From contig OZ245817.1 of assembly GCA_965228475.1 (NCBI GenBank), positions 1,344,001-1,408,000 of the forward strand: a DNA stretch of 64,000 bases. The letters are read 5' to 3'. Positions 1 to 64,000 of the stretch are shown here, in pieces. Below the pieces are notes generated by a model. That model was given only the letters and a program-made list of their open reading frames with translations, did not search any database and was not told the origin of the DNA. Both the position numbers and the translations under genes were made by a program. The stretch is from Myxococcota bacterium (GTDB taxonomy: Bacteria > Myxococcota_A > UBA9160 > JAFDDA01). Every line of letters begins with the position of its first letter. The first letter of the stretch is position 1.

Positions 1-1531
1 GCTACTTCTCGCGCGTCCTCGTCTTCAACGCGGCGCGCGAGATCGAGTACGAGCTGCGCAACGACCTCTACGCCCACCTCCAGCGCCTGCCGCAGTCCTT
101 CTACTTCACCCAGCGCACGGGCGACCTCATGAGCCGCTGCGTGAACGACCTGAACTCGGTCCGCCTGCTGCTCGGCCCGGCGCTGCTCTCGACGCTCCAG
201 ACGCCGATCCTCCTGCTCGGCGCCTTCATCACGATGGTGTTCAAGGACTGGCAGCTCGCGGTGCTCGTCGTCCTGCCGTACCCGCTCTTCATCTTGATCG
301 CGCGCGGCTTCGGGCGGGGCATGCACCACTGGAGCATCGCCGTCCAGGAGGGCCTGGCCGATCTCTCGAACCAGCTCCAGGAAACGATCTCCGGCATCTC
401 CGTCGTGAAGGCCTACGCGATGGAAGGCGTCATGCGCGAGCGCTTCGACCGCGCGAACCAGGCGCTCTTCAAGCGCCACCTCGGGCTCGTGCGCATGAAC
501 GGGCTGATGCCCTCGATCACGGGCCTCCTGCCGAGCCTCGCCATGTTGATGGTGCTGGCGGTCGGTGGCGCGAAGATCCAGGCCGGCCGCATGACCACCG
601 GCGACTTCTTCACCTTCGCCATCCTGATCTACCAGCTGACCTTCCCGACCTTCATCATGGGCTGGGTCTTCGCGCTCGTGCAGCGCGGCTCGGCGGCCAT
701 GCAGCGCATCGACGAGATTCTCGCGACGGAGCCCTCCATCGCGGACCGCCCGGACCGCGTCGAGGTCGAGTCCCTGCGCGGCGAGGTCCGCTTCGACGGG
801 CTCACCTTCGTCTATCCGGGCGGCGAGAAGCACCCCGCCCTCGACGACGTCTCCCTCGAGGTGCCGGCGGGCAGCACGCTCGGCATCGTCGGGCCGGTCG
901 GCTCCGGCAAGACCACGCTCGCCTCGGTGATCCCGCGCCTGTTCGAGGTGGGCGACGGCCAGGTCTTCATCGACGGCATCGACGTGAACCGGATCCCGCT
1001 CCAGACGCTCCGCAAGAGCATCGCGATGGTGCCCCAGGATTCCTTCCTGTTCTCGATGACCCTCGCCCAGAACGTGGCCTACGGGCTGCCGGAGGTGGAC
1101 GCGGACCGCGTGGCCCGGGCCGTCGAGCGGGCGCAGCTCACGCGCGACGTGGCCGAGCTCCCGCGCGGCCTCTCGACGATGGTCGGCGAGCGCGGCGTCA
1201 TGCTCTCGGGCGGCCAGCGCCAGCGCACGGCCCTCGCCCGGGCGCTCGCCCTCGACCCGAGCATCCTGATCCTCGACGACACGCTCTCGAGCGTCGACGC
1301 CGCGACGGAAGAGGCCATCCAGCGCCAGCTCGAGGAGGTCTTCGGCGGGCGAACGGTGGTGATCATCTCGCACCGGGTCTCGAGCGTGCGCGGCTGCGAC
1401 AACATCATCGTGCTCGAGGACGGCGCCATCACCGAGCAGGGCACGCACAAGGAGCTGCTCTTGCATGGCGGCTTCTACAGCCGCCTGGCCCGGCGCCAGG
1501 CGCTCGAGGAAGAGCTCGAAGAGGGGGTCGC

Positions 1532-1535
<4 letters not shown>
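1..1535 (+). CDS. ABC exporter permease/ATP-binding subunit (MdlA/YheI-like), 5'-partial
   Basis: Frame is open from the window edge (YFSRVLVFNAAREIEYELRNDL...). TM domain, Walker A GPVGSGKT, signature LSGGQRQR, degenerate Walker B ILILDD. Confidence 0.92.
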
Positions 1536-3394
<1,859 letters not shown>

Positions 3395-3600
3395 ACCGGC
3401 TGCGTGGTTCGAGCCACGGGTCCCGCTCCGGTTCCTGCGGGCGGGCGGCCTCCCGGGTGGGCTCCGCGCTGCACCAGGTTTCCTTGCCTTCGCTAGCGGG
3501 GGGTGGTACCTACGAATGGTCCGTCCTCCCCCCCAGGGTTTCGACACCGCCGCACAGGCTCCGACGCAGCGCTCGCGCTGCGCCGTTTGCGTGAGGTCTC

Positions 3601-6600
3601 GTGCGAATCAAGGCGCTCCAGATCACGGGCTTCAAGTCCTTCGTGGACAAGACCCGCTTCGAGTTCGGCGAAGGCATCACCGGTGTCGTGGGCCCGAACG
3701 GCTGCGGCAAGTCGAACGTCGTCGACGCCCTGCGCTGGGCCATGGGCGAGCAGTCGCCCCGCCACCTGCGCGGCAAGGCCATGGAGGACGTGATCTTCGC
3801 GGGCTCCGAGGGCCGCGCCCCCGTCGGCATGGCGGAAGTCTCGATCATCTTCGACAACGCCGACGGCACGGCGCCGCCCCAGTACGCGAGCTTCAGCGAG
3901 GTCGAGATCTCGCGGCGCCTCTTCCGCTCGGGCGACTCCGACTACCTGATCAACCGCACCCCCGCGCGCCTGCGCGACGTCGTGGATTTCTTCCGCGACA
4001 CGGGCATCGGGACGCGCGGCTACACCATCGTCGAGCAGAACCAGATCACGGCCTTCACCTCGGCCAAGCCCGACGAGCGCCGCGTCCTGATCGAGCAGGC
4101 GGCGGGCATCAGCAAGTACAAGGCGCGGCGGCGCGATGCCGAGCGCAAGATGGACTCGACGGAGCAGAACCTGCTGCGCGTCTCGGACGTGCTCGGGGAG
4201 ATCCGTCGCCAGATCAACTCGATCGAGCGCCAGGCCAAGAAGGCCGCCCGCTACAAGCGGCTCCGCGAGGTCATGCGGAACCTCGAGCTTTCGCTCGCGC
4301 GGGACGATCGCCAGGAGCTGCTCGATGCGGCCGAAGAAACCCGGCGGGCGCTGACGGGCCTGCGCGACGGGGTCACCGCGCTCGAGGCGCGCGTCTCCGA
4401 GGGCGACCTCGCCCTCGAGCAGAAGCGGCTCTCCCTGGCCGAGCGCGAGCGGCTGCTCAACCAGGGCGCCGAGGCGCTCTACGCCGTCCGCACCGAGATC
4501 AAGGAGCTCGAGAACCGCATCGAGTTCGAGACGCGCGAGCGCGAAACCCTCTCGCGCACCGGCGAGCTGCGCCGTCAGGAACTCGGCGAGCTGCGCGAGC
4601 AGGCGGCGGGCCTGAAGGAGACGGAGTCGGAAGGAGCCACCGCCCTCGAGCAGGTCGAGGCGGCCCTCGCGACCGAGGAGGAGGCCAAGACCGCGGCGGA
4701 GCGCGAGGCGGCGGAGGCGCAGGAGGCGCTGCGGGCCCTCGAGGCGGAGCGCGAGCGCAACAACGCGGCGATGGTCGAGCTGCTGACCCGCATCGCGCGC
4801 ACCGAAGACCGCAAGGCCGCCGTCGAAGACCGACGCGCCCAGATCGATCTGCGCATGCGCTCCGCCGACGAACAGCTCTCCGTCCAGCAGGGCGAAGCGT
4901 CCCGGGCCAACGAATCCCAGAGCGAACTCGAAGAGGGCCTGCGCAACCTCCTCTCCGAGCGCGACCGGTTGATGCAGCGCCTGCGCGAGGCGCTCGAGGT
5001 GCAGGAGCGCGCGGGCGCCGCGGCACGGACCGCGACGGAAGCCCTGCAGGAGGCCCGCACGCGCCGGGAAGCGCGGCACGCGCGTCTGCGCTCGCTGCAG
5101 GAGATGATCGAGCGCCAGGAGGACGTCGCCGAGGGCACGCGCCACCTGCTCGAGGCCGGCGAGGACGTGAGCCGGAGCCACGGGCTCCGCGGGCTCGTCC
5201 GCGACGTGCTCGAGGCCGACGCGGACGTCGAGCCGGCCGTCGAAGCCGTGCTCGCGGACCGCGCCGAGGCGTTGATCGCGGCGCGCGCCGACGGCGCACT
5301 CTCGGCGCTCGATGCGATCCGCGAGGCGGGCGCCGGGCGCGGGGTGTTCGTCGTCGAGCCGGCGGCGGAGACCGTCGACACCGGGATCGTTCCCCTCGGG
5401 CGTCCGCTGCTCGAGCACGTGCGCGTCCGCGAGGGTTTCGAGGGCCTGGCGCGCACCCTGATCGGAGGCGTGAACCTCGTCGACGACCTGGCCGAGGTCG
5501 TGCGCGTCTACGGCCAGGGCCGGATCCCGGCGACCTTCGTGACCCGCGCCGGCGACGTCCTCGACCCGAGCGGCGTGCTGCGCGGCGGAAGCGCCCACGC
5601 GGGCAGCGGGCTCCTGGCCCGCGTCCGCGAGACCCGCGAGCTCGAGTCCGAGGTCAAGACCCTCGAGGCCGAGGTCACCCGCGCGGAGCTGGCGGCTACG
5701 GAAGCGGAGGCCGCCTCGGCCAAGGCGAGCGACGAGGTCGAGAACCTGCGCAATCGCCACCACACGGCGGCCCTCGCCGTGGCCAACCACGAGAAGGATC
5801 TCGAGCGGACCCGGGAGCGGGTGAAGGCCATCTCGGAGGTCCAGGCCGGCCGCCTCGAGGAGCGGGCCGCCCTGATCGGCGAGACCGAGAACCTCGACGA
5901 AGAAGGTGTGCGGCTCGGGCAGGGCCTGACCGCGACGACGCAGGAGAAGTCGGAGCTCCAGCGCGCCCTCGACGAGCTGAACCTGAAGGTCGGCTCCGCG
6001 GCCCGGGAGGTGGCGCGGCGCGACCAGGTCGTGACCGAGCGGCGCGTCTCCCACGGCGCCCGCGTCGAGAAGCGCGATCAGCTCGCCGAGCAGCTCACGC
6101 GGACGCGCGCCGCGCTCGCCGAGGCCGAGGGCTGGATCGAGCGGCGGGAGCGTGAGATTCGCGAGGGGCAGACCCGCTCCGAGGAGCTCGTCGGCTCGAC
6201 GGACGCCGCCCGCGGCTCGCTCTCGGGCAAGCTCGAGGAAGAGGAGGCCGCCCGGGCGAGCAACGCCGAGAAGCGCGACGCCTACGAGCAGGAGGCCTCG
6301 ACGCTGCGGGCCCAGGAAGAAGACGTGCGCGCGCTCCGGCGCGAGCTCGAAAGCAACCGCGAGACGCTCCAGAAGGCCGAACTCGGCGCGCGCGAGGCGG
6401 AGCTCAAGCTCCAGCACCTCGAGGAGACGATCCGCGACCGCTGGAACGTCGAGATCGCGACCTGGGAGCCGACGATCGTCGAGCCGGACGCGGCCGACGC
6501 GGCGGCGCCCGGAACGGAGGGCGGTTCCGAGGGGGCACCCGTCGCCGGCGATGCGCCGGCCGGAACCGCGGAGCCCGAGTCCGTCGACGGCGCCGGAAGC

Positions 6601-7314
6601 AGCGAGCCGACCGAGGCCGCGCTCGACGCGCGGGCTCAGCGCGAGATCGCCGACGTGCTCGGCCTCTCCCGCGAGGACCGGCGCGAGCGGCTCACCGAGA
6701 TCCGCCAGAAGCTCGATTCCCTCGGCGAGGTCAACCTCGGTGCCATCGAGGAGCACGAGGAGCTGCGCGAGCGCTTCGAGTTCCTGACCGAACAGAAGGA
6801 CGACCTCGAGCGGACCATGGCGTCCCTCCGCGAGGCGATCTCGAAGATCAACCGCACCAGCCGGAAGCTCTTCCGCGAGACCTTCGACGCGGTGAACGAG
6901 AAGTTCCAGGTGCTCTTCCCGCGCCTGTTCCGCGGCGGCAAGGCGAGCCTCTCGCTCACCGAGGCCGAGGACGTGCTCGACGCCGGGGTCGACATCGTCG
7001 CCATGCCGCCGGGCAAGCGGCTCCAGAACGTGAGCCTGCTCTCGGGCGGCGAGAAGACGATGACCTCCCTGGCGCTCCTGATCGCGCTCTTCCAGGTGCG
7101 GTCCTCGCCCTTCTTCCTGCTCGACGAGGTCGATGCCGCCCTCGACGACGCCAACGTCGGCCGCTTCAACGAGATCGTGAAGGAGATGAGCGAGGATTCG
7201 CAGTTCCTCGTCATCACCCACAACAAGCGTACGATCGAGATCTGCGACCTGCTCTACGGCGTGACCATGGAAGACCGCGGCGTTTCGAGCCTGGTCTCCG
7301 TCGAGATCCACTAG
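3601..7314 (+). CDS. smc: Chromosome partition protein SMC
   Basis: GFKSF, GPNGCGKSN, long coiled coils, hinge GDVLDPSGVLRGG, LSGGEK, LDEVDAALD. GTG start with a GAGGT RBS. Confidence 0.98.
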   Translation: MRIKALQITGFKSFVDKTRFEFGEGITGVVGPNGCGKSNVVDALRWAMGEQSPRHLRGKAMEDVIFAGSEGRAPVGMAEVSIIFDNADGTAPPQYASFSEVEISRRLFRSGDSDYLINRTPARLRDVVDFFRDTGIGTRGYTIVEQNQITAFTSAKPDERRVLIEQAAGISKYKARRRDAERKMDSTEQNLLRVSDVLGEIRRQINSIERQAKKAARYKRLREVMRNLELSLARDDRQELLDAAEETRRALTGLRDGVTALEARVSEGDLALEQKRLSLAERERLLNQGAEALYAVRTEIKELENRIEFETRERETLSRTGELRRQELGELREQAAGLKETESEGATALEQVEAALATEEEAKTAAEREAAEAQEALRALEAERERNNAAMVELLTRIARTEDRKAAVEDRRAQIDLRMRSADEQLSVQQGEASRANESQSELEEGLRNLLSERDRLMQRLREALEVQERAGAAARTATEALQEARTRREARHARLRSLQEMIERQEDVAEGTRHLLEAGEDVSRSHGLRGLVRDVLEADADVEPAVEAVLADRAEALIAARADGALSALDAIREAGAGRGVFVVEPAAETVDTGIVPLGRPLLEHVRVREGFEGLARTLIGGVNLVDDLAEVVRVYGQGRIPATFVTRAGDVLDPSGVLRGGSAHAGSGLLARVRETRELESEVKTLEAEVTRAELAATEAEAASAKASDEVENLRNRHHTAALAVANHEKDLERTRERVKAISEVQAGRLEERAALIGETENLDEEGVRLGQGLTATTQEKSELQRALDELNLKVGSAAREVARRDQVVTERRVSHGARVEKRDQLAEQLTRTRAALAEAEGWIERREREIREGQTRSEELVGSTDAARGSLSGKLEEEEAARASNAEKRDAYEQEASTLRAQEEDVRALRRELESNRETLQKAELGAREAELKLQHLEETIRDRWNVEIATWEPTIVEPDAADAAAPGTEGGSEGAPVAGDAPAGTAEPESVDGAGSSEPTEAALDARAQREIADVLGLSREDRRERLTEIRQKLDSLGEVNLGAIEEHEELRERFEFLTEQKDDLERTMASLREAISKINRTSRKLFRETFDAVNEKFQVLFPRLFRGGKASLSLTEAEDVLDAGVDIVAMPPGKRLQNVSLLSGGEKTMTSLALLIALFQVRSSPFFLLDEVDAALDDANVGRFNEIVKEMSEDSQFLVITHNKRTIEICDLLYGVTMEDRGVSSLVSVEIH

Positions 7315-7382
7315 GGCCCCACCGCGGCGCCCCGAGATTCGGGCTTCGCGCCAAGGGGGTAGGGCGGTATCCTCGGGCGCCC

Positions 7383-8576
7383 ATGGAATTCCTGAGTCAG
7401 CTCGCCTACGAATCGCCGGCGCTCCTGGTCCTCGGATCGGTCGCGCCGTTCGTCCTTGTGATCCTGCTCCATGCGCTGTTCGGATCCGCCCCGGCGGACG
7501 CGCCCGAAGCAGAGCTGGAGGCGCCGCGCGCAGCCGAGGCGGCCGAGGCCGCCCCGCGGGCGAGCGAGGAGCCGCAGCAGCTCCCGCTGCCCGAGGTCGC
7601 CGCGCCCCCGGCCGCCGAAGCGACGCCCGAGCCCGCCCCGGCGCCGGAGCCGCCCAGGCCGCGCGTCCGTCTCGCCGAGCGTCTGCGCCGGACGAGCGAG
7701 GCGCTCGTCGGCCGCATCGAAGGCGTGCTCGGCGGGCGGACCGTCGACAACGAGCTGCTCGACGATCTCGAAGCGCTGCTCTTCAGCGCCGACCTCGGCG
7801 TGAAGACCGCCGAAGGCCTGCTCCAGACCGTGCGCAAGGAAGCGGCCGGAGGAGACGCCAGCGCCGTGCGCGACGTGCTGCGGAGCGCGATGCAGGGCAA
7901 GCTCGCGCGGGTCGAGCCGAGCGGTGAGCCGTTGGCGACCGCCGGTGCGCCCCACGTGGTGCTCGTGCTCGGCGTGAACGGCAGCGGGAAGACCACGACG
8001 ATCGGCAAGCTCGCGGCGCGGTACCAGGCCGACGGCAAGAAGGTGATCCTCGGCGCAGGCGACACGTTCCGCGCCGCCGCCATCGAGCAGCTCCAGGTCT
8101 GGGGCGAGCGGGTCGGCTGCGAGGTGATCGCCTCCAAGGAAGGCGGCGACCCCGCGGCGGTGGCGTTCGACACGCTGAAGGCCGCCAAGGCCCGCAACTG
8201 CGACGTGGCCATCATCGATACCGCCGGGCGGCTCCAGACGAAGGAGCCGCTGATGGAGGAGCTGAAGAAGATCCGCCGGGTGATCGCCCGCGAGGTGGAG
8301 GACGCGCCCCACGACGTTCTGCTCGTGCTCGACGGCAACACCGGCCAGAACGCGATCAGCCAGGCTCGCACCTTCACCGAAGCGACCGGCGTGACGGGGC
8401 TCGCCGTCACCAAGCTCGACGGTACGGCCAAGGGCGGCGTGATCGTCGGGCTGGCGGACGAGTTCGAGCTGCCGGTTCGCTTCATCGGCGTGGGCGAGTC
8501 GATCGACGACCTCCGGGACTTCCGCGCCGGCGAGTTCGTGGACGCGCTCTTCGGGGAAGGGGACTCCCCGGCATGA
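7383..8576 (+). CDS. ftsY: Signal recognition particle receptor FtsY with N-terminal membrane anchor
   Basis: GVNGSGKTTT, DTFRAAA, DTAGR, TKLDGTAKGG. Hydrophobic N-terminus followed by an Ala/Pro/Glu linker. Confidence 0.97.
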   Translation: MEFLSQLAYESPALLVLGSVAPFVLVILLHALFGSAPADAPEAELEAPRAAEAAEAAPRASEEPQQLPLPEVAAPPAAEATPEPAPAPEPPRPRVRLAERLRRTSEALVGRIEGVLGGRTVDNELLDDLEALLFSADLGVKTAEGLLQTVRKEAAGGDASAVRDVLRSAMQGKLARVEPSGEPLATAGAPHVVLVLGVNGSGKTTTIGKLAARYQADGKKVILGAGDTFRAAAIEQLQVWGERVGCEVIASKEGGDPAAVAFDTLKAAKARNCDVAIIDTAGRLQTKEPLMEELKKIRRVIAREVEDAPHDVLLVLDGNTGQNAISQARTFTEATGVTGLAVTKLDGTAKGGVIVGLADEFELPVRFIGVGESIDDLRDFRAGEFVDALFGEGDSPA

Positions 8577-8759
8577 ACGTGCTGGGCGAGGCGGCTGCTT
8601 CCTAGTCGCACGCCCCGAGGCGGGGGCCAAGGCGCAAGCCGCGCGCAGGGCAGGAGCAGTCCGAGCCTCCTGGGGCCACACTTCGGAGGACGGTGCCTGT
8701 ACCCTGCCGCGAGCCCGCGGCACAATCCGGGCGCGGTTTCGGCCGATGAACGGGGAAGC

Positions 8760-9995
8760 ATGCCCATCGAAGACAAGACGCTCACGATCGTGGTCCCGGC
8801 GCTCGACGAGGAAGAGGCCATCGGCCAGACGGTGGAGCGATGCCTGGCGGCTCGCTCGGAGATCTGCGAGCGGACCGGTCTCGAGCGGGTCGAGGTCATC
8901 GTGGTCAGCGACGGCTCGACCGACGGGACGGAGCGCATCGCCCTCGGCTACGAAGAAGCCACCGTCGTCGTCTTCGAGAAGAACCGCGGCTACGGGGCGG
9001 CCATCCAGTGCGGTTTCGAGCAGGGCAGCGGTGCCTACGTGAGCTTCCTCGACGCCGACGGCACCTGCGACCCGCGCATGTTCTCCGACCTCTACCTCGC
9101 ACTGAAGGAGAACGGAGCGGCGGTGGCGCTGGGTTCGCGCATGGGGCCCGAGAGCGAGATGCCGCGCATCCGGACGCTCGGGAACCGCCTCTTCGCGCTC
9201 ATGCTCGGCGTCCTCGCCAAGCAGGTCGTCGGAGACACGGCGAGCGGGATGCGTGTGATTCGCCGGGACGCCCTGGCGGACCTCTACCCCCTGCCGGACG
9301 GGCTCCACTTCACCCCGGCCATGAGTGCTCGCGTGCTGCTCGAAGACAAGCTTCGGCTGGTCGAAGTGCCGATGCCCTATGCCGAGCGTGAGGGCGTCTC
9401 GAAGCTCTCGGTCCTGCGCGACGGAGTCCGCTTCTTCACGACGATCGCCCAGGCGGCCATGTGCTACCGGCCCGCGCGGCCGCTGCTCCTGGTCGCGGCG
9501 GCGCTCCTCCTCGCGAGTGCCGCGATCTCCTGGACCCCGCTCTCCTTCTACGCGGATCACCGCCGCCTCGAAGAGTGGATGATCTACCGCGTTCTGCTCT
9601 CGTCTCTCCTGGCGACGGGGGCGGCGCTCGCGGTGTGCGGGGCGGTGGTGGCCGAGCGCATCGCGGCCCTGGCGACCGGCCGGGTTCCGGCCTCGTCCGG
9701 CGTGACGGGCTGGGTGACGCGCTTCTTCTCGAAGCGGATGCGGCTTCTCGGGGGGTCGATCCTGGTCGTGGTGGCGACGGCGCTCGTCTGGCCGGGCCTC
9801 ACGCAGTACGCCCTTTCGGGAACCGTGGACCTGCACTGGTCGCGGATCGTTCTCTCCGCGCTGCTGCTCGTCGTGGCGATGGTGCTCGGTGTGACGACCT
9901 TCCTCCTCAACATGTCGGACCTCCTGCACGCGCGCCTTCGCCCCCAGGCTCTGGCCCTCCCGCCGGACCGCGTGCGCCGGGCGGCCGCCGCATGA
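8760..9995 (+). CDS. Glycosyltransferase family 2 (polyprenol-phosphate sugar synthase-like) with C-terminal TM helices
   Basis: VVPALDEE, DGSTD, NRGYGAA, FLDADG (DxD), DTASGMR; four hydrophobic C-terminal segments. Confidence 0.9.
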   Translation: MPIEDKTLTIVVPALDEEEAIGQTVERCLAARSEICERTGLERVEVIVVSDGSTDGTERIALGYEEATVVVFEKNRGYGAAIQCGFEQGSGAYVSFLDADGTCDPRMFSDLYLALKENGAAVALGSRMGPESEMPRIRTLGNRLFALMLGVLAKQVVGDTASGMRVIRRDALADLYPLPDGLHFTPAMSARVLLEDKLRLVEVPMPYAEREGVSKLSVLRDGVRFFTTIAQAAMCYRPARPLLLVAAALLLASAAISWTPLSFYADHRRLEEWMIYRVLLSSLLATGAALAVCGAVVAERIAALATGRVPASSGVTGWVTRFFSKRMRLLGGSILVVVATALVWPGLTQYALSGTVDLHWSRIVLSALLLVVAMVLGVTTFLLNMSDLLHARLRPQALALPPDRVRRAAAA

Positions 9996-10729
9996 GCGAG
10001 GACGGACGCACCGCCTTCGACTCCCACACGACCGAGGACGGACGCGCTGCCTTCGACTCCCACGCGAGCGAGTACGAGACGCAGTGCATGGAGGGCCTCT
10101 CTCTCAGTGGAGAGTCGAAGGCCTACTTCGCAGAGGGCCGAATCGCCTTCCTGCGGGCATGGTGGGAGAGCGAGGGACGTCCGGCGCCCGAGACGATCGT
10201 CGACTACGGGTGTGGGGTCGGAGACGTCGCGCCGCTTCTCGCCGAGGCGTTCCCGGCGAGCCGGATCGTCGGCGTCGACCCCTCGTCGGCGTGCATCGCG
10301 CGCGCGAACGAGCAGTTCGCGGGGGAGCGCATCCGTTTCGAGACGATGGAAGGCTTCCGCGCCGAAGAAGCCGACCTCATCCACCTGAACGGCGTCGTCC
10401 ACCACGTCCCGCCAGCGGAACGGGAGGCCCTCTTCGGGGCGCTCGCCGCGGCCACGCGCGCCGGCGGGGTGGTGGCGCTGTTCGAGAACAACCCGGCGAA
10501 CCCGGGGACGCGCCTCGTCATGTCCCGCATTCCCTTCGATCGCGATGCCGTGCTCGTGTGGCCGCTCGAGGCGCGCCGCCGGCTGCGCGCCGCCGGGCTC
10601 TCGCCGGAGATCACGCGGTATCTCTTCTACTTCCCCGCGGCTCTCGGGGCGCTTCGCCCGGCGGAGCGCTGGCTCGGGCGCGTGCCTCTCGGTGCGCAGT
10701 ACGGCGTTCTGGCCGTCCGCGACGCATGA
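9992..10729 (+). CDS. Class I SAM-dependent methyltransferase
   Basis: ATGA overlap with the GT2 stop. IVDYGCGVG motif I, GVD, VHHV. Start moved to ATG 9992. Confidence 0.88.
   Translation: MSEDGRTAFDSHTTEDGRAAFDSHASEYETQCMEGLSLSGESKAYFAEGRIAFLRAWWESEGRPAPETIVDYGCGVGDVAPLLAEAFPASRIVGVDPSSACIARANEQFAGERIRFETMEGFRAEEADLIHLNGVVHHVPPAEREALFGALAAATRAGGVVALFENNPANPGTRLVMSRIPFDRDAVLVWPLEARRRLRAAGLSPEITRYLFYFPAALGALRPAERWLGRVPLGAQYGVLAVRDA
9998..10069 (+). repeat. In-frame 36-bp tandem duplication (EDGRTAFDSHTT / EDGRAAFDSHAS)
   Basis: gaggacggacgcaccgccttcgactcccacacgacc followed by gaggacggacgcgctgccttcgactcccacgcgagc. Confidence 0.85.
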
Positions 10730-12159
10730 GCCAGGAGGTCCCTCGAGGGCTCGTAGCGACCGCGGTGATCACGACGATCTGCGTCTGCGGGTGGGTCACC
10801 TTCTTCATGAGCGCCGGATTCGGCGCGAGCTTCGGTGACCTCTCGACGTTCTATACCGACTACACGGCGAACGCGTTCGTTGCGGGCCGGACCCATCTCG
10901 AGATCCCGCAGGATCACGTCTGGGACACGCTCTACTACGAGGGGAAGTTCTACTCCTATTGGGGGCCCGTTCCCGCGCTGTTCCTGGCCGCCGCCAAGCT
11001 GTCGTTGTCGCTGTCCGAGAGAGTCAGCGACTCCGTGCTCGTCTATTGCATCGCTCTGGCCCGGACCGTGGTGGTCTCGGGTCTGGTCGTTGGCATCTTC
11101 CTCACGTGGTTTCGCCACAAGGGCTGGCTGTCGCTGCTCTTCGGCCTGTTGATCGTCCACCTCGCCAGTCCGTTCCCGTACACGATCGGACGCGCGCACG
11201 TCTATGAGGTGAACGTTCTCGCAGCGCAGCTCTTCTACTCGCTCGGGCTGCTCCTGGCTTTCCTGGCCTGGACGCAGCCGAAATACCGTGCCTTGCTGAT
11301 GCTGCTGGTGGGGGTGGCGTGGGCGCTCGCGCTGGGGAGCCGGGCGAGCTACCTCGTCTGCATCGCCGCGTCCTATCTGGCGCTGGCGGTTCTCGGCTAC
11401 CTCCAGAGCCAACGCGAAGGCTCGTACCGAAGCGCCGTCCAGCACATGGCCTGCGTGGTGCTGCCGGTATTCACTGCCGGCTGCGGACTGCTCTACTACA
11501 ACTTCGTCCGGTTCGGGAGCTTCGTCGATTTCGGCCTCGAGTATCAGAAGGGCCTCGGCTTCGCGCACTGGTCGATCCGCTACCTCGGATCCAACCTCGA
11601 GAGGTATCTGTTCAAGGCGCCGGCTTCGTCCTCGTTCTTCCCGTACGTCTATCGCGGTGGGAAGGAAGATCAGCTGATCCAGGCCGGGGACCCAGCGCTC
11701 TGGCACGTGCACTGGGATACGATCGGGCTCGTCCATACGTTCCCGTTCGTCCTGTTCGTCGCGGTCGGGGCCTTCCTTTGCATTCGGAGCTGCCTCGGCC
11801 GAGGAGCGGGCGGGAACGAAGCGGGCCGTCGCGCGAAGGGCGTTGCAGCGCTCTTTCTGCCGTTGCTGCTCGTTTCTCTCGCGAGCTACGCCCCGCTCGC
11901 GCTCTTCTGGATCACCTCCGTGAGATACATGAACGACTTCATGCTGGGGTTGGCCGCTTGCAGCGTGATGGGGTACTGGCTGGTCGAGTTCCCTGCCCAC
12001 GGAGCCGGACGGGTTCTGCAGGCTTTGGCCGTCGCCCTCGGGCTCTACAGCCTGGCGGTTTCCCTCTTGCTCGGGTTCAGCGGCGAGGGCGGGTTCTTCG
12101 CCCTGAAGAACCCTCAACTCATCGGCGAGATCCGGTCGGTCCTGGACGGCGCGCGGTGA
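10726..12159 (+). CDS. Polytopic membrane protein, probable GT-C-type glycosyltransferase
   Basis: ATGA overlap. About 11-12 hydrophobic segments, first loop WDTLYYEGKFYSYWGPVPAL, YNFVRFGS and RY motifs; adjacent to GT2. Confidence 0.6.
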   Translation: MSQEVPRGLVATAVITTICVCGWVTFFMSAGFGASFGDLSTFYTDYTANAFVAGRTHLEIPQDHVWDTLYYEGKFYSYWGPVPALFLAAAKLSLSLSERVSDSVLVYCIALARTVVVSGLVVGIFLTWFRHKGWLSLLFGLLIVHLASPFPYTIGRAHVYEVNVLAAQLFYSLGLLLAFLAWTQPKYRALLMLLVGVAWALALGSRASYLVCIAASYLALAVLGYLQSQREGSYRSAVQHMACVVLPVFTAGCGLLYYNFVRFGSFVDFGLEYQKGLGFAHWSIRYLGSNLERYLFKAPASSSFFPYVYRGGKEDQLIQAGDPALWHVHWDTIGLVHTFPFVLFVAVGAFLCIRSCLGRGAGGNEAGRRAKGVAALFLPLLLVSLASYAPLALFWITSVRYMNDFMLGLAACSVMGYWLVEFPAHGAGRVLQALAVALGLYSLAVSLLLGFSGEGGFFALKNPQLIGEIRSVLDGAR

Positions 12160-12240
12160 AGGCGCTGAAAAGGTACGGTCCGTCGGGTATGAGGGGGTTG
12201 GCGTGAGCCTGACCGAAGAGCACGAAGGAGATTCTTCCGC

Positions 12241-31772: not shown

Positions 31773-34619
31773 CTACGGGGTCAGTTCTGCGATACTCTCT
31801 TCCAGTACACCTAGGTAGCTCTCATCGGTTCGGGGGAGCGATCCTTCCCGCTTCATGCGAGCCGCGATCACGCGCGCTGCCCTGAACAGCTCAAGTGCCC
31901 CTGCTGGATCGCCTGCCCTTTGGGTTGCATTTCCAAGTCTCGCGAGAGAGATCCACAGATCTCTCTCGCCCTCGGCACTCTCGGGGTCGTGCATCGCGAT
32001 TCGTCGGGCAATCGAGAGGCTCTCCCGGTAGTGCCTAGTCGCGCCTCTCAAGTTGTTCCTTTCCAGCTCGGCGTCGCCGAGGTTGCTGTGAGAGACCGAG
32101 AGATCCCTTTGGGCCTGGGTGTTGCTAGGGTCGTTCGTTGCGATTCGTTCTCGAATCGCGAGGGCCTTCCGATAGTGCTCAACCGCGCTTTCGGTGTTTC
32201 CCATTCCGAGTCGGACGCTGCCAAGCTTCTCGTGTGAAATCGAGACGCCCCTTTGGGCCTGGGTGTTGCTAGGGTCGCTCGTTGCGATCTGTTTTCTAAT
32301 CGCGAGACTCTTCCGATAGTGCTCAACGGCGCTCGCGGTGTTTCCCATTCTGTCTTGAACGTTGCCGAGTCTGTCGTGTGAAATCGAGAGGTCTCTTCGG
32401 GCCTGAGCGTTCTCGGGATCGTTCGTTGCGACTCGTTCTCGAATGGCGAGGCTCTCTCGGTAATGCTCAACGGCGCTTTCGGTTTCTCCGGTTCTAGACA
32501 GCATGTCGCCGAGTCTGACGTGGGGAATTGAGAGGTCTCTTTGGGCCTGGTTGTTCTCGGGGTCGTCTGCTGCGATTCGTTCTCGGATTGCGAGGCTTTC
32601 CCGATAGTGTTCGATGGCGCTCGCGGTGTTGCCGGTTCTGAGTTGGGCGTCCCCGAGTCTGTCGTGGGAGACTGAGAGGTCTCTCCGGGCCTGCGCGTTG
32701 TCGGGGGCGTTTGTCGCGATTCGTTGAGCGATCGTGAAGCTCTCCCGGTACTGTTCAATGGCGCTCTCGGTGCTTCCGATTCTGAGTTGGACGTCTCCGA
32801 TTCTGTGGTGGGCGACCGCAAGGTCTCTTTGAGCGTGGATGTTGTCGGGGTCGTTTGCTGCGATTTGTTCCCGGATTTCGAGGCTTTGCCGATAGTGTTC
32901 GATCGCACTTTCGGTGTTCCCGGTTCTGAGTTGAGCGTCGCCGAGGTTGATGCGGGCGACCGCGAGATCTCTTTGGGCGCGGGCGTCGTCGGAGTCGGCC
33001 GTTGCGATTCGTTGGGCAATCGCGAGGTCCTCTCGGTAGTGGGCCATAGCGCCTTCGGTGTCTCCAACTCTCGTCAGGGCGCCACCGAGGTTTGCGTGCG
33101 AGATCGAGAGGTCCCTTAGGGCCTGGGCATTGCCGGGGTCGTTCGTTGCGATTCGTTGGGCGATAGCGAGGCCCTTCCGGTAGTGCTCGATAGCGCGCTC
33201 GGTGTTTCCGATTCTGAAGTGGGCGTCGCCGAGTTTTGAGTGCGAAATCGAGAGATCTCTTCGGGCCTGAGTGCTGTTGGGCTCTTCGGTTGCAATTCGT
33301 TGGGAGATCGCAAAGCCTGCCCGATAGTGTTCGATAGCGCTTTCAGTGCTTCCGTTCCTGAGTTGGGCGTCGGCGAGTTTGTTGTGGGAGAGCGAGAGGT
33401 CTCGTTGGGCTTGGGTGTCGTCGGGGTCGTTCCTCGCTAGGAGGTTGAAGCGAGAAAGAGCCTCTTCGAGCAGGGGTACCGCCGCGTTCGGATCGTGGTT
33501 GACCGAGGCCAGTATCACGTCGGCCTTCTGAAGGAGGGCAATCGCGCGAGAGCGCGCCGAGGCCGGCGAATCGGATCCATGGGTTTCCAGGGCGTTGACG
33601 ATTTCATCTACTTCGGCCATGACCGCCTCGCGGGGGCCGATAGGCACATACCGATCCAAGACTTCGGGCAACTCGAAGTTCAGGAAATCGAGGTTGTCGT
33701 TGACTTGGTCTAAGAGAGCGTTCGCCCTGTCTCGTTGGGACTCAGCTAGCTGATACTGCCTCCAGGCAAACGCGCCAGTCACCGTTGCGGTGAGAGCGAG
33801 GATGGTCATGGCGGTACCGATCCGGCGCGCCCGCTGGGTCTTCAAGCGCTGCGCGCGCAACTGATGAGCCTTGTCGCGTTCGGTCAGTCGTTCGAGGCTA
33901 ACGCCAAGAATGCCCGCGATGATCTTCAGGCGAGCCGTGTTGATCTGCTCTTCGTAGGCGACGGTGAGGCGTTCTGCGTCGGAGCGGCTTCGGCCCGATT
34001 GTAGTAGCCGTTGTTTGTAGACGTTGGGGTGGGTGAGCCCCTTGTGGCCGTCCGGGAGACGGAAATTCGCGGCTATGGGTTCTGTGGGTCGATCGATCCG
34101 GAGTTCGCCGTCTTCGCCGACCTCGTACTGGAGCGGTTTGGGGAAGCACTCGAGGGTGCGGACGTCCTCCGGGTCCTCTTCCTTCGCGGGATCGAGGGAT
34201 GCGTTGGGTTCTCCGAGGAGGAGGGCGGCCATGACCCGATCGAACTTCCCGGTGGCTTTGAAGTGACGGATTTCTTCGGCGACGTACTTCGATTGCACGG
34301 CCCGGGGGGAGCAGAGGACGACGAGGAAGCGGGAGCGGTCGAGGGCTTCGGTGATGGCGGAGGAAAGGTCTGCATCCGCCGGTAGCGAGACTTCGTCGCG
34401 GAAGACCGGATAGATCCGGTCGGGGATGATCTCGCCGCGGTTGTTCTTCGTGCCGACGAGCTCGGCGGGAATGTCGTAGATCTCGAGCTGTTGATGGAGC
34501 CAGGTCGCCCACTGTTGGTCTTCTTCGGTGTTGTCGGCGTGCCGGTAGGAGATGAACGCGTAGTAGAAGCCCGATGCTTCACTCGCCTCCGCGGGCTGCG
34601 AAGGGTTTCCGCTACTCAC
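31773..34619 (-). CDS. TIR domain - transmembrane helix - TPR repeat protein
   Basis: AFISYRH, VFRD, SRFLVVLCSP, YVAEEI (TIR); TM IGTAMTILALTATVTGAFAW; 11 x 48-aa TPR units. Start set at GTG 34619, overlapping the cyclase stop (GTGAGTAG). Confidence 0.88.
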   Translation of the reverse strand: MSSGNPSQPAEASEASGFYYAFISYRHADNTEEDQQWATWLHQQLEIYDIPAELVGTKNNRGEIIPDRIYPVFRDEVSLPADADLSSAITEALDRSRFLVVLCSPRAVQSKYVAEEIRHFKATGKFDRVMAALLLGEPNASLDPAKEEDPEDVRTLECFPKPLQYEVGEDGELRIDRPTEPIAANFRLPDGHKGLTHPNVYKQRLLQSGRSRSDAERLTVAYEEQINTARLKIIAGILGVSLERLTERDKAHQLRAQRLKTQRARRIGTAMTILALTATVTGAFAWRQYQLAESQRDRANALLDQVNDNLDFLNFELPEVLDRYVPIGPREAVMAEVDEIVNALETHGSDSPASARSRAIALLQKADVILASVNHDPNAAVPLLEEALSRFNLLARNDPDDTQAQRDLSLSHNKLADAQLRNGSTESAIEHYRAGFAISQRIATEEPNSTQARRDLSISHSKLGDAHFRIGNTERAIEHYRKGLAIAQRIATNDPGNAQALRDLSISHANLGGALTRVGDTEGAMAHYREDLAIAQRIATADSDDARAQRDLAVARINLGDAQLRTGNTESAIEHYRQSLEIREQIAANDPDNIHAQRDLAVAHHRIGDVQLRIGSTESAIEQYRESFTIAQRIATNAPDNAQARRDLSVSHDRLGDAQLRTGNTASAIEHYRESLAIRERIAADDPENNQAQRDLSIPHVRLGDMLSRTGETESAVEHYRESLAIRERVATNDPENAQARRDLSISHDRLGNVQDRMGNTASAVEHYRKSLAIRKQIATSDPSNTQAQRGVSISHEKLGSVRLGMGNTESAVEHYRKALAIRERIATNDPSNTQAQRDLSVSHSNLGDAELERNNLRGATRHYRESLSIARRIAMHDPESAEGERDLWISLARLGNATQRAGDPAGALELFRAARVIAARMKREGSLPRTDESYLGVLEESIAELTP
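31845..33428 (-). repeat. 11 tandem 144-bp (48-aa) TPR-coding units
   Basis: Consensus DPxNxQAQRDLSISHxxLGDxxxRxGxTESAIEHYRxSLAIxxRIATN; an identical 27-nt block recurs at 32107 and 32251 (144 nt apart). Confidence 0.9.
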
Positions 34620-36534
34620 GGGCGGCTCGAAGGTGGAAGAGACGTTCCTCGCCGGCATCCTTGGGAAGGGCGTGGACGCCGACGAACTCGAGGACCCATG
34701 GCGGCTCTTCGTTTCGGCCTTCCCGCCGACTCCTGTGGTCACTCTCGGTGAGCAGGTAGGCGAAGTTCTCGGAGGCGTAGATCCGGCCGCGCACGGTGAC
34801 GGGCTCGAGCCGCGCCGCCCAGTTGACGTGGCTGCCGAACCAGTCTTCCTGTTTGGAAACCGGGTCGAACCACTTCCAGACGGGCGCGGCGTGGAGGGCG
34901 ATTCGCATGTGGAGGAGATGGTCGCCGACCTGGACGCCGTCGGCGCCGCCGGTCGCGCGTTGAAGTGCCAGGGCTAGCTGTGCGATCTGCACGACACCAT
35001 CTTCGTCGGCCGAGGCGGAGAAGATTCCGTCTCCGATGGTCTTGATGAAGGCCGGGCGAGGGGAGATTCCGTTGATCTCTTCGGCGATCTTCTCCATGAA
35101 AGCGCCGAACTTGGGCATCTCATGGTCGCCGAGGCGGGAGAAGTGTTCGATGTCCGCGAAGAGCATGGCGCCGAGCACGCGTCCCCCCTTGCCGGGGGCG
35201 TCTTTTTCGGGCGCACGGTCCCTCGAAGCGGGCGGAGCCTTGGCGTTGGGGGCAACGCGCTCGCGGAGTTCCTTGAGGTCGATCACCACGGTGGGCGGTC
35301 CCGATTCGCCCGATCTCAGGAAGTCGGCGGTTCCACCAGCGATCGGCGGCGCATCGGGGTCGGCGACGCCGACCATCGTTGGGCGGGTGTCCGGGTAGCG
35401 GTCCGCGCGTAGCTGCGCTTTCCCGCGCAGGATCTGGTTCGTCACCGCGAACAGGAAGTCGTCGCCGACGAGGTATTCCTCGCGAGTCAGGTACTGGACC
35501 GATTCGGCGTGGCTCATCGCGGCACGGAAGCGGGGGAGCCACTCGTGGGGGACGCTCGTGTCGACGAAGTCCGTGTCGCTGAAGGGAAGGACCAGGTGGA
35601 CTTCGGCGCCGCGACGAAGCATGGCTTCGGCGAAGAGCAGGTCACTGCCACCGGCAGCCGAGCAGTAGCCGACCTTCGCGTTGAGTTCTTCGAGAACGGC
35701 ATCGAGCCGGGTAGCGACCGCCGTTTCGAGTTCGGCGTCCGGTGGGAAGCGCGGCGACTCTCGGCCGGGGAGATCGATCATGTGACCGGAGAAGGCGAGG
35801 ATGCCGGGGGGCGGGAAGAGTCCGATGAGGCGGTCGGGGACGGGGATGCCGTGGTCGCGGAGAAGAGCCAGCTGCTGAAGCATCGACCTGGACTCGGCGG
35901 GTGATACTGTCTTCTCGAAGGTTCTGAGGTACGCGCGAATGGCATCTTCGTGTTGTTCCAAGAGCAGATGCGCTTCACCCGCCGTAGCATCGGCCCAGTC
36001 GTCACGCGGTTGCGACCTGAGGGCCGTCAGCACCGCCTGCGCCAGTCGGCGGGCTTCCGGCCGATCCCCCGCAAGGGTCGACATCGAAGCGGCATTGATC
36101 CCGCAGTACGTGCCGCCAGTTGCCCGGAAGCCCGCGGCGTAGGCAGCCCGGCTCGCCAGCAGTTCGTTCCGGTCGCCACTCGTTCGCCAGACATCCTTGT
36201 GAAGCCGTCCCCGCAGTCCGAGCAGCTCCTCGAGGATGCCGAGTTCCTTTCCCACGAAGCCGGCGCCGGGCAGATCGGCATCGACGTGCGGGTCGGTGTA
36301 GTGCGCGATCCGCTCCAGCGCTTCCTGGGTGGCACCGGCGTTCGCGAGCGCCAGGCCGTGGAGGTGGGCGAGTACGTGGGAGTCGCCGAAGATGTAGAGC
36401 GCACGCCGTGCCAGGTCGATCGCGGCGAAGTGCTGGCCGGCGTCGTGGAGGCGGCGGATCTCCGAGAGCCATTCTCGGGGGCTCCAGCTCCCGGTGGCGG
36501 ACTCTGGTGAGCGGGGGGGCTCGTCACGCTTCAT
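34612..36534 (-). CDS. TPR-S (MAP3K TRAF-binding/DUF4071-like) + SLOG-like + class III adenylate cyclase protein
   Basis: GLRGRLHKD...Y..GF...YCGINAA (TPR-S-like); FSGHMID...RFP...SAAGGSDLLFAE...VLPF (SLOG-like); LFADI, KTIGDG, RIALH, DWFGSHVNWAARLE (cyclase). Confidence 0.82.
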   Translation of the reverse strand: MKRDEPPRSPESATGSWSPREWLSEIRRLHDAGQHFAAIDLARRALYIFGDSHVLAHLHGLALANAGATQEALERIAHYTDPHVDADLPGAGFVGKELGILEELLGLRGRLHKDVWRTSGDRNELLASRAAYAAGFRATGGTYCGINAASMSTLAGDRPEARRLAQAVLTALRSQPRDDWADATAGEAHLLLEQHEDAIRAYLRTFEKTVSPAESRSMLQQLALLRDHGIPVPDRLIGLFPPPGILAFSGHMIDLPGRESPRFPPDAELETAVATRLDAVLEELNAKVGYCSAAGGSDLLFAEAMLRRGAEVHLVLPFSDTDFVDTSVPHEWLPRFRAAMSHAESVQYLTREEYLVGDDFLFAVTNQILRGKAQLRADRYPDTRPTMVGVADPDAPPIAGGTADFLRSGESGPPTVVIDLKELRERVAPNAKAPPASRDRAPEKDAPGKGGRVLGAMLFADIEHFSRLGDHEMPKFGAFMEKIAEEINGISPRPAFIKTIGDGIFSASADEDGVVQIAQLALALQRATGGADGVQVGDHLLHMRIALHAAPVWKWFDPVSKQEDWFGSHVNWAARLEPVTVRGRIYASENFAYLLTESDHRSRREGRNEEPPWVLEFVGVHALPKDAGEERLFHLRAARE

Positions 36535-36597
36535 CGCACCGTTCCTCGCGCGGTTGCGCGACCACTATACAAGGAGCGGAGTCGCTGCGGGGCGCTC

Positions 36598-39264
36598 TCA
36601 GGCGTCGGCGTCGGCCTCGCGCCCCGGCGGCCAGCGGTCGATCAGCGCTGGCAGGACCACCAGGTTCGAGACCAGCATGCAGAGCATGCCGATCGTCAGC
36701 ATCTTGCCGAGGCTCGACATGGCGACGTGGCTCGAGAAGGCAAGGGCGCCGAAGCTGACGATGGTGGTGGTGGCGCTGTAGAGGACGGCGCGGGCCGTCG
36801 TGCTCGAGAGCAGCGCGATCTGTTGGCCGGTCTGGCGGCGCAGCGCTCCTCGCTGGACGAGGTGGATCCCGCTGTCGACCCCGGCGCCGAGCAGCAGCGG
36901 GATCACGAGCACGTTGCCGAAGTTGAAGGGGATGTCCGCCGCCGCCATGATCGCCACGGTTCCCCCGGCGCCGAGCAACAGCGGCGCCAGGACGAGGAGC
37001 GGCTCGCGGACGCGTTGCCACAGCAAGACGAGCAGGATGGCGATCGAAACCAGCGCGAGGGTCAGGGCCTGCTCGAAGCTGTCGATGGTCGCGCGCGCGA
37101 ATCCGATCACGTTCGGCGCCATGCCCGTGGCGTCGGGCGCGACCTTCTCGACCTCTTCGACGAAGCGCTCGAGGGCGCCGGGTTCGAAGAGATCTTCGGC
37201 CGGATAGGCGGCGACGCGCACGCGCCCGTCGTTCGCCACCTGACGATCGACGATCTCGGGAGGCAGCCCTTCGAGGGTGATCTCGTCGGGGAGGAGCGCA
37301 TTTCGCAGGCGGTCGAGGTGGCGGGGGAGCGGGCCGAGGGTCAGCTGCTGGAGCTGTTCGAGGGAGCCGCCGAGTTCGCCGCGCTCGCGGGCTTCGGACA
37401 GGAACCCCTCCAGCGTGTCGGCGAGCTCCCGCATCTCTGCCCGGACCGCCGGGTCGCCCGGGCGCGCGGCTTCCGTCCGCAGGGCCTCGACGACGCGGCG
37501 GATGCCGTCTTCCTGCTCCGCGGTGGTGTGGCTCGGCGGCGCCTCTTCGGCGGCGAAGCCCCGGTCGAGCAGGAAGGCCAGATCTTCGAGGATCGCGATC
37601 TTGTCTTCCTGGTCCTCGGGCACGAAGCGGCCGAGGGTGAGGCTGCTGTCGACCACGTCGAGGGACTCGAGTTTCTTCGCCAGGGCCTCGGCTTCCTCCG
37701 CGTTGGCGGCGAGGGCGTCGGCGACGAGGGGGGAGAGCTGGTTCCGCATCTCCATCAGGTCGGTGACGGCCTGGATGGACTCGGCGCTCGGGTCGCGCAG
37801 GCCGAAGACCATCGGGTCGAAGGTCGCGCGCGGGAGCAGGGCGGCGATCGCGACGGCGGCGACCAGTGCGAGGCGCCGGATCCACACGCTCCGCGCCTCG
37901 AGCCAGTGGGACCACCCGACCGGCAGCCCGAGCGGTTCGTCTTCGCTGCCGGCCGGAAGCCGCAGCCCCTTGGTGAGGAGCGCCGGCAGCAGGGTGAGCG
38001 TGAGGAAGAAGATGATGATCATCGCCGTGCCGGCGATCAGGCCGAGCTCCGCGATTCCCGTATAGGGAGCCGGCACGAAGACGAAGAATCCGATCGCCGT
38101 CGTGACCGTGCAGATCAGGAGCGACGGACCGATCTCGCGGGTGGCTTCGGCGAGGCTGTCGGCGTGGCTGAACCCCTGCCGACGCTCCGACGTGTAGGCC
38201 AGGCCGAGGTGGATCCCGAAGTCGATGCCGAGCCCGATGAAGAGGATCCCGAAGGAGAGGGAGGGCAGGGTGAGGTCGCCGACGACGGCGCCCGCCGCGG
38301 CGGCTGCCCAGATGAGGCCGGTCAGGAGCGTCACGGTCGTCGCGGCGAGCATCTGCCAGGAGTGGAAGGCCCGCCAGAGTACGAACATGACCAGGAAGAA
38401 GCAGAAGATGCCGCCGATGAAGACGTCCCAGACGAAGTGGACGAGCTCCTCGAGGTTGATCGCCGCGTTGCCGGTGATGCGGATCGTCGCGCGGCCAGCG
38501 GCCGCCTCGTTGGCCTCGCTGCGGATGGCCGCCATCGCCTCCTGGACTTCGCCGAGCTTCGTGAAGTCGATGACCGGCTCGACGAGGACGAGCGCGCGGT
38601 TGGCGACGGGCCGGTCGAGATCCTGGAGCAGCAGGCTCTCCCACTGGACCTCGCGCGGGTCGCGTTCCGCGTGGATGGCGCGGGTCGTCTGGGAAAGCGC
38701 TTCGAACAGGGAGACCCACGGCGCGTCCGCTTCCTGGGTGCCGAAGAGATCCTGGCCCTGGGCTTCGTCGATCAACGCCGCCATCTGGGCGAAGCTCGGG
38801 TCGCGCTCGAGCTCCGCGATCAGCGGCTGGAGCTGCGTCAGCTGGTCGGCGAACTTCTCGAGCTCCTCGACGCTCAGGTAGAGGAGCCCGTTCTTCTCGA
38901 AGAAGTCGCCGAGCCCCGGTGCGTAGACGTGGCGGTAGCGCTCCGGCTCCGCGGCGAAGCGGTCGCGGATGGCGACCGCGGCGTCGCGCGCGAGCTCCGG
39001 GTTCTCGGCGTCCACGACGACGAGCGTCGTGTGGTCGATGATCGGGAAGAGCTCCGCGAACTCCAGGTAGAGCTGCTGCGATCGGACCTTCGCGCTGACC
39101 TGCTCGACGGTGTCCGCGTTCAATCCCACCGTCGCGACGGCGTAGGCGGCACACGCCACCGTCACGATCGCAGCGGCCCAGAGCACCTGCGAGGCGCGGG
39201 CTTCCACGCGGAGGACCCAGCGCACGAGTTGGCGTCGGAGCACCGGCTCCAGGCGATGGCTCAA
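36598..39264 (-). CDS. hpnN: MMPL/RND transporter, hopanoid transporter HpnN-like
   Basis: Two RND halves; FFEKNGLLYL, GLGIDFGIH, TTAIGF, GAGVDSGIH. TTG start with a GAGGAG RBS. Confidence 0.8.
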   Translation of the reverse strand: MSHRLEPVLRRQLVRWVLRVEARASQVLWAAAIVTVACAAYAVATVGLNADTVEQVSAKVRSQQLYLEFAELFPIIDHTTLVVVDAENPELARDAAVAIRDRFAAEPERYRHVYAPGLGDFFEKNGLLYLSVEELEKFADQLTQLQPLIAELERDPSFAQMAALIDEAQGQDLFGTQEADAPWVSLFEALSQTTRAIHAERDPREVQWESLLLQDLDRPVANRALVLVEPVIDFTKLGEVQEAMAAIRSEANEAAAGRATIRITGNAAINLEELVHFVWDVFIGGIFCFFLVMFVLWRAFHSWQMLAATTVTLLTGLIWAAAAAGAVVGDLTLPSLSFGILFIGLGIDFGIHLGLAYTSERRQGFSHADSLAEATREIGPSLLICTVTTAIGFFVFVPAPYTGIAELGLIAGTAMIIIFFLTLTLLPALLTKGLRLPAGSEDEPLGLPVGWSHWLEARSVWIRRLALVAAVAIAALLPRATFDPMVFGLRDPSAESIQAVTDLMEMRNQLSPLVADALAANAEEAEALAKKLESLDVVDSSLTLGRFVPEDQEDKIAILEDLAFLLDRGFAAEEAPPSHTTAEQEDGIRRVVEALRTEAARPGDPAVRAEMRELADTLEGFLSEARERGELGGSLEQLQQLTLGPLPRHLDRLRNALLPDEITLEGLPPEIVDRQVANDGRVRVAAYPAEDLFEPGALERFVEEVEKVAPDATGMAPNVIGFARATIDSFEQALTLALVSIAILLVLLWQRVREPLLVLAPLLLGAGGTVAIMAAADIPFNFGNVLVIPLLLGAGVDSGIHLVQRGALRRQTGQQIALLSSTTARAVLYSATTTIVSFGALAFSSHVAMSSLGKMLTIGMLCMLVSNLVVLPALIDRWPPGREADADA

Positions 39265-39312
39265 GCGCTTCTCCTCGGTCCATGCTCCGACTGACGGCTC
39301 AAACGGTCCTCC

Positions 39313-41007
39313 TCAGTCCGCCCGGAAGACGGTCTTGCCGCCGACGAGCGTCTCGAGAACGCGGATGTCGGCGATCGTCTCCGGGGCCGCCTCGAGCGGA
39401 TTCTCGGAGAGGATCACGAGATCCGCGAGCTTCCCGGCTTCGATCGATCCCTTCCGGGTTTCTTCGAAGTGCTGGAACGCCGCGTCGATCGTCACCGCGC
39501 GCAGGGCCTGCTCGACGGAGATTCGCTCGGCCTCCCCGACGACGAAGCCGCTGCGCGTCGTCCGGTTGACGGCGGCATGGACCAGCCGAAGCGGCTCCAT
39601 CGGGACGACCGGGGCGTCGCAGTGGATCGTGAAGCGGACGCCGCGGGCGAGGGCGCTCGCGGCGGGGCTCATGCGCGCCGCGCGTTCTTCGCCCATGAAC
39701 AGGCGCCGATGCCGGTCGCCCCAGTAGTAGGTGTGCAGGCTGAAGAAGCTCGGGATGACGTCGAGGCTCGCCATGCGGTCGAGCTGGTCTTCGCGGGCCA
39801 TCTGCGCGTGGATCACGACGGGCCGCGCGTCCGCACGCGGGTGCCGGGCGAGGGCGGCCTCGAAGGCGTCGAGGATGTCGTCGATGCTCGCGTCGCCGTT
39901 GCCGTGGACCGCGACCTGCATGCCCGCCGCGTGGTAGCGCTCGACCATCTGGAGGAGCGCCTCGCGCGGGATGCGCGGGTAGCCCCGGTACTCCGGGTCG
40001 TCGCCCGGCGGCACGGCGTAGGGCTCCGAGAGGTAGCCGGTGTAGCCCTGGATGGAGCCGTCGGCGACGAGCTTCACCGCGCCGAGCCGCACCCGGTCTT
40101 CGTCCGGCGAGCGGAAGCTGAACTCGCCGGCCAGGATCTCGTCGGCGGTTTCCTGGTCGGGCCATGCGACGACGCGGATGTCGAGCTGCCGCAGCCGTGC
40201 GAGCCAGCCGAGGGCGCGGATCTGGAGCTTCGGCGCGTGGCCGTTCTGGGCGGTGGTGACGCCCGCTGCCAGGTAGCGCTCCGTCGCCTCTTTCAGGATG
40301 GCGAGGGCCTCGCGCGGCTCCGGTTCGAGCACCAGCGCCTCGACGCCGTGCATCGCCTCTTCTTCGAGGACGCCGTTGGGCGCGCCGTCGGGTCCGCGCT
40401 GGATGACGCCGCCCTCGGGGTCCGGCGTGTCGGCGCCGATCCCGAGCTCCCGCAGTGCGAGGCTGTTCACCACGGCGAGATGCCCCGAGACGTGGATCGC
40501 GACGACGGGGCGCGTGGTGGAGGCGCGGTCGAGATCGTGGCGGGTCGGATGCCGGCTCTCGACGATCAGGGTGTCGTCGTAGCCCATGCCGACCACCCAC
40601 TCGCCTTCCGGCGTCGCGTCGGCCCGCTCACCGAGCAGCAGGACGAGATCCTGGAGGTCGTCGACCTCGGCCATCGGCGGACTGCGCAGGTCCACCACGG
40701 TCGACCAGATGCCTTCGCCCGGAAAGTGGCCGTGGGCGTCGATGAAGCCCGGAAGGAGGGTGCGGCCGCCGAGGTCGACGATGCGCGCTCCCTCACCGGC
40801 CCACGCGCGGACGTCGGCCGCGCTTCCGACCCGCGCGATCTCGTCCCCCTCGATGCCCAGCGCCTCGGCGACCGTTCCCTCGGCATCGAGCGTCACGACC
40901 GGCCCGCCGACGTAGACCGTGCGCTCGGGGCTGCAGGCCACCGCGAACGTCGCGAGAGCGAGGAGGGCCGCGGCCTGGCGGATGCGGGGGATGCGCGAAC
41001 TCGACAT
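39313..41007 (-). CDS. Amidohydrolase (YtcJ-like), probable lipoprotein
   Basis: FAVAC lipobox, PGFIDAHGH, KLVADGS, HGNGD, IHAQ, GKLADLVIL. Confidence 0.9.
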   Translation of the reverse strand: MSSSRIPRIRQAAALLALATFAVACSPERTVYVGGPVVTLDAEGTVAEALGIEGDEIARVGSAADVRAWAGEGARIVDLGGRTLLPGFIDAHGHFPGEGIWSTVVDLRSPPMAEVDDLQDLVLLLGERADATPEGEWVVGMGYDDTLIVESRHPTRHDLDRASTTRPVVAIHVSGHLAVVNSLALRELGIGADTPDPEGGVIQRGPDGAPNGVLEEEAMHGVEALVLEPEPREALAILKEATERYLAAGVTTAQNGHAPKLQIRALGWLARLRQLDIRVVAWPDQETADEILAGEFSFRSPDEDRVRLGAVKLVADGSIQGYTGYLSEPYAVPPGDDPEYRGYPRIPREALLQMVERYHAAGMQVAVHGNGDASIDDILDAFEAALARHPRADARPVVIHAQMAREDQLDRMASLDVIPSFFSLHTYYWGDRHRRLFMGEERAARMSPAASALARGVRFTIHCDAPVVPMEPLRLVHAAVNRTTRSGFVVGEAERISVEQALRAVTIDAAFQHFEETRKGSIEAGKLADLVILSENPLEAAPETIADIRVLETLVGGKTVFRAD

Positions 41008-41079
41008 GCGCGGAGCTTAGACGACTCCCCGCAGCTGCGGGCCCCGGCGTCCGGCCTCGGGGGCGCTAGCCTCGCGGCC

Positions 41080-41595
41080 ATGGACGACCACGGGCCGAAG
41101 GTCCTCTTCCTCTGCACCGGGAACTCGGCGCGAAGCATCCTGGCCGAGGTGCTCCTGCGCGACCGGGCCGCCGGCCGGCTGCGGACCTGCAGCGCCGGGA
41201 GCCGGCCCGCGGGCCGCGTTCACCCGGAGGCGCTCGCCTGCCTCGAACGCCACGGGCACGCCACCGGCGGCCTGCGCAGCAAGAGCTGGGACGAATTCGC
41301 GGAGGGGGAGCCCGTCGACTTCGTGATCACGGTGTGCGGAAACGCCGCGGGCGAGACCTGTCCGGTGTGGCCCGGCCGGCCCCTCGGCGGACACTGGGGG
41401 CTTCCCGACCCTGCCGCGGCAGCGCCGGAAGAGCAGGGCGGCGCCTTCGAGCGGACCTACCGTGCCCTCGAAGCGCGCATCGACCGGTTCCTCGCCCTTC
41501 CGCTCGAAGCTCCGTCCGACCCCGCGGCCCTGAGGGTCGAAATCGAGAAGATCGGATCGCTCGAGCTCCCCGAGGGGGCGCCGGAAGGGGCCTAG
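41080..41595 (+). CDS. arsC: Arsenate reductase ArsC (LMW-PTP fold)
   Basis: VLFLCTGNSARS, SAGS, SKSWDEF, ITVC...ETCPVWPG, HWGLPDPA. Confidence 0.88.
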   Translation: MDDHGPKVLFLCTGNSARSILAEVLLRDRAAGRLRTCSAGSRPAGRVHPEALACLERHGHATGGLRSKSWDEFAEGEPVDFVITVCGNAAGETCPVWPGRPLGGHWGLPDPAAAAPEEQGGAFERTYRALEARIDRFLALPLEAPSDPAALRVEIEKIGSLELPEGAPEGA

Positions 41596-41834
41596 TTCTC
41601 CCGGGTCATGCGGCGCCGGTCGTCCTCGTACTGCGACATCACCCCGTTCAGGTGGTCCCGCACGCGGTCCGTGATCGGACCCGGCGGCGGCGCATCCGCC
41701 GGCCGCGGCGGCTCGAGCGGCTCGAATACCCCGGCCAGGACCCCGCCGAAGGCACCCTGGGTGCCCTTGAACTGGAGCTCGGCGTAGACCCAGATTCCGA
41801 GGATCAGGAAGAGGAAAGTGAGCGGCTTGCCCAT
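41592..41834 (-). CDS. Small hypothetical membrane-anchored protein
   Basis: 80 aa with an N-terminal hydrophobic helix, GGAGG RBS and host-like codon use. Confidence 0.65.
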   Translation of the reverse strand: MGKPLTFLFLILGIWVYAELQFKGTQGAFGGVLAGVFEPLEPPRPADAPPPGPITDRVRDHLNGVMSQYEDDRRRMTREN

Positions 41835-41963
41835 GGGCGCCTCCAGACCGGCCCCGGTGGCTCCGAAAGAGCCTCATGGCCTTCCTTCGATGGATCGGTT
41901 CGACGCCGCCGGCTCCCAAGGGGAAGTCCCCACGAGGCCCCGGGCGTTGGCTATGATCGGCGC

Positions 41964-42929
41964 GTGATGAATCGTCCCTTCGCATACTTGGCTGCCCTGC
42001 TTGCGAGTGGGGTGCTGGTCGTCGCGGGCACCGCATCGGCCGGCAACTACTCCATTCCGCCGTCCGAGGCCGAGCGCCGCCTCGGAAGCGAGCCCTTCGA
42101 GATCCTCGAGGCCAAGCGCACCGCTTCGGGTGTCGCCGGCGCCCAGCGCTGGAAGCTGCGCTTCCAGGATGGGAAGGTCATCAAGGCGAAGTGGAAGGCC
42201 GCGCCGCGCTACGTGGCCGACGGCTGGAACAACTCCCCCCGCCGCGAGATGGCCGCCTACGAGATCCAGAAGTGGTTCCTCGACGAAGAGGACTACATCG
42301 TCCCGCCGTCGGAGGTGCGCTGCATCCCCCTGGCGCAGATGCAGGCGATCGATTCGAACGCCCGGCCGACCCTGCTGAACACGAACTGCGTCTACGGTGT
42401 GCTCTCGCTCTGGCTGCAGGACGTCGAGGAGCCCGCCGAGATCTGGCACCCGGACCTCTTCGCCCAGGGCGGCTACTACCGCTACTCGATCGCCGCCGTG
42501 GACGTGCTGACGCTCCTGATCGGCCACCAGGACGGCCGGCCCGCCAACTTCCTCTGGTCGAAGGACGACCGCCGCCAGGTCTTCTCGATCGACAACGGCA
42601 TCTCCTTCCACGCGTTCCCCTACAACTTCCTCGTGCGCAACTGGAACGACCTGCGCGTGCCCGCGCTCTCGCGCCGGGTGATCGAGCGGCTCGACCGCGT
42701 CGGACCCGAGAAGATCAAGGCCCTCGGCATCCTGCGGCACCTCGAGCCGGACGAGAACGGCGTCCTCCAGGTGACGGCGCCCGACGGCAACCACGGCCCG
42801 AGCAAGGGCACCCGGGTCCGTGGCAGCACGCTGCAGTTCGGCCTCAGCAAGAGCGAAGTTCGCGAGGTCGAGGAGCGCCTCGGCCTGATCCTGCGCCTGG
42901 CCGAGAGCGGTCAGATCGACCTCTTCTGA
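41964..42929 (+). CDS. Exported atypical protein-kinase-like enzyme (PI4K-II/FAM20/HipA-like fold)
   Basis: Sec signal (...AGTASA), KAKWK, REMAAY, VPP, LLIGHQDGRPANFL (DxxxxN), IDNG. Start GTG 41964 or ATG 41967. Confidence 0.7.
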   Translation: MMNRPFAYLAALLASGVLVVAGTASAGNYSIPPSEAERRLGSEPFEILEAKRTASGVAGAQRWKLRFQDGKVIKAKWKAAPRYVADGWNNSPRREMAAYEIQKWFLDEEDYIVPPSEVRCIPLAQMQAIDSNARPTLLNTNCVYGVLSLWLQDVEEPAEIWHPDLFAQGGYYRYSIAAVDVLTLLIGHQDGRPANFLWSKDDRRQVFSIDNGISFHAFPYNFLVRNWNDLRVPALSRRVIERLDRVGPEKIKALGILRHLEPDENGVLQVTAPDGNHGPSKGTRVRGSTLQFGLSKSEVREVEERLGLILRLAESGQIDLF

Positions 42930-42954
42930 GGCCCGCCCGCCCGGCCGGCGCCCC

Positions 42955-44328
42955 ATGAAACGAAGTCGCCTCGAGCGGGCTCTAGGGATCTTCACGGACG
43001 TTCGTCCGGGGGAAGGGCGCACCGCCCTCCTGATGTTCGCGAACGTCTTCCTGATCCTCTGCGCCTACTACTTCATCAAGCCCCTGCGCGACGGCTGGCT
43101 CGCCGGCGAGCAGATCGAAGGGTTCCAGGGGACGATCCGGGCGTACTCCTCCTTCGCCCAGGTCCTGATCCTGATCCCGGCGGTCTCGGCCTACGGCTGG
43201 CTGGCGCGGCGATACCGCGGCGCCGCCCTCATCACGCGCTCGACGATCTTCTGCATCGTCGTCCTGCTGCTCTTCTGGCTGATCTGGCCCGGCTTCCTGT
43301 TCGAGTTCCTGCCGGGCTCGGGCCTCGCCTTCTTCCTCTGGGTCGGCATCTTCAGCGTCTTCGTCGTGGCGCAGTTCTGGACCTTCGCGGCGGACCTCTA
43401 CAACGACGAACGGGGCCGGCGGCTGATGCCCCTCATCATGATCGGCGCGAACGCCGGCGGCGCCTTCGGGGCCGGGCTGCTCGGCCAGCTCGTCTCTGTC
43501 GAGGGCTTCCCGCAGCACGCGCTCCTGCTCGTCGCGATTCTCCCGCTTTCGGCGTCGATCTGGCTCTCGCGGCTGGCGGAGCGCCGCGGGGCGCTCGGAA
43601 CGGGCCTCGACCGGCCCGCGGCCACCCCGGCGGAGCGGGCCCAGAAGAAGCGCGGCTCCCTCGGGACGGTCTTCTCGGACCGCTTCCTGCTCGCCGTCGG
43701 CATGCTCACGATGCTCATGTTCTGGGTCATCTCGAACGGCGAAAACCTGCTCTGGCGCGTGATCCAGGAGGTCCTGGGCAACGAGGCCGCCCAGGCCGTG
43801 GCGAGCGAGGCCGGGCAGCGCGAATACATCCAGAAGGGAACCAGTCAGTTCTACAGCGGGTTCTATACGCAGGTGAACCTGGCGACGCTGCTCCTGCAGG
43901 GCTTCGTCGCGTCGCGGCTTCTGAAGTACGGAGGCTTCGCGACCATCCTGATGGCGCTGCCGGTGGTTTCCCTTCTCTCCTATGCGACCATGGCGCTCGT
44001 TCCCGCTCTCGCCATCGTGAAGCTGATGAAGATCGCCGAGAACTCGACCAACTACTCGCTGAACAACACCGCACGCCACGTCCTGTGGCTGCCGGCGACC
44101 GCCGAGATGCTCTACAAGGGCAAGCCGACGATCGACACGCTCTTCGTGCGCGCGGGGGACGGGCTCGCGGCCCTGACCATCTTCATCGGCATCCAGCAGC
44201 TCGCGCTGCCGACGACGACCCTGTTCTGGATGAACGCCGGGCTGGTCTTCGTCTGGCTCGGCGTGGCGTGGGGCGTGATCCGTCTGCATCGGCGCCTGGC
44301 GCGGGGAGCGCAAGCCGATGAAGCTTGA
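42955..44328 (+). CDS. Npt1/Npt2 (TLC/AAA) family nucleotide transporter
   Basis: DVRPGE, AYYFIKPLRD, QFWTFAADLY, YSLNNTAR, YKGKPTIDTLFVRAGD; about 12 TM segments. Confidence 0.88.
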   Translation: MKRSRLERALGIFTDVRPGEGRTALLMFANVFLILCAYYFIKPLRDGWLAGEQIEGFQGTIRAYSSFAQVLILIPAVSAYGWLARRYRGAALITRSTIFCIVVLLLFWLIWPGFLFEFLPGSGLAFFLWVGIFSVFVVAQFWTFAADLYNDERGRRLMPLIMIGANAGGAFGAGLLGQLVSVEGFPQHALLLVAILPLSASIWLSRLAERRGALGTGLDRPAATPAERAQKKRGSLGTVFSDRFLLAVGMLTMLMFWVISNGENLLWRVIQEVLGNEAAQAVASEAGQREYIQKGTSQFYSGFYTQVNLATLLLQGFVASRLLKYGGFATILMALPVVSLLSYATMALVPALAIVKLMKIAENSTNYSLNNTARHVLWLPATAEMLYKGKPTIDTLFVRAGDGLAALTIFIGIQQLALPTTTLFWMNAGLVFVWLGVAWGVIRLHRRLARGAQADEA

Positions 44329-45322
44329 CCGGCGCTCGTTCCTCGCGGGCATCGCCGCGGGCCTCGTCGCTCCTCGGGTCTTCGCAGACGATCCGGGTGG
44401 CCCGGAGTCGATCCCGATCCCCGGGCAGAAGGACGTCGAGGTCTTCTCGGACCCCGTCGTCGAGATGATGCGCCGGCTCGACGAGATCGCGCCCTTCGAG
44501 GACATGGCGCCCCTGTGGAGCTACAAGAGCGAACCCCTCCAGGGCGAGCTCGACAAGCTCCTCGAGCGGCTGGCGCTCGCAAAGCACGTCCGCTCGAAGA
44601 AGCTCGCCGTGGCCTTCGTCGACGTCACGGAGCTCAAAGCACCGCGGGTCGCCGAGGTGAACGGTGACCGCATGATGTACGCGGCGAGCCTGCCGAAGAT
44701 CGCGGTCCTGCTCGGAGCCTTCGAGAAGATCGCCGAAGGCCGCATGAAGCTCACCCGCGAGGTGCGCAGCAGCCTCACGCGCATGATCCGCGAATCGTCG
44801 AACGTCGCCGCGACCGAGATGATGCAGCGGGTGGGCAAGCAGTACATCGCCCGCGTGCTCTTGAACCCCCGCTACCGGCTCTACGACCCGAAGCACAACG
44901 GCGGCCTGTGGGTCGGGAAGGACTACGCGAAGTCCGGCCTCTGGCGCCGCGATCCGCTCCACAACTTCTCCCACGGCGCGACACCGATGCAGGTCGCTCG
45001 TTTCTACTACCTGCTCCAGACCGGAAACCTGGTGACGCCCGAGTACAGCCTGGAGATGAAGAAGATCCTCGGTCACTCGGCGATCAACCACAAATTCATC
45101 AAGGGCCTCCAGCTCGTGAACCCGCGCGCGATGACCTTCCGCAAGTCCGGGAGCTGGCGCGACTACCACTCGGACAGCGTGCTCGTCGAAGGGGGAGGGC
45201 GCGCGTACATCGCGGTCGCCCTGGCGAACCACCGCGAGGGCGGAAACTGGCTGCGGCAGCTGATCATCGGGTTCGACGAAATCATCTACCGCGGGTCGAA
45301 CCGGTGGAGGCGATTCTTGTAG
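44318..45322 (+). CDS. Tat-exported serine hydrolase, class A beta-lactamase/PBP fold
   Basis: Twin-arginine signal DRRSFL; SLPK (SxxK), SSN (SxN), KSG. Confidence 0.85.
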   Translation: MKLDRRSFLAGIAAGLVAPRVFADDPGGPESIPIPGQKDVEVFSDPVVEMMRRLDEIAPFEDMAPLWSYKSEPLQGELDKLLERLALAKHVRSKKLAVAFVDVTELKAPRVAEVNGDRMMYAASLPKIAVLLGAFEKIAEGRMKLTREVRSSLTRMIRESSNVAATEMMQRVGKQYIARVLLNPRYRLYDPKHNGGLWVGKDYAKSGLWRRDPLHNFSHGATPMQVARFYYLLQTGNLVTPEYSLEMKKILGHSAINHKFIKGLQLVNPRAMTFRKSGSWRDYHSDSVLVEGGGRAYIAVALANHREGGNWLRQLIIGFDEIIYRGSNRWRRFL

Positions 45323-45326
45323 CGCC

Positions 45327-45452
45327 GGGCGGCTGGAGGGCGGGAGGGGCTCCGGCTCATGGCTCGCCCTGGCTACCTGCCGAGTCGCCTAGACCATCCG
45401 AGTGCGGGCTGCGCTTTACTTCCCCGGAGCCCCTCCCGCCCTCCAGCCGCCC
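45327..45452 (+). repeat. Structured dispersed repeat, copy 1
   Basis: 67-nt core 45356-45422 inside a perfect 29-bp inverted repeat (45327-45355 / 45424-45452). Confidence 0.9.
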
Positions 45453-45495
45453 TCCTCGGCAAGGCGTCACGGCCGGAACGAACCCGCTCACGCAA

Positions 45496-45530
45496 AACAG
45501 GGATCGAGCGCAAAGCGCTCGATCCCTGTT
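45496..45530. terminator. Probable bidirectional terminator hairpin between convergent genes
   Basis: AACAGGGATCGAGCGC-AAA-GCGCTCGATCCCTGTT, a perfect 16-bp stem with short A/T flanks. Confidence 0.6.
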
Positions 45531-45571
45531 GTTTCACTCGCATGGCGGTGGTCCGCCGCGCCGCCTCGCAC

Positions 45572-45691
45572 CGCGGGTCGGGTCAGGGGGGCTTCAGCGA
45601 AGTAAAGCGCAGCCCGCACTCGGATGCGCCGGACGTCTCGGATGTTCGCCAGGGCGAGCCATGAGCGGAAGCCCCCCTGGCCCGACCCGCG
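45572..45691 (-). repeat. Structured dispersed repeat, copy 2 (inverted)
   Basis: Core 45599-45665 (reverse) inside a 24-bp inverted repeat with one mismatch. Confidence 0.9.
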
Positions 45692-45711
45692 CGCGCCGCC
45701 CCGACCTCGGA

Positions 45712-47091
45712 CTACTGCCCGAGCATCTCCTTCGCCTTCTTCCGCAGCTCCGGATCCGCCGCCATCGTCTTCAGTTTGGAGGCCATCTCCTGATCGTGGC
45801 GGTTCTGGATGAGGCGGTGGATGCGGGTGCCGAGGGTCTGGTGCTCGACGGCGGAGTTCTTGCGCAGGACGTTCGAGAGCACGACCGAGATGTAGTGGAG
45901 CGGCTGCTTCGAGTCCGTGGTCTCCACCACGGTCAGCGAGTTCATGAAGTTCTTGCGATTCCCCATGTACTTGCCGCACTCGAACCCCGGCTCCGGCTTG
46001 CAGCTGTAGAGCGAGCCGGACTTGAAGTAGAGGGCCGCGTCGGTGAGCGCGGGCGACGACGCGTAGCGGATGCGCCGGTCGGTCAGGTAGAGCAGGCGCT
46101 TGAGTTCGAGGCTCGACCACTCGTCGACGAGCTTGCCCTGCTCCATCAGCAGCGCGAAGCGGAGGAGCTCGCGCGGGGTGGCGATGCTGTTCGTGCCGGA
46201 GACCTTGTTCTTCCCGGTGCGGGTGAAGAAGCTGCCCTGGCGGAGCTTGCCCGTGTCGATGCCGTTGGCCTTGAGCGGGCCGCGGATCGCATCGAGGAAG
46301 ATCGTGCGCTTGCGCTTGGCCGGGGTCTCGCGGAAGAAGCGCGCGGCCTCCTCCGCCGTCGGCGGGTAGGCGTCTCCGTACTCCTTGAAGAGCATGACGT
46401 GCGCCATCAGCATGGCGGCGGCGGCGTTCGAGCTGCTCGAGCACATCCAGTCGAGATAGGTCCAGATGTTCGCGGTGTCGCCCTGGCGGATCGGGCGCTT
46501 CTCGAGCCGCTCCGCGCCCGGCTGCCAGAACGGAACGACGTGCTCGTCCTTGATGATGAACTCGTCGGCCGTGATCTGGACGTCGCGCAGGACTCGCTTG
46601 CGCGCCTCGATGTCGTCGGGGAAGCGGTCGGCCAGCGCCTGCATCCACGCCAGAGCGACGATGACCTTCCCGACCGAGCCCGGGTTCTGGATCTTGTCGC
46701 CGCCGACCTCGGCGTAGCTCGGGTTCGCGGGGTCCGTGATGTCGAGGACGGCGATGCCGTAGCGCGAGGCGTCGGCGTCGAGCAGCGCCTTCAGCTGCTT
46801 GGTGAATTCCGGGTCCGCGGCCGGAAGGGTGAAGTCCGGCCGGCTCGAGAGCTTCAGCCGGACGTCCTTGGTCGGCAGCAGCGCGCCGTCGAAGATGGCC
46901 CGGTTCTTCAGCAGGTGGTCCTGCGCCAACCGGTAGGCCTCGAGGCGGGTGATCCCGGTCTCGCGGTAGCCGTCGAGCGGATAGCCCGCGGCCGTACCCG
47001 CGATGGCAAGGGCGGCCACGCCGGCGAGTGCGCGGCGGCACCGGCCAGGGGCGAGGAAGGGCGAAGAGGAGAAGATCGAACGAGTCCGCAT
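45712..47091 (-). CDS. Exported serine hydrolase, class A beta-lactamase/PBP fold
   Basis: Signal peptide before YPLDGY; SVGK, SSN, KSG. Confidence 0.8.
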   Translation of the reverse strand: MRTRSIFSSSPFLAPGRCRRALAGVAALAIAGTAAGYPLDGYRETGITRLEAYRLAQDHLLKNRAIFDGALLPTKDVRLKLSSRPDFTLPAADPEFTKQLKALLDADASRYGIAVLDITDPANPSYAEVGGDKIQNPGSVGKVIVALAWMQALADRFPDDIEARKRVLRDVQITADEFIIKDEHVVPFWQPGAERLEKRPIRQGDTANIWTYLDWMCSSSSNAAAAMLMAHVMLFKEYGDAYPPTAEEAARFFRETPAKRKRTIFLDAIRGPLKANGIDTGKLRQGSFFTRTGKNKVSGTNSIATPRELLRFALLMEQGKLVDEWSSLELKRLLYLTDRRIRYASSPALTDAALYFKSGSLYSCKPEPGFECGKYMGNRKNFMNSLTVVETTDSKQPLHYISVVLSNVLRKNSAVEHQTLGTRIHRLIQNRHDQEMASKLKTMAADPELRKKAKEMLGQ

Positions 47092-47184
47092 GGGGCCTCC
47101 GCAGTGGGTCGGATGCTTTCGACGCAGGGGGAACGTACCAATTCAGCGGCGGGCGTCTTCGGCCGGGTTCCCAGGCTTCGAAGC

Positions 47185-50148
47185 TCAGTCCGCGGGGGCG
47201 CGGTCGAGCCGGATCTTGCGATTGCCCTTGCGGGCCAGCTCGGCGTCCAGGCCCGCCAGATAGCGGCTGCTCTTGGCGCCCTTGCTCTCCACGAAGGGCC
47301 GGATCTGGAGCAGGGTCAGGCGCCCGTCCTTGAAGGCGAACTCGACGTCGGCGGCCATGGGCTGGCCGTTCTCGTCCCGGAGCGAGGGAAAGCGCTTGGG
47401 GACGTCGCGCGCGAACCGGACGAGCTGGTCGATCTCGCCCTTCCGCAGCACGGCGGGCGTGCCGCTCGCGCGGACCCGGGTGACGCCGCCTTTCGGGTCG
47501 AGCACGGCCCGCCGCGGCGCCGTCGCCTGGGCGAGGAACTCGACCCGGCCGCTGCGGGTCTCGATGCGAAGCGACTCCGCCGCCTGCCCGTCGACGGCGC
47601 CGCCGACGCCCTCGTTCACGGCGACGGTGATGTAGTCCTGGCTGCCGCTGTCGACGTCGGCCGTGACCATCACGCCGGACTTCTCGGACGGAAAGCCGAG
47701 CTGGACGACGACGGCCGGGAAGACGTACTCGGGCTCTTCCATCTTGTCCTGCCGCCAGCCGTAGGCGCGCTCGGTGAAGGGCGAGGCCCAGACGAGGCCG
47801 ATCGATTCGAGGATGTTCTCGTAGCCGACCACGTTGGGGACCGTGAGGTTCAGGCCGGCCCCCGTGAAGCCCGGCAGATCCTCGACGTTCGTGTCGCTGC
47901 GGACGAACACGCCGTAGCTCCCGTCGCGTCCGAAGTGTTCTTCGAGCGTCTTGCGCAGCCCGTTGCGGAACTCGGGGCCGGGGTCGACGTCGTGGAGCCA
48001 GCCGCGCAGCCGCTTCAGGAACCTGCGCACCCGCTTGGCCTGGGCGGCCGGCTGGGCCTCGAGCTTGGCGATGGCCGCGTACTCGCCCTTCATCCAGTCG
48101 AAGACCGAGGGCCCGCCGGCCTCGAGGGGCTGGTCGAGGACCTTGCGGAAGGCGCCGAAGGGGATCACGAAGCCGTTCGGGACCTGATTCCCGAAGTGGT
48201 GCTTGAGCTCGCCGAGGTTCGCGCCCTTCGGGCCGGAGACGCGGCCCGAGTCCGCCGCGCGCAGGGCCGAGAGGGAGACGAAACCCGTCTGGGTGAGGTC
48301 GAGCTTCTCGAGGTCCGGGCGGATCACGAGGCCCGCGGAGGGCCCTTCCTTGCCGAAGATCTCGTTCCAGCGCGCCCCGTCGTCGGAGAAGTGGACCACG
48401 CCGCTCGGGCTCACGGCGAGCACGACCCGCTTGCCCATGCGCGTCCGCACTTCCTTCAGGTGCTCGTTGCCAATCACCACGTTCGGAATTCCGAGGTTGC
48501 GGGCCAGCAGCTGGACGTGCGAGAGCGAGCTGCCCTCGCCGCGGGTCAGGATGCCCGCGACGGGCGGAAGGTCCGAGATGGTCTCCGGCAGGAGGAAGAC
48601 GCCCTGGCGATCGAAGCCGCTCGCGCCGGCGTTCTCGGAGGGCTCGTAGAGGCGTCCGCGGACGAGCCCCGGGTTCAGCGCCCGGAGCCCCGCGCCGACG
48701 CGTTGACCGAAGAGTTCGTGCTCGATGCCCGCTTCGCGGTTGGCGTCCTTTACGAGGCTGTCGACGACGGCGCCGTAGAAGAGGAGCGGGCTGCCGCGCA
48801 GGCGGTCCTGGGCAAACAGATGGGTCTTCGGCTCGATGGCGGCGAAGCGCGCGGTCGCTTCGGAGAAGTGGAACTCGATCCAGCGCGAGCCCCACTCGGG
48901 CATGCGCGCGAGGAAGCGGAGTTCCTCGCGGTAGCGGTCGACGGTGGTGTCGTTGCTCTTGGTCAGCCGCTTGAGGCTCGCGACGACGCCCTCGCGGTGG
49001 CGCTCGGTGATGAAGCCCGCGCCGTAGAGCGCCGAGGTCCCCTCGCCGAGCCACGCGAGGCGTTCCTTGCGCGGAACGCCCGAGAGCCGCGCGATCAGGT
49101 CGTTGCCGACGGCGTAGGCCTCGCGCTCGAGCTCGAGGCTCGTGAGCAGGAGGGCCAGGGCCGCTTCGGGATCCTTCTCGTCGGGGAAGTGGCGGCGGAG
49201 CTGGGCCAGGGCCCGGCTCGCGATGCGCAGACGCTGGACGTCCTCGGCGCCGGGCGCCAGGAGCGCCGCGCCGTGGCGCAGGTTCTTCGCGAACTTCGCG
49301 TCCGAGGTGGCGGTGGCGAGGCGCTCGAGGGCGGCACTCGCCCGCGGCGCGTAGAGGGCGTCGATGTCGTCGGCGAGCTTCTGGTAGTCGGCGCGGGCCG
49401 CGGCCTTGCCCTTGGCCCGCGCATGGGCGCGCACGCGCTCCGCGTCGCCGGCATCGGGGAAGCCGTGGATCTTGGCGCGCAGGTTCTTGAAGCCCGGGTC
49501 CTTGTCCGCCACGACGACGGCCAGCTGCCGGACCGCCTGGGCCGAGACCGCGTCGCCGAGCAGGGGCAGGGCGCGGGCGGTCTCGCGGATCAGCAGGAAG
49601 CGGGCCGGATCGCGCCAGGCCGGGTCGGCCAGCATGGCGAGCAGGACTTCGCGGGCCGTCGCCTCTTCGTCCTCGGCCTGGAGCGCGCCGCGGTAGTTGC
49701 GCGCGCCGCGGAAGATCCAGCCCGTATCCGCAGCCCGCAGGAACTTCTCGACGATGACCTGGGAGAGCTGGTCGACGTCCGGATCCGAGCCGACGAAATC
49801 CTCGGGTTCGAGTTCGGCGACGACCGTTCCGACGTAGTAGCCGTCGGCCCGCATCGCCTTCACGCGGTCGTTCCACTCGCCGTGCTGGATGCCGCCGCCC
49901 CGCTCGCCGCCGCAGGGATACGGTCTGGGCGGGTGGATCGTGCCATCGGCGCAGAACCAGCGAATGCGCTTGAAGGGCCCCTTCGGGGAGCGCTTCATCT
50001 CCTTCACCCAGCCCGCGTAGCGCTCGGCGTTCTTGAAGCCCTTGCGCTTGGCGGCGGCCTCGGCGGAAGGGGCGGGGAAGAGCAGGGCCGGAGCCAGCAG
50101 GAGAGCCAGCACCAGCTTCGGGACCGACCGGCGGACGGGGCGCGACAT
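47185..50148 (-). CDS. Exported PEP-utiliser-family dikinase: signal peptide + helical N-domain + phospho-His swivel + PPDK-type ATP-grasp
   Basis: Signal MSRPVRRSVPKLVLALLLAPALLFPAPSAEA; GSSLSHVQLLARNLGIP (His swivel); GPKGANL, VRSDTNVEDLPGFTGAG, DVEFAF...LLQIRP (ATP-grasp). Confidence 0.85.
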   Translation of the reverse strand: MSRPVRRSVPKLVLALLLAPALLFPAPSAEAAAKRKGFKNAERYAGWVKEMKRSPKGPFKRIRWFCADGTIHPPRPYPCGGERGGGIQHGEWNDRVKAMRADGYYVGTVVAELEPEDFVGSDPDVDQLSQVIVEKFLRAADTGWIFRGARNYRGALQAEDEEATAREVLLAMLADPAWRDPARFLLIRETARALPLLGDAVSAQAVRQLAVVVADKDPGFKNLRAKIHGFPDAGDAERVRAHARAKGKAAARADYQKLADDIDALYAPRASAALERLATATSDAKFAKNLRHGAALLAPGAEDVQRLRIASRALAQLRRHFPDEKDPEAALALLLTSLELEREAYAVGNDLIARLSGVPRKERLAWLGEGTSALYGAGFITERHREGVVASLKRLTKSNDTTVDRYREELRFLARMPEWGSRWIEFHFSEATARFAAIEPKTHLFAQDRLRGSPLLFYGAVVDSLVKDANREAGIEHELFGQRVGAGLRALNPGLVRGRLYEPSENAGASGFDRQGVFLLPETISDLPPVAGILTRGEGSSLSHVQLLARNLGIPNVVIGNEHLKEVRTRMGKRVVLAVSPSGVVHFSDDGARWNEIFGKEGPSAGLVIRPDLEKLDLTQTGFVSLSALRAADSGRVSGPKGANLGELKHHFGNQVPNGFVIPFGAFRKVLDQPLEAGGPSVFDWMKGEYAAIAKLEAQPAAQAKRVRRFLKRLRGWLHDVDPGPEFRNGLRKTLEEHFGRDGSYGVFVRSDTNVEDLPGFTGAGLNLTVPNVVGYENILESIGLVWASPFTERAYGWRQDKMEEPEYVFPAVVVQLGFPSEKSGVMVTADVDSGSQDYITVAVNEGVGGAVDGQAAESLRIETRSGRVEFLAQATAPRRAVLDPKGGVTRVRASGTPAVLRKGEIDQLVRFARDVPKRFPSLRDENGQPMAADVEFAFKDGRLTLLQIRPFVESKGAKSSRYLAGLDAELARKGNRKIRLDRAPAD

Positions 50149-50264
50149 CAGGCGCAGCTTACCCGATAACCCGCCGTTTCGGGTGGCTTTCCCCTGGGCG
50201 CTCGGGCCCGCAGGGCGGGCGGGCTGCGGCACAGGGTAAGGGGTGGGACGCCCTGCGGGGTGAT

Positions 50265-53200
50265 ATGGTGCGTGCCGTCGCCATGTTGCAGCGCCTGGGG
50301 TTCGATCGGCACGAGAGCCGCGTGCTCGTGTGGGGAGCGATCACGCTCTTCCTCACGGGGTGGGCAGACGTTTCTCTGAAGAACGTCTCGGAAGCCTACT
50401 TCGTGAACAGCGTCGGACCCGAGCGGCTTCCCCTCGTGTTCCTCGCCAGTTCGGCCCTCCTGGTCGGGACGACGTGGGCTCTGGGCATCCTGATGGCTCG
50501 GAGCCAGCGGCTGCGTCTCCTGCCGCGCCTGCTCGGTGTGCTGGCCGTCGCGATCCTTCCCCTGTGGTGGCTGATCCTGAACCACGAGGGTGGAACGGAC
50601 CGCGAGATCAAGAGCGCCTACGGCCTGCTCCTGATCGCCTCGAAGCAGGTCCAGGCGCTGGCGCTCCTGTCGTTCTGGGCCGCCATCAACGATCTGGTGA
50701 ACGCCCGCCAGGCCAAGCGGGTGTTCGCTCCGCTGATGGCCGGCTGGACGCTGGGAACGATCCTCGGAAGCTTCGCATCGGATCCGCTCGCGGGCTGGCT
50801 GGGCGTTCCGGCGCTGGTCCCCGTCTCATCGGCAATGCTGATCCTCGCGGGCGTCGCGACCTATCCGCTCCGCCGCGGGCTGCCTACCCGGCTCCACGTC
50901 GGCACGCGACGACGCCTCCTCGACCTCGTGCGACCCAAGGAAGAGCGCTCGGTGTTCGGCGCGGGCGCGACGGGGTCGCCGGAGGCCGGAAGCGCCGAGG
51001 CCCCGGCGAGCGTGCGCGCGCTCTGGCGGGAGAGTGCCCTGTTCCGGCTGCTCTTCGTCACGGTGCTGCTGTCCGGGATGCTCGGCCCGATGCTCTATTT
51101 CCAGTTCCAGTGGGTCGCGGATGCGGCGACACCGGAAGGCGACGAGGGCCTGGAAGGCCTCCTCCATCTCTACTCGCTCTTCCGCGGCTGGGTGAACGTC
51201 GCCATCCTCGTCGCTCAGCTCACGGTCACCTCGACGCTCTACCGTCGTTTCGGAATCCCGCTGTCCGTCCTGATCTCGCCGCTCACCTATCTCGCCGGCT
51301 TCTTCGGGCTCTCCCGGAGCTTCGCGCTGCCGATGGGCATCGGTGCGATGTCGCTGACGAAGCTCCAGGACAACGCCGTCTTCGATCCGGCCTCCCGGGT
51401 GCTCTACAACCTCTTCCCGGACCGCCACCGGGCCCGTGCCGGGTCCTTCCTCGACGGCCCCGTGAAGCGGGGCGCCGGGGCGCTCGGCAACCTCGTGGTG
51501 ATCGTCGCACTCGAGGCCGCGTCCGTTGCCTACGTCGGCGTGGCCGGCATCGGCCTCGCGCTGATCTGGCTGCTCGCGGCGGTCGTGCTCTGGCAGACCT
51601 ATCCGCGCCTGCTGCTCGCGGCCGCGTCGAACCGCCGGACGTCGGGCGGCGAGTGGGAAGAGGGCATGCTCGACCCCTCGACGGTGCGCGCCCTGAACCC
51701 GCATCTGCTCGACCCCGACCCCGGGCGCTGTGCCCTGGCCATCGGCCTGCTCGAGGAGGCGCGCCCCGAGCTGGCGATCCCCGCGCTCGTGCACGCCTAC
51801 GGAGGGGCCCACGGGGCAACGCGCCCCCTCCTCCTCACGGCGCTCGAGGATGCGCTCGACAAGACGGTCACGACGCCGGTGCGCGACGCCGCGGCGGCCG
51901 CCGAGCTCGACCGGATTCTCGCCGAGACGCCGGATCTCCCGGCCCTCGACCGCTCCCGGCTCGTGCAGTGCTACGGCCGCGTGAGGCCGGAGGACGACCG
52001 CTCGCCGCTGCTCACCCACGCCCTCCACCACGAGGTCGCGAGCGTCCGCCTCGCCGCCGCGGGTGCCCTCGATCACGACGACCTCGACGACCGCCTGCGC
52101 GAGGCCGCGGCCAGCAGCGACCTCGCCGAACGCACCATCGCCCGCCGCGAGCTGCGCGCCGCGCTCCTGTGCGACGCCGAGGATCCGGCCTGGGAACAGC
52201 GGCTCGCGATGCTCGTCGCCATGCTCGACGACCCGGAGGAGCGCCGCCCCGCAGCGGAGGCCCTGGCCGACGTCGCGCGCCGCCACGGCGAGCGCGTCGT
52301 GCCGATCACCGAGGCCGTGCTCGAGCGGCGACACGAGACCGACGTCGCGACGCGCCGCGCGCTGCTGCGCTTCGCCGGCCACGCGGGCTGCGTCGAGCAC
52401 GCGGGCTGGCTGGTCGACCACCTCGCGTCGGACGACGAGTCCGAGGCCGATGCCGCCCGCGAAGGTCTGGTCGCCATGGGGGCCGGCATCACCGACATCC
52501 TGTTGAAGGAGGCGTCCCACGGCCGGCGCAGCAAGCGCGATGCGATCCTGCCGCTCCTGCGCGACCTCCACGTCGACCAGGACGAACTCTGGGAACTCTA
52601 CGAGCGCGAGCTCGCCGGCATCCGCAAGCTCATCGTCCAGCACCACGTGATGCGCGCGACGCCGGGCCTCGAGCTGCTCGAGCAGCGGCTCGACGAGCGC
52701 ATCGACGAAGGCCTGCACACGGCGCTCCTGCTGCTCGCCGGCCTGCGGGACCGGGACGAGTACGAGAGCCTCGCCGAGAGCCTCCCCGGCACGCCGAGCG
52801 GCCGGCGCCGGGCGACCCTGGTCGAGGTGCTCGAGGAGATCGCGACCGCCCGCGAAAAGACCGAGCTCCTGCCGTTGTTGGACGAGGATCTCGACAAGCG
52901 CTGCGCCCGGGCCGCCGGCGCGCTCGGCATCCTCGTCCCGAGCGACGAAGAGGTCCTCCAGCAGACCATGAAGAGCTCCGACGAGCTGACCCGCGTGCTG
53001 GTTGCCGGTTGCCTGCGGACGCTCGGCATGGGGCCCGTGCCCGGTGCGGCGCCCGGCGCAGTTCCATTGGCTCCCTCCGCCGATCTGGAGGAAACTGCGG
53101 ACGTGCTGAGCCCCACGGAGATCGCGCTGCAGCTCAAGGGTCTGCCCATGTTCGATGGGCTCACGACCCGGCAGCTCATGGACCTCGCCCAGGTGGTGAG

Positions 53201-53534
53201 CGAAGTGACCCATGCGCCCGACGCCACCGTCGTCAGCGAGGGCGGCATGAACGAGAGCATGTTCCTGATCGTGGACGGCAAGGTCGAGGTGCGGAAGCAG
53301 GGCCGGCGGGTCGCCGAGCTCGGCCCGGGCGAGTTCTTCGGGGAGATGTCGGTGCTCGAGCGCGCGCGCCCGAGCGCCGACGTGATCACCACGGAGACGG
53401 CGCGCCTGCTCTGCCTTCAGCGCGCGGATCTCTTCCGCCTGATGGAAGAGTTCCCGACCATCCCGATCATCATGTGCCAGACGCTCTCGCGCCGGATGCG
53501 CGAGCTGCTCGAGACGCGCTCCGAGCCTGCCTAG
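50265..53534 (+). CDS. Npt/TLC-family transporter fused to HEAT-like repeats and a C-terminal cyclic-nucleotide-binding domain
   Basis: About 12 TM segments with FWAAINDL...QAKRVF; helical repeat middle; FLIVDGKVEV...LGPGEFFGEMSVLERARPSADV (cNMP). Confidence 0.85.
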   Translation: MVRAVAMLQRLGFDRHESRVLVWGAITLFLTGWADVSLKNVSEAYFVNSVGPERLPLVFLASSALLVGTTWALGILMARSQRLRLLPRLLGVLAVAILPLWWLILNHEGGTDREIKSAYGLLLIASKQVQALALLSFWAAINDLVNARQAKRVFAPLMAGWTLGTILGSFASDPLAGWLGVPALVPVSSAMLILAGVATYPLRRGLPTRLHVGTRRRLLDLVRPKEERSVFGAGATGSPEAGSAEAPASVRALWRESALFRLLFVTVLLSGMLGPMLYFQFQWVADAATPEGDEGLEGLLHLYSLFRGWVNVAILVAQLTVTSTLYRRFGIPLSVLISPLTYLAGFFGLSRSFALPMGIGAMSLTKLQDNAVFDPASRVLYNLFPDRHRARAGSFLDGPVKRGAGALGNLVVIVALEAASVAYVGVAGIGLALIWLLAAVVLWQTYPRLLLAAASNRRTSGGEWEEGMLDPSTVRALNPHLLDPDPGRCALAIGLLEEARPELAIPALVHAYGGAHGATRPLLLTALEDALDKTVTTPVRDAAAAAELDRILAETPDLPALDRSRLVQCYGRVRPEDDRSPLLTHALHHEVASVRLAAAGALDHDDLDDRLREAAASSDLAERTIARRELRAALLCDAEDPAWEQRLAMLVAMLDDPEERRPAAEALADVARRHGERVVPITEAVLERRHETDVATRRALLRFAGHAGCVEHAGWLVDHLASDDESEADAAREGLVAMGAGITDILLKEASHGRRSKRDAILPLLRDLHVDQDELWELYERELAGIRKLIVQHHVMRATPGLELLEQRLDERIDEGLHTALLLLAGLRDRDEYESLAESLPGTPSGRRRATLVEVLEEIATAREKTELLPLLDEDLDKRCARAAGALGILVPSDEEVLQQTMKSSDELTRVLVAGCLRTLGMGPVPGAAPGAVPLAPSADLEETADVLSPTEIALQLKGLPMFDGLTTRQLMDLAQVVSEVTHAPDATVVSEGGMNESMFLIVDGKVEVRKQGRRVAELGPGEFFGEMSVLERARPSADVITTETARLLCLQRADLFRLMEEFPTIPIIMCQTLSRRMRELLETRSEPA

Positions 53535-53569
53535 GGCCCGAAGCGCGTCTCGCAAACCGTGGCCATCGC

Positions 53570-54409
53570 TTAGTTGAGATTGATGACGGTGCCGGAACCG
53601 GTGTTACCACCCGGCGCGGGCGGGTCCGGATCGACGGTCGGGTCCACCGGGTCGAACTCCGGAATGAACGGATCCTCGAGCTCGTCGTCGTCGTACGGCT
53701 CGCCCGGATCGTTCCCCGGGTCGGTCGGATCGTTGCCGGTCGTCGAGGAAGAGTCCCCGCCGCCCGCCACGTCGTCGTCGAGGGGCTGATCGAAGTCGTC
53801 GCCGTTGCCGGCCTGGAAGGGGTCGGCCGGATTCCGGAACGGGTCGCCCGGCGCCTTGTCGCCGTAGGCGACGACGCAGAAGCCCGGGCGCGGCTCGGCG
53901 GTCCCGTACTCGTTCTTGACGACGATGCCGCCCGAGATCAGGCAGGCTTCCCACTCGCCGCTCGTGCTGCCCTTGCGCACCTCGAAGTCCGTGCCCTTCA
54001 CGCCGACGGCGGCGGTCGGGGTGTGCACCTCGATCTTGGTGCTTCCGCCGAAGGCGTCGCCCACGGTCGCGCGCAGGCGGCCCCGCACCTGACGCAGGAT
54101 CGAGACTTCCTTCGTGGCGGCGGCGCCGACGTGGAAGGTCTCGATGCGAAGCTCGGTGTCTTCGTCGATCTGGAGCAGGGTGTCGTCGGTGAGGACGATC
54201 TTGGCGCTCGAGTCGAGGCCCGTGCGGATCCGGTCGCCGATCGCGACGGAGCCGTCGCGCTGGGCGGCGGCGAACACGCCGGTGCCGTTGTCGATCTGGA
54301 CGTCGCCGTTGGCGGCGGCGAGGAAGCCGATGTCCTTCGCCGAGGCCAGGCCCGAGAGGCCGAGGGCCGCGGCGGCGATGAGGCTCGTAGCGAGAGAGTT
54401 GCGACGCAC
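53570..54409 (-). CDS. Exported FecR-domain protein with an acidic Pro/Asp-rich tail
   Basis: GTG start with a GGAGG RBS, signal peptide, GDRIRTG, TPTAAVGVKGTDF. Confidence 0.85.
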   Translation of the reverse strand: MRRNSLATSLIAAAALGLSGLASAKDIGFLAAANGDVQIDNGTGVFAAAQRDGSVAIGDRIRTGLDSSAKIVLTDDTLLQIDEDTELRIETFHVGAAATKEVSILRQVRGRLRATVGDAFGGSTKIEVHTPTAAVGVKGTDFEVRKGSTSGEWEACLISGGIVVKNEYGTAEPRPGFCVVAYGDKAPGDPFRNPADPFQAGNGDDFDQPLDDDVAGGGDSSSTTGNDPTDPGNDPGEPYDDDELEDPFIPEFDPVDPTVDPDPPAPGGNTGSGTVINLN

Positions 54410-54574
54410 GATGGTTCCTCCGGTCCGGCCTTCCTGGGCCGGGATGCTCACTCCGGCACGATCCATTGCCGGGTCTGTCGTTCGTGCACGTCCGACGCCG
54501 CGGGGTGTCACGAATTCAGGAAAGGGCCGATCCGTTGGCGTTTCGCCCCGGCAGGCCACCCGCAGCCGGCCTGC

Positions 54575-55870
54575 TCAAACGGCCGAGATCTTAGGGAAAT
54601 TCCGCCCGATGGCGAAGATGAGGCCCATCAGCCGCACCATCTCGGCGTTCAGGATGGGTTTCCCGCTCGTCAGGACCGCGGCGGAGAGGTCCCGCTCGGG
54701 GTCGGCCCAGGAGAAGATGTTCGTGTAGCCGAGGTGGCCGAAGGCGTGGGGCGTGTCCCAGCCGAACAAGGAGACCGGCCACTGCCCGAGCATGAAGCCG
54801 AGGCCGTACCGGATGGGGGCGCCGAGGGTGAGGTCGAGCTCCCAGTAGCTCTGCTCGACCGTCGCGCGGTGCACGGTGCGCGGTTCGAAGATGGACTGGC
54901 CGCGGAACTGCCCTTCGTCGAGCAGGCATTGGTAGAAGGCCGAGAGCTCCTCGGCCGTCGCCACGCCGTTGGCGGCCGGGGCGATGCCAGCGAGGAAGCG
55001 CGGGTCCGAGGCCATGGGGATCACGTCCTCGTAGCCGACGCCGAGCGCGCGGCGCAGGAGCTGGGCCACCGGCGGGCCGGGCGGGAGGCCGGTGACGGCG
55101 TCCTCCGCGAGCTTGGGCGCGTCCTCGGGTGAGCAGCCGTAGTTCAGGAAACGCAGGCCGAGGGGGTCGCCGATCTCCTTGCGCAGCACTTCGCGGATGT
55201 CCTGCCCCGTCGCGCGCCGCACCACCTCTCCGAGAACGAATCCGCCGGTCACGGCGTGGTAGGCGAGGCGCCGCCCGGGCCGCATCAAGAGCGGCATCTC
55301 GGCGATCAGGGCGAGGATCTCCTCGGGCCGTTCGAGCAGCTCGAGATCCATCGCTCCGGGAGGAACGTTGGCGATGCCCGCCCGGTGCGCGAGCACGTGG
55401 GCCAGCGTGATCAGCTCCTTGTCCGGGCGCCGGAACTCCGGGAGGTAGTCGCAGACGCGGTCGTCGATGTGGAGCACGCCCTGGTCGTCGAGCTTGTGCA
55501 GGATCATGGCCGTGATGGCCTTGCTCGCGGAGTAGATGCGGAAGGGCGTGTCGGTCGTGGCCGGGATGCGCTCGGCGTCCGGGGCCGCGTCCGGCGTGCC
55601 TCCGCGCGCGTAGCCGAGGGCGCGGTTCAGGACGATCGCGCCGCGGCGCCGGATGCAGATCTGCACGGCCGGGTAGAGCCCCGTCCGGTAGAGGTCCCGC
55701 GCCGCGTCGAAGACGGACTCGACGGCGTGCTTGCTCGTTCCGCCGTCCGAGGGCGCGGACTCCGGCCCGATGCTCGTGACCGCGTCGAGGTCCGAGGGGA
55801 TGCGACAGAGCCGCTTGAAGGGGCGCGTCGGAAGGGTGGCGGCGCGGAGCGCTGCGTCGGTCCAGTCCAT
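54575..55870 (-). CDS. Serine hydrolase/esterase (class C beta-lactamase fold, LipE-like), no signal peptide
   Basis: SASK, VLAHRAG, YHA, FGHLG, WADPER. Confidence 0.88.
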   Translation of the reverse strand: MDWTDAALRAATLPTRPFKRLCRIPSDLDAVTSIGPESAPSDGGTSKHAVESVFDAARDLYRTGLYPAVQICIRRRGAIVLNRALGYARGGTPDAAPDAERIPATTDTPFRIYSASKAITAMILHKLDDQGVLHIDDRVCDYLPEFRRPDKELITLAHVLAHRAGIANVPPGAMDLELLERPEEILALIAEMPLLMRPGRRLAYHAVTGGFVLGEVVRRATGQDIREVLRKEIGDPLGLRFLNYGCSPEDAPKLAEDAVTGLPPGPPVAQLLRRALGVGYEDVIPMASDPRFLAGIAPAANGVATAEELSAFYQCLLDEGQFRGQSIFEPRTVHRATVEQSYWELDLTLGAPIRYGLGFMLGQWPVSLFGWDTPHAFGHLGYTNIFSWADPERDLSAAVLTSGKPILNAEMVRLMGLIFAIGRNFPKISAV

Positions 55871-55928
55871 GGCGCGAGGATACGCCAGCGGGCGCCGGCC
55901 GGCCCAGGCGGGCCGAAGGGCGGGGCGG

Positions 55929-56624
55929 CTAGCGCGCGAGCAGCGGCTGCCAGGCGCTTCGCACGGCGTCCCGGCCGCCCGCCGCGCAGACCTCGCCGTG
56001 GGTCACGACGACCCGGTCGAAGTCCCAGCGGAGGATCGTTTCGAGGCTCGTCCGGAGTGCGGACCGGTCTCGCACGAGGGAGCGGATCAGCCGTGAGGTG
56101 CGGACGCCGCCCGCGAGACCCATCCCCCGTACGAAGAGCTTCGTCAGGAAACCGCCCGGGAGCTCGGGGAAGTTCATCGCGAGGTCCGTGAGCAGGAGGG
56201 TGCGGCTCGGGCGGTGGAGGAACACCGCCTCGTTCACGTGGGGGATGCCGCCGACGAGGGTCTGGTCGAGCGTGTCGGCCCAGTCCGGCGGCGGGTCGGC
56301 GGTGAGCGTCCGGTGGAAGACGAGGTCCCGCCGCTTCTCGGCCAGGCCCGGCGCGCCGTAGAGCGTGGCGTCCGGGAAGCGCTCGGTCCAGGGCGCGAGC
56401 CAGAGGTGATGGACCTTGTTCGGCGCGACGAGGAACGCCGTCGGGCCGAGGGCGCCGAGCTCCTCGGCGAGGGCCTCGTCGAAGGGGATCGGGGAGTGCA
56501 GGAAGAGGCCGCCGCCCGGCAGCACGACCACGGTCATGCGTGTGCCGATCTCGACGCCCGCGATGCGGCGCGGCCCGTCGACGAGGTAGAGGCCCTCGGC
56601 CAGCGCTTCGAGGCGCGGGCCCAT
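55929..56624 (-). CDS. DUF4336 family protein (metallo-beta-lactamase-like fold)
   Basis: RMTVV, HSP, APNKVHHL, EAVFLH..SRTLLLTDL, WDFDRVVVTHG. Confidence 0.82.
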   Translation of the reverse strand: MGPRLEALAEGLYLVDGPRRIAGVEIGTRMTVVVLPGGGLFLHSPIPFDEALAEELGALGPTAFLVAPNKVHHLWLAPWTERFPDATLYGAPGLAEKRRDLVFHRTLTADPPPDWADTLDQTLVGGIPHVNEAVFLHRPSRTLLLTDLAMNFPELPGGFLTKLFVRGMGLAGGVRTSRLIRSLVRDRSALRTSLETILRWDFDRVVVTHGEVCAAGGRDAVRSAWQPLLAR

Positions 56625-56627
56625 CGC

Positions 56628-57419
56628 CTAGCGGTCTCGGAAGTCGGGTTTGCGCTTCTCGAGGAAGGCGCGCAGGCCCTCCTGCGCGTCCTCGGTCTGG
56701 GAGGCGGCCGCCATGACCTCGCCGGCGTGGTCGTAGGCGGCGCGGGTGTCGAGGTCGATCTGGCGATAGAAGGCGCGTTTTCCTGTCGCCTTCGCGAGCC
56801 GGCTGCCGCGGGTGGCCCGGGCGAGCAGGGCGCGCGTCTCCCGCGCCACCTCGCCGTCCTCCACCACGCGGTTCACGAGGCCCCAGGCGTGGGCGGTCTC
56901 GGCGTCGATCGGGTCGCCGGTGAGGAGCATCTCGAGGGCGTGCTTGCGCCCGACGGCCCGGGCGAGGGCGACGCCGGGCGTGGTGCAGAACCAGCCGCCG
57001 CGGCCGCCCGGCACCGCGAAGCGCGAACTCCGGCCGCAGACGGCGAGGTCGCAGGTCGAGACGAGCTGGCAGCCGGCGGCGGTGGCGAGGCCTTCGACCT
57101 GGGCGATCACGGGTTGGGGCATCGACTGCACGAGCTGCATCATCTCGGCGCAGACGTCGAGCAGGCGCTGCATCTCGGGGAGCTTCCGCCCGTCCATGTC
57201 CGCGAAGTCGTGGCCGGCCGAGAACACCGGGCCTTCGGCAGCGACGACGAGGCCGCGCGCATCGCCCCCGGCGACTTCGCGCAGGGCCGCGAGGATCTCC
57301 CGGATCACGCTCTCGGCCAGGGCGTTGCGTCGCTCGGGGTTCGCCAGGGTGAGGACGGCGAAGTCGTCCTCGCGGGTCAGGCGGATGCTCTCGAAGCTCA
57401 TGCCGGTCTCCTCGCTCAT
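56628..57419 (-). CDS. Enoyl-CoA hydratase/isomerase family protein (alternative start 57401)
   Basis: RNAL, FSAGHD, PVIAQV.GLATAAGCQL, EMLLTG, AFLEKR. Confidence 0.92.
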   Translation of the reverse strand: MSEETGMSFESIRLTREDDFAVLTLANPERRNALAESVIREILAALREVAGGDARGLVVAAEGPVFSAGHDFADMDGRKLPEMQRLLDVCAEMMQLVQSMPQPVIAQVEGLATAAGCQLVSTCDLAVCGRSSRFAVPGGRGGWFCTTPGVALARAVGRKHALEMLLTGDPIDAETAHAWGLVNRVVEDGEVARETRALLARATRGSRLAKATGKRAFYRQIDLDTRAAYDHAGEVMAAASQTEDAQEGLRAFLEKRKPDFRDR

Positions 57420-57444
57420 GCCGGTGTCTTCGGGTTCGCCGGGG

Positions 57445-58941
57445 CTACGGGCGCTCGGCGGCGAGCAGGTGGACGGCCAGGTCCCTGCGCTCTTCCGCGT
57501 CGAGCGGGAAGACCGGCATCGGCGGCGGCGGGGTCGCGAGCAGGCTCGCCAGGGCGTCGACGTCGAAGCGCGCGGCGAGGCCCACGAGCGGCTTCACGAC
57601 CACGCCCTCGGCCGCCTGCGAATCGACGTGGCAGCTCCCGCACGCGTGTTCGTCGAACAGGGCCCGGCCGCGCTCGGCGCGGGCCGCTCGCTCCTCGGCC
57701 GGGAGGCCCGCGAGCGGGTCGCTCCCGCGCACGGTCGCCGCCGCCGCGCCCCCGGCGCGGCGCCCGGCCTCGCCGTAGGCGATCCGGTAGATGGCGCCCG
57801 CGTAGTCGTCCGAGACGTAGAAGGCGCCGTCCGGCCCCTCGGCCACGTCGACGGGCCGGCCGATCACGTCCTCGTCGCGCTCGAAGCCGACGGCGAAGTC
57901 CCGCTCCTCGATCCCGTCGGGCGTCCAGTGCAGGGAGACGACGCTGTAGCCGTCCTTGCTCGTGCGATTCCAGGAGCCGTGCAGGGCGACCAGCGCGGCC
58001 CCGCGGTACTCGGCCGGCACGGCGGACCCGCGAACGAAGGTCATGCCGAGCGGCGCGTTGTGGGCGCGGAACCCGTGGGCGGGCGAGACCACGGCGGCGG
58101 GCCGGTCCGGGTGCTCGCCGAAGTCCGGGTCGGTGACGCCGTCGCCGTTCACGAAGGGCCAGCCGTAGTGCTGGCCGCGCTCGACGCGGTTCAGCTCGCA
58201 GGGCGGGAAGTCGTCGCCGAGCAGATCGCGGCCGTTGTCCGTGGCGTAGAGCGCGCCCGTCCCCGGCTGCCAGTCGAAGCCCGCCGAGTTGCGCAGGCCG
58301 CTCGCGTAGATCTCGGCCCCGCTGCCGTCGGCCTCGAAGCGCAGCATGGCCGCACGCCGCGGGTCTTCCTCGATGCAGACGTTGCAGTCCGAGCCGACGG
58401 AGACGTAGAGCCCGCCGTCGGGCCCGATCCGGACGGTCCGGGTCCAGTGGTTTCCGGCCGCGGGGAGGTCCGGCACCAGGATCTCGAGGGCTCCCGTGGC
58501 CTGGCCGGTCTCGGCATCGAAGCGGACGCGGGAGACGGCGCCGGTCTCGCCGACGTAGAGCCAGCCCTCGTGGAGGTCGAGCCCGTGGGGCCGGTCGAGG
58601 CCCTCGAGCACCGGGGCGCGGCCATCGCTTCGGCCGTCGCCATCGCGGTCCGGGGAGAGCCGGACGATCTCGCCGGCACGCGGCCGGCTCGCCAGCAGGT
58701 CGCCGCTTTCGGTGAAGCGGAGGAACCGGACGCCCGGCAGGCCCTCGGCGAAGACCGAGAGCGAGAAGCCGGGCGGAAGCTCGATCCGCTGGGCAAGAAG
58801 GGAGGCCTCGGCGGGCGGCCCGGCCCGGCCGAACAGGAGCTGACCGAGCGGGGCGTTCACTGCGTACTTCTCGGGCAGGAGGGCACACGCGAAGACGAAC
58901 GCTGCCCCCACCGCCGCGACCCCGATCGCCAATCGTTTCAA
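57445..58941 (-). CDS. PQQ-dependent sugar (sorbosone-type) dehydrogenase fused to a C-terminal cytochrome c
   Basis: TTG start with a GGAGG RBS, membrane anchor, [32 protein letters not shown] heme motif with distal PMP. Confidence 0.85.
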
Positions 58942-59100
58942 GCCAGCCCCTCCGGCGCTCTCGAGACCGGAGGATCCTATCCCAGCCGGCCCAGCTGGCC
59001 GCCCGAAAGGCGAAGGCCCCGCGGGGAGATCCGCCTCCAGGGGTTGACGGGACGCGCCGTCTGGCGCACACCTACTCCCCTTCCCAACGGGGTGTTTTTC

Positions 59101-59427
59101 ATGGGCTTTCGAATTCGCAAGGGCGACCTGGTGGCCGTCACCACGGGCGCGGACAAGGGCAAGCAGGGGCGCGTGATCGCGGTCGATCCGGAGCGCGGCG
59201 TGCGCGTCGAACAGGTCCGCCTGCAGAAGCGCCACCTCAAGGCCGGCCGCGCGGCCGCGAAGACCGGCGGCATCGTCGAGCAGGAAGGCTACATCCACGC
59301 CTCGAACGTCATGCTCGTCGATCCCTCGACGAACCAGCCGAGCCGCGTGCGCATGGAAACGCGCGACGGCCAGCGCGTGCGCGTGTTCGCCAAGAGCGGC
59401 GAGCCGGTGCCCGGGGCGGGGAGCTAG
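59101..59427 (+). CDS. rplX: 50S ribosomal protein L24
   Basis: [21 protein letters not shown] (KOW), [17 protein letters not shown]. Confidence 0.93.
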
Positions 59428-59429
59428 TC

Positions 59430-59600
59430 ATGGCGAAGAAGGGCAAGCGCGAGAAGATCAAGCTCGAGTCCTCGGCGGGGACCGGCCACTTCTACACGAC
59501 CATCAAGAACAAGCAGAACACGCCCGGCAAGGTCGAGCTGAAGAAGTACGATCCCGTCGTGCGCAAGCACGTCGCCTACAAAGAAACCAAGCTCAAGTAG
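59430..59600 (+). CDS. rpmG: 50S ribosomal protein L33 (Zn-free, C-minus type); below the ORF-track cutoff
   Basis: [56 protein letters not shown]. Confidence 0.96.
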
Positions 59601-59685
59601 CACCCGCGAGCTTTCACCGGAGCGCGCGACGGCGGCGCTTCGACCGAACGAAACCCTGCTCCAGTAGCGCCCCGAAGGAAGACGA

Positions 59686-60036
59686 ATGGCCTGGGTCATC
59701 ACGAAGCTTTGCATTGATTGCGTGGACCAGAGCTGCGTCGAGGTTTGCCCCGTCGACTGCATCTACGAGTACACCGGTGACGACAAGGGGAGCTTCCCGA
59801 ACCAGCTCTTCATCGACCCGGAAGAGTGCATCAACTGCGGCGTGTGCGAGCCCGAGTGCCCGTGGGAAGCGATCTTCGAGGACGAGCAGGTGCCGGACGT
59901 GTTCCAGGCGGACATCCAGGTGAACGCCGGCATCGCCGAGCAGGCGGATGACCGGGCGGTTCCCGAGAAGGAAGACAAGCCGCGGCCGGCGCCGGAGGAG
60001 ATCGAGAAGAACAAGGCGAAGTGGAACTACGCCTAG
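59686..60036 (+). CDS. Dicluster ferredoxin (FdxA/7Fe-type)
   Basis: [17 protein letters not shown] and [12 protein letters not shown]. Confidence 0.92.
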
Positions 60037-60054
60037 GTTCTTGATCGTTGCGCC

Positions 60055-60178
60055 GGTGGCCGGAGCCCGAGCGGGCTTTCGGCTCATGGCTCGCCCTGTC
60101 GAACATCCGAATCGTTTGCGATATCCGAGTGCGGGCTGCGCTTTACTTCGCCGAAAGCCCCCTCGGGCTCCGGCCACC
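60055..60178 (+). repeat. Structured dispersed repeat, copy 3
   Basis: Core 60083-60149 inside a 28-bp inverted repeat with one mismatch. Confidence 0.9.
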
Positions 60179-60180
60179 TT

Positions 60181-61017
60181 CTAGCCGGCTCGGGAGCCGG
60201 CTTCGTCGAAGGCTTGGGCCATCACGTCGATTGGTGCCGGCCTTTTGGCGAAGAGGGTGAGCTGTTCGGCTCCCTGGTAGATCAGCATCCATTTTCCGGA
60301 GAGGGTTCTCGCGCCGTGGGCTTCGGCTTCGCGGAGGAGGCGGGTGCGTTCGGGTTGGTAGACGGCGTCCATGACCAGGGCGCCGGGGGGGACGGCGCTT
60401 CCGGGGACGGGGGTTTCGTCGCTGCCGAGGCCGACGCTGGTGGTGTTGACGAGGAGTTCGGGGGCGAGGTCCGGGAGATCCGCGAGGCTTCCCGAGGCGC
60501 CGGCGCCGAGGGCGCGGACGATGGCCTCGGCCTTGGCGACGGTGCGGTTCAGCACCGTGACCCGGGCGCCGCGCTCGAGCAGGCCGAAGGCGACGGCCCG
60601 GGCGGTTCCGCCGCCGCCGAGGACCACGCAGCGCGCGCCTTCGAGCTCCATCTCCCCTTGCTCTTCCAGGGCCCGCACCGCGCCGAGCCAGTCCGTGTTG
60701 CAGGCTTCCAGCCGGTCGCCCCGGCGCGTGACGGTGTTGATGGCGCCGATGCGCTCCGCCGTCCCGTCGATCGCGTCCACGAAGGCGCCGATGGTCTCCT
60801 TGTGCGGGATCGAGACGGCGAGCTGGGCGACGCGGTGCTCGCGCGCCGAAGCCATGAAGCGCGCGAGCCCCTCCGGCTCGACGTCGAAGACGGCGTAGTC
60901 GGCGGCGATGCCGAGGGCGCGGTAGGCGGCGCCGTGCATCGCCGGCGAGCGCGTGTGGCCGGCCGGGTGCAGGACGATCCCGCAGCGCGCGGTTCCTTTC
61001 GGGAGGTCAGGGAACAA
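60181..61017 (-). CDS. aroE: Shikimate dehydrogenase
   Basis: HTRSPAMH, SIPHK, GAINT, NTD, GGGGTARA, NRT, DAVY, MLIYQG. Confidence 0.9.
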   Translation of the reverse strand: MFPDLPKGTARCGIVLHPAGHTRSPAMHGAAYRALGIAADYAVFDVEPEGLARFMASAREHRVAQLAVSIPHKETIGAFVDAIDGTAERIGAINTVTRRGDRLEACNTDWLGAVRALEEQGEMELEGARCVVLGGGGTARAVAFGLLERGARVTVLNRTVAKAEAIVRALGAGASGSLADLPDLAPELLVNTTSVGLGSDETPVPGSAVPPGALVMDAVYQPERTRLLREAEAHGARTLSGKWMLIYQGAEQLTLFAKRPAPIDVMAQAFDEAGSRAG

Positions 61018-62005
61018 TCAGGACCTTGGCTTGGGTGCTCGGCTGGGAGAGCGTCTCGAACATGGCGGGCACGGCGTCGAAGTCGATGCGGTCGGTGATC
61101 ATCGGGCTCGGGTCGATCCGGCCCTGGTCGAGCATCGCCACGGTGTATTGGAAGTCCGAGAGTTCGTAGGCGAGGACGAAGTGGACCGTCGCCTCCTTGA
61201 GGATGCCTGCGAGCGGGAAGATCGTGTCCGGGTGATTGCAGACGCCCACGACGACCACGCGCCCGCGGAAGGCGGCCGAGCCGATCGCCTGGCCGATCAG
61301 GCCGGGGACGCCGGTCGCTTCGAACACCACATCGATGCCGTCCGGCGCGTGCTTCTGGCAGGCGGGCAGGACGCCCGAGGGATCGACCGCCGCCGTCGCA
61401 CCGAGCTGCTCGGCCACGGCGCGGCGGCCTTCGCTCTTCTCCGACACCAGGATCGTGCGCACGCCGAGATGCCGGAGCCAGAGCGTCGTGGCGAGCCCGA
61501 CCGGGCCGGCGCCCTGGACGAGGACCGATTCGTTCGGGGCCACCCGGGAGACGTTCACCGCGTGCAGTCCCACCGCGAGGGGCTCGACCAGCGCGCCGAG
61601 TTCCGAGTCGACCCCCGCCGGCAGCTTCACGCAGTTGTGCGGCGAGACGGCGACGTACTCCGCGAGGGCCCCGGGCGCCGGGCCGAGGCCGATGGCCCGG
61701 CTGCCGTTGGTGCAGAAGGCCGAGAGCCCGGTCACGCACTTGGGGCAGGTTCCGCAGGAGAGCGTGGGGATCGCGCAGAAGCGGTCGCCCGCGCGGTGCT
61801 CCCCGCTCGATTCCATCAGCTCGCCGGCGAACTCGTGGCCCATGATCGCCCCGGGCGGCAGCAGGCCGGACTGATAGAGGTGGAGGTCCGAACCGCAGAT
61901 CCCGCAGCCCTGCACGCGCAGGACGAGCTCTCCCGGGCGCGGAGCCGGGTCCGGAGCCTCCTCGACGGTGAGCTGCTTCGGGCCCTTCGAAACGACGGCT
62001 TTCAT
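61007..62005 (-). CDS. Zinc-dependent alcohol/sugar dehydrogenase (MDR family)
   Basis: CGSD, GHE, CGTCPKC...C, EPLAV, GAGPVG. Confidence 0.92.
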   Translation of the reverse strand: MKAVVSKGPKQLTVEEAPDPAPRPGELVLRVQGCGICGSDLHLYQSGLLPPGAIMGHEFAGELMESSGEHRAGDRFCAIPTLSCGTCPKCVTGLSAFCTNGSRAIGLGPAPGALAEYVAVSPHNCVKLPAGVDSELGALVEPLAVGLHAVNVSRVAPNESVLVQGAGPVGLATTLWLRHLGVRTILVSEKSEGRRAVAEQLGATAAVDPSGVLPACQKHAPDGIDVVFEATGVPGLIGQAIGSAAFRGRVVVVGVCNHPDTIFPLAGILKEATVHFVLAYELSDFQYTVAMLDQGRIDPSPMITDRIDFDAVPAMFETLSQPSTQAKVLIVP

Positions 62006-62104
62006 GGCGATCCTTCCCCGTGCGGAGCGGTGCGGAGCGATTCGATTCGCGGCCGCCAGCATATCCGATTGCGCCCTCGGGCCCGCCGCATCGCCCGCAG
62101 CGGC

Positions 62105-62905
62105 CTAGACCTCGCGCGAGCGGGCGAGGGCGGCCTTCAGGTCTTCCCAGACCTTGCGCCGGTTCTCCGGGGTGTACTGCCGGAGCAGGAACGCCGGGTG
62201 GAACGTCGGCATGAGCGGCGTGCCGCGGTAGTCCTGCCAGGTGCCGCGCAGCTTCGTGATGGCGACGTCGCGCCCGAGCAGGGTGCTCGTCGCGGGCTTG
62301 CCCAGCGAGACGATCACCTTCGGGCGGATCGCGGCGATCTGGCCGTCGAGGAAGCCGCGGCAGGTCGCGACCTCGTCGGCCAGGGGCGTGCGGTTCCCGG
62401 GCGGCCGACACTTCACGATGTTGCAGATGTAGACCGAGCTGCGCGGGATCTCGAGGCCCTTCTCGATCATCGACGTCAGGAGCTCGCCCGCCCGCCCGCA
62501 GAAGGGGATGCCGCGCTCGTCTTCGTTCTGGCCCGGGCCTTCGCCGATGAACAGCAGGTCCGCATCCGGGTTGCCGTCGCCGAAGACGATCTGCGTCCGT
62601 CCCTCGTGCAGGCGGCAGCGCGTGCAGTCGCCAATCTCGGCCCGCACGGCCTCGAGGCTCGCGGATCCGCCGCCGCTCGGAGCCGCCGGCGGCGACGGGG
62701 CGGGGGGCGCTTGGGTCGTAGCCTCCGCCCGCGGCTCGGCGGCCGGCGCTGCGGCACGAAGGGGCGGCTCGGCGGTGACTCCGGCGGCGGCCTGCTCCGC
62801 GTCGGTCTCCCAGACCTCGACGCCCTCCTCGGCCCACTCGGCGAGGGTCGCACGCGCGGCGCCGAGGGCGTCTCGCAGCTCCGGGTCCTGGGGGGTGGGC
62901 GGCAT
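62105..62905 (-). CDS. Uracil-DNA glycosylase family 4 (Fe-S)
   Basis: CTRCRL, GEGPG, GIPFCGRAG, NIVKCRPPGNR, TFHPA. Confidence 0.93.
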   Translation of the reverse strand: MPPTPQDPELRDALGAARATLAEWAEEGVEVWETDAEQAAAGVTAEPPLRAAAPAAEPRAEATTQAPPAPSPPAAPSGGGSASLEAVRAEIGDCTRCRLHEGRTQIVFGDGNPDADLLFIGEGPGQNEDERGIPFCGRAGELLTSMIEKGLEIPRSSVYICNIVKCRPPGNRTPLADEVATCRGFLDGQIAAIRPKVIVSLGKPATSTLLGRDVAITKLRGTWQDYRGTPLMPTFHPAFLLRQYTPENRRKVWEDLKAALARSREV

Positions 62906-62919
62906 CGGGCGGAACGCCC

Positions 62920-64000
62920 CTAGCTCGCCGGGGGCGCGAAGGCGCGCTCGAGCATGCCGAGCTGGGCGCTGTCCGGAAGCGCCGGCGCTCGGGAGGCCGA
63001 GGTGTCCTTCGGCTTGCCCGTCCCCGGCTCGATCGTCCCGTGGCGCTGGATCTCGATCTTGTCGAGGACCTCGAACTCGAAGCCCGGGTCGTTCGCGTCG
63101 TCGTGGCAATCGCCGCAGACCTGGAGGATGGCGCAGGAGTCGCACTTGTCGCCGAGGGAGACGATGGTGCCGATCTTCTCCGCGCCCTCCGCCACGTGCT
63201 CGCTGCCCGGGCCGTGGCAGGATTCGCAGCCGACGCGCCCGAGATCCGCATGGGCGGCGAGGGTCGCGCCCTTCGGGAAGCCTCCGGTCTTGCCGAAGCC
63301 CGTCGTGTGGCAGGTGAGGCACTCGGCGTTGCCCGCCTCGCCCTTGGCTTCCAGGGTCTCCCCGGCCTTCGCATGGCCTCCGCTGGCCCAGGTCGCGTAC
63401 TCGGAGGGGTGGCAGCTCTGGCACGCATCCGAACCGACGTAGTCCGCGTCCACCGGCAGGATCGCGGCGCGGCGGGCGCCGAGCTCTTCGATGCGCGCGA
63501 GCTTCTGGTCGAGGGAGAGGCCGAGCACGTCGCGGTTGGCGGCGTGGGAGATCTTCGGGTGGAACGTCGCGAAGTCGAAGCCGAGAGAGTGCTTCTTGTC
63601 GTGGCAGGTCACGCACATCGGTTCGTAGCCGGCCTTCGTGTACTCCGGGGAGAGGTGCGGGCCGCCGCGGCCGTGGCAGGACTCGCAGCCGACGTCCTCG
63701 AAGCGCGCCGAGCCGTGGCCCTCGAAGCTGAAACCGCCCTTTTCCTCGTAGCCGACGACGTGGCAGCCGACGCACTCGGGGTTCCGGGATTCGCCGTGCT
63801 TCACGAGCGTGTCGTAGGCGTAGGCGTGCTTGGTGAACTCCCAGGTCGTGGTCTGCTCCTCGTGGCAGACCGCGCAGAAGTCGTTGCCGCTGTAGCCCGT
63901 GCGGTGGAGCAGCATCGGGACGGGTGCGCCGCCTTCCTTCGCGAGGCGCATCTGCCAGAGCGGCGGGTCGAGCTGGTCGTCCCAGCCCGAGCCGCGGTGC
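62920..64000 (-). CDS. Multiheme cytochrome c (at least 8 CxxCH, two c554-like modules), 5'-partial
   Basis: CAVCH, CVGCH, CESCH, CVTCH, CQSCH, CLTCH, CESCH, CGDCH. Frame is open to the window edge. Confidence 0.9.
   Translation of the reverse strand, partial: HRGSGWDDQLDPPLWQMRLAKEGGAPVPMLLHRTGYSGNDFCAVCHEEQTTTWEFTKHAYAYDTLVKHGESRNPECVGCHVVGYEEKGGFSFEGHGSARFEDVGCESCHGRGGPHLSPEYTKAGYEPMCVTCHDKKHSLGFDFATFHPKISHAANRDVLGLSLDQKLARIEELGARRAAILPVDADYVGSDACQSCHPSEYATWASGGHAKAGETLEAKGEAGNAECLTCHTTGFGKTGGFPKGATLAAHADLGRVGCESCHGPGSEHVAEGAEKIGTIVSLGDKCDSCAILQVCGDCHDDANDPGFEFEVLDKIEIQRHGTIEPGTGKPKDTSASRAPALPDSAQLGMLERAFAPPAS

Follow-up and report, generated by a model that had tools for sequence, protein, structure and literature searches.

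Two adjacent minus-strand genes in a 64,000-nucleotide stretch of DNA (the window) raise the question of whether a membrane-bound TIR protein and a nucleotide cyclase can serve one signalling pathway. Gene 1 joins a TPR-S region, a SLOG domain and a class III cyclase, while gene 2 combines a TIR domain, a transmembrane (TM) helix and a TPR array (Table 1). In the reading preferred here, to which we give about an even chance, a TIR product binds the SLOG/TPR-S domains and turns on cAMP synthesis, forming a non-lethal alarm relay across the inner membrane. The domain partnership behind the proposed relay is widespread, and this copy is easy to assay.

Table 1. Positions in the window of the two genes, their overlap and their domains.
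Feature	Position	Strand	Description
Gene 1	34612..36534	(-)	640 aa; TPR-S / YpsA-type SLOG / class III nucleotide cyclase; soluble
TPR-S / ASK1-like TPR region, residues 6-238	35821..36519	(-)	Pfam PF20308 E 5e-13; VIA Z 17.0 to ASK1 5ulm, Z 15.5 to 8qgy
YpsA-clade SLOG, residues 242-429	35248..35811	(-)	VIA Z 18.5 to YpsA 2nx2; G250-H251, G296-x-D298, E303, P317, G401-T402
Class III cyclase, residues 448-640	34615..35193	(-)	D461, D502, N571, R575, K625; ATP-type K498 + D564; Pfam, VIA
8-nt overlap GTGAGTAG	34612..34619	(-)	Gene 2 start + gene 1 stop; read from sequence
Gene 2	31773..34619	(-)	948 aa; TIR - TM - TPR array
C-terminally extended TIR with insertions specific to the family, residues 19-253	33861..34565	(-)	PF13676 E 3e-10; PF08937 E 1.4e-7; E116 at catalytic position
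Predicted single TM helix, residues 267-285	33765..33821	(-)	After basic stretch; Kyte-Doolittle 1.59
Eleven 48-aa TPR units, residues 396-923	31851..33434	(-)	Putative periplasmic sensor; unit listing, helix pairs in model

The gene pair and its host locus

Both open reading frames are confirmed and have 8 nt in common, with TAG closing gene 1 and GTG in frame with gene 2. An earlier sequence-only reading of the window had taken this overlap as a sign of translational coupling, and the two genes may well be coupled. A second in-frame GTG for gene 2 lies upstream, at 34742; it is the less likely start, and 34619 is favoured because many close homologues begin approximately 10-20 residues ahead of the TIR domain. 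A search for a sigma-70 promoter for the pair found none, and terminator-like sites occur at chance level (8 vs 5.5). The GC3 of gene 1 is 0.805 against a genome mean of 0.92, and that of gene 2 is 0.708, within the lowest 1% among 506 sampled genes. The pair is flanked by hpnN, amidohydrolase, serine hydrolase and ArsS genes and an rRNA operon region; in same-genus and same-family genomes, hpnN is 40-44% identical and has several paralogues, too distant for a synteny test of insertion. The 5.0-Mb host genome contains 3 TIR_2 genes (a background of about 1% per 16-kb stretch), about 15 cyclase genes and 14 cNMP-binding matches. By Pfam, neither gene 2 nor the adjacent genes contain a cNMP-binding domain, the nearest match being 17 kb from the pair in an unrelated gene. 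Profiles of the SLOG partners gave no second match in this genome.

The N-terminal part of gene 1, recognised as ASK1-like from the sequence, contains a Pfam TPR-S match at residues 37-151 (E 5e-13, above cut-off), with MAP3K_TRAF_bd below cut-off. In fold alignments, which use an AF2 model of pLDDT 88.8, residues 6-238 match the central regulatory region of ASK1 (MAP3K5; 5ulm) at Z 17.0 (rmsd 4.0, 214 aligned). The SLOG-like middle domain turns out to be of the YpsA type. Residues 242-429 align with B. subtilis YpsA (2nx2) at Z 18.5 (rmsd 3.0, 162 aligned), the Atlas neighbours of the domain are DUF1273/YpsA at 0.85-0.91, and both the Rossmannoid SLOG fold and the GxD/E motif that marks the YpsA clade (PMC6459960) are present, the latter as G296-x-D298. 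The ASK1 and YpsA matches are likenesses of single domains at 15-20% identity that do not fix ligands, and gene 1 has neither a kinase nor a gpsB link. It was the fold search alone that named the middle domain. Sequence profiles did not: the Pfam SLOG families matched neither the domain nor a 36-row gene 1 alignment, Pfam YpsA/YAcAr matches were confined to relatives (best E 2e-4), a 10-row SLOG alignment found nothing meaningful in the PDB, and NCBIfam gave no match to gene 1. The SLOG residues are kept in 126-148 of 148 relatives (G296 in 148, D298 in 147 and H251 in 143). SLOG and TPR-S are probably two nucleotide-sensing domains, equally good as candidates for the sensor. Gene 1 has no TM helix (best Kyte-Doolittle 1.09).

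The cyclase domain carries every residue previously ascribed to it: the metal-binding D461 and D502, N571-x3-R575, and K498 (KTIGD) and D564 (DWFG), whose aligned counterparts in the ATP-converted rhodopsin cyclase 6aoa (RhGC) are K497 and D566. Pfam Guanylate_cyc covers residues 456-606 (E 1.5e-9, above cut-off), the VIA Z to CyaB is 20.5, and Foldseek on the gene 1 model returned cyclases only; a search for a solved close relative of the family found none. D461, D502 and R575 are conserved in 148, 147 and 148 of 148 relatives. Because the ATP-specifying pair K498/D564 is present, gene 1 is predicted to make 3′,5′-cAMP, as the sequence-only reading held, but the prediction is limited to this copy since its relatives mostly lack the pair: their first purine-specifying site is Asn in 135/148 and Lys in 1/148, and a separate count found the Lys/Asp combination in 14/137. 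A homodimer model of the cyclase scored 0.85, compared with 0.52 for the best of three controls, and passed a mark reached by 21/30 solved pairs and 0/23 single chains; at least 91% of contacts agree between runs, with pLDDT of at least 88. This pass probably reflects likeness to solved class III dimers. The family comprises 3,293 clusters at 50% identity with E up to 1e-30, partial architectures included. A domain swapped in from a housekeeping cyclase was considered and rejected: with a leave-one-out profile the domain scores 156 bits and no other cyclase of the genome exceeds 63, and the domain nests within the tree of the family, where its branch is long.

In gene 2, Pfam TIR_2 covers residues 22-135 (3e-10). 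The Glu at the catalytic position is the second of YVAEEI, with E116 found in 121/121 homologues and E115 in just 47/121; F22, S24, Y25, H27, D75 and S110 are equally invariant. A fold search with the gene 2 model returned TPR proteins only, and the TIR assignment rests on Pfam and the conserved residues. All eleven TPRs counted from the sequence are present, and they lie over a DNA repeat with a 144-bp period and 10.1 copies (31981-33430). The single TM helix is marginal in this copy (Kyte-Doolittle 1.59, with an AF2 pLDDT <50), although it scores at least 1.6 in 120/120 homologues. From the basic stretch ahead of the helix, on its TIR side, the TIR domain is predicted to be cytoplasmic and the TPR array to lie outside. 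One predicted helix, weak here, with basic residues on the TIR side and repeats beyond, would give the layout of a single-pass Toll-like receptor.

Partners of the two genes in other genomes

A TIR or DUF4062 gene lies within three genes of a gene 1 relative in 22/80 GTDB loci, as called with a simple home-made gene caller that misses some genes (e.g., the TIR genes of L120 and L121). Ten of these 22 are immediate neighbours, encoded on the same strand no more than 300 bp away, and five loci carry the same TIR-TM family as gene 2. Conversely, a related SLOG is found within 6 kb in 11/53 clusters of the gene 2 TIR family; the 42 clusters that have no SLOG neighbour include most of the closest gene 2 relatives (70-82% identity), and flanking sequence longer than 1.5 kb is available to either side in just 24/53. 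Outside one alphaproteobacterial clade, the proportion of gene 1 relatives with a TIR/DUF4062 neighbour is 21/42. In the Magnetospirillum/Holosporales clade, 35/36 members have no TIR neighbour and keep the SLOG motifs. The TIR-neighbour label requires 13 changes on the gene 1 tree, so TIR and gene 1 are not one inherited block. An unbiased sample of the phylum, 400 genomes in size, contained 10 genomes with gene 1 relatives, 11 relatives in all. TIR-fold neighbours accompany just 2 of the 11; fusion to an AAA/STAND ATPase is seen in 4, another 2 belong to two-component or partner-switch operons, and the context of 3 is ordinary or IS-flanked. Where the analysis could reach them, none of the outcomes named in the sequence-only reading as refuting it was observed.

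Partners are interchangeable on both sides. The SLOG-fused effector near gene 2 relatives may be a cyclase (L116/L117, L138, L154), a SLATT-like TM protein (L115, L138, L157, L162, L174) or a TrkA-N/RyR channel (L104, L153/L155). TPR-S-SLOG is fused to a caspase instead of a cyclase in P0052 and P0055, and an RyR-fused subgroup (P0057-P0063) combines a degenerate SLOG with an intact ATP-type cyclase. The TIR-type partners of gene 1 relatives comprise TIR_2 of several kinds, DUF4062 and SIR2-TIR. Orientation also varies (tandem in either order, divergent, convergent), and the pair in L084 overlaps by 4 bp. What is conserved is which types of domain occur together; the two genes themselves do not form a constant pair. 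The recurring neighbourhoods, with swapped effectors on the SLOG side, lend genuine support to the relay imagined in the sequence-only reading. It needs correcting in that the pair is no fixed two-gene system and that many gene 1 relatives lack a TIR neighbour.

An immune role, also raised in that reading, gains no backing from context. PADLOC models matched neither gene 1 nor any of the SLOG/RyR partner proteins (0 of 14), its ThsA/ThsB models found nothing in the pair, and its PycC profiles did not match gene 1. Among 130 flanking genes scanned around relatives, 10 matched at 1e-10, in our reading mostly through generic domains (helicases, response regulators, a kinase, a methylase) and one patatin; there is no defence island there or at this locus. 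No relative occurs in the viral contigs or plasmids searched.

Comparison with described systems

The gene pair would work like Thoeris but fits no defined Thoeris or Pycsar type, as the sequence-only reading had concluded: it has no SIR2/STALD ThsA, and no cNMP-binding domain accompanies the TIR. Type I Thoeris (ThsB TIR and ThsA SIR2-SLOG) also sets a catalytic-Glu TIR beside a SLOG protein with an enzymatic partner domain and, in the accounts available, follows the same logic of signal generator and sensor-effector. In contrast, the gene 2 TIR belongs to a predicted membrane receptor that carries a repeat array, the gene 1 SLOG is YpsA-type where that of ThsA is STALD-type, and gene 1, which has no SIR2, would gate a cyclase and thus a second messenger, whereas ThsA gates a SIR2 NADase. 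The ThsA SLOG binds TIR-made 3′cADPR according to the text available (bioRxiv 2025.12.03.692087), a property that is not transferable to gene 1 because its SLOG is YpsA-type, not STALD. YpsA-like SLOGs have been linked to cADPR sensing, and SLOG domains also include N-glycosidases and predicted generators of signals (PMC9503650); many nucleotides are bound or processed across the superfamily (PMC9503650, PMC6459960).

Gene 1 has a TPR-S (PF20308, above cut-off) linked to a SLOG, and TIR neighbours occur in its relatives. Burroughs and Aravind reportedly linked TPR-S in 2020 to TIR/SLOG-type NAD-processing domains, and we take the TPR of BcTir/BcTpr-type systems to be the Pfam TPR-S. In the available text on TIR/TPR-S systems (BcTir/BcTpr; ThsI of type VIII Thoeris), a TPR sensor is likewise predicted in TIR signalling, with YspA-Tpr and Tir-Tpr assemblies, but the partners named are hydrolase, patatin, LSDAT and calcineurin, neither a cyclase nor a membrane TIR receptor being among them (bioRxiv 2025.12.03.692087, bioRxiv 2023.05.26.542521). 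BcTir and BcTpr are described there as acting as a complex in which the TPR protein, not the TIR, turns over NAD+ (bioRxiv 2023.05.26.542521). Partners of the gene 2 family recall other Thoeris types: type III has a SLOG effector with TIRs, type VII a SLATT effector matching the SLATT-like partners, and type X an ion-channel effector matching the TrkA-RyR partners. However, in the descriptions available, the type III SLOG is SMF/DprA-type, none of the three has a cyclase, and their TIRs are not presented as TM receptors. Pycsar and Pucsar place a class III cyclase and a TIR in one locus, but the available text puts the cyclase upstream and a cNMP-binding domain on the TIR (bioRxiv 2026.08.12.744502), which gene 2 does not have; the gene 1 cyclase differs further in its purine (ATP) residues and sensor domains. 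A description of TPR-S-SLOG-cyclase was not found in the titles, abstract openings and passages that made up the literature searched; the surveys by Burroughs and Aravind of 2015 and 2020 may already depict it.

A proposed relay and its alternatives

In the preferred relay, the TPR array of gene 2 would bind a ligand or damage cue from outside the cytoplasm and cluster the receptor. The invariant Glu and known TIR biochemistry suggest that the cytoplasmic TIR domains would then cleave NAD+ to an ADP-ribose derivative; judging from fold, conserved pocket and gene context, this could bind the YpsA-type SLOG, TPR-S, or both. Binding would free the C-terminal cyclase, whose modelled homodimer, with K498/D564, is predicted to make 3′,5′-cAMP. 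Because the neighbouring genes encode no cNMP-binding effector, the cAMP would be read by the host's own receptors, and a threat or envelope-stress alarm would reprogram the cell with no suicide switch.

It is unlikely that the pair is instead a Thoeris-like anti-phage system, with the cyclase as an effector that poisons the cell or halts its growth, by draining ATP or flooding the cell with cAMP, after a TIR signal has bound SLOG. The SLOG slot is indeed common to SLATT-like TM, ion-channel and caspase effectors, which are effector classes of Thoeris types VII, X and IV in the accounts available. Spread is patchy (gene 1 in 1/60 related and 10/400 phylum genomes, the gene 2-type TIR in 0/400), and codon use is foreign, with low GC3 in both genes. 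The flanking genes named above, the PADLOC results and the absence of relatives from the viral contigs and plasmids searched speak against it, and cAMP is an improbable poison because gene 1 is one of about 15 cyclase genes in the genome.

A rather unlikely alternative makes gene 1 a general NAD+/ADP-ribose or nucleotide-status sensor cyclase to which TIR genes would be just one optional input among several, and the two products need not interact. This would suit the vertically inherited, TIR-free clades of Magnetospirillum and Holosporales and their stable non-immune neighbours, the breadth of nucleotides handled by the SLOG superfamily, and neighbours that include histidine kinases, an anti-sigma kinase, SpoIIE and a cNMP-binding protein. 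It leaves unexplained the overlap and shared low GC3 of the two genes, and a frequency of TIR-fold neighbours that exceeds background by far, whichever gene is taken as the starting point.

We also think it improbable that coupling occurs by contact, with TPR-S binding the activated TIR, or by signal removal, in which SLOG would be an enzyme breaking down the TIR product (or itself producing the signal) and the cyclase would report the turnover. The NAD+-using TPR protein of the BcTir-BcTpr complex, the enzymatic SLOGs and the RyR-fused subgroup all count in its favour, but the TIR-fold partners are unrelated to one another, and a diffusible small molecule therefore fits better than one conserved interface. 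A Pycsar-like reverse direction would have the cyclase detect phage and make a cyclic nucleotide that switches on the TIR, which would then deplete NAD+ as the effector. This reading shares the Pycsar/Pucsar layout as far as that is described (bioRxiv 2026.08.12.744502) but is rejected as highly improbable, given the lack of a cNMP-binding domain in gene 2 or nearer than 17 kb, the lack of a PycC match, and Z scores of 13.6-15.7 to Pycsar cyclases against 20.5 to housekeeping ones.

In the literature examined, as far as its text is available, characterised bacterial TIR signalling runs through one messenger to a killing or arresting effector. The relay across the inner membrane, if true, would be a serial two-messenger pathway, NAD-derived and then cyclic-nucleotide, starting at a surface receptor, and a non-suicidal branch of bacterial TIR signalling. 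More tentatively, such pairs could represent a bacterial class of Toll-like receptors with TIR inside and swappable TPR, WD40 or ankyrin sensors outside, whose ADPR-type messenger, possibly undescribed, would be read by YpsA-type SLOG or ASK1-like TPR-S into a second-messenger cascade. Most family cyclases (Asn/Trp/Asn pocket) might then make a cyclic nucleotide other than cAMP, this copy having switched to ATP and feeding host cAMP-CRP signalling. The ATP-type pocket of this copy could let an E. coli cya mutant serve, on indicator plates, as a direct read-out of ligand binding. This would allow a cheap screen for ligands of the YpsA-type SLOG and of the TPR-S scaffold resembling ASK1, and for TIR products that escape present assays.

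Domain architecture of the gene pair

The two genes overlap by GTGAGTAG, in line with the coupling described by the sequence-only reading, and form a real and well-formed system. Pfam assigns TPR-S and class III cyclase domains to gene 1. When its AF2 model (pLDDT 88.8, pTM 0.88) was aligned as three parts, residues 6–238 resembled the ASK1 central regulatory region (Z 17.0, rmsd 4.0, 214 aligned), residues 242–429 B. subtilis YpsA (Z 18.5, rmsd 3.0, 162 aligned) and residues 448–640 CyaB (Z 20.5, rmsd 2.5, 175 aligned), the last above the Pycsar cyclases (Z 13.6–15.7). The ASK1-like region and SLOG fold proposed from sequence are thereby borne out. In the Atlas, the middle domain lies near DUF1273/YpsA clusters, and the GxD/E motif that characterises the YpsA clade (PMC6459960) is found as G296-x-D298. 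Among the 148 best full-length relatives in a 50%-cluster library (150 listed, minus P0189 and the seed P0026), SLOG residues G250, H251, G296, D298, E303, P317 and G401 are conserved in 143–148 proteins and cyclase residues D461, D502 and R575 in 147–148, which argues that SLOG pocket and cyclase enzyme are both under selection. P0189 (2,884 aa) contains the TPR-S-SLOG-cyclase unit twice. The TPR-S-SLOG proteins P0036, P0038 and P0039 end in a cyclase-like domain without metal-binding motifs. A cyclase-domain homodimer model with ATP and Mg scored 0.85 against 0.52 for the best of three controls (91% of contacts agree between runs, pLDDT 88 or higher); the mark applied is passed by 21/30 solved pairs and 0/23 single chains, and the score likely reflects resemblance to solved class III dimers.

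Gene 2 contains a TIR_2 domain (residues 22–135), whose E116, the catalytic-position glutamate already recognised, and FxSYxH motif are invariant in the query and 120 homologues, the best of 596 hits. A basic stretch, a hydrophobic helix and 11 TPRs of 48 aa follow. The repeats stand as first described; the hydrophobic helix after the basic stretch scores KD 1.6 or higher in 120/120 homologues and 1.59 in the query. The TPRs are swapped for WD40 (P0081, P0099), ankyrin (P0112, P0113) or FGE-sulfatase-type (P0183) domains in homologues, an exchange that points to a family with a constant enzyme and a variable sensor.

Table. Positions of the gene pair, its surroundings and related loci (within the window unless a locus, L, is named)
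Feature	Position	Strand	Length	Remarks
Gene 1	36534–34612	minus	640 aa	
Gene 2	34619–31773	minus	948 aa	
Upstream flank of pair				hpnN-like transporter, amidohydrolase
Downstream flank of pair				serine hydrolase, ArsS-like radical SAM gene, low-GC stretch
ArsS-like radical SAM gene	29684–30444			apparently divided between two frames
Low-GC stretch	about 23000–29400			GC 0.55–0.62
Membrane protein	50265–53534		1,089 aa	C-terminal cNMP-binding domain; 14 kb past gene 1 start
TIR-TM gene adjoining channel-like protein	L104:5974–14431			
AAA/STAND-type ATPase N-terminal to TPR-S/cyclase module	L191:7550–10639			
Same	L192:8639–11746			
Same	L197:8488–11136			
Same	L198:40–2598			
Operon of TIR, nSTAND1-WD40 and RyR-TPR-S-SLOG-cyclase	L100:4467–11976			G031, same-order genome
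SIR2-TIR gene, then nSTAND1 and TPR genes, upstream of cyclase	L031:3319–4707			Lys at first specificity site
Same	L041:10–1110			Lys at first specificity site

Association of TIR and SLOG-type genes

Within three genes of the gene-1 relative at the best 80 of 584 confirmed GTDB loci, a TIR gene occurs at 14 and a DUF4062 or DUF4062-like gene at 8, as called by Pfam on 134 chosen neighbours and a local TIR profile over all ORFs (four DUF4062-like calls are based on 39–84% identity to L012). The TIR-fold neighbour is adjacent, on the same strand and less than 300 bp away at 10 of these 80, and the TIR-TM family of gene 2 itself is present at five gene-1 loci (L037, L038, L040, L054, L080). In an 84-row tree (L072 and L083 excluded as short), a TIR-fold neighbour accompanies 1/36 rows of the Magnetospirillum/Holosporales clade and 21/42 remaining GTDB rows, spread across at least five phyla; the background is three TIR_2 genes per 5 Mb in the window's genome. 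The unbiased phylum sample yielded such a neighbour for 2/11 relatives (G031, and G076, the same genome as L042). Four of the 11 are fused to an AAA/STAND ATPase, which would be an alternative input independent of a TIR neighbour, two have histidine-kinase or partner-switch genes (one adjoining a cNMP-binding protein), and three have ordinary or IS neighbours. In Magnetospirillum-type relatives (L010, L013, L014, L018, L021) the cyclase is followed by a long acidic repeat tail of 100–600 aa, and a SET-domain gene is encoded upstream on the opposite strand. Gene position is stable in the Holosporaceae MAGs (L044, L053, L055–L058, L060, L064, L068, L071, L075, L079, L082, L086), mostly divergent from a receiver/histidine-kinase gene.

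Seen from gene 2, grouping 77 metagenome loci at 90% identity leaves 53 clusters, of which 46 have a flank longer than 1.5 kb on one side and 24 on both. A related SLOG lies within 6 kb of the TIR-TM gene in 11/53 clusters; for most gene-2 relatives in this set no SLOG neighbour was seen. Seven of the 11 were detected with a profile built from gene-1 relatives; the proteins used to build it included the complete cyclase genes of L116, L117, L138 and L154, which profile A1 had already picked up independently. The SLOG of L104 was detected by a second profile not seeded by it, while those of L115, L157 and L162, also seeds of that profile, were linked by BLAST at E values of 1e-8 to 1e-17. The pairing recurs at 22 of the best 80 of 584 loci and in 11/53 clusters, but at only 2/11 in the unbiased sample.

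The SLOG partner is fused to a cyclase in three clusters, to SLATT-like TM segments in five genes (Pfam SLATT for L174 only) and to a TrkA-N/RyR channel in two clusters, and has a separate TPR-S gene alongside in two cases; three further clusters have TrkA-N/RyR or SLATT-like neighbours in which SLOG was not detected. Caspase is fused to TPR-S-SLOG in P0052 and P0055, and gene order and orientation vary. The domain pattern suggests a signal generator and shared sensor with exchangeable outputs. The channel-like partners (L104, L153/L155, L135, L143, L156/L158, L080) have N-terminal TM segments, TrkA-N and RyR domains, with or without a C-terminal SLOG, and may relate to ion-channel Thoeris type X. 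The SLOG/SLATT-like proteins stand immediately beside TIR-TM genes in L115, L138, L157, L162 and L174, the last also carrying patatin, and are degenerate in L145 and L165; PADLOC matched none of them.

Cyclase product and proposed relay

K498 and D564 of gene 1 align with K497 and D566 of an ATP-converted rhodopsin cyclase, the purine-specifying residues according to bioRxiv 2026.08.12.744502, so the product is predicted to be cAMP, in agreement with the Lys/Asp assignment first made. This ATP-type pocket is an exception within the cyclase family and makes the window's copy an easy one for testing. Among the 148 best relatives, position 498 is Asn in 135 and Lys in one, with Trp at position 500 in 141. 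Of 137 rows in a second set, all retaining D502 and R575, 86 are Asn/Asn and 14 Lys/Asp; the 80 GTDB rows in it were chosen by a pattern permitting N, K or E. On a FastTree tree the Lys/Asp label requires four changes, and the query sits on a long branch among Asn/Asn rows.

The likeliest reading, which we put at about even odds, is that the pair works as a relay in which an extracytoplasmic cue would cluster the gene-2 receptor, the clustered TIR would make an ADPR derivative, its binding to SLOG and/or TPR-S would release the cyclase, and cAMP would act via the host's own receptors; the genome holds 14 cNMP-binding matches, none adjacent to the pair. It is unlikely that the cyclase serves as the effector of an abortive anti-phage system. 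PADLOC gave no match for gene 1 or for 14 partner proteins, no defence island was seen at the locus or among 130 flanking genes scanned (a subset of about 240 candidates, picked mainly on coding score; 10 of the 130 matched, mostly via generic domains), and no relatives were found in viral contigs or plasmids. The immune role first proposed therefore gains nothing from this context. It is rather improbable that gene 1 is a metabolic sensor independent of the TIR, and about equally improbable that coupling occurs by contact or that the SLOG is enzymatic.

By its domains the pair would be a novel form of TIR-to-SLOG signalling in which a membrane receptor generates the signal and a cyclase takes the effector's place. 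The predicted reading of a TIR signal by SLOG is Thoeris-like (bioRxiv 2025.12.03.692087), but gene 1 lacks the SIR2 domain of ThsA and its SLOG is of YpsA type rather than STALD (PMC7272460 and PMC13276650). In Pycsar the TIR effector carries a cNMP-binding domain (bioRxiv 2026.08.12.744502); none was found in gene 2 or the adjacent genes, and the Pycsar direction, with the cyclase upstream of the TIR, is very improbable. As originally claimed, the pair fits no defined Thoeris or Pycsar type. The TPR-S-SLOG-cyclase plus TIR layout is not unique to the window's genome. Burroughs and Aravind reportedly drew many TPR-S-SLOG-cyclase-like fusions, and the layout was possibly anticipated computationally. 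The pair belongs to their TIR/TPR sensor network, judging from bioRxiv 2023.05.26.542521 and PMC9503650, which cite it; the available text of PMC7159879 and PMC8195603 does not mention the layout, nor did a literature search whose reach stopped short of Burroughs 2015/2020, figures and preprint supplements find a TPR-S-SLOG-cyclase described.

Locus and origin

The genome is a single 5.0 Mb contig (completeness 96%). GC3 is 0.805 in gene 1 and 0.708 in gene 2 (lowest 2% and 1%, respectively) against 0.922 ± 0.038 for 506 sampled genes. A gene-1 relative is present in 1/60 related genomes and in at least 10/400 phylum genomes (a floor from a stricter first look), and a single-protein query found the gene-2 TIR in 0/400. 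Given this atypical codon use and patchy presence, the pair is an accessory and probably acquired unit. The low-GC stretch downstream reads as a putative rRNA operon, its ORFs being typical antisense frames. A 172-aa ORF of the ArsS-like gene covers only profile positions 2–109 of 303, and the split appears to be a frameshift, deletion or assembly error.

Follow-up and report, generated by a model that had tools for sequence, protein, structure and literature searches.

A conserved bacterial gene module linking predicted exported ATP-dependent enzymes to homologues of ATP/ADP carriers

The gene cluster

Six adjacent genes, here designated G1 to G6, lie between positions 41964 and 53534 of the window (the whole 64,000-nucleotide stretch of myxococcotal DNA analysed). 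The genes and the one intergenic region discussed below are as follows, with the evidence for each in brackets:

41964/41967..42929, plus strand: G1, predicted exported protein-kinase-like protein, 320 aa (AF2 model and Foldseek)
42955..44328, plus strand: G2, plain NTT/TLC-superfamily carrier, 457 aa (family profile match to 9j3n)
44318..45322, plus strand: G3, predicted exported class-A-fold SxxK protein, 334 aa (Beta-lactamase2, 63 bits)
45712..47091, minus strand: G4, predicted exported class-A-fold SxxK protein, 459 aa (Beta-lactamase2, 24.9 bits; signal peptide)
47185..50148, minus strand: G5, predicted exported dikinase, 987 aa (signal peptide, PPDK_N and swivel domain)
50149..50264, no strand: divergent intergenic region common to G5 and G6
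50265..53534, plus strand: G6, fusion of NTT-like, HEAT and cyclic-nucleotide-binding domains, 1089 aa (hhalign and Pfam)

All six genes described in the initial annotation are present, with identities that need only small corrections, and its account of their spacing holds: G1 and G2 are 25 bp apart, G2 runs 11 bp into G3, and ~116 bp separate the divergent G5 and G6. The arrangement requires one amendment, in that G4 and G5 stand apart as a minus-strand pair with G4 directly downstream of G5. No sigma-70-like consensus was found in the intergenic region between G5 and G6. GC3 is 0.91-0.95 in five of the ORFs and 0.82 in the long ORF containing G1.

The G5 dikinase

The domains of G5 are, in order, a signal peptide, a helical domain of ~470 amino acids, a swivel phospho-histidine domain (residues 548-589) and a C-terminal ATP-grasp (PPDK_N) domain (residues 667-988; both in the numbering of the 1015-aa ORF). 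The Pfam scores are 108 bits for PPDK_N and 24.6 bits for PEP-utilizers, and the ATP-grasp domain is closest to those of PEP synthases and rifampin phosphotransferases. In the rifampin phosphotransferase RPH-Lm, four mutagenised ATP-site residues (K22, R117, T136 and E297) and the phospho-histidine are reported to matter (PMC4844700); G5 residues K641, R750, T769 and E936 align to these four and H544 to RPH-Lm H825, and all five are invariant among 18 homologues. In silico, G5 can be identified as a predicted ATP-dependent His-swivel dikinase with its catalytic residues intact. The expected reaction turns ATP into AMP and Pi, with the beta-phosphate passing via His544 to an acceptor on the N-terminal domain.

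The ATP-grasp and swivel domains are common to G5, PEP synthase, PPDK and rifampin phosphotransferase, whereas the signal peptide and the 470-aa helical domain, which has no PDB match, set G5 apart from the known His-swivel dikinases. Neither the PEP/pyruvate TIM-barrel nor the RIF-binding domain was detected in G5. In the sequence of its domains G5 is like glucan, water dikinase, in which an acceptor domain is followed by the histidine and then by a C-terminal ATP-grasp domain. To our knowledge, all known His-swivel dikinases act in the cytoplasm or the plastid stroma. The helical domain was modelled by AF2 with a pLDDT of 88.4, but a Foldseek search of the PDB with the model gave no match at E<=1e-3, and the best VIA Z score was only 7.8, on small bundles. 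We propose that this domain binds the acceptor and, judging from the model, it probably represents a novel fold.

G3 and G4, two SxxK proteins

Both G3 and G4 retain the motifs of the PBP-A/class A beta-lactamase family (SxxK, SxN and K(S/T)G) and match Beta-lactamase2, although the likeness to that family is weak and neither protein matched any NCBIfam beta-lactamase model. In G3 the motifs read SLPK, SSN and KSG; S124 and K127 are invariant among homologues, and S160-S161-N162 and K276-S277-G278 invariant or nearly so. The nearest solved relative of the G3 family, weakly matched by its profile (8.6e-7), is the DD-peptidase-like PBP-A protein Tll2115 (2j7v). In G4 the motifs are SVGK, SSN and KSG, and S139, K142, S220-S221-N222 and K357-S358-G359 are invariant. 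G4 gave no match to PDB sequences, and differs from PBP-A and the class A beta-lactamases in an extra C-terminal region of ~95 amino acids with conserved cysteines.

Predicted export signals

Signal peptides were called by a heuristic based on hydrophobicity and motif. By this measure, the export signals proposed for four of the proteins are family-wide: hydrophobic leaders with AXA-like sites are found in 37/38 G5 homologues (those of the 83 cluster members with an anchor-regex match and enough upstream sequence), 68/70 G3 homologues, 65/66 G4 homologues and 112/120 members of the G1 family. Nearly all homologues have basic residues ahead of the h-region and AXA-type sites of small residues after it, and the conserved mature sequence starts just past these sites (in G4, at YPLDGY). 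G5 and G1 each have an invariant cysteine pair (C66 and C79 in G5, C119 and C141 in G1), and in G4 C364 is invariant and C372 nearly so. The in silico evidence indicates that G5, G4, G3 and the accessory protein G1 carry conserved predicted signal peptides. The suggestion that G3 is a Tat substrate is borne out in this genome by a Tat-type leader (RRSFL) but does not extend to the family, only 7/70 homologues matching the Tat-type RR regex; the feature is lineage-specific.

The G2 and G6 carriers

As a single sequence, G2 has no PDB match and scores 19.3 bits against Pfam TLC, under the 21-bit threshold. TLC is, however, matched by 42/51 members of the G2 family, and the family profile aligns over its full length with the solved ADP,ATP carrier protein 1 (E 1.9e-25 with 9j3n, 2.3e-20 with 9j3j). 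For residues 13-456 of G6, hhalign shows homology with the G2 family (98.9%, E 1e-17). The proposal that both carriers are of the nucleotide-transporter type thus stands up well, and in silico we identify G2 and the N-terminal part of G6 as homologues of solved ATP/ADP carriers. A C-terminal Y-x-K-E...K-x-K-A-x-I-D-like block is common to the G2 family and the solved NTT/TLC carriers (PF03219, including plastid NTT1, Chlamydia Npt1 and Rickettsia Tlc1). G2 differs from these in its very divergent sequence, its free-living host with an ATP synthase of its own, its genomic tie to exported ATP-using enzymes and its proposed direction, which is export rather than import.

The remainder of G6 includes a cNMP_binding domain (57 bits), and among 11 family members cNMP_binding is matched by 11/11 and HEAT_2 and MFS_1 each by 8/11. 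This is exactly the three-part NTT-HEAT-cNBD architecture of Major, Embley and Williams (2017), who reported NTT-HEAT and NTT-HEAT-cNBD fusions of unknown function in Deltaproteobacteria and discussed the regulation of ATP uptake (PMC5381601). The portion of their paper drawn on here describes no gene-neighbourhood link to exported enzymes, whereas the fusion found here is divergent from an exported dikinase gene.

The 5.0-Mb genome from which the window comes has only five NTT-like genes. The three outside the cluster adjoin genes for PGI, an AurF-like diiron protein and a Mo-oxidoreductase with CBS-GGDEF; since these neighbours are unrelated, the carrier family is not dedicated to exported kinases. 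The size of the genome and the presence in it of an F1 ATP synthase beta-subunit gene (825 bits) make energy parasitism unlikely.

Conservation of the module

The comparison set comprised 80 loci from other genomes, taken with 10-kb flanks that are complete in 42 of them. By record title, the G5 loci come from Myxococcota/'Deltaproteobacteria', Desulfobacterota (Desulfobacterales), several gammaproteobacterial families, Zetaproteobacteria (Mariprofundus) and Magnetococcales. The loci are drawn from related genomes and are not statistically independent; with that reservation, tblastn detected G5 in 80/80 loci, G4 in 75, G3 in 69, G2 in 47, G6 in 17 and G1 in 2, and each of the genes flanking the module in the window in 0-2. 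With the G2-family profile, an NTT-like gene was found in 62/80 loci and in 39/42 with full flanks, and none within 10 kb in the other three (L028, L058 and L073). A second, fused NTT-like gene (HEAT-cNMP or STAS) is present in 15/42 full-flank loci; in Gammaproteobacteria the position corresponding to G6 is occupied by an NTT-STAS fusion.

Gene order is variable. G5 and G4 overlap by 4 bp (stop to start) in 35/69 loci, and G6 is divergent from G5 in 15/81 clustered loci. A G2-family member is present in 60/81 clustered loci, adjoining G3 in 54 of the 60 (the two share a strand in 27 and lie on opposite strands in the other 27), and in some loci lies upstream of G5. Order and strand vary while the genes stay together, and the linkage therefore survives rearrangement.

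The conserved core of the module is thus four genes, G5, G4, G3 and G2, to which G1 is accessory, while G6 is lineage-specific. The initial annotation had treated all six as one unit, which holds for the core but not for G1 and G6; in other respects its interpretation is partly supported, by export signals, nucleotide-type carriers and co-localisation in other genomes, the last across phyla. The module is a syntenic set, 45-60% identical, and its hosts are free-living lineages from sediment and water that belong to several phyla. We found no published description of such a module in the literature.

G1 and a second association with NTT-like genes

G1 matches nothing in Pfam or NCBIfam. Its AF2 model (pLDDT 90.3) has as its top Foldseek match PI4KIIalpha (4hnd, E 1.3e-7), and it also matches Fam20C, Fam20A and Golgi casein kinase (TM ~0.5). 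Residues K75/K77, E94, D189, N194 and D209-N210-G211 are invariant in the family, as are the two cysteines noted above. The model suggests a PI4K type II/Fam20-like kinase fold for G1, which together with the signal-peptide-like N-terminus of G1 and the hydrophobic N-termini of its homologues agrees with the earlier assignment as an exported atypical kinase. An NTT-like gene directly adjoins the G1-family gene in 7/20 fetched loci, 5 of the 7 without the G5 module, and the NTTs concerned fall at two places on the NTT tree; for scale, the genome of the window has only the five NTT-like genes noted above. The adjacency of G1 and NTT genes is thus a second association, partly independent of the G5 module.

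A possible ATP supply to the periplasm

The periplasm is usually thought to be without ATP. The best explanation of the region, in our view, is a horizontally mobile envelope module whose enzymes act outside the cytoplasm. That its carriers exchange cytoplasmic ATP for spent nucleotide, and so power phosphotransfer outside the cytoplasm, we put at about an even chance. G2 would move cytoplasmic ATP out across the inner membrane and spent AMP or ADP (possibly with Pi) in; G6 would perform the same exchange, regulated by cyclic nucleotides via a HEAT-cNBD tail in the cytoplasm, a role that in Gammaproteobacteria would fall to the NTT-STAS fusion. G5 would phosphorylate an envelope or periplasmic substrate, and this substrate or its product would also be handled by the SxxK acyl-serine enzymes G4 and G3. 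G1 would be a second exported consumer of ATP on the same supply. Because the acceptor domain of G5 has no known fold, its substrate is a matter of guesswork; our guess is a peptidoglycan-derived or other envelope polymer.

There is a precedent among Gram-negative bacteria in Lig E, which the literature drawn on here describes as an ATP-dependent enzyme whose periplasmic leader is conserved. Its fold and substrate are unrelated to those of the module and no linked nucleotide carrier features in that description; moreover, Lig E can carry its AMP in the form of an enzyme-adenylate, but each dikinase turnover requires free ATP. In eukaryotes, the kinases of the secretory pathway are fed by ER/Golgi ATP importers (AXER/SLC35B1). 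The Fam20C/Golgi casein kinase system has, like G1, a kinase-fold enzyme behind a signal peptide, and common to both are a compartment without ATP synthesis and a dedicated ATP/ADP exchanger, in the case of the module a proposed one. G1 is, however, nearer to PI4K type II (4hnd) than to Fam20C or Golgi casein kinase, the carriers are unrelated (NTT/MFS-like in the module, SLC35 in the ER/Golgi) and the setting of the module is a bacterial one.

Several observations run counter to ATP export. Outer-membrane porins could leak periplasmic ATP, three full-flank loci have no NTT-like gene and the TLC score of G2 itself is sub-threshold. In addition, PamNTT1 is reported to prefer ATP import strongly, the opposite exchange being negligible (PMC1951785). 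For an NTT that exports ATP, the account available offers only speculation to date, concerning TlcA of 'Ca. Azoamicus' (PMC7969357).

The kinetic bias of PamNTT1, and the fact that all biochemically characterised NTTs in the literature drawn on import into a bacterium or plastid, would fit carriers that take up a nucleotide or nucleotide-like compound made or released by the exported enzymes, with no ATP export. Such a compound might be a nucleotide scavenged from outside the cell, or ATP that G5, working backwards, forms from AMP, Pi and a phosphorylated donor; PPDK-type dikinases are reported to be reversible (PMC5371819), and conserved linkage is compatible with any direction of transport. 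We nevertheless consider uptake unlikely: an intact ATP-grasp/His-swivel enzyme can run forward only with ATP on its own side of the membrane, extracellular supplies of a high-energy phosphate donor are not known, it is hard to see what SxxK hydrolases would do in nucleotide scavenging, and G1, whose kinase fold could only consume ATP, likewise adjoins NTT-like genes.

A different proposal concerns the substrate and is compatible with ATP supply by the carriers, namely that the module inactivates antibiotics in the periplasm, G5 phosphorylating a xenobiotic in the manner of rifampin phosphotransferase while G3 and G4 hydrolyse beta-lactam-like compounds. The similarity of the G5 ATP-grasp domain, the class-A beta-lactamase motifs of G3 and G4 and a nearby gene for a class-C-fold LipE-like protein (54575-55870) are in keeping with this. 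However, G5 has an unrelated helical fold as its acceptor domain in place of a RIF-binding domain, the LipE-like gene is present in 0/80 loci with the module (tblastn), the nearest solved relative of G3, weak as the match is, is DD-peptidase-like, and the retention of the syntenic set in free-living lineages of several phyla looks more like housekeeping envelope physiology. An antibiotic substrate therefore seems quite improbable to us.

Less probable again, and a slim prospect, is that the hydrophobic N-termini serve as membrane anchors, or that the heuristic behind the export calls has misled, with G5 (and G1) in the cytoplasm, phosphorylating there a substrate imported by the carriers. Such an arrangement would accord with a periplasm devoid of ATP, as commonly assumed. 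The organisation of the leaders in nearly all homologues, the start of the mature sequence right after them and the conserved cysteine pairs speak against it, as does the membership of the co-conserved G3 and G4 in a typically exported fold family; an N-in signal anchor, moreover, would still put most of the protein outside the cytoplasm. Mere chance proximity or shared regulation, without a common pathway, is very hard to credit: G1 and G6 accompany the core in only some loci, but the four core genes remain together in different phyla and despite rearrangements, while the genes flanking the module in the window are not co-conserved.

Returning to the envelope module supplied with ATP from the cytoplasm, the pairing of predicted exported ATP-using enzymes with homologues of ATP/ADP carriers, in a cluster conserved in several phyla, suggests that these bacteria may deliberately feed ATP into the periplasm.

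Organisation of the gene cluster

Third-position GC picks out six real genes within 41964-53534 of the window (GC ~70%), the host genome being a single contig of 5.0 Mb.

Genes of the cluster, as delimited by third-position GC
41964/41967-42929, + strand: G1, kinase-like protein
42955-44328, + strand: G2, nucleotide carrier-like protein
44318-45322, + strand: G3, SxxK protein
45712-47091, - strand: G4, SxxK protein
47185-50148, - strand: G5, dikinase
50265-53534, + strand: G6, fused carrier

Together with Pfam, this confirms the six adjacent genes of the initial annotation, and the Pfam results for each gene show its description of them to be correct, although the kinase label and those of both transporters called for closer testing. 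G1, G2 and G3 are indeed tightly packed, with a 25-bp gap between the first two and an 11-bp overlap between the second and third, whilst G5 and G4 form a minus-strand pair and the dikinase is, as described, divergent from the second transporter, G5 and G6 lying ~116 bp apart. A promoter/terminator scan returned no promoter-like sites and two terminator-like ones, fewer than the average of 4.2 in shuffled sequence, and is uninformative at 70% GC.

Elsewhere in the window, a complete rRNA operon (16S, two tRNAs, 23S, 5S) occupies 24009-29546 (+) and accounts for the dip in GC to 0.55-0.60 in that part. Just upstream of G1 is an LMWPc phosphotyrosine phosphatase/ArsC-like ORF (41215-41595, +) whose LMWPc match scores 29 bits on the 126-aa stretch tested. 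The region 53570-55870 (-) encodes a protein with a FecR domain, whose N-terminal segment is hydrophobic and whose tail is rich in Asp and Pro, followed by a LipE-like esterase of class-C beta-lactamase fold (370 bits against a cut-off of 750).

Conservation of the module

Four of the six genes (G5, G4, G3 and G2) form a module that recurs well beyond the window. Scanning a single genome from each species with a pattern identified 573 stretches encoding relatives of G5, the best 80 of which were analysed with 10-kb flanks. When these 80 loci were searched by tblastn with the window proteins, G5 was found in 80, G4 in 75, G3 in 69, G2 in 47, G6 in 17 and G1 in 2, and the genes flanking the cluster in the window (amidohydrolase, LMWPc, FecR, LipE-like, DUF4336, ECH) in 0-2; the LMWPc ORF is not conserved with the module (0/80 loci), nor are the FecR-domain and LipE-like genes conserved beside it elsewhere. 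All-against-all ORF clustering agreed with this: no families but these four were widely shared, and the remaining large clusters were antisense shadow ORFs of G5, G4, G3 and G2. Several neighbours in the 80 loci (ketopantoate hydroxymethyltransferase, an ABC ATPase, a TPR-zincin, peptidase M23 and a Fer4 protein) proved to be lineage-specific rather than co-conserved.

With an HMM of the G2 family, a gene resembling those of the NTT/TLC nucleotide transporter superfamily (NTT-like) was detected in 62 of the 80 loci. Full flanks, meaning 3.5 kb or more upstream and 5 kb or more downstream, were available for 42 loci, of which 39 have such a gene and three (L028, L058 and L073) do not. Co-localisation across genomes, which the initial annotation had named as a check on its proposal, is thus borne out. 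In 35 of 69 loci the G5 stop and the G4 start share a 4-bp overlap. G2 is directly adjacent to G3 in 54 of 60, with the two genes on the same strand in 27 and on opposite strands in 27, and is sometimes found upstream of G5. The record titles cover Myxococcota, Desulfobacterales, several gammaproteobacterial families, Mariprofundus and Magnetococcales, and linkage that outlasts rearrangement across these titles argues for shared function; the functional link between the module genes is a strong one. Within the phylum of the window, the N-terminal domain of G5 is present in 21 of 401 genomes, all of them in the window's own order, so that the wider spread of the module looks like the result of horizontal transfer.

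Myxococcota-type modules (55-60% identity) were also encountered under Nitrosopumilus, Opitutales or Spirochaetales MAG labels (L013, L006, L007, L010, L012 and L024). These labels are probably binning or naming errors and not the true hosts.

The dikinase G5

The G5 family (~980 aa) is conserved end to end, a search retrieving 719 proteins at E<=0.001 among 8000 candidates, the best 120 of which are 55-100% identical. Pfam reports a PEP-utilizers swivel domain (24.6 bits against a cut-off of 23.1) ahead of a PPDK_N ATP-grasp domain (108.4 bits). K641, R750, T769 and E936 of G5 align to K22, R117, T136 and E297 of the Listeria rifampin phosphotransferase RPH-Lm (5fbs numbering), and H544, in the motif SLSHVQLLARNLGIP, aligns to its phospho-carrier His825. 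All five G5 residues are invariant in 18 of 18 diverse homologues. Their RPH-Lm equivalents have been probed by mutagenesis or are named as catalytic in the accessible part of Stogios et al. (PMC4844700). G5 can on these grounds be assigned to the His-swivel dikinase/PEP-utilising enzyme superfamily, with the predicted catalytic residues of both domains in place.

Two more specific identities were considered and rejected. Pfam reports no PEP/pyruvate-binding TIM-barrel domain, as would be found in PEP synthase or PPDK proper, the order of the domains is the reverse of theirs (in G5 the His domain precedes the ATP-grasp) and G5 reaches ~100 bits with the NCBIfam models for PEP synthase, whose cut-offs are 598-740. 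The rifampin phosphotransferase model NF041857 gives G5 94 bits where 999 are required, and G5 lacks the central RIF-binding domain, its alignment to 5fbs/5hv1 covering the ATP-grasp and a weak swivel stretch only. The order seen in G5, from acceptor domain to His domain to C-terminal ATP-grasp, is presumably that of glucan, water dikinase.

Residues 41-512 of G5 are modelled confidently by AF2 as an all-helical domain (pLDDT 88.4, pTM 0.86). Foldseek gave no PDB match to this domain at E<=0.001, VIA-align (wide) gave generic small helical bundles only (best Z 7.8) and the named ESM Atlas clusters contained no usable match. Complex prediction for the N-terminal domain with mature G4, run without controls, returned 0.00 against a mark of 0.32 and speaks neither for nor against an interaction.

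The SxxK proteins G3 and G4

Both proteins match Pfam Beta-lactamase2, G3 with 63 bits and G4 with 24.9 bits. In G3, S124 and K127 are invariant and S160/S161/N162 and K276/S277/G278 are invariant or nearly so; in G4, S139/K142, S220/S221/N222 and K357/S358/G359 are all invariant. Both are therefore predicted to have the class A beta-lactamase/PBP-A fold with its SxxK, SxN and K(T/S)G motifs kept. The G3 profile weakly matches the cyanobacterial PBP-A Tll2115 (8.6e-7), the G4 profile has no match among PDB sequences and neither protein matched an NCBIfam beta-lactamase model. In two Mariprofundus MAGs (L051:5029-8485 and L067:6406-9785), the carrier gene has a G3-type SxxK gene on either side; the doubled G3 in these zetaproteobacterial copies is a local duplication.

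The carriers G2 and G6

G2 scores 19.3 bits against the 21-bit cut-off of Pfam TLC (PF03219). Searches with the single sequence found nothing in the PDB at E<=10 (phmmer) and no more than 16.7 bits in NCBIfam, so family profiles were needed. Among G2-family members from related loci, 42 of 51 match TLC at E<=0.01 (best E 3.1e-22), and the family profile aligns over positions 15-440 to residues 18-494 of 9j3n_A (E 1.9e-25), and also matches 9j3j_A (E 2.3e-20), both being solved structures of ADP,ATP carrier protein 1. Judged by profile, G2 is homologous over its full length to a solved ATP/ADP carrier. Residues K390, D394 and R399 of G2 are invariant and lie within a C-terminal block common to the solved carriers. 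In AtNTT1, adenine-nucleotide exchange is governed by K155, E245, E385 and K527.

In G6 itself, cNMP_binding is the only Pfam model to pass (57.2 bits), HEAT_2 reaching 14.8 bits. Across the G6 family, cNMP_binding is present in 11 of 11 members and HEAT_2 in 8 of 11, and the N-terminal part matches MFS_1 in 8 of 11 and TLC in 0 of 11. Residues 13-456 nevertheless align to the G2 family in hhalign with 98.9% probability (E 1e-17, 410 columns), and these results taken together identify G6 as a fusion of an NTT domain to HEAT and cyclic-nucleotide-binding (cNBD) domains. The transporter labels that the initial annotation gave G2 and G6 are upheld, as regards superfamily, by the 9j3n profile match and by hhalign, respectively. 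The NTT-HEAT-cNBD architecture was catalogued by Major et al. 2017 (PMC5381601), in the part of that paper available to us, as one whose function was then uncharacterised.

A second NTT-like gene encoding a long cytoplasmic tail is present in 15 of the 42 full-flank loci. The tail is of the HEAT-cNBD type in Myxococcota-type loci, and six loci, five of them labelled gammaproteobacterial, have a TLC+STAS protein. This NTT/TLC-like carrier with a C-terminal STAS domain (~830 aa) is seen at L029:16593-19094 and also in L059, L063, L074, L080 and L020. It lies just past the plain carrier in the gammaproteobacterial module copies and is the parallel there to the HEAT-cNBD fusion seen in Myxococcota. 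The accessible part of Major et al. 2017 (PMC5381601) makes no mention of an NTT-STAS fusion. In a quick, unrooted ML tree of 82 NTT domains, built without the truncated L107 copy and without ten cluster members whose length fell outside 400-520 aa, the plain carriers of the module form two well-supported clades, type A, which takes in the window, and type B, made up of Gamma-, Zeta- and Desulfobacterota loci.

The genome of the window encodes other NTT-like proteins. A second NTT-HEAT-cNBD fusion (G000:C1:4536748-4539816, L133:8748-11816; TLC 20.7, HEAT_2 60.6 and cNMP 74.4 bits) has a molybdopterin oxidoreductase gene on one side and a gene for a CBS-GGDEF diguanylate cyclase on the other. 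A divergent 555-aa NTT-like gene (G000:C1:3872802-3874469, L132:7803-9470), with a profile E of 1e-18 and no Pfam match, is found directly behind a gene for a ferritin-like diiron protein with weak AurF/RNR-small matches, and a Tat-exported PhoX phosphatase is encoded 4 kb upstream of it.

The kinase-fold protein G1

G1 has no Pfam match, PI3_PI4_kinase (PF00454) included. Its homologues are hypothetical proteins of 310-350 aa, few of which carry a precomputed PF00454 annotation, and an atlas search with G1 gave a single cluster named as PI4K family, at rank 30. The AF2 model (pLDDT 90.3, pTM 0.87) has 304 Foldseek matches in the PDB at E<=0.001, headed by PI4KIIalpha (4hnd; 1.3e-7, TMq 0.47) and Fam20C (5yh0; 4.5e-7, TMq 0.52), with Fam20A and Golgi casein kinase also matching at TM ~0.5. 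The model places G1 among bilobal kinase folds, in the PI3/PI4-kinase and Fam20 branch. Two motifs stand out, the catalytic-loop motif H187-x-D189-G-R-x-x-N194 and D209-N210-G211, which supplies the metal-binding Asp equivalent to that of DFG. In these, D189, N194, D209, N210 and G211 are invariant in 35 sequences, and 117 of 120 homologues have [IVL]DN[GSA]. We infer that the ATP-binding lysine is K75 or K77 and that the corresponding glutamate is E94.

G1 occurs with the module in the window and on the contigs of L008 and L018 only (L123 and L106 derive from these same contigs) and is accessory to it. The family is present in 18 of 401 genomes of the window's phylum and has a carrier association of its own. 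By G2-family profile, an NTT-like gene lies immediately beside G1 in 7 of 20 fetched G1-family loci, several of the other 13 being short or ending beside G1, and in 5 of these 7 (L107, L111, L115, L116 and L119) the fetched stretch contains no G5 module. These five loci (from genomes G039, G353, G283, G318 and G153, respectively) are two-gene units pairing an exported PI4KII/Fam20-like gene with a plain NTT-like carrier. A carrier with a long C-terminal tail is also found near G1 in L108, L111 and L119, lying no more than 5 kb away in the L111 and L119 units. On the NTT tree, the carriers next to G1 are split between two positions. By comparison, the whole 5.0-Mb genome of the window has five NTT-like genes. 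Since related genomes are non-independent samples, no P-value is given for the adjacency.

Export signals

Signal peptides were identified provisionally, by a heuristic (best Kyte-Doolittle window of at least 1.8) followed by inspection. Leaders were seen in 37 of the 38 G5 homologues examined, these being the members, of 83 in the cluster, with an anchor-motif match and enough upstream sequence; a 39th, short entry also shows one. The corresponding figures are 68/70 for G3, 65/66 for G4 and 112/120 for the G1 family. The leaders have basic residues ahead of the h-region and AXA-like sites behind it, and the conserved part of mature G4 begins immediately past the cleavage site, at YPLDGY. The initial annotation had G3 exported by Tat: a twin-arginine motif, RRSFL, is present in the window protein, but the RR regex matches only 7 of 70 homologues, indicating that the family is mostly Sec-type. 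Its exported kinase label for G1 is supported by the fold match of the AF2 model as well as by the leaders of the family. Cysteines are conserved as pairs in G5 and in G1, and G4 has two that are conserved, all of which fits an oxidising compartment. Sec/Tat export of G1, G3, G4 and G5 is provisionally predicted.

A possible role in periplasmic phosphorylation

In silico, then, homologues of ATP/ADP exchangers are kept beside three or four predicted exported proteins, of which two have the residues of the ATP site intact. The initial annotation proposed that the carriers export ATP to drive periplasmic phosphorylation, a proposal that is partly supported: the functional link is strong, whilst the outward direction of transport is putative, as is an envelope substrate. 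In the ATP-fuelled interpretation, some free-living diderms would energise the periplasm by NTT-mediated ATP export, through plain and gated carriers, to fuel exported phosphotransferases, in this case by way of a mobile four-gene module. We regard this as tentative, with a somewhat less than even chance of being right.

The carriers would swap cytoplasmic ATP for spent nucleotide, the products being AMP and Pi from the dikinase and ADP from the kinase, and this exchange, a costly one, would be gated in the cytoplasm by the fused HEAT-cNBD or STAS tails, placing the gated carrier under the control of a cyclic-nucleotide or STAS domain. The enzymes fuelled would be the PI4KII/Fam20-like kinases and a 'substrate, water dikinase' whose acceptor domain is new. 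G5 may hand the beta-phosphate via His544 to an acceptor held in the novel helical domain; G4, which would be translationally coupled to G5, may act together with G3 on the same substrate or its product, so that a phosphorylated envelope substrate would be processed by two SxxK enzymes. Energy parasitism is unlikely, given a free-living genome size and the capacity for ATP synthesis indicated by the genome's own atpD (825 bits).

Several observations count against ATP supply. Three full-flank loci have the module without a carrier, and ATP might leak out via porins. The idea that every NTT-like gene of the window's genome adjoins one for an exported ATP enzyme fails for the three outside the cluster, whose neighbours encode PGI and an aldose epimerase, an AurF-like protein, and a Mo-oxidoreductase with CBS-GGDEF. 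Export itself is at odds with PamNTT1, for which a preference for importing ATP, and next to no exchange the other way, has been described (PMC1951785). Outward delivery of ATP by an NTT appears in the portion available of a report on 'Ca. Azoamicus' (PMC7969357) as speculation only.

The components of the module all come from known superfamilies: NTT/TLC carriers, His-swivel dikinases, class-A-fold SxxK enzymes and PI4K/Fam20-like kinases. A full-text search taking in few of the subscription journals found no published description of the module, of an exported dikinase, its acceptor domain or a conserved pairing of exported ATP enzymes with NTT carriers, nor of NTT-mediated ATP supply to the periplasm. 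Two analogies come nearest. Eukaryotic secretory-pathway kinases work with a luminal ATP importer, an arrangement of which the module would be a bacterial counterpart. The other is Lig E, a periplasm-targeted ATP-dependent ligase, and the part of its literature available describes no linked nucleotide carrier.

The question is a testable one, as the genes are few and the predicted activities simple (ATP/AMP exchange and His autophosphorylation), and the cultivated genus Mariprofundus is, by record title, among the module-carrying MAG records. In the textbook view the periplasm is ATP-free, and envelope work is explained by the TonB, Lpt and Lol bridges and by phospholipid donors. If the ATP-supply reading holds, this view would have to be given up for several phyla, in which exported kinases would receive ATP by a conserved and regulated route. 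The NTT and NTT-HEAT-cNBD proteins of free-living bacteria, uncharacterised in 2017 (PMC5381601), would gain a function, dikinases would gain a new acceptor domain, and the existence of a phosphorylated envelope component would be implied.
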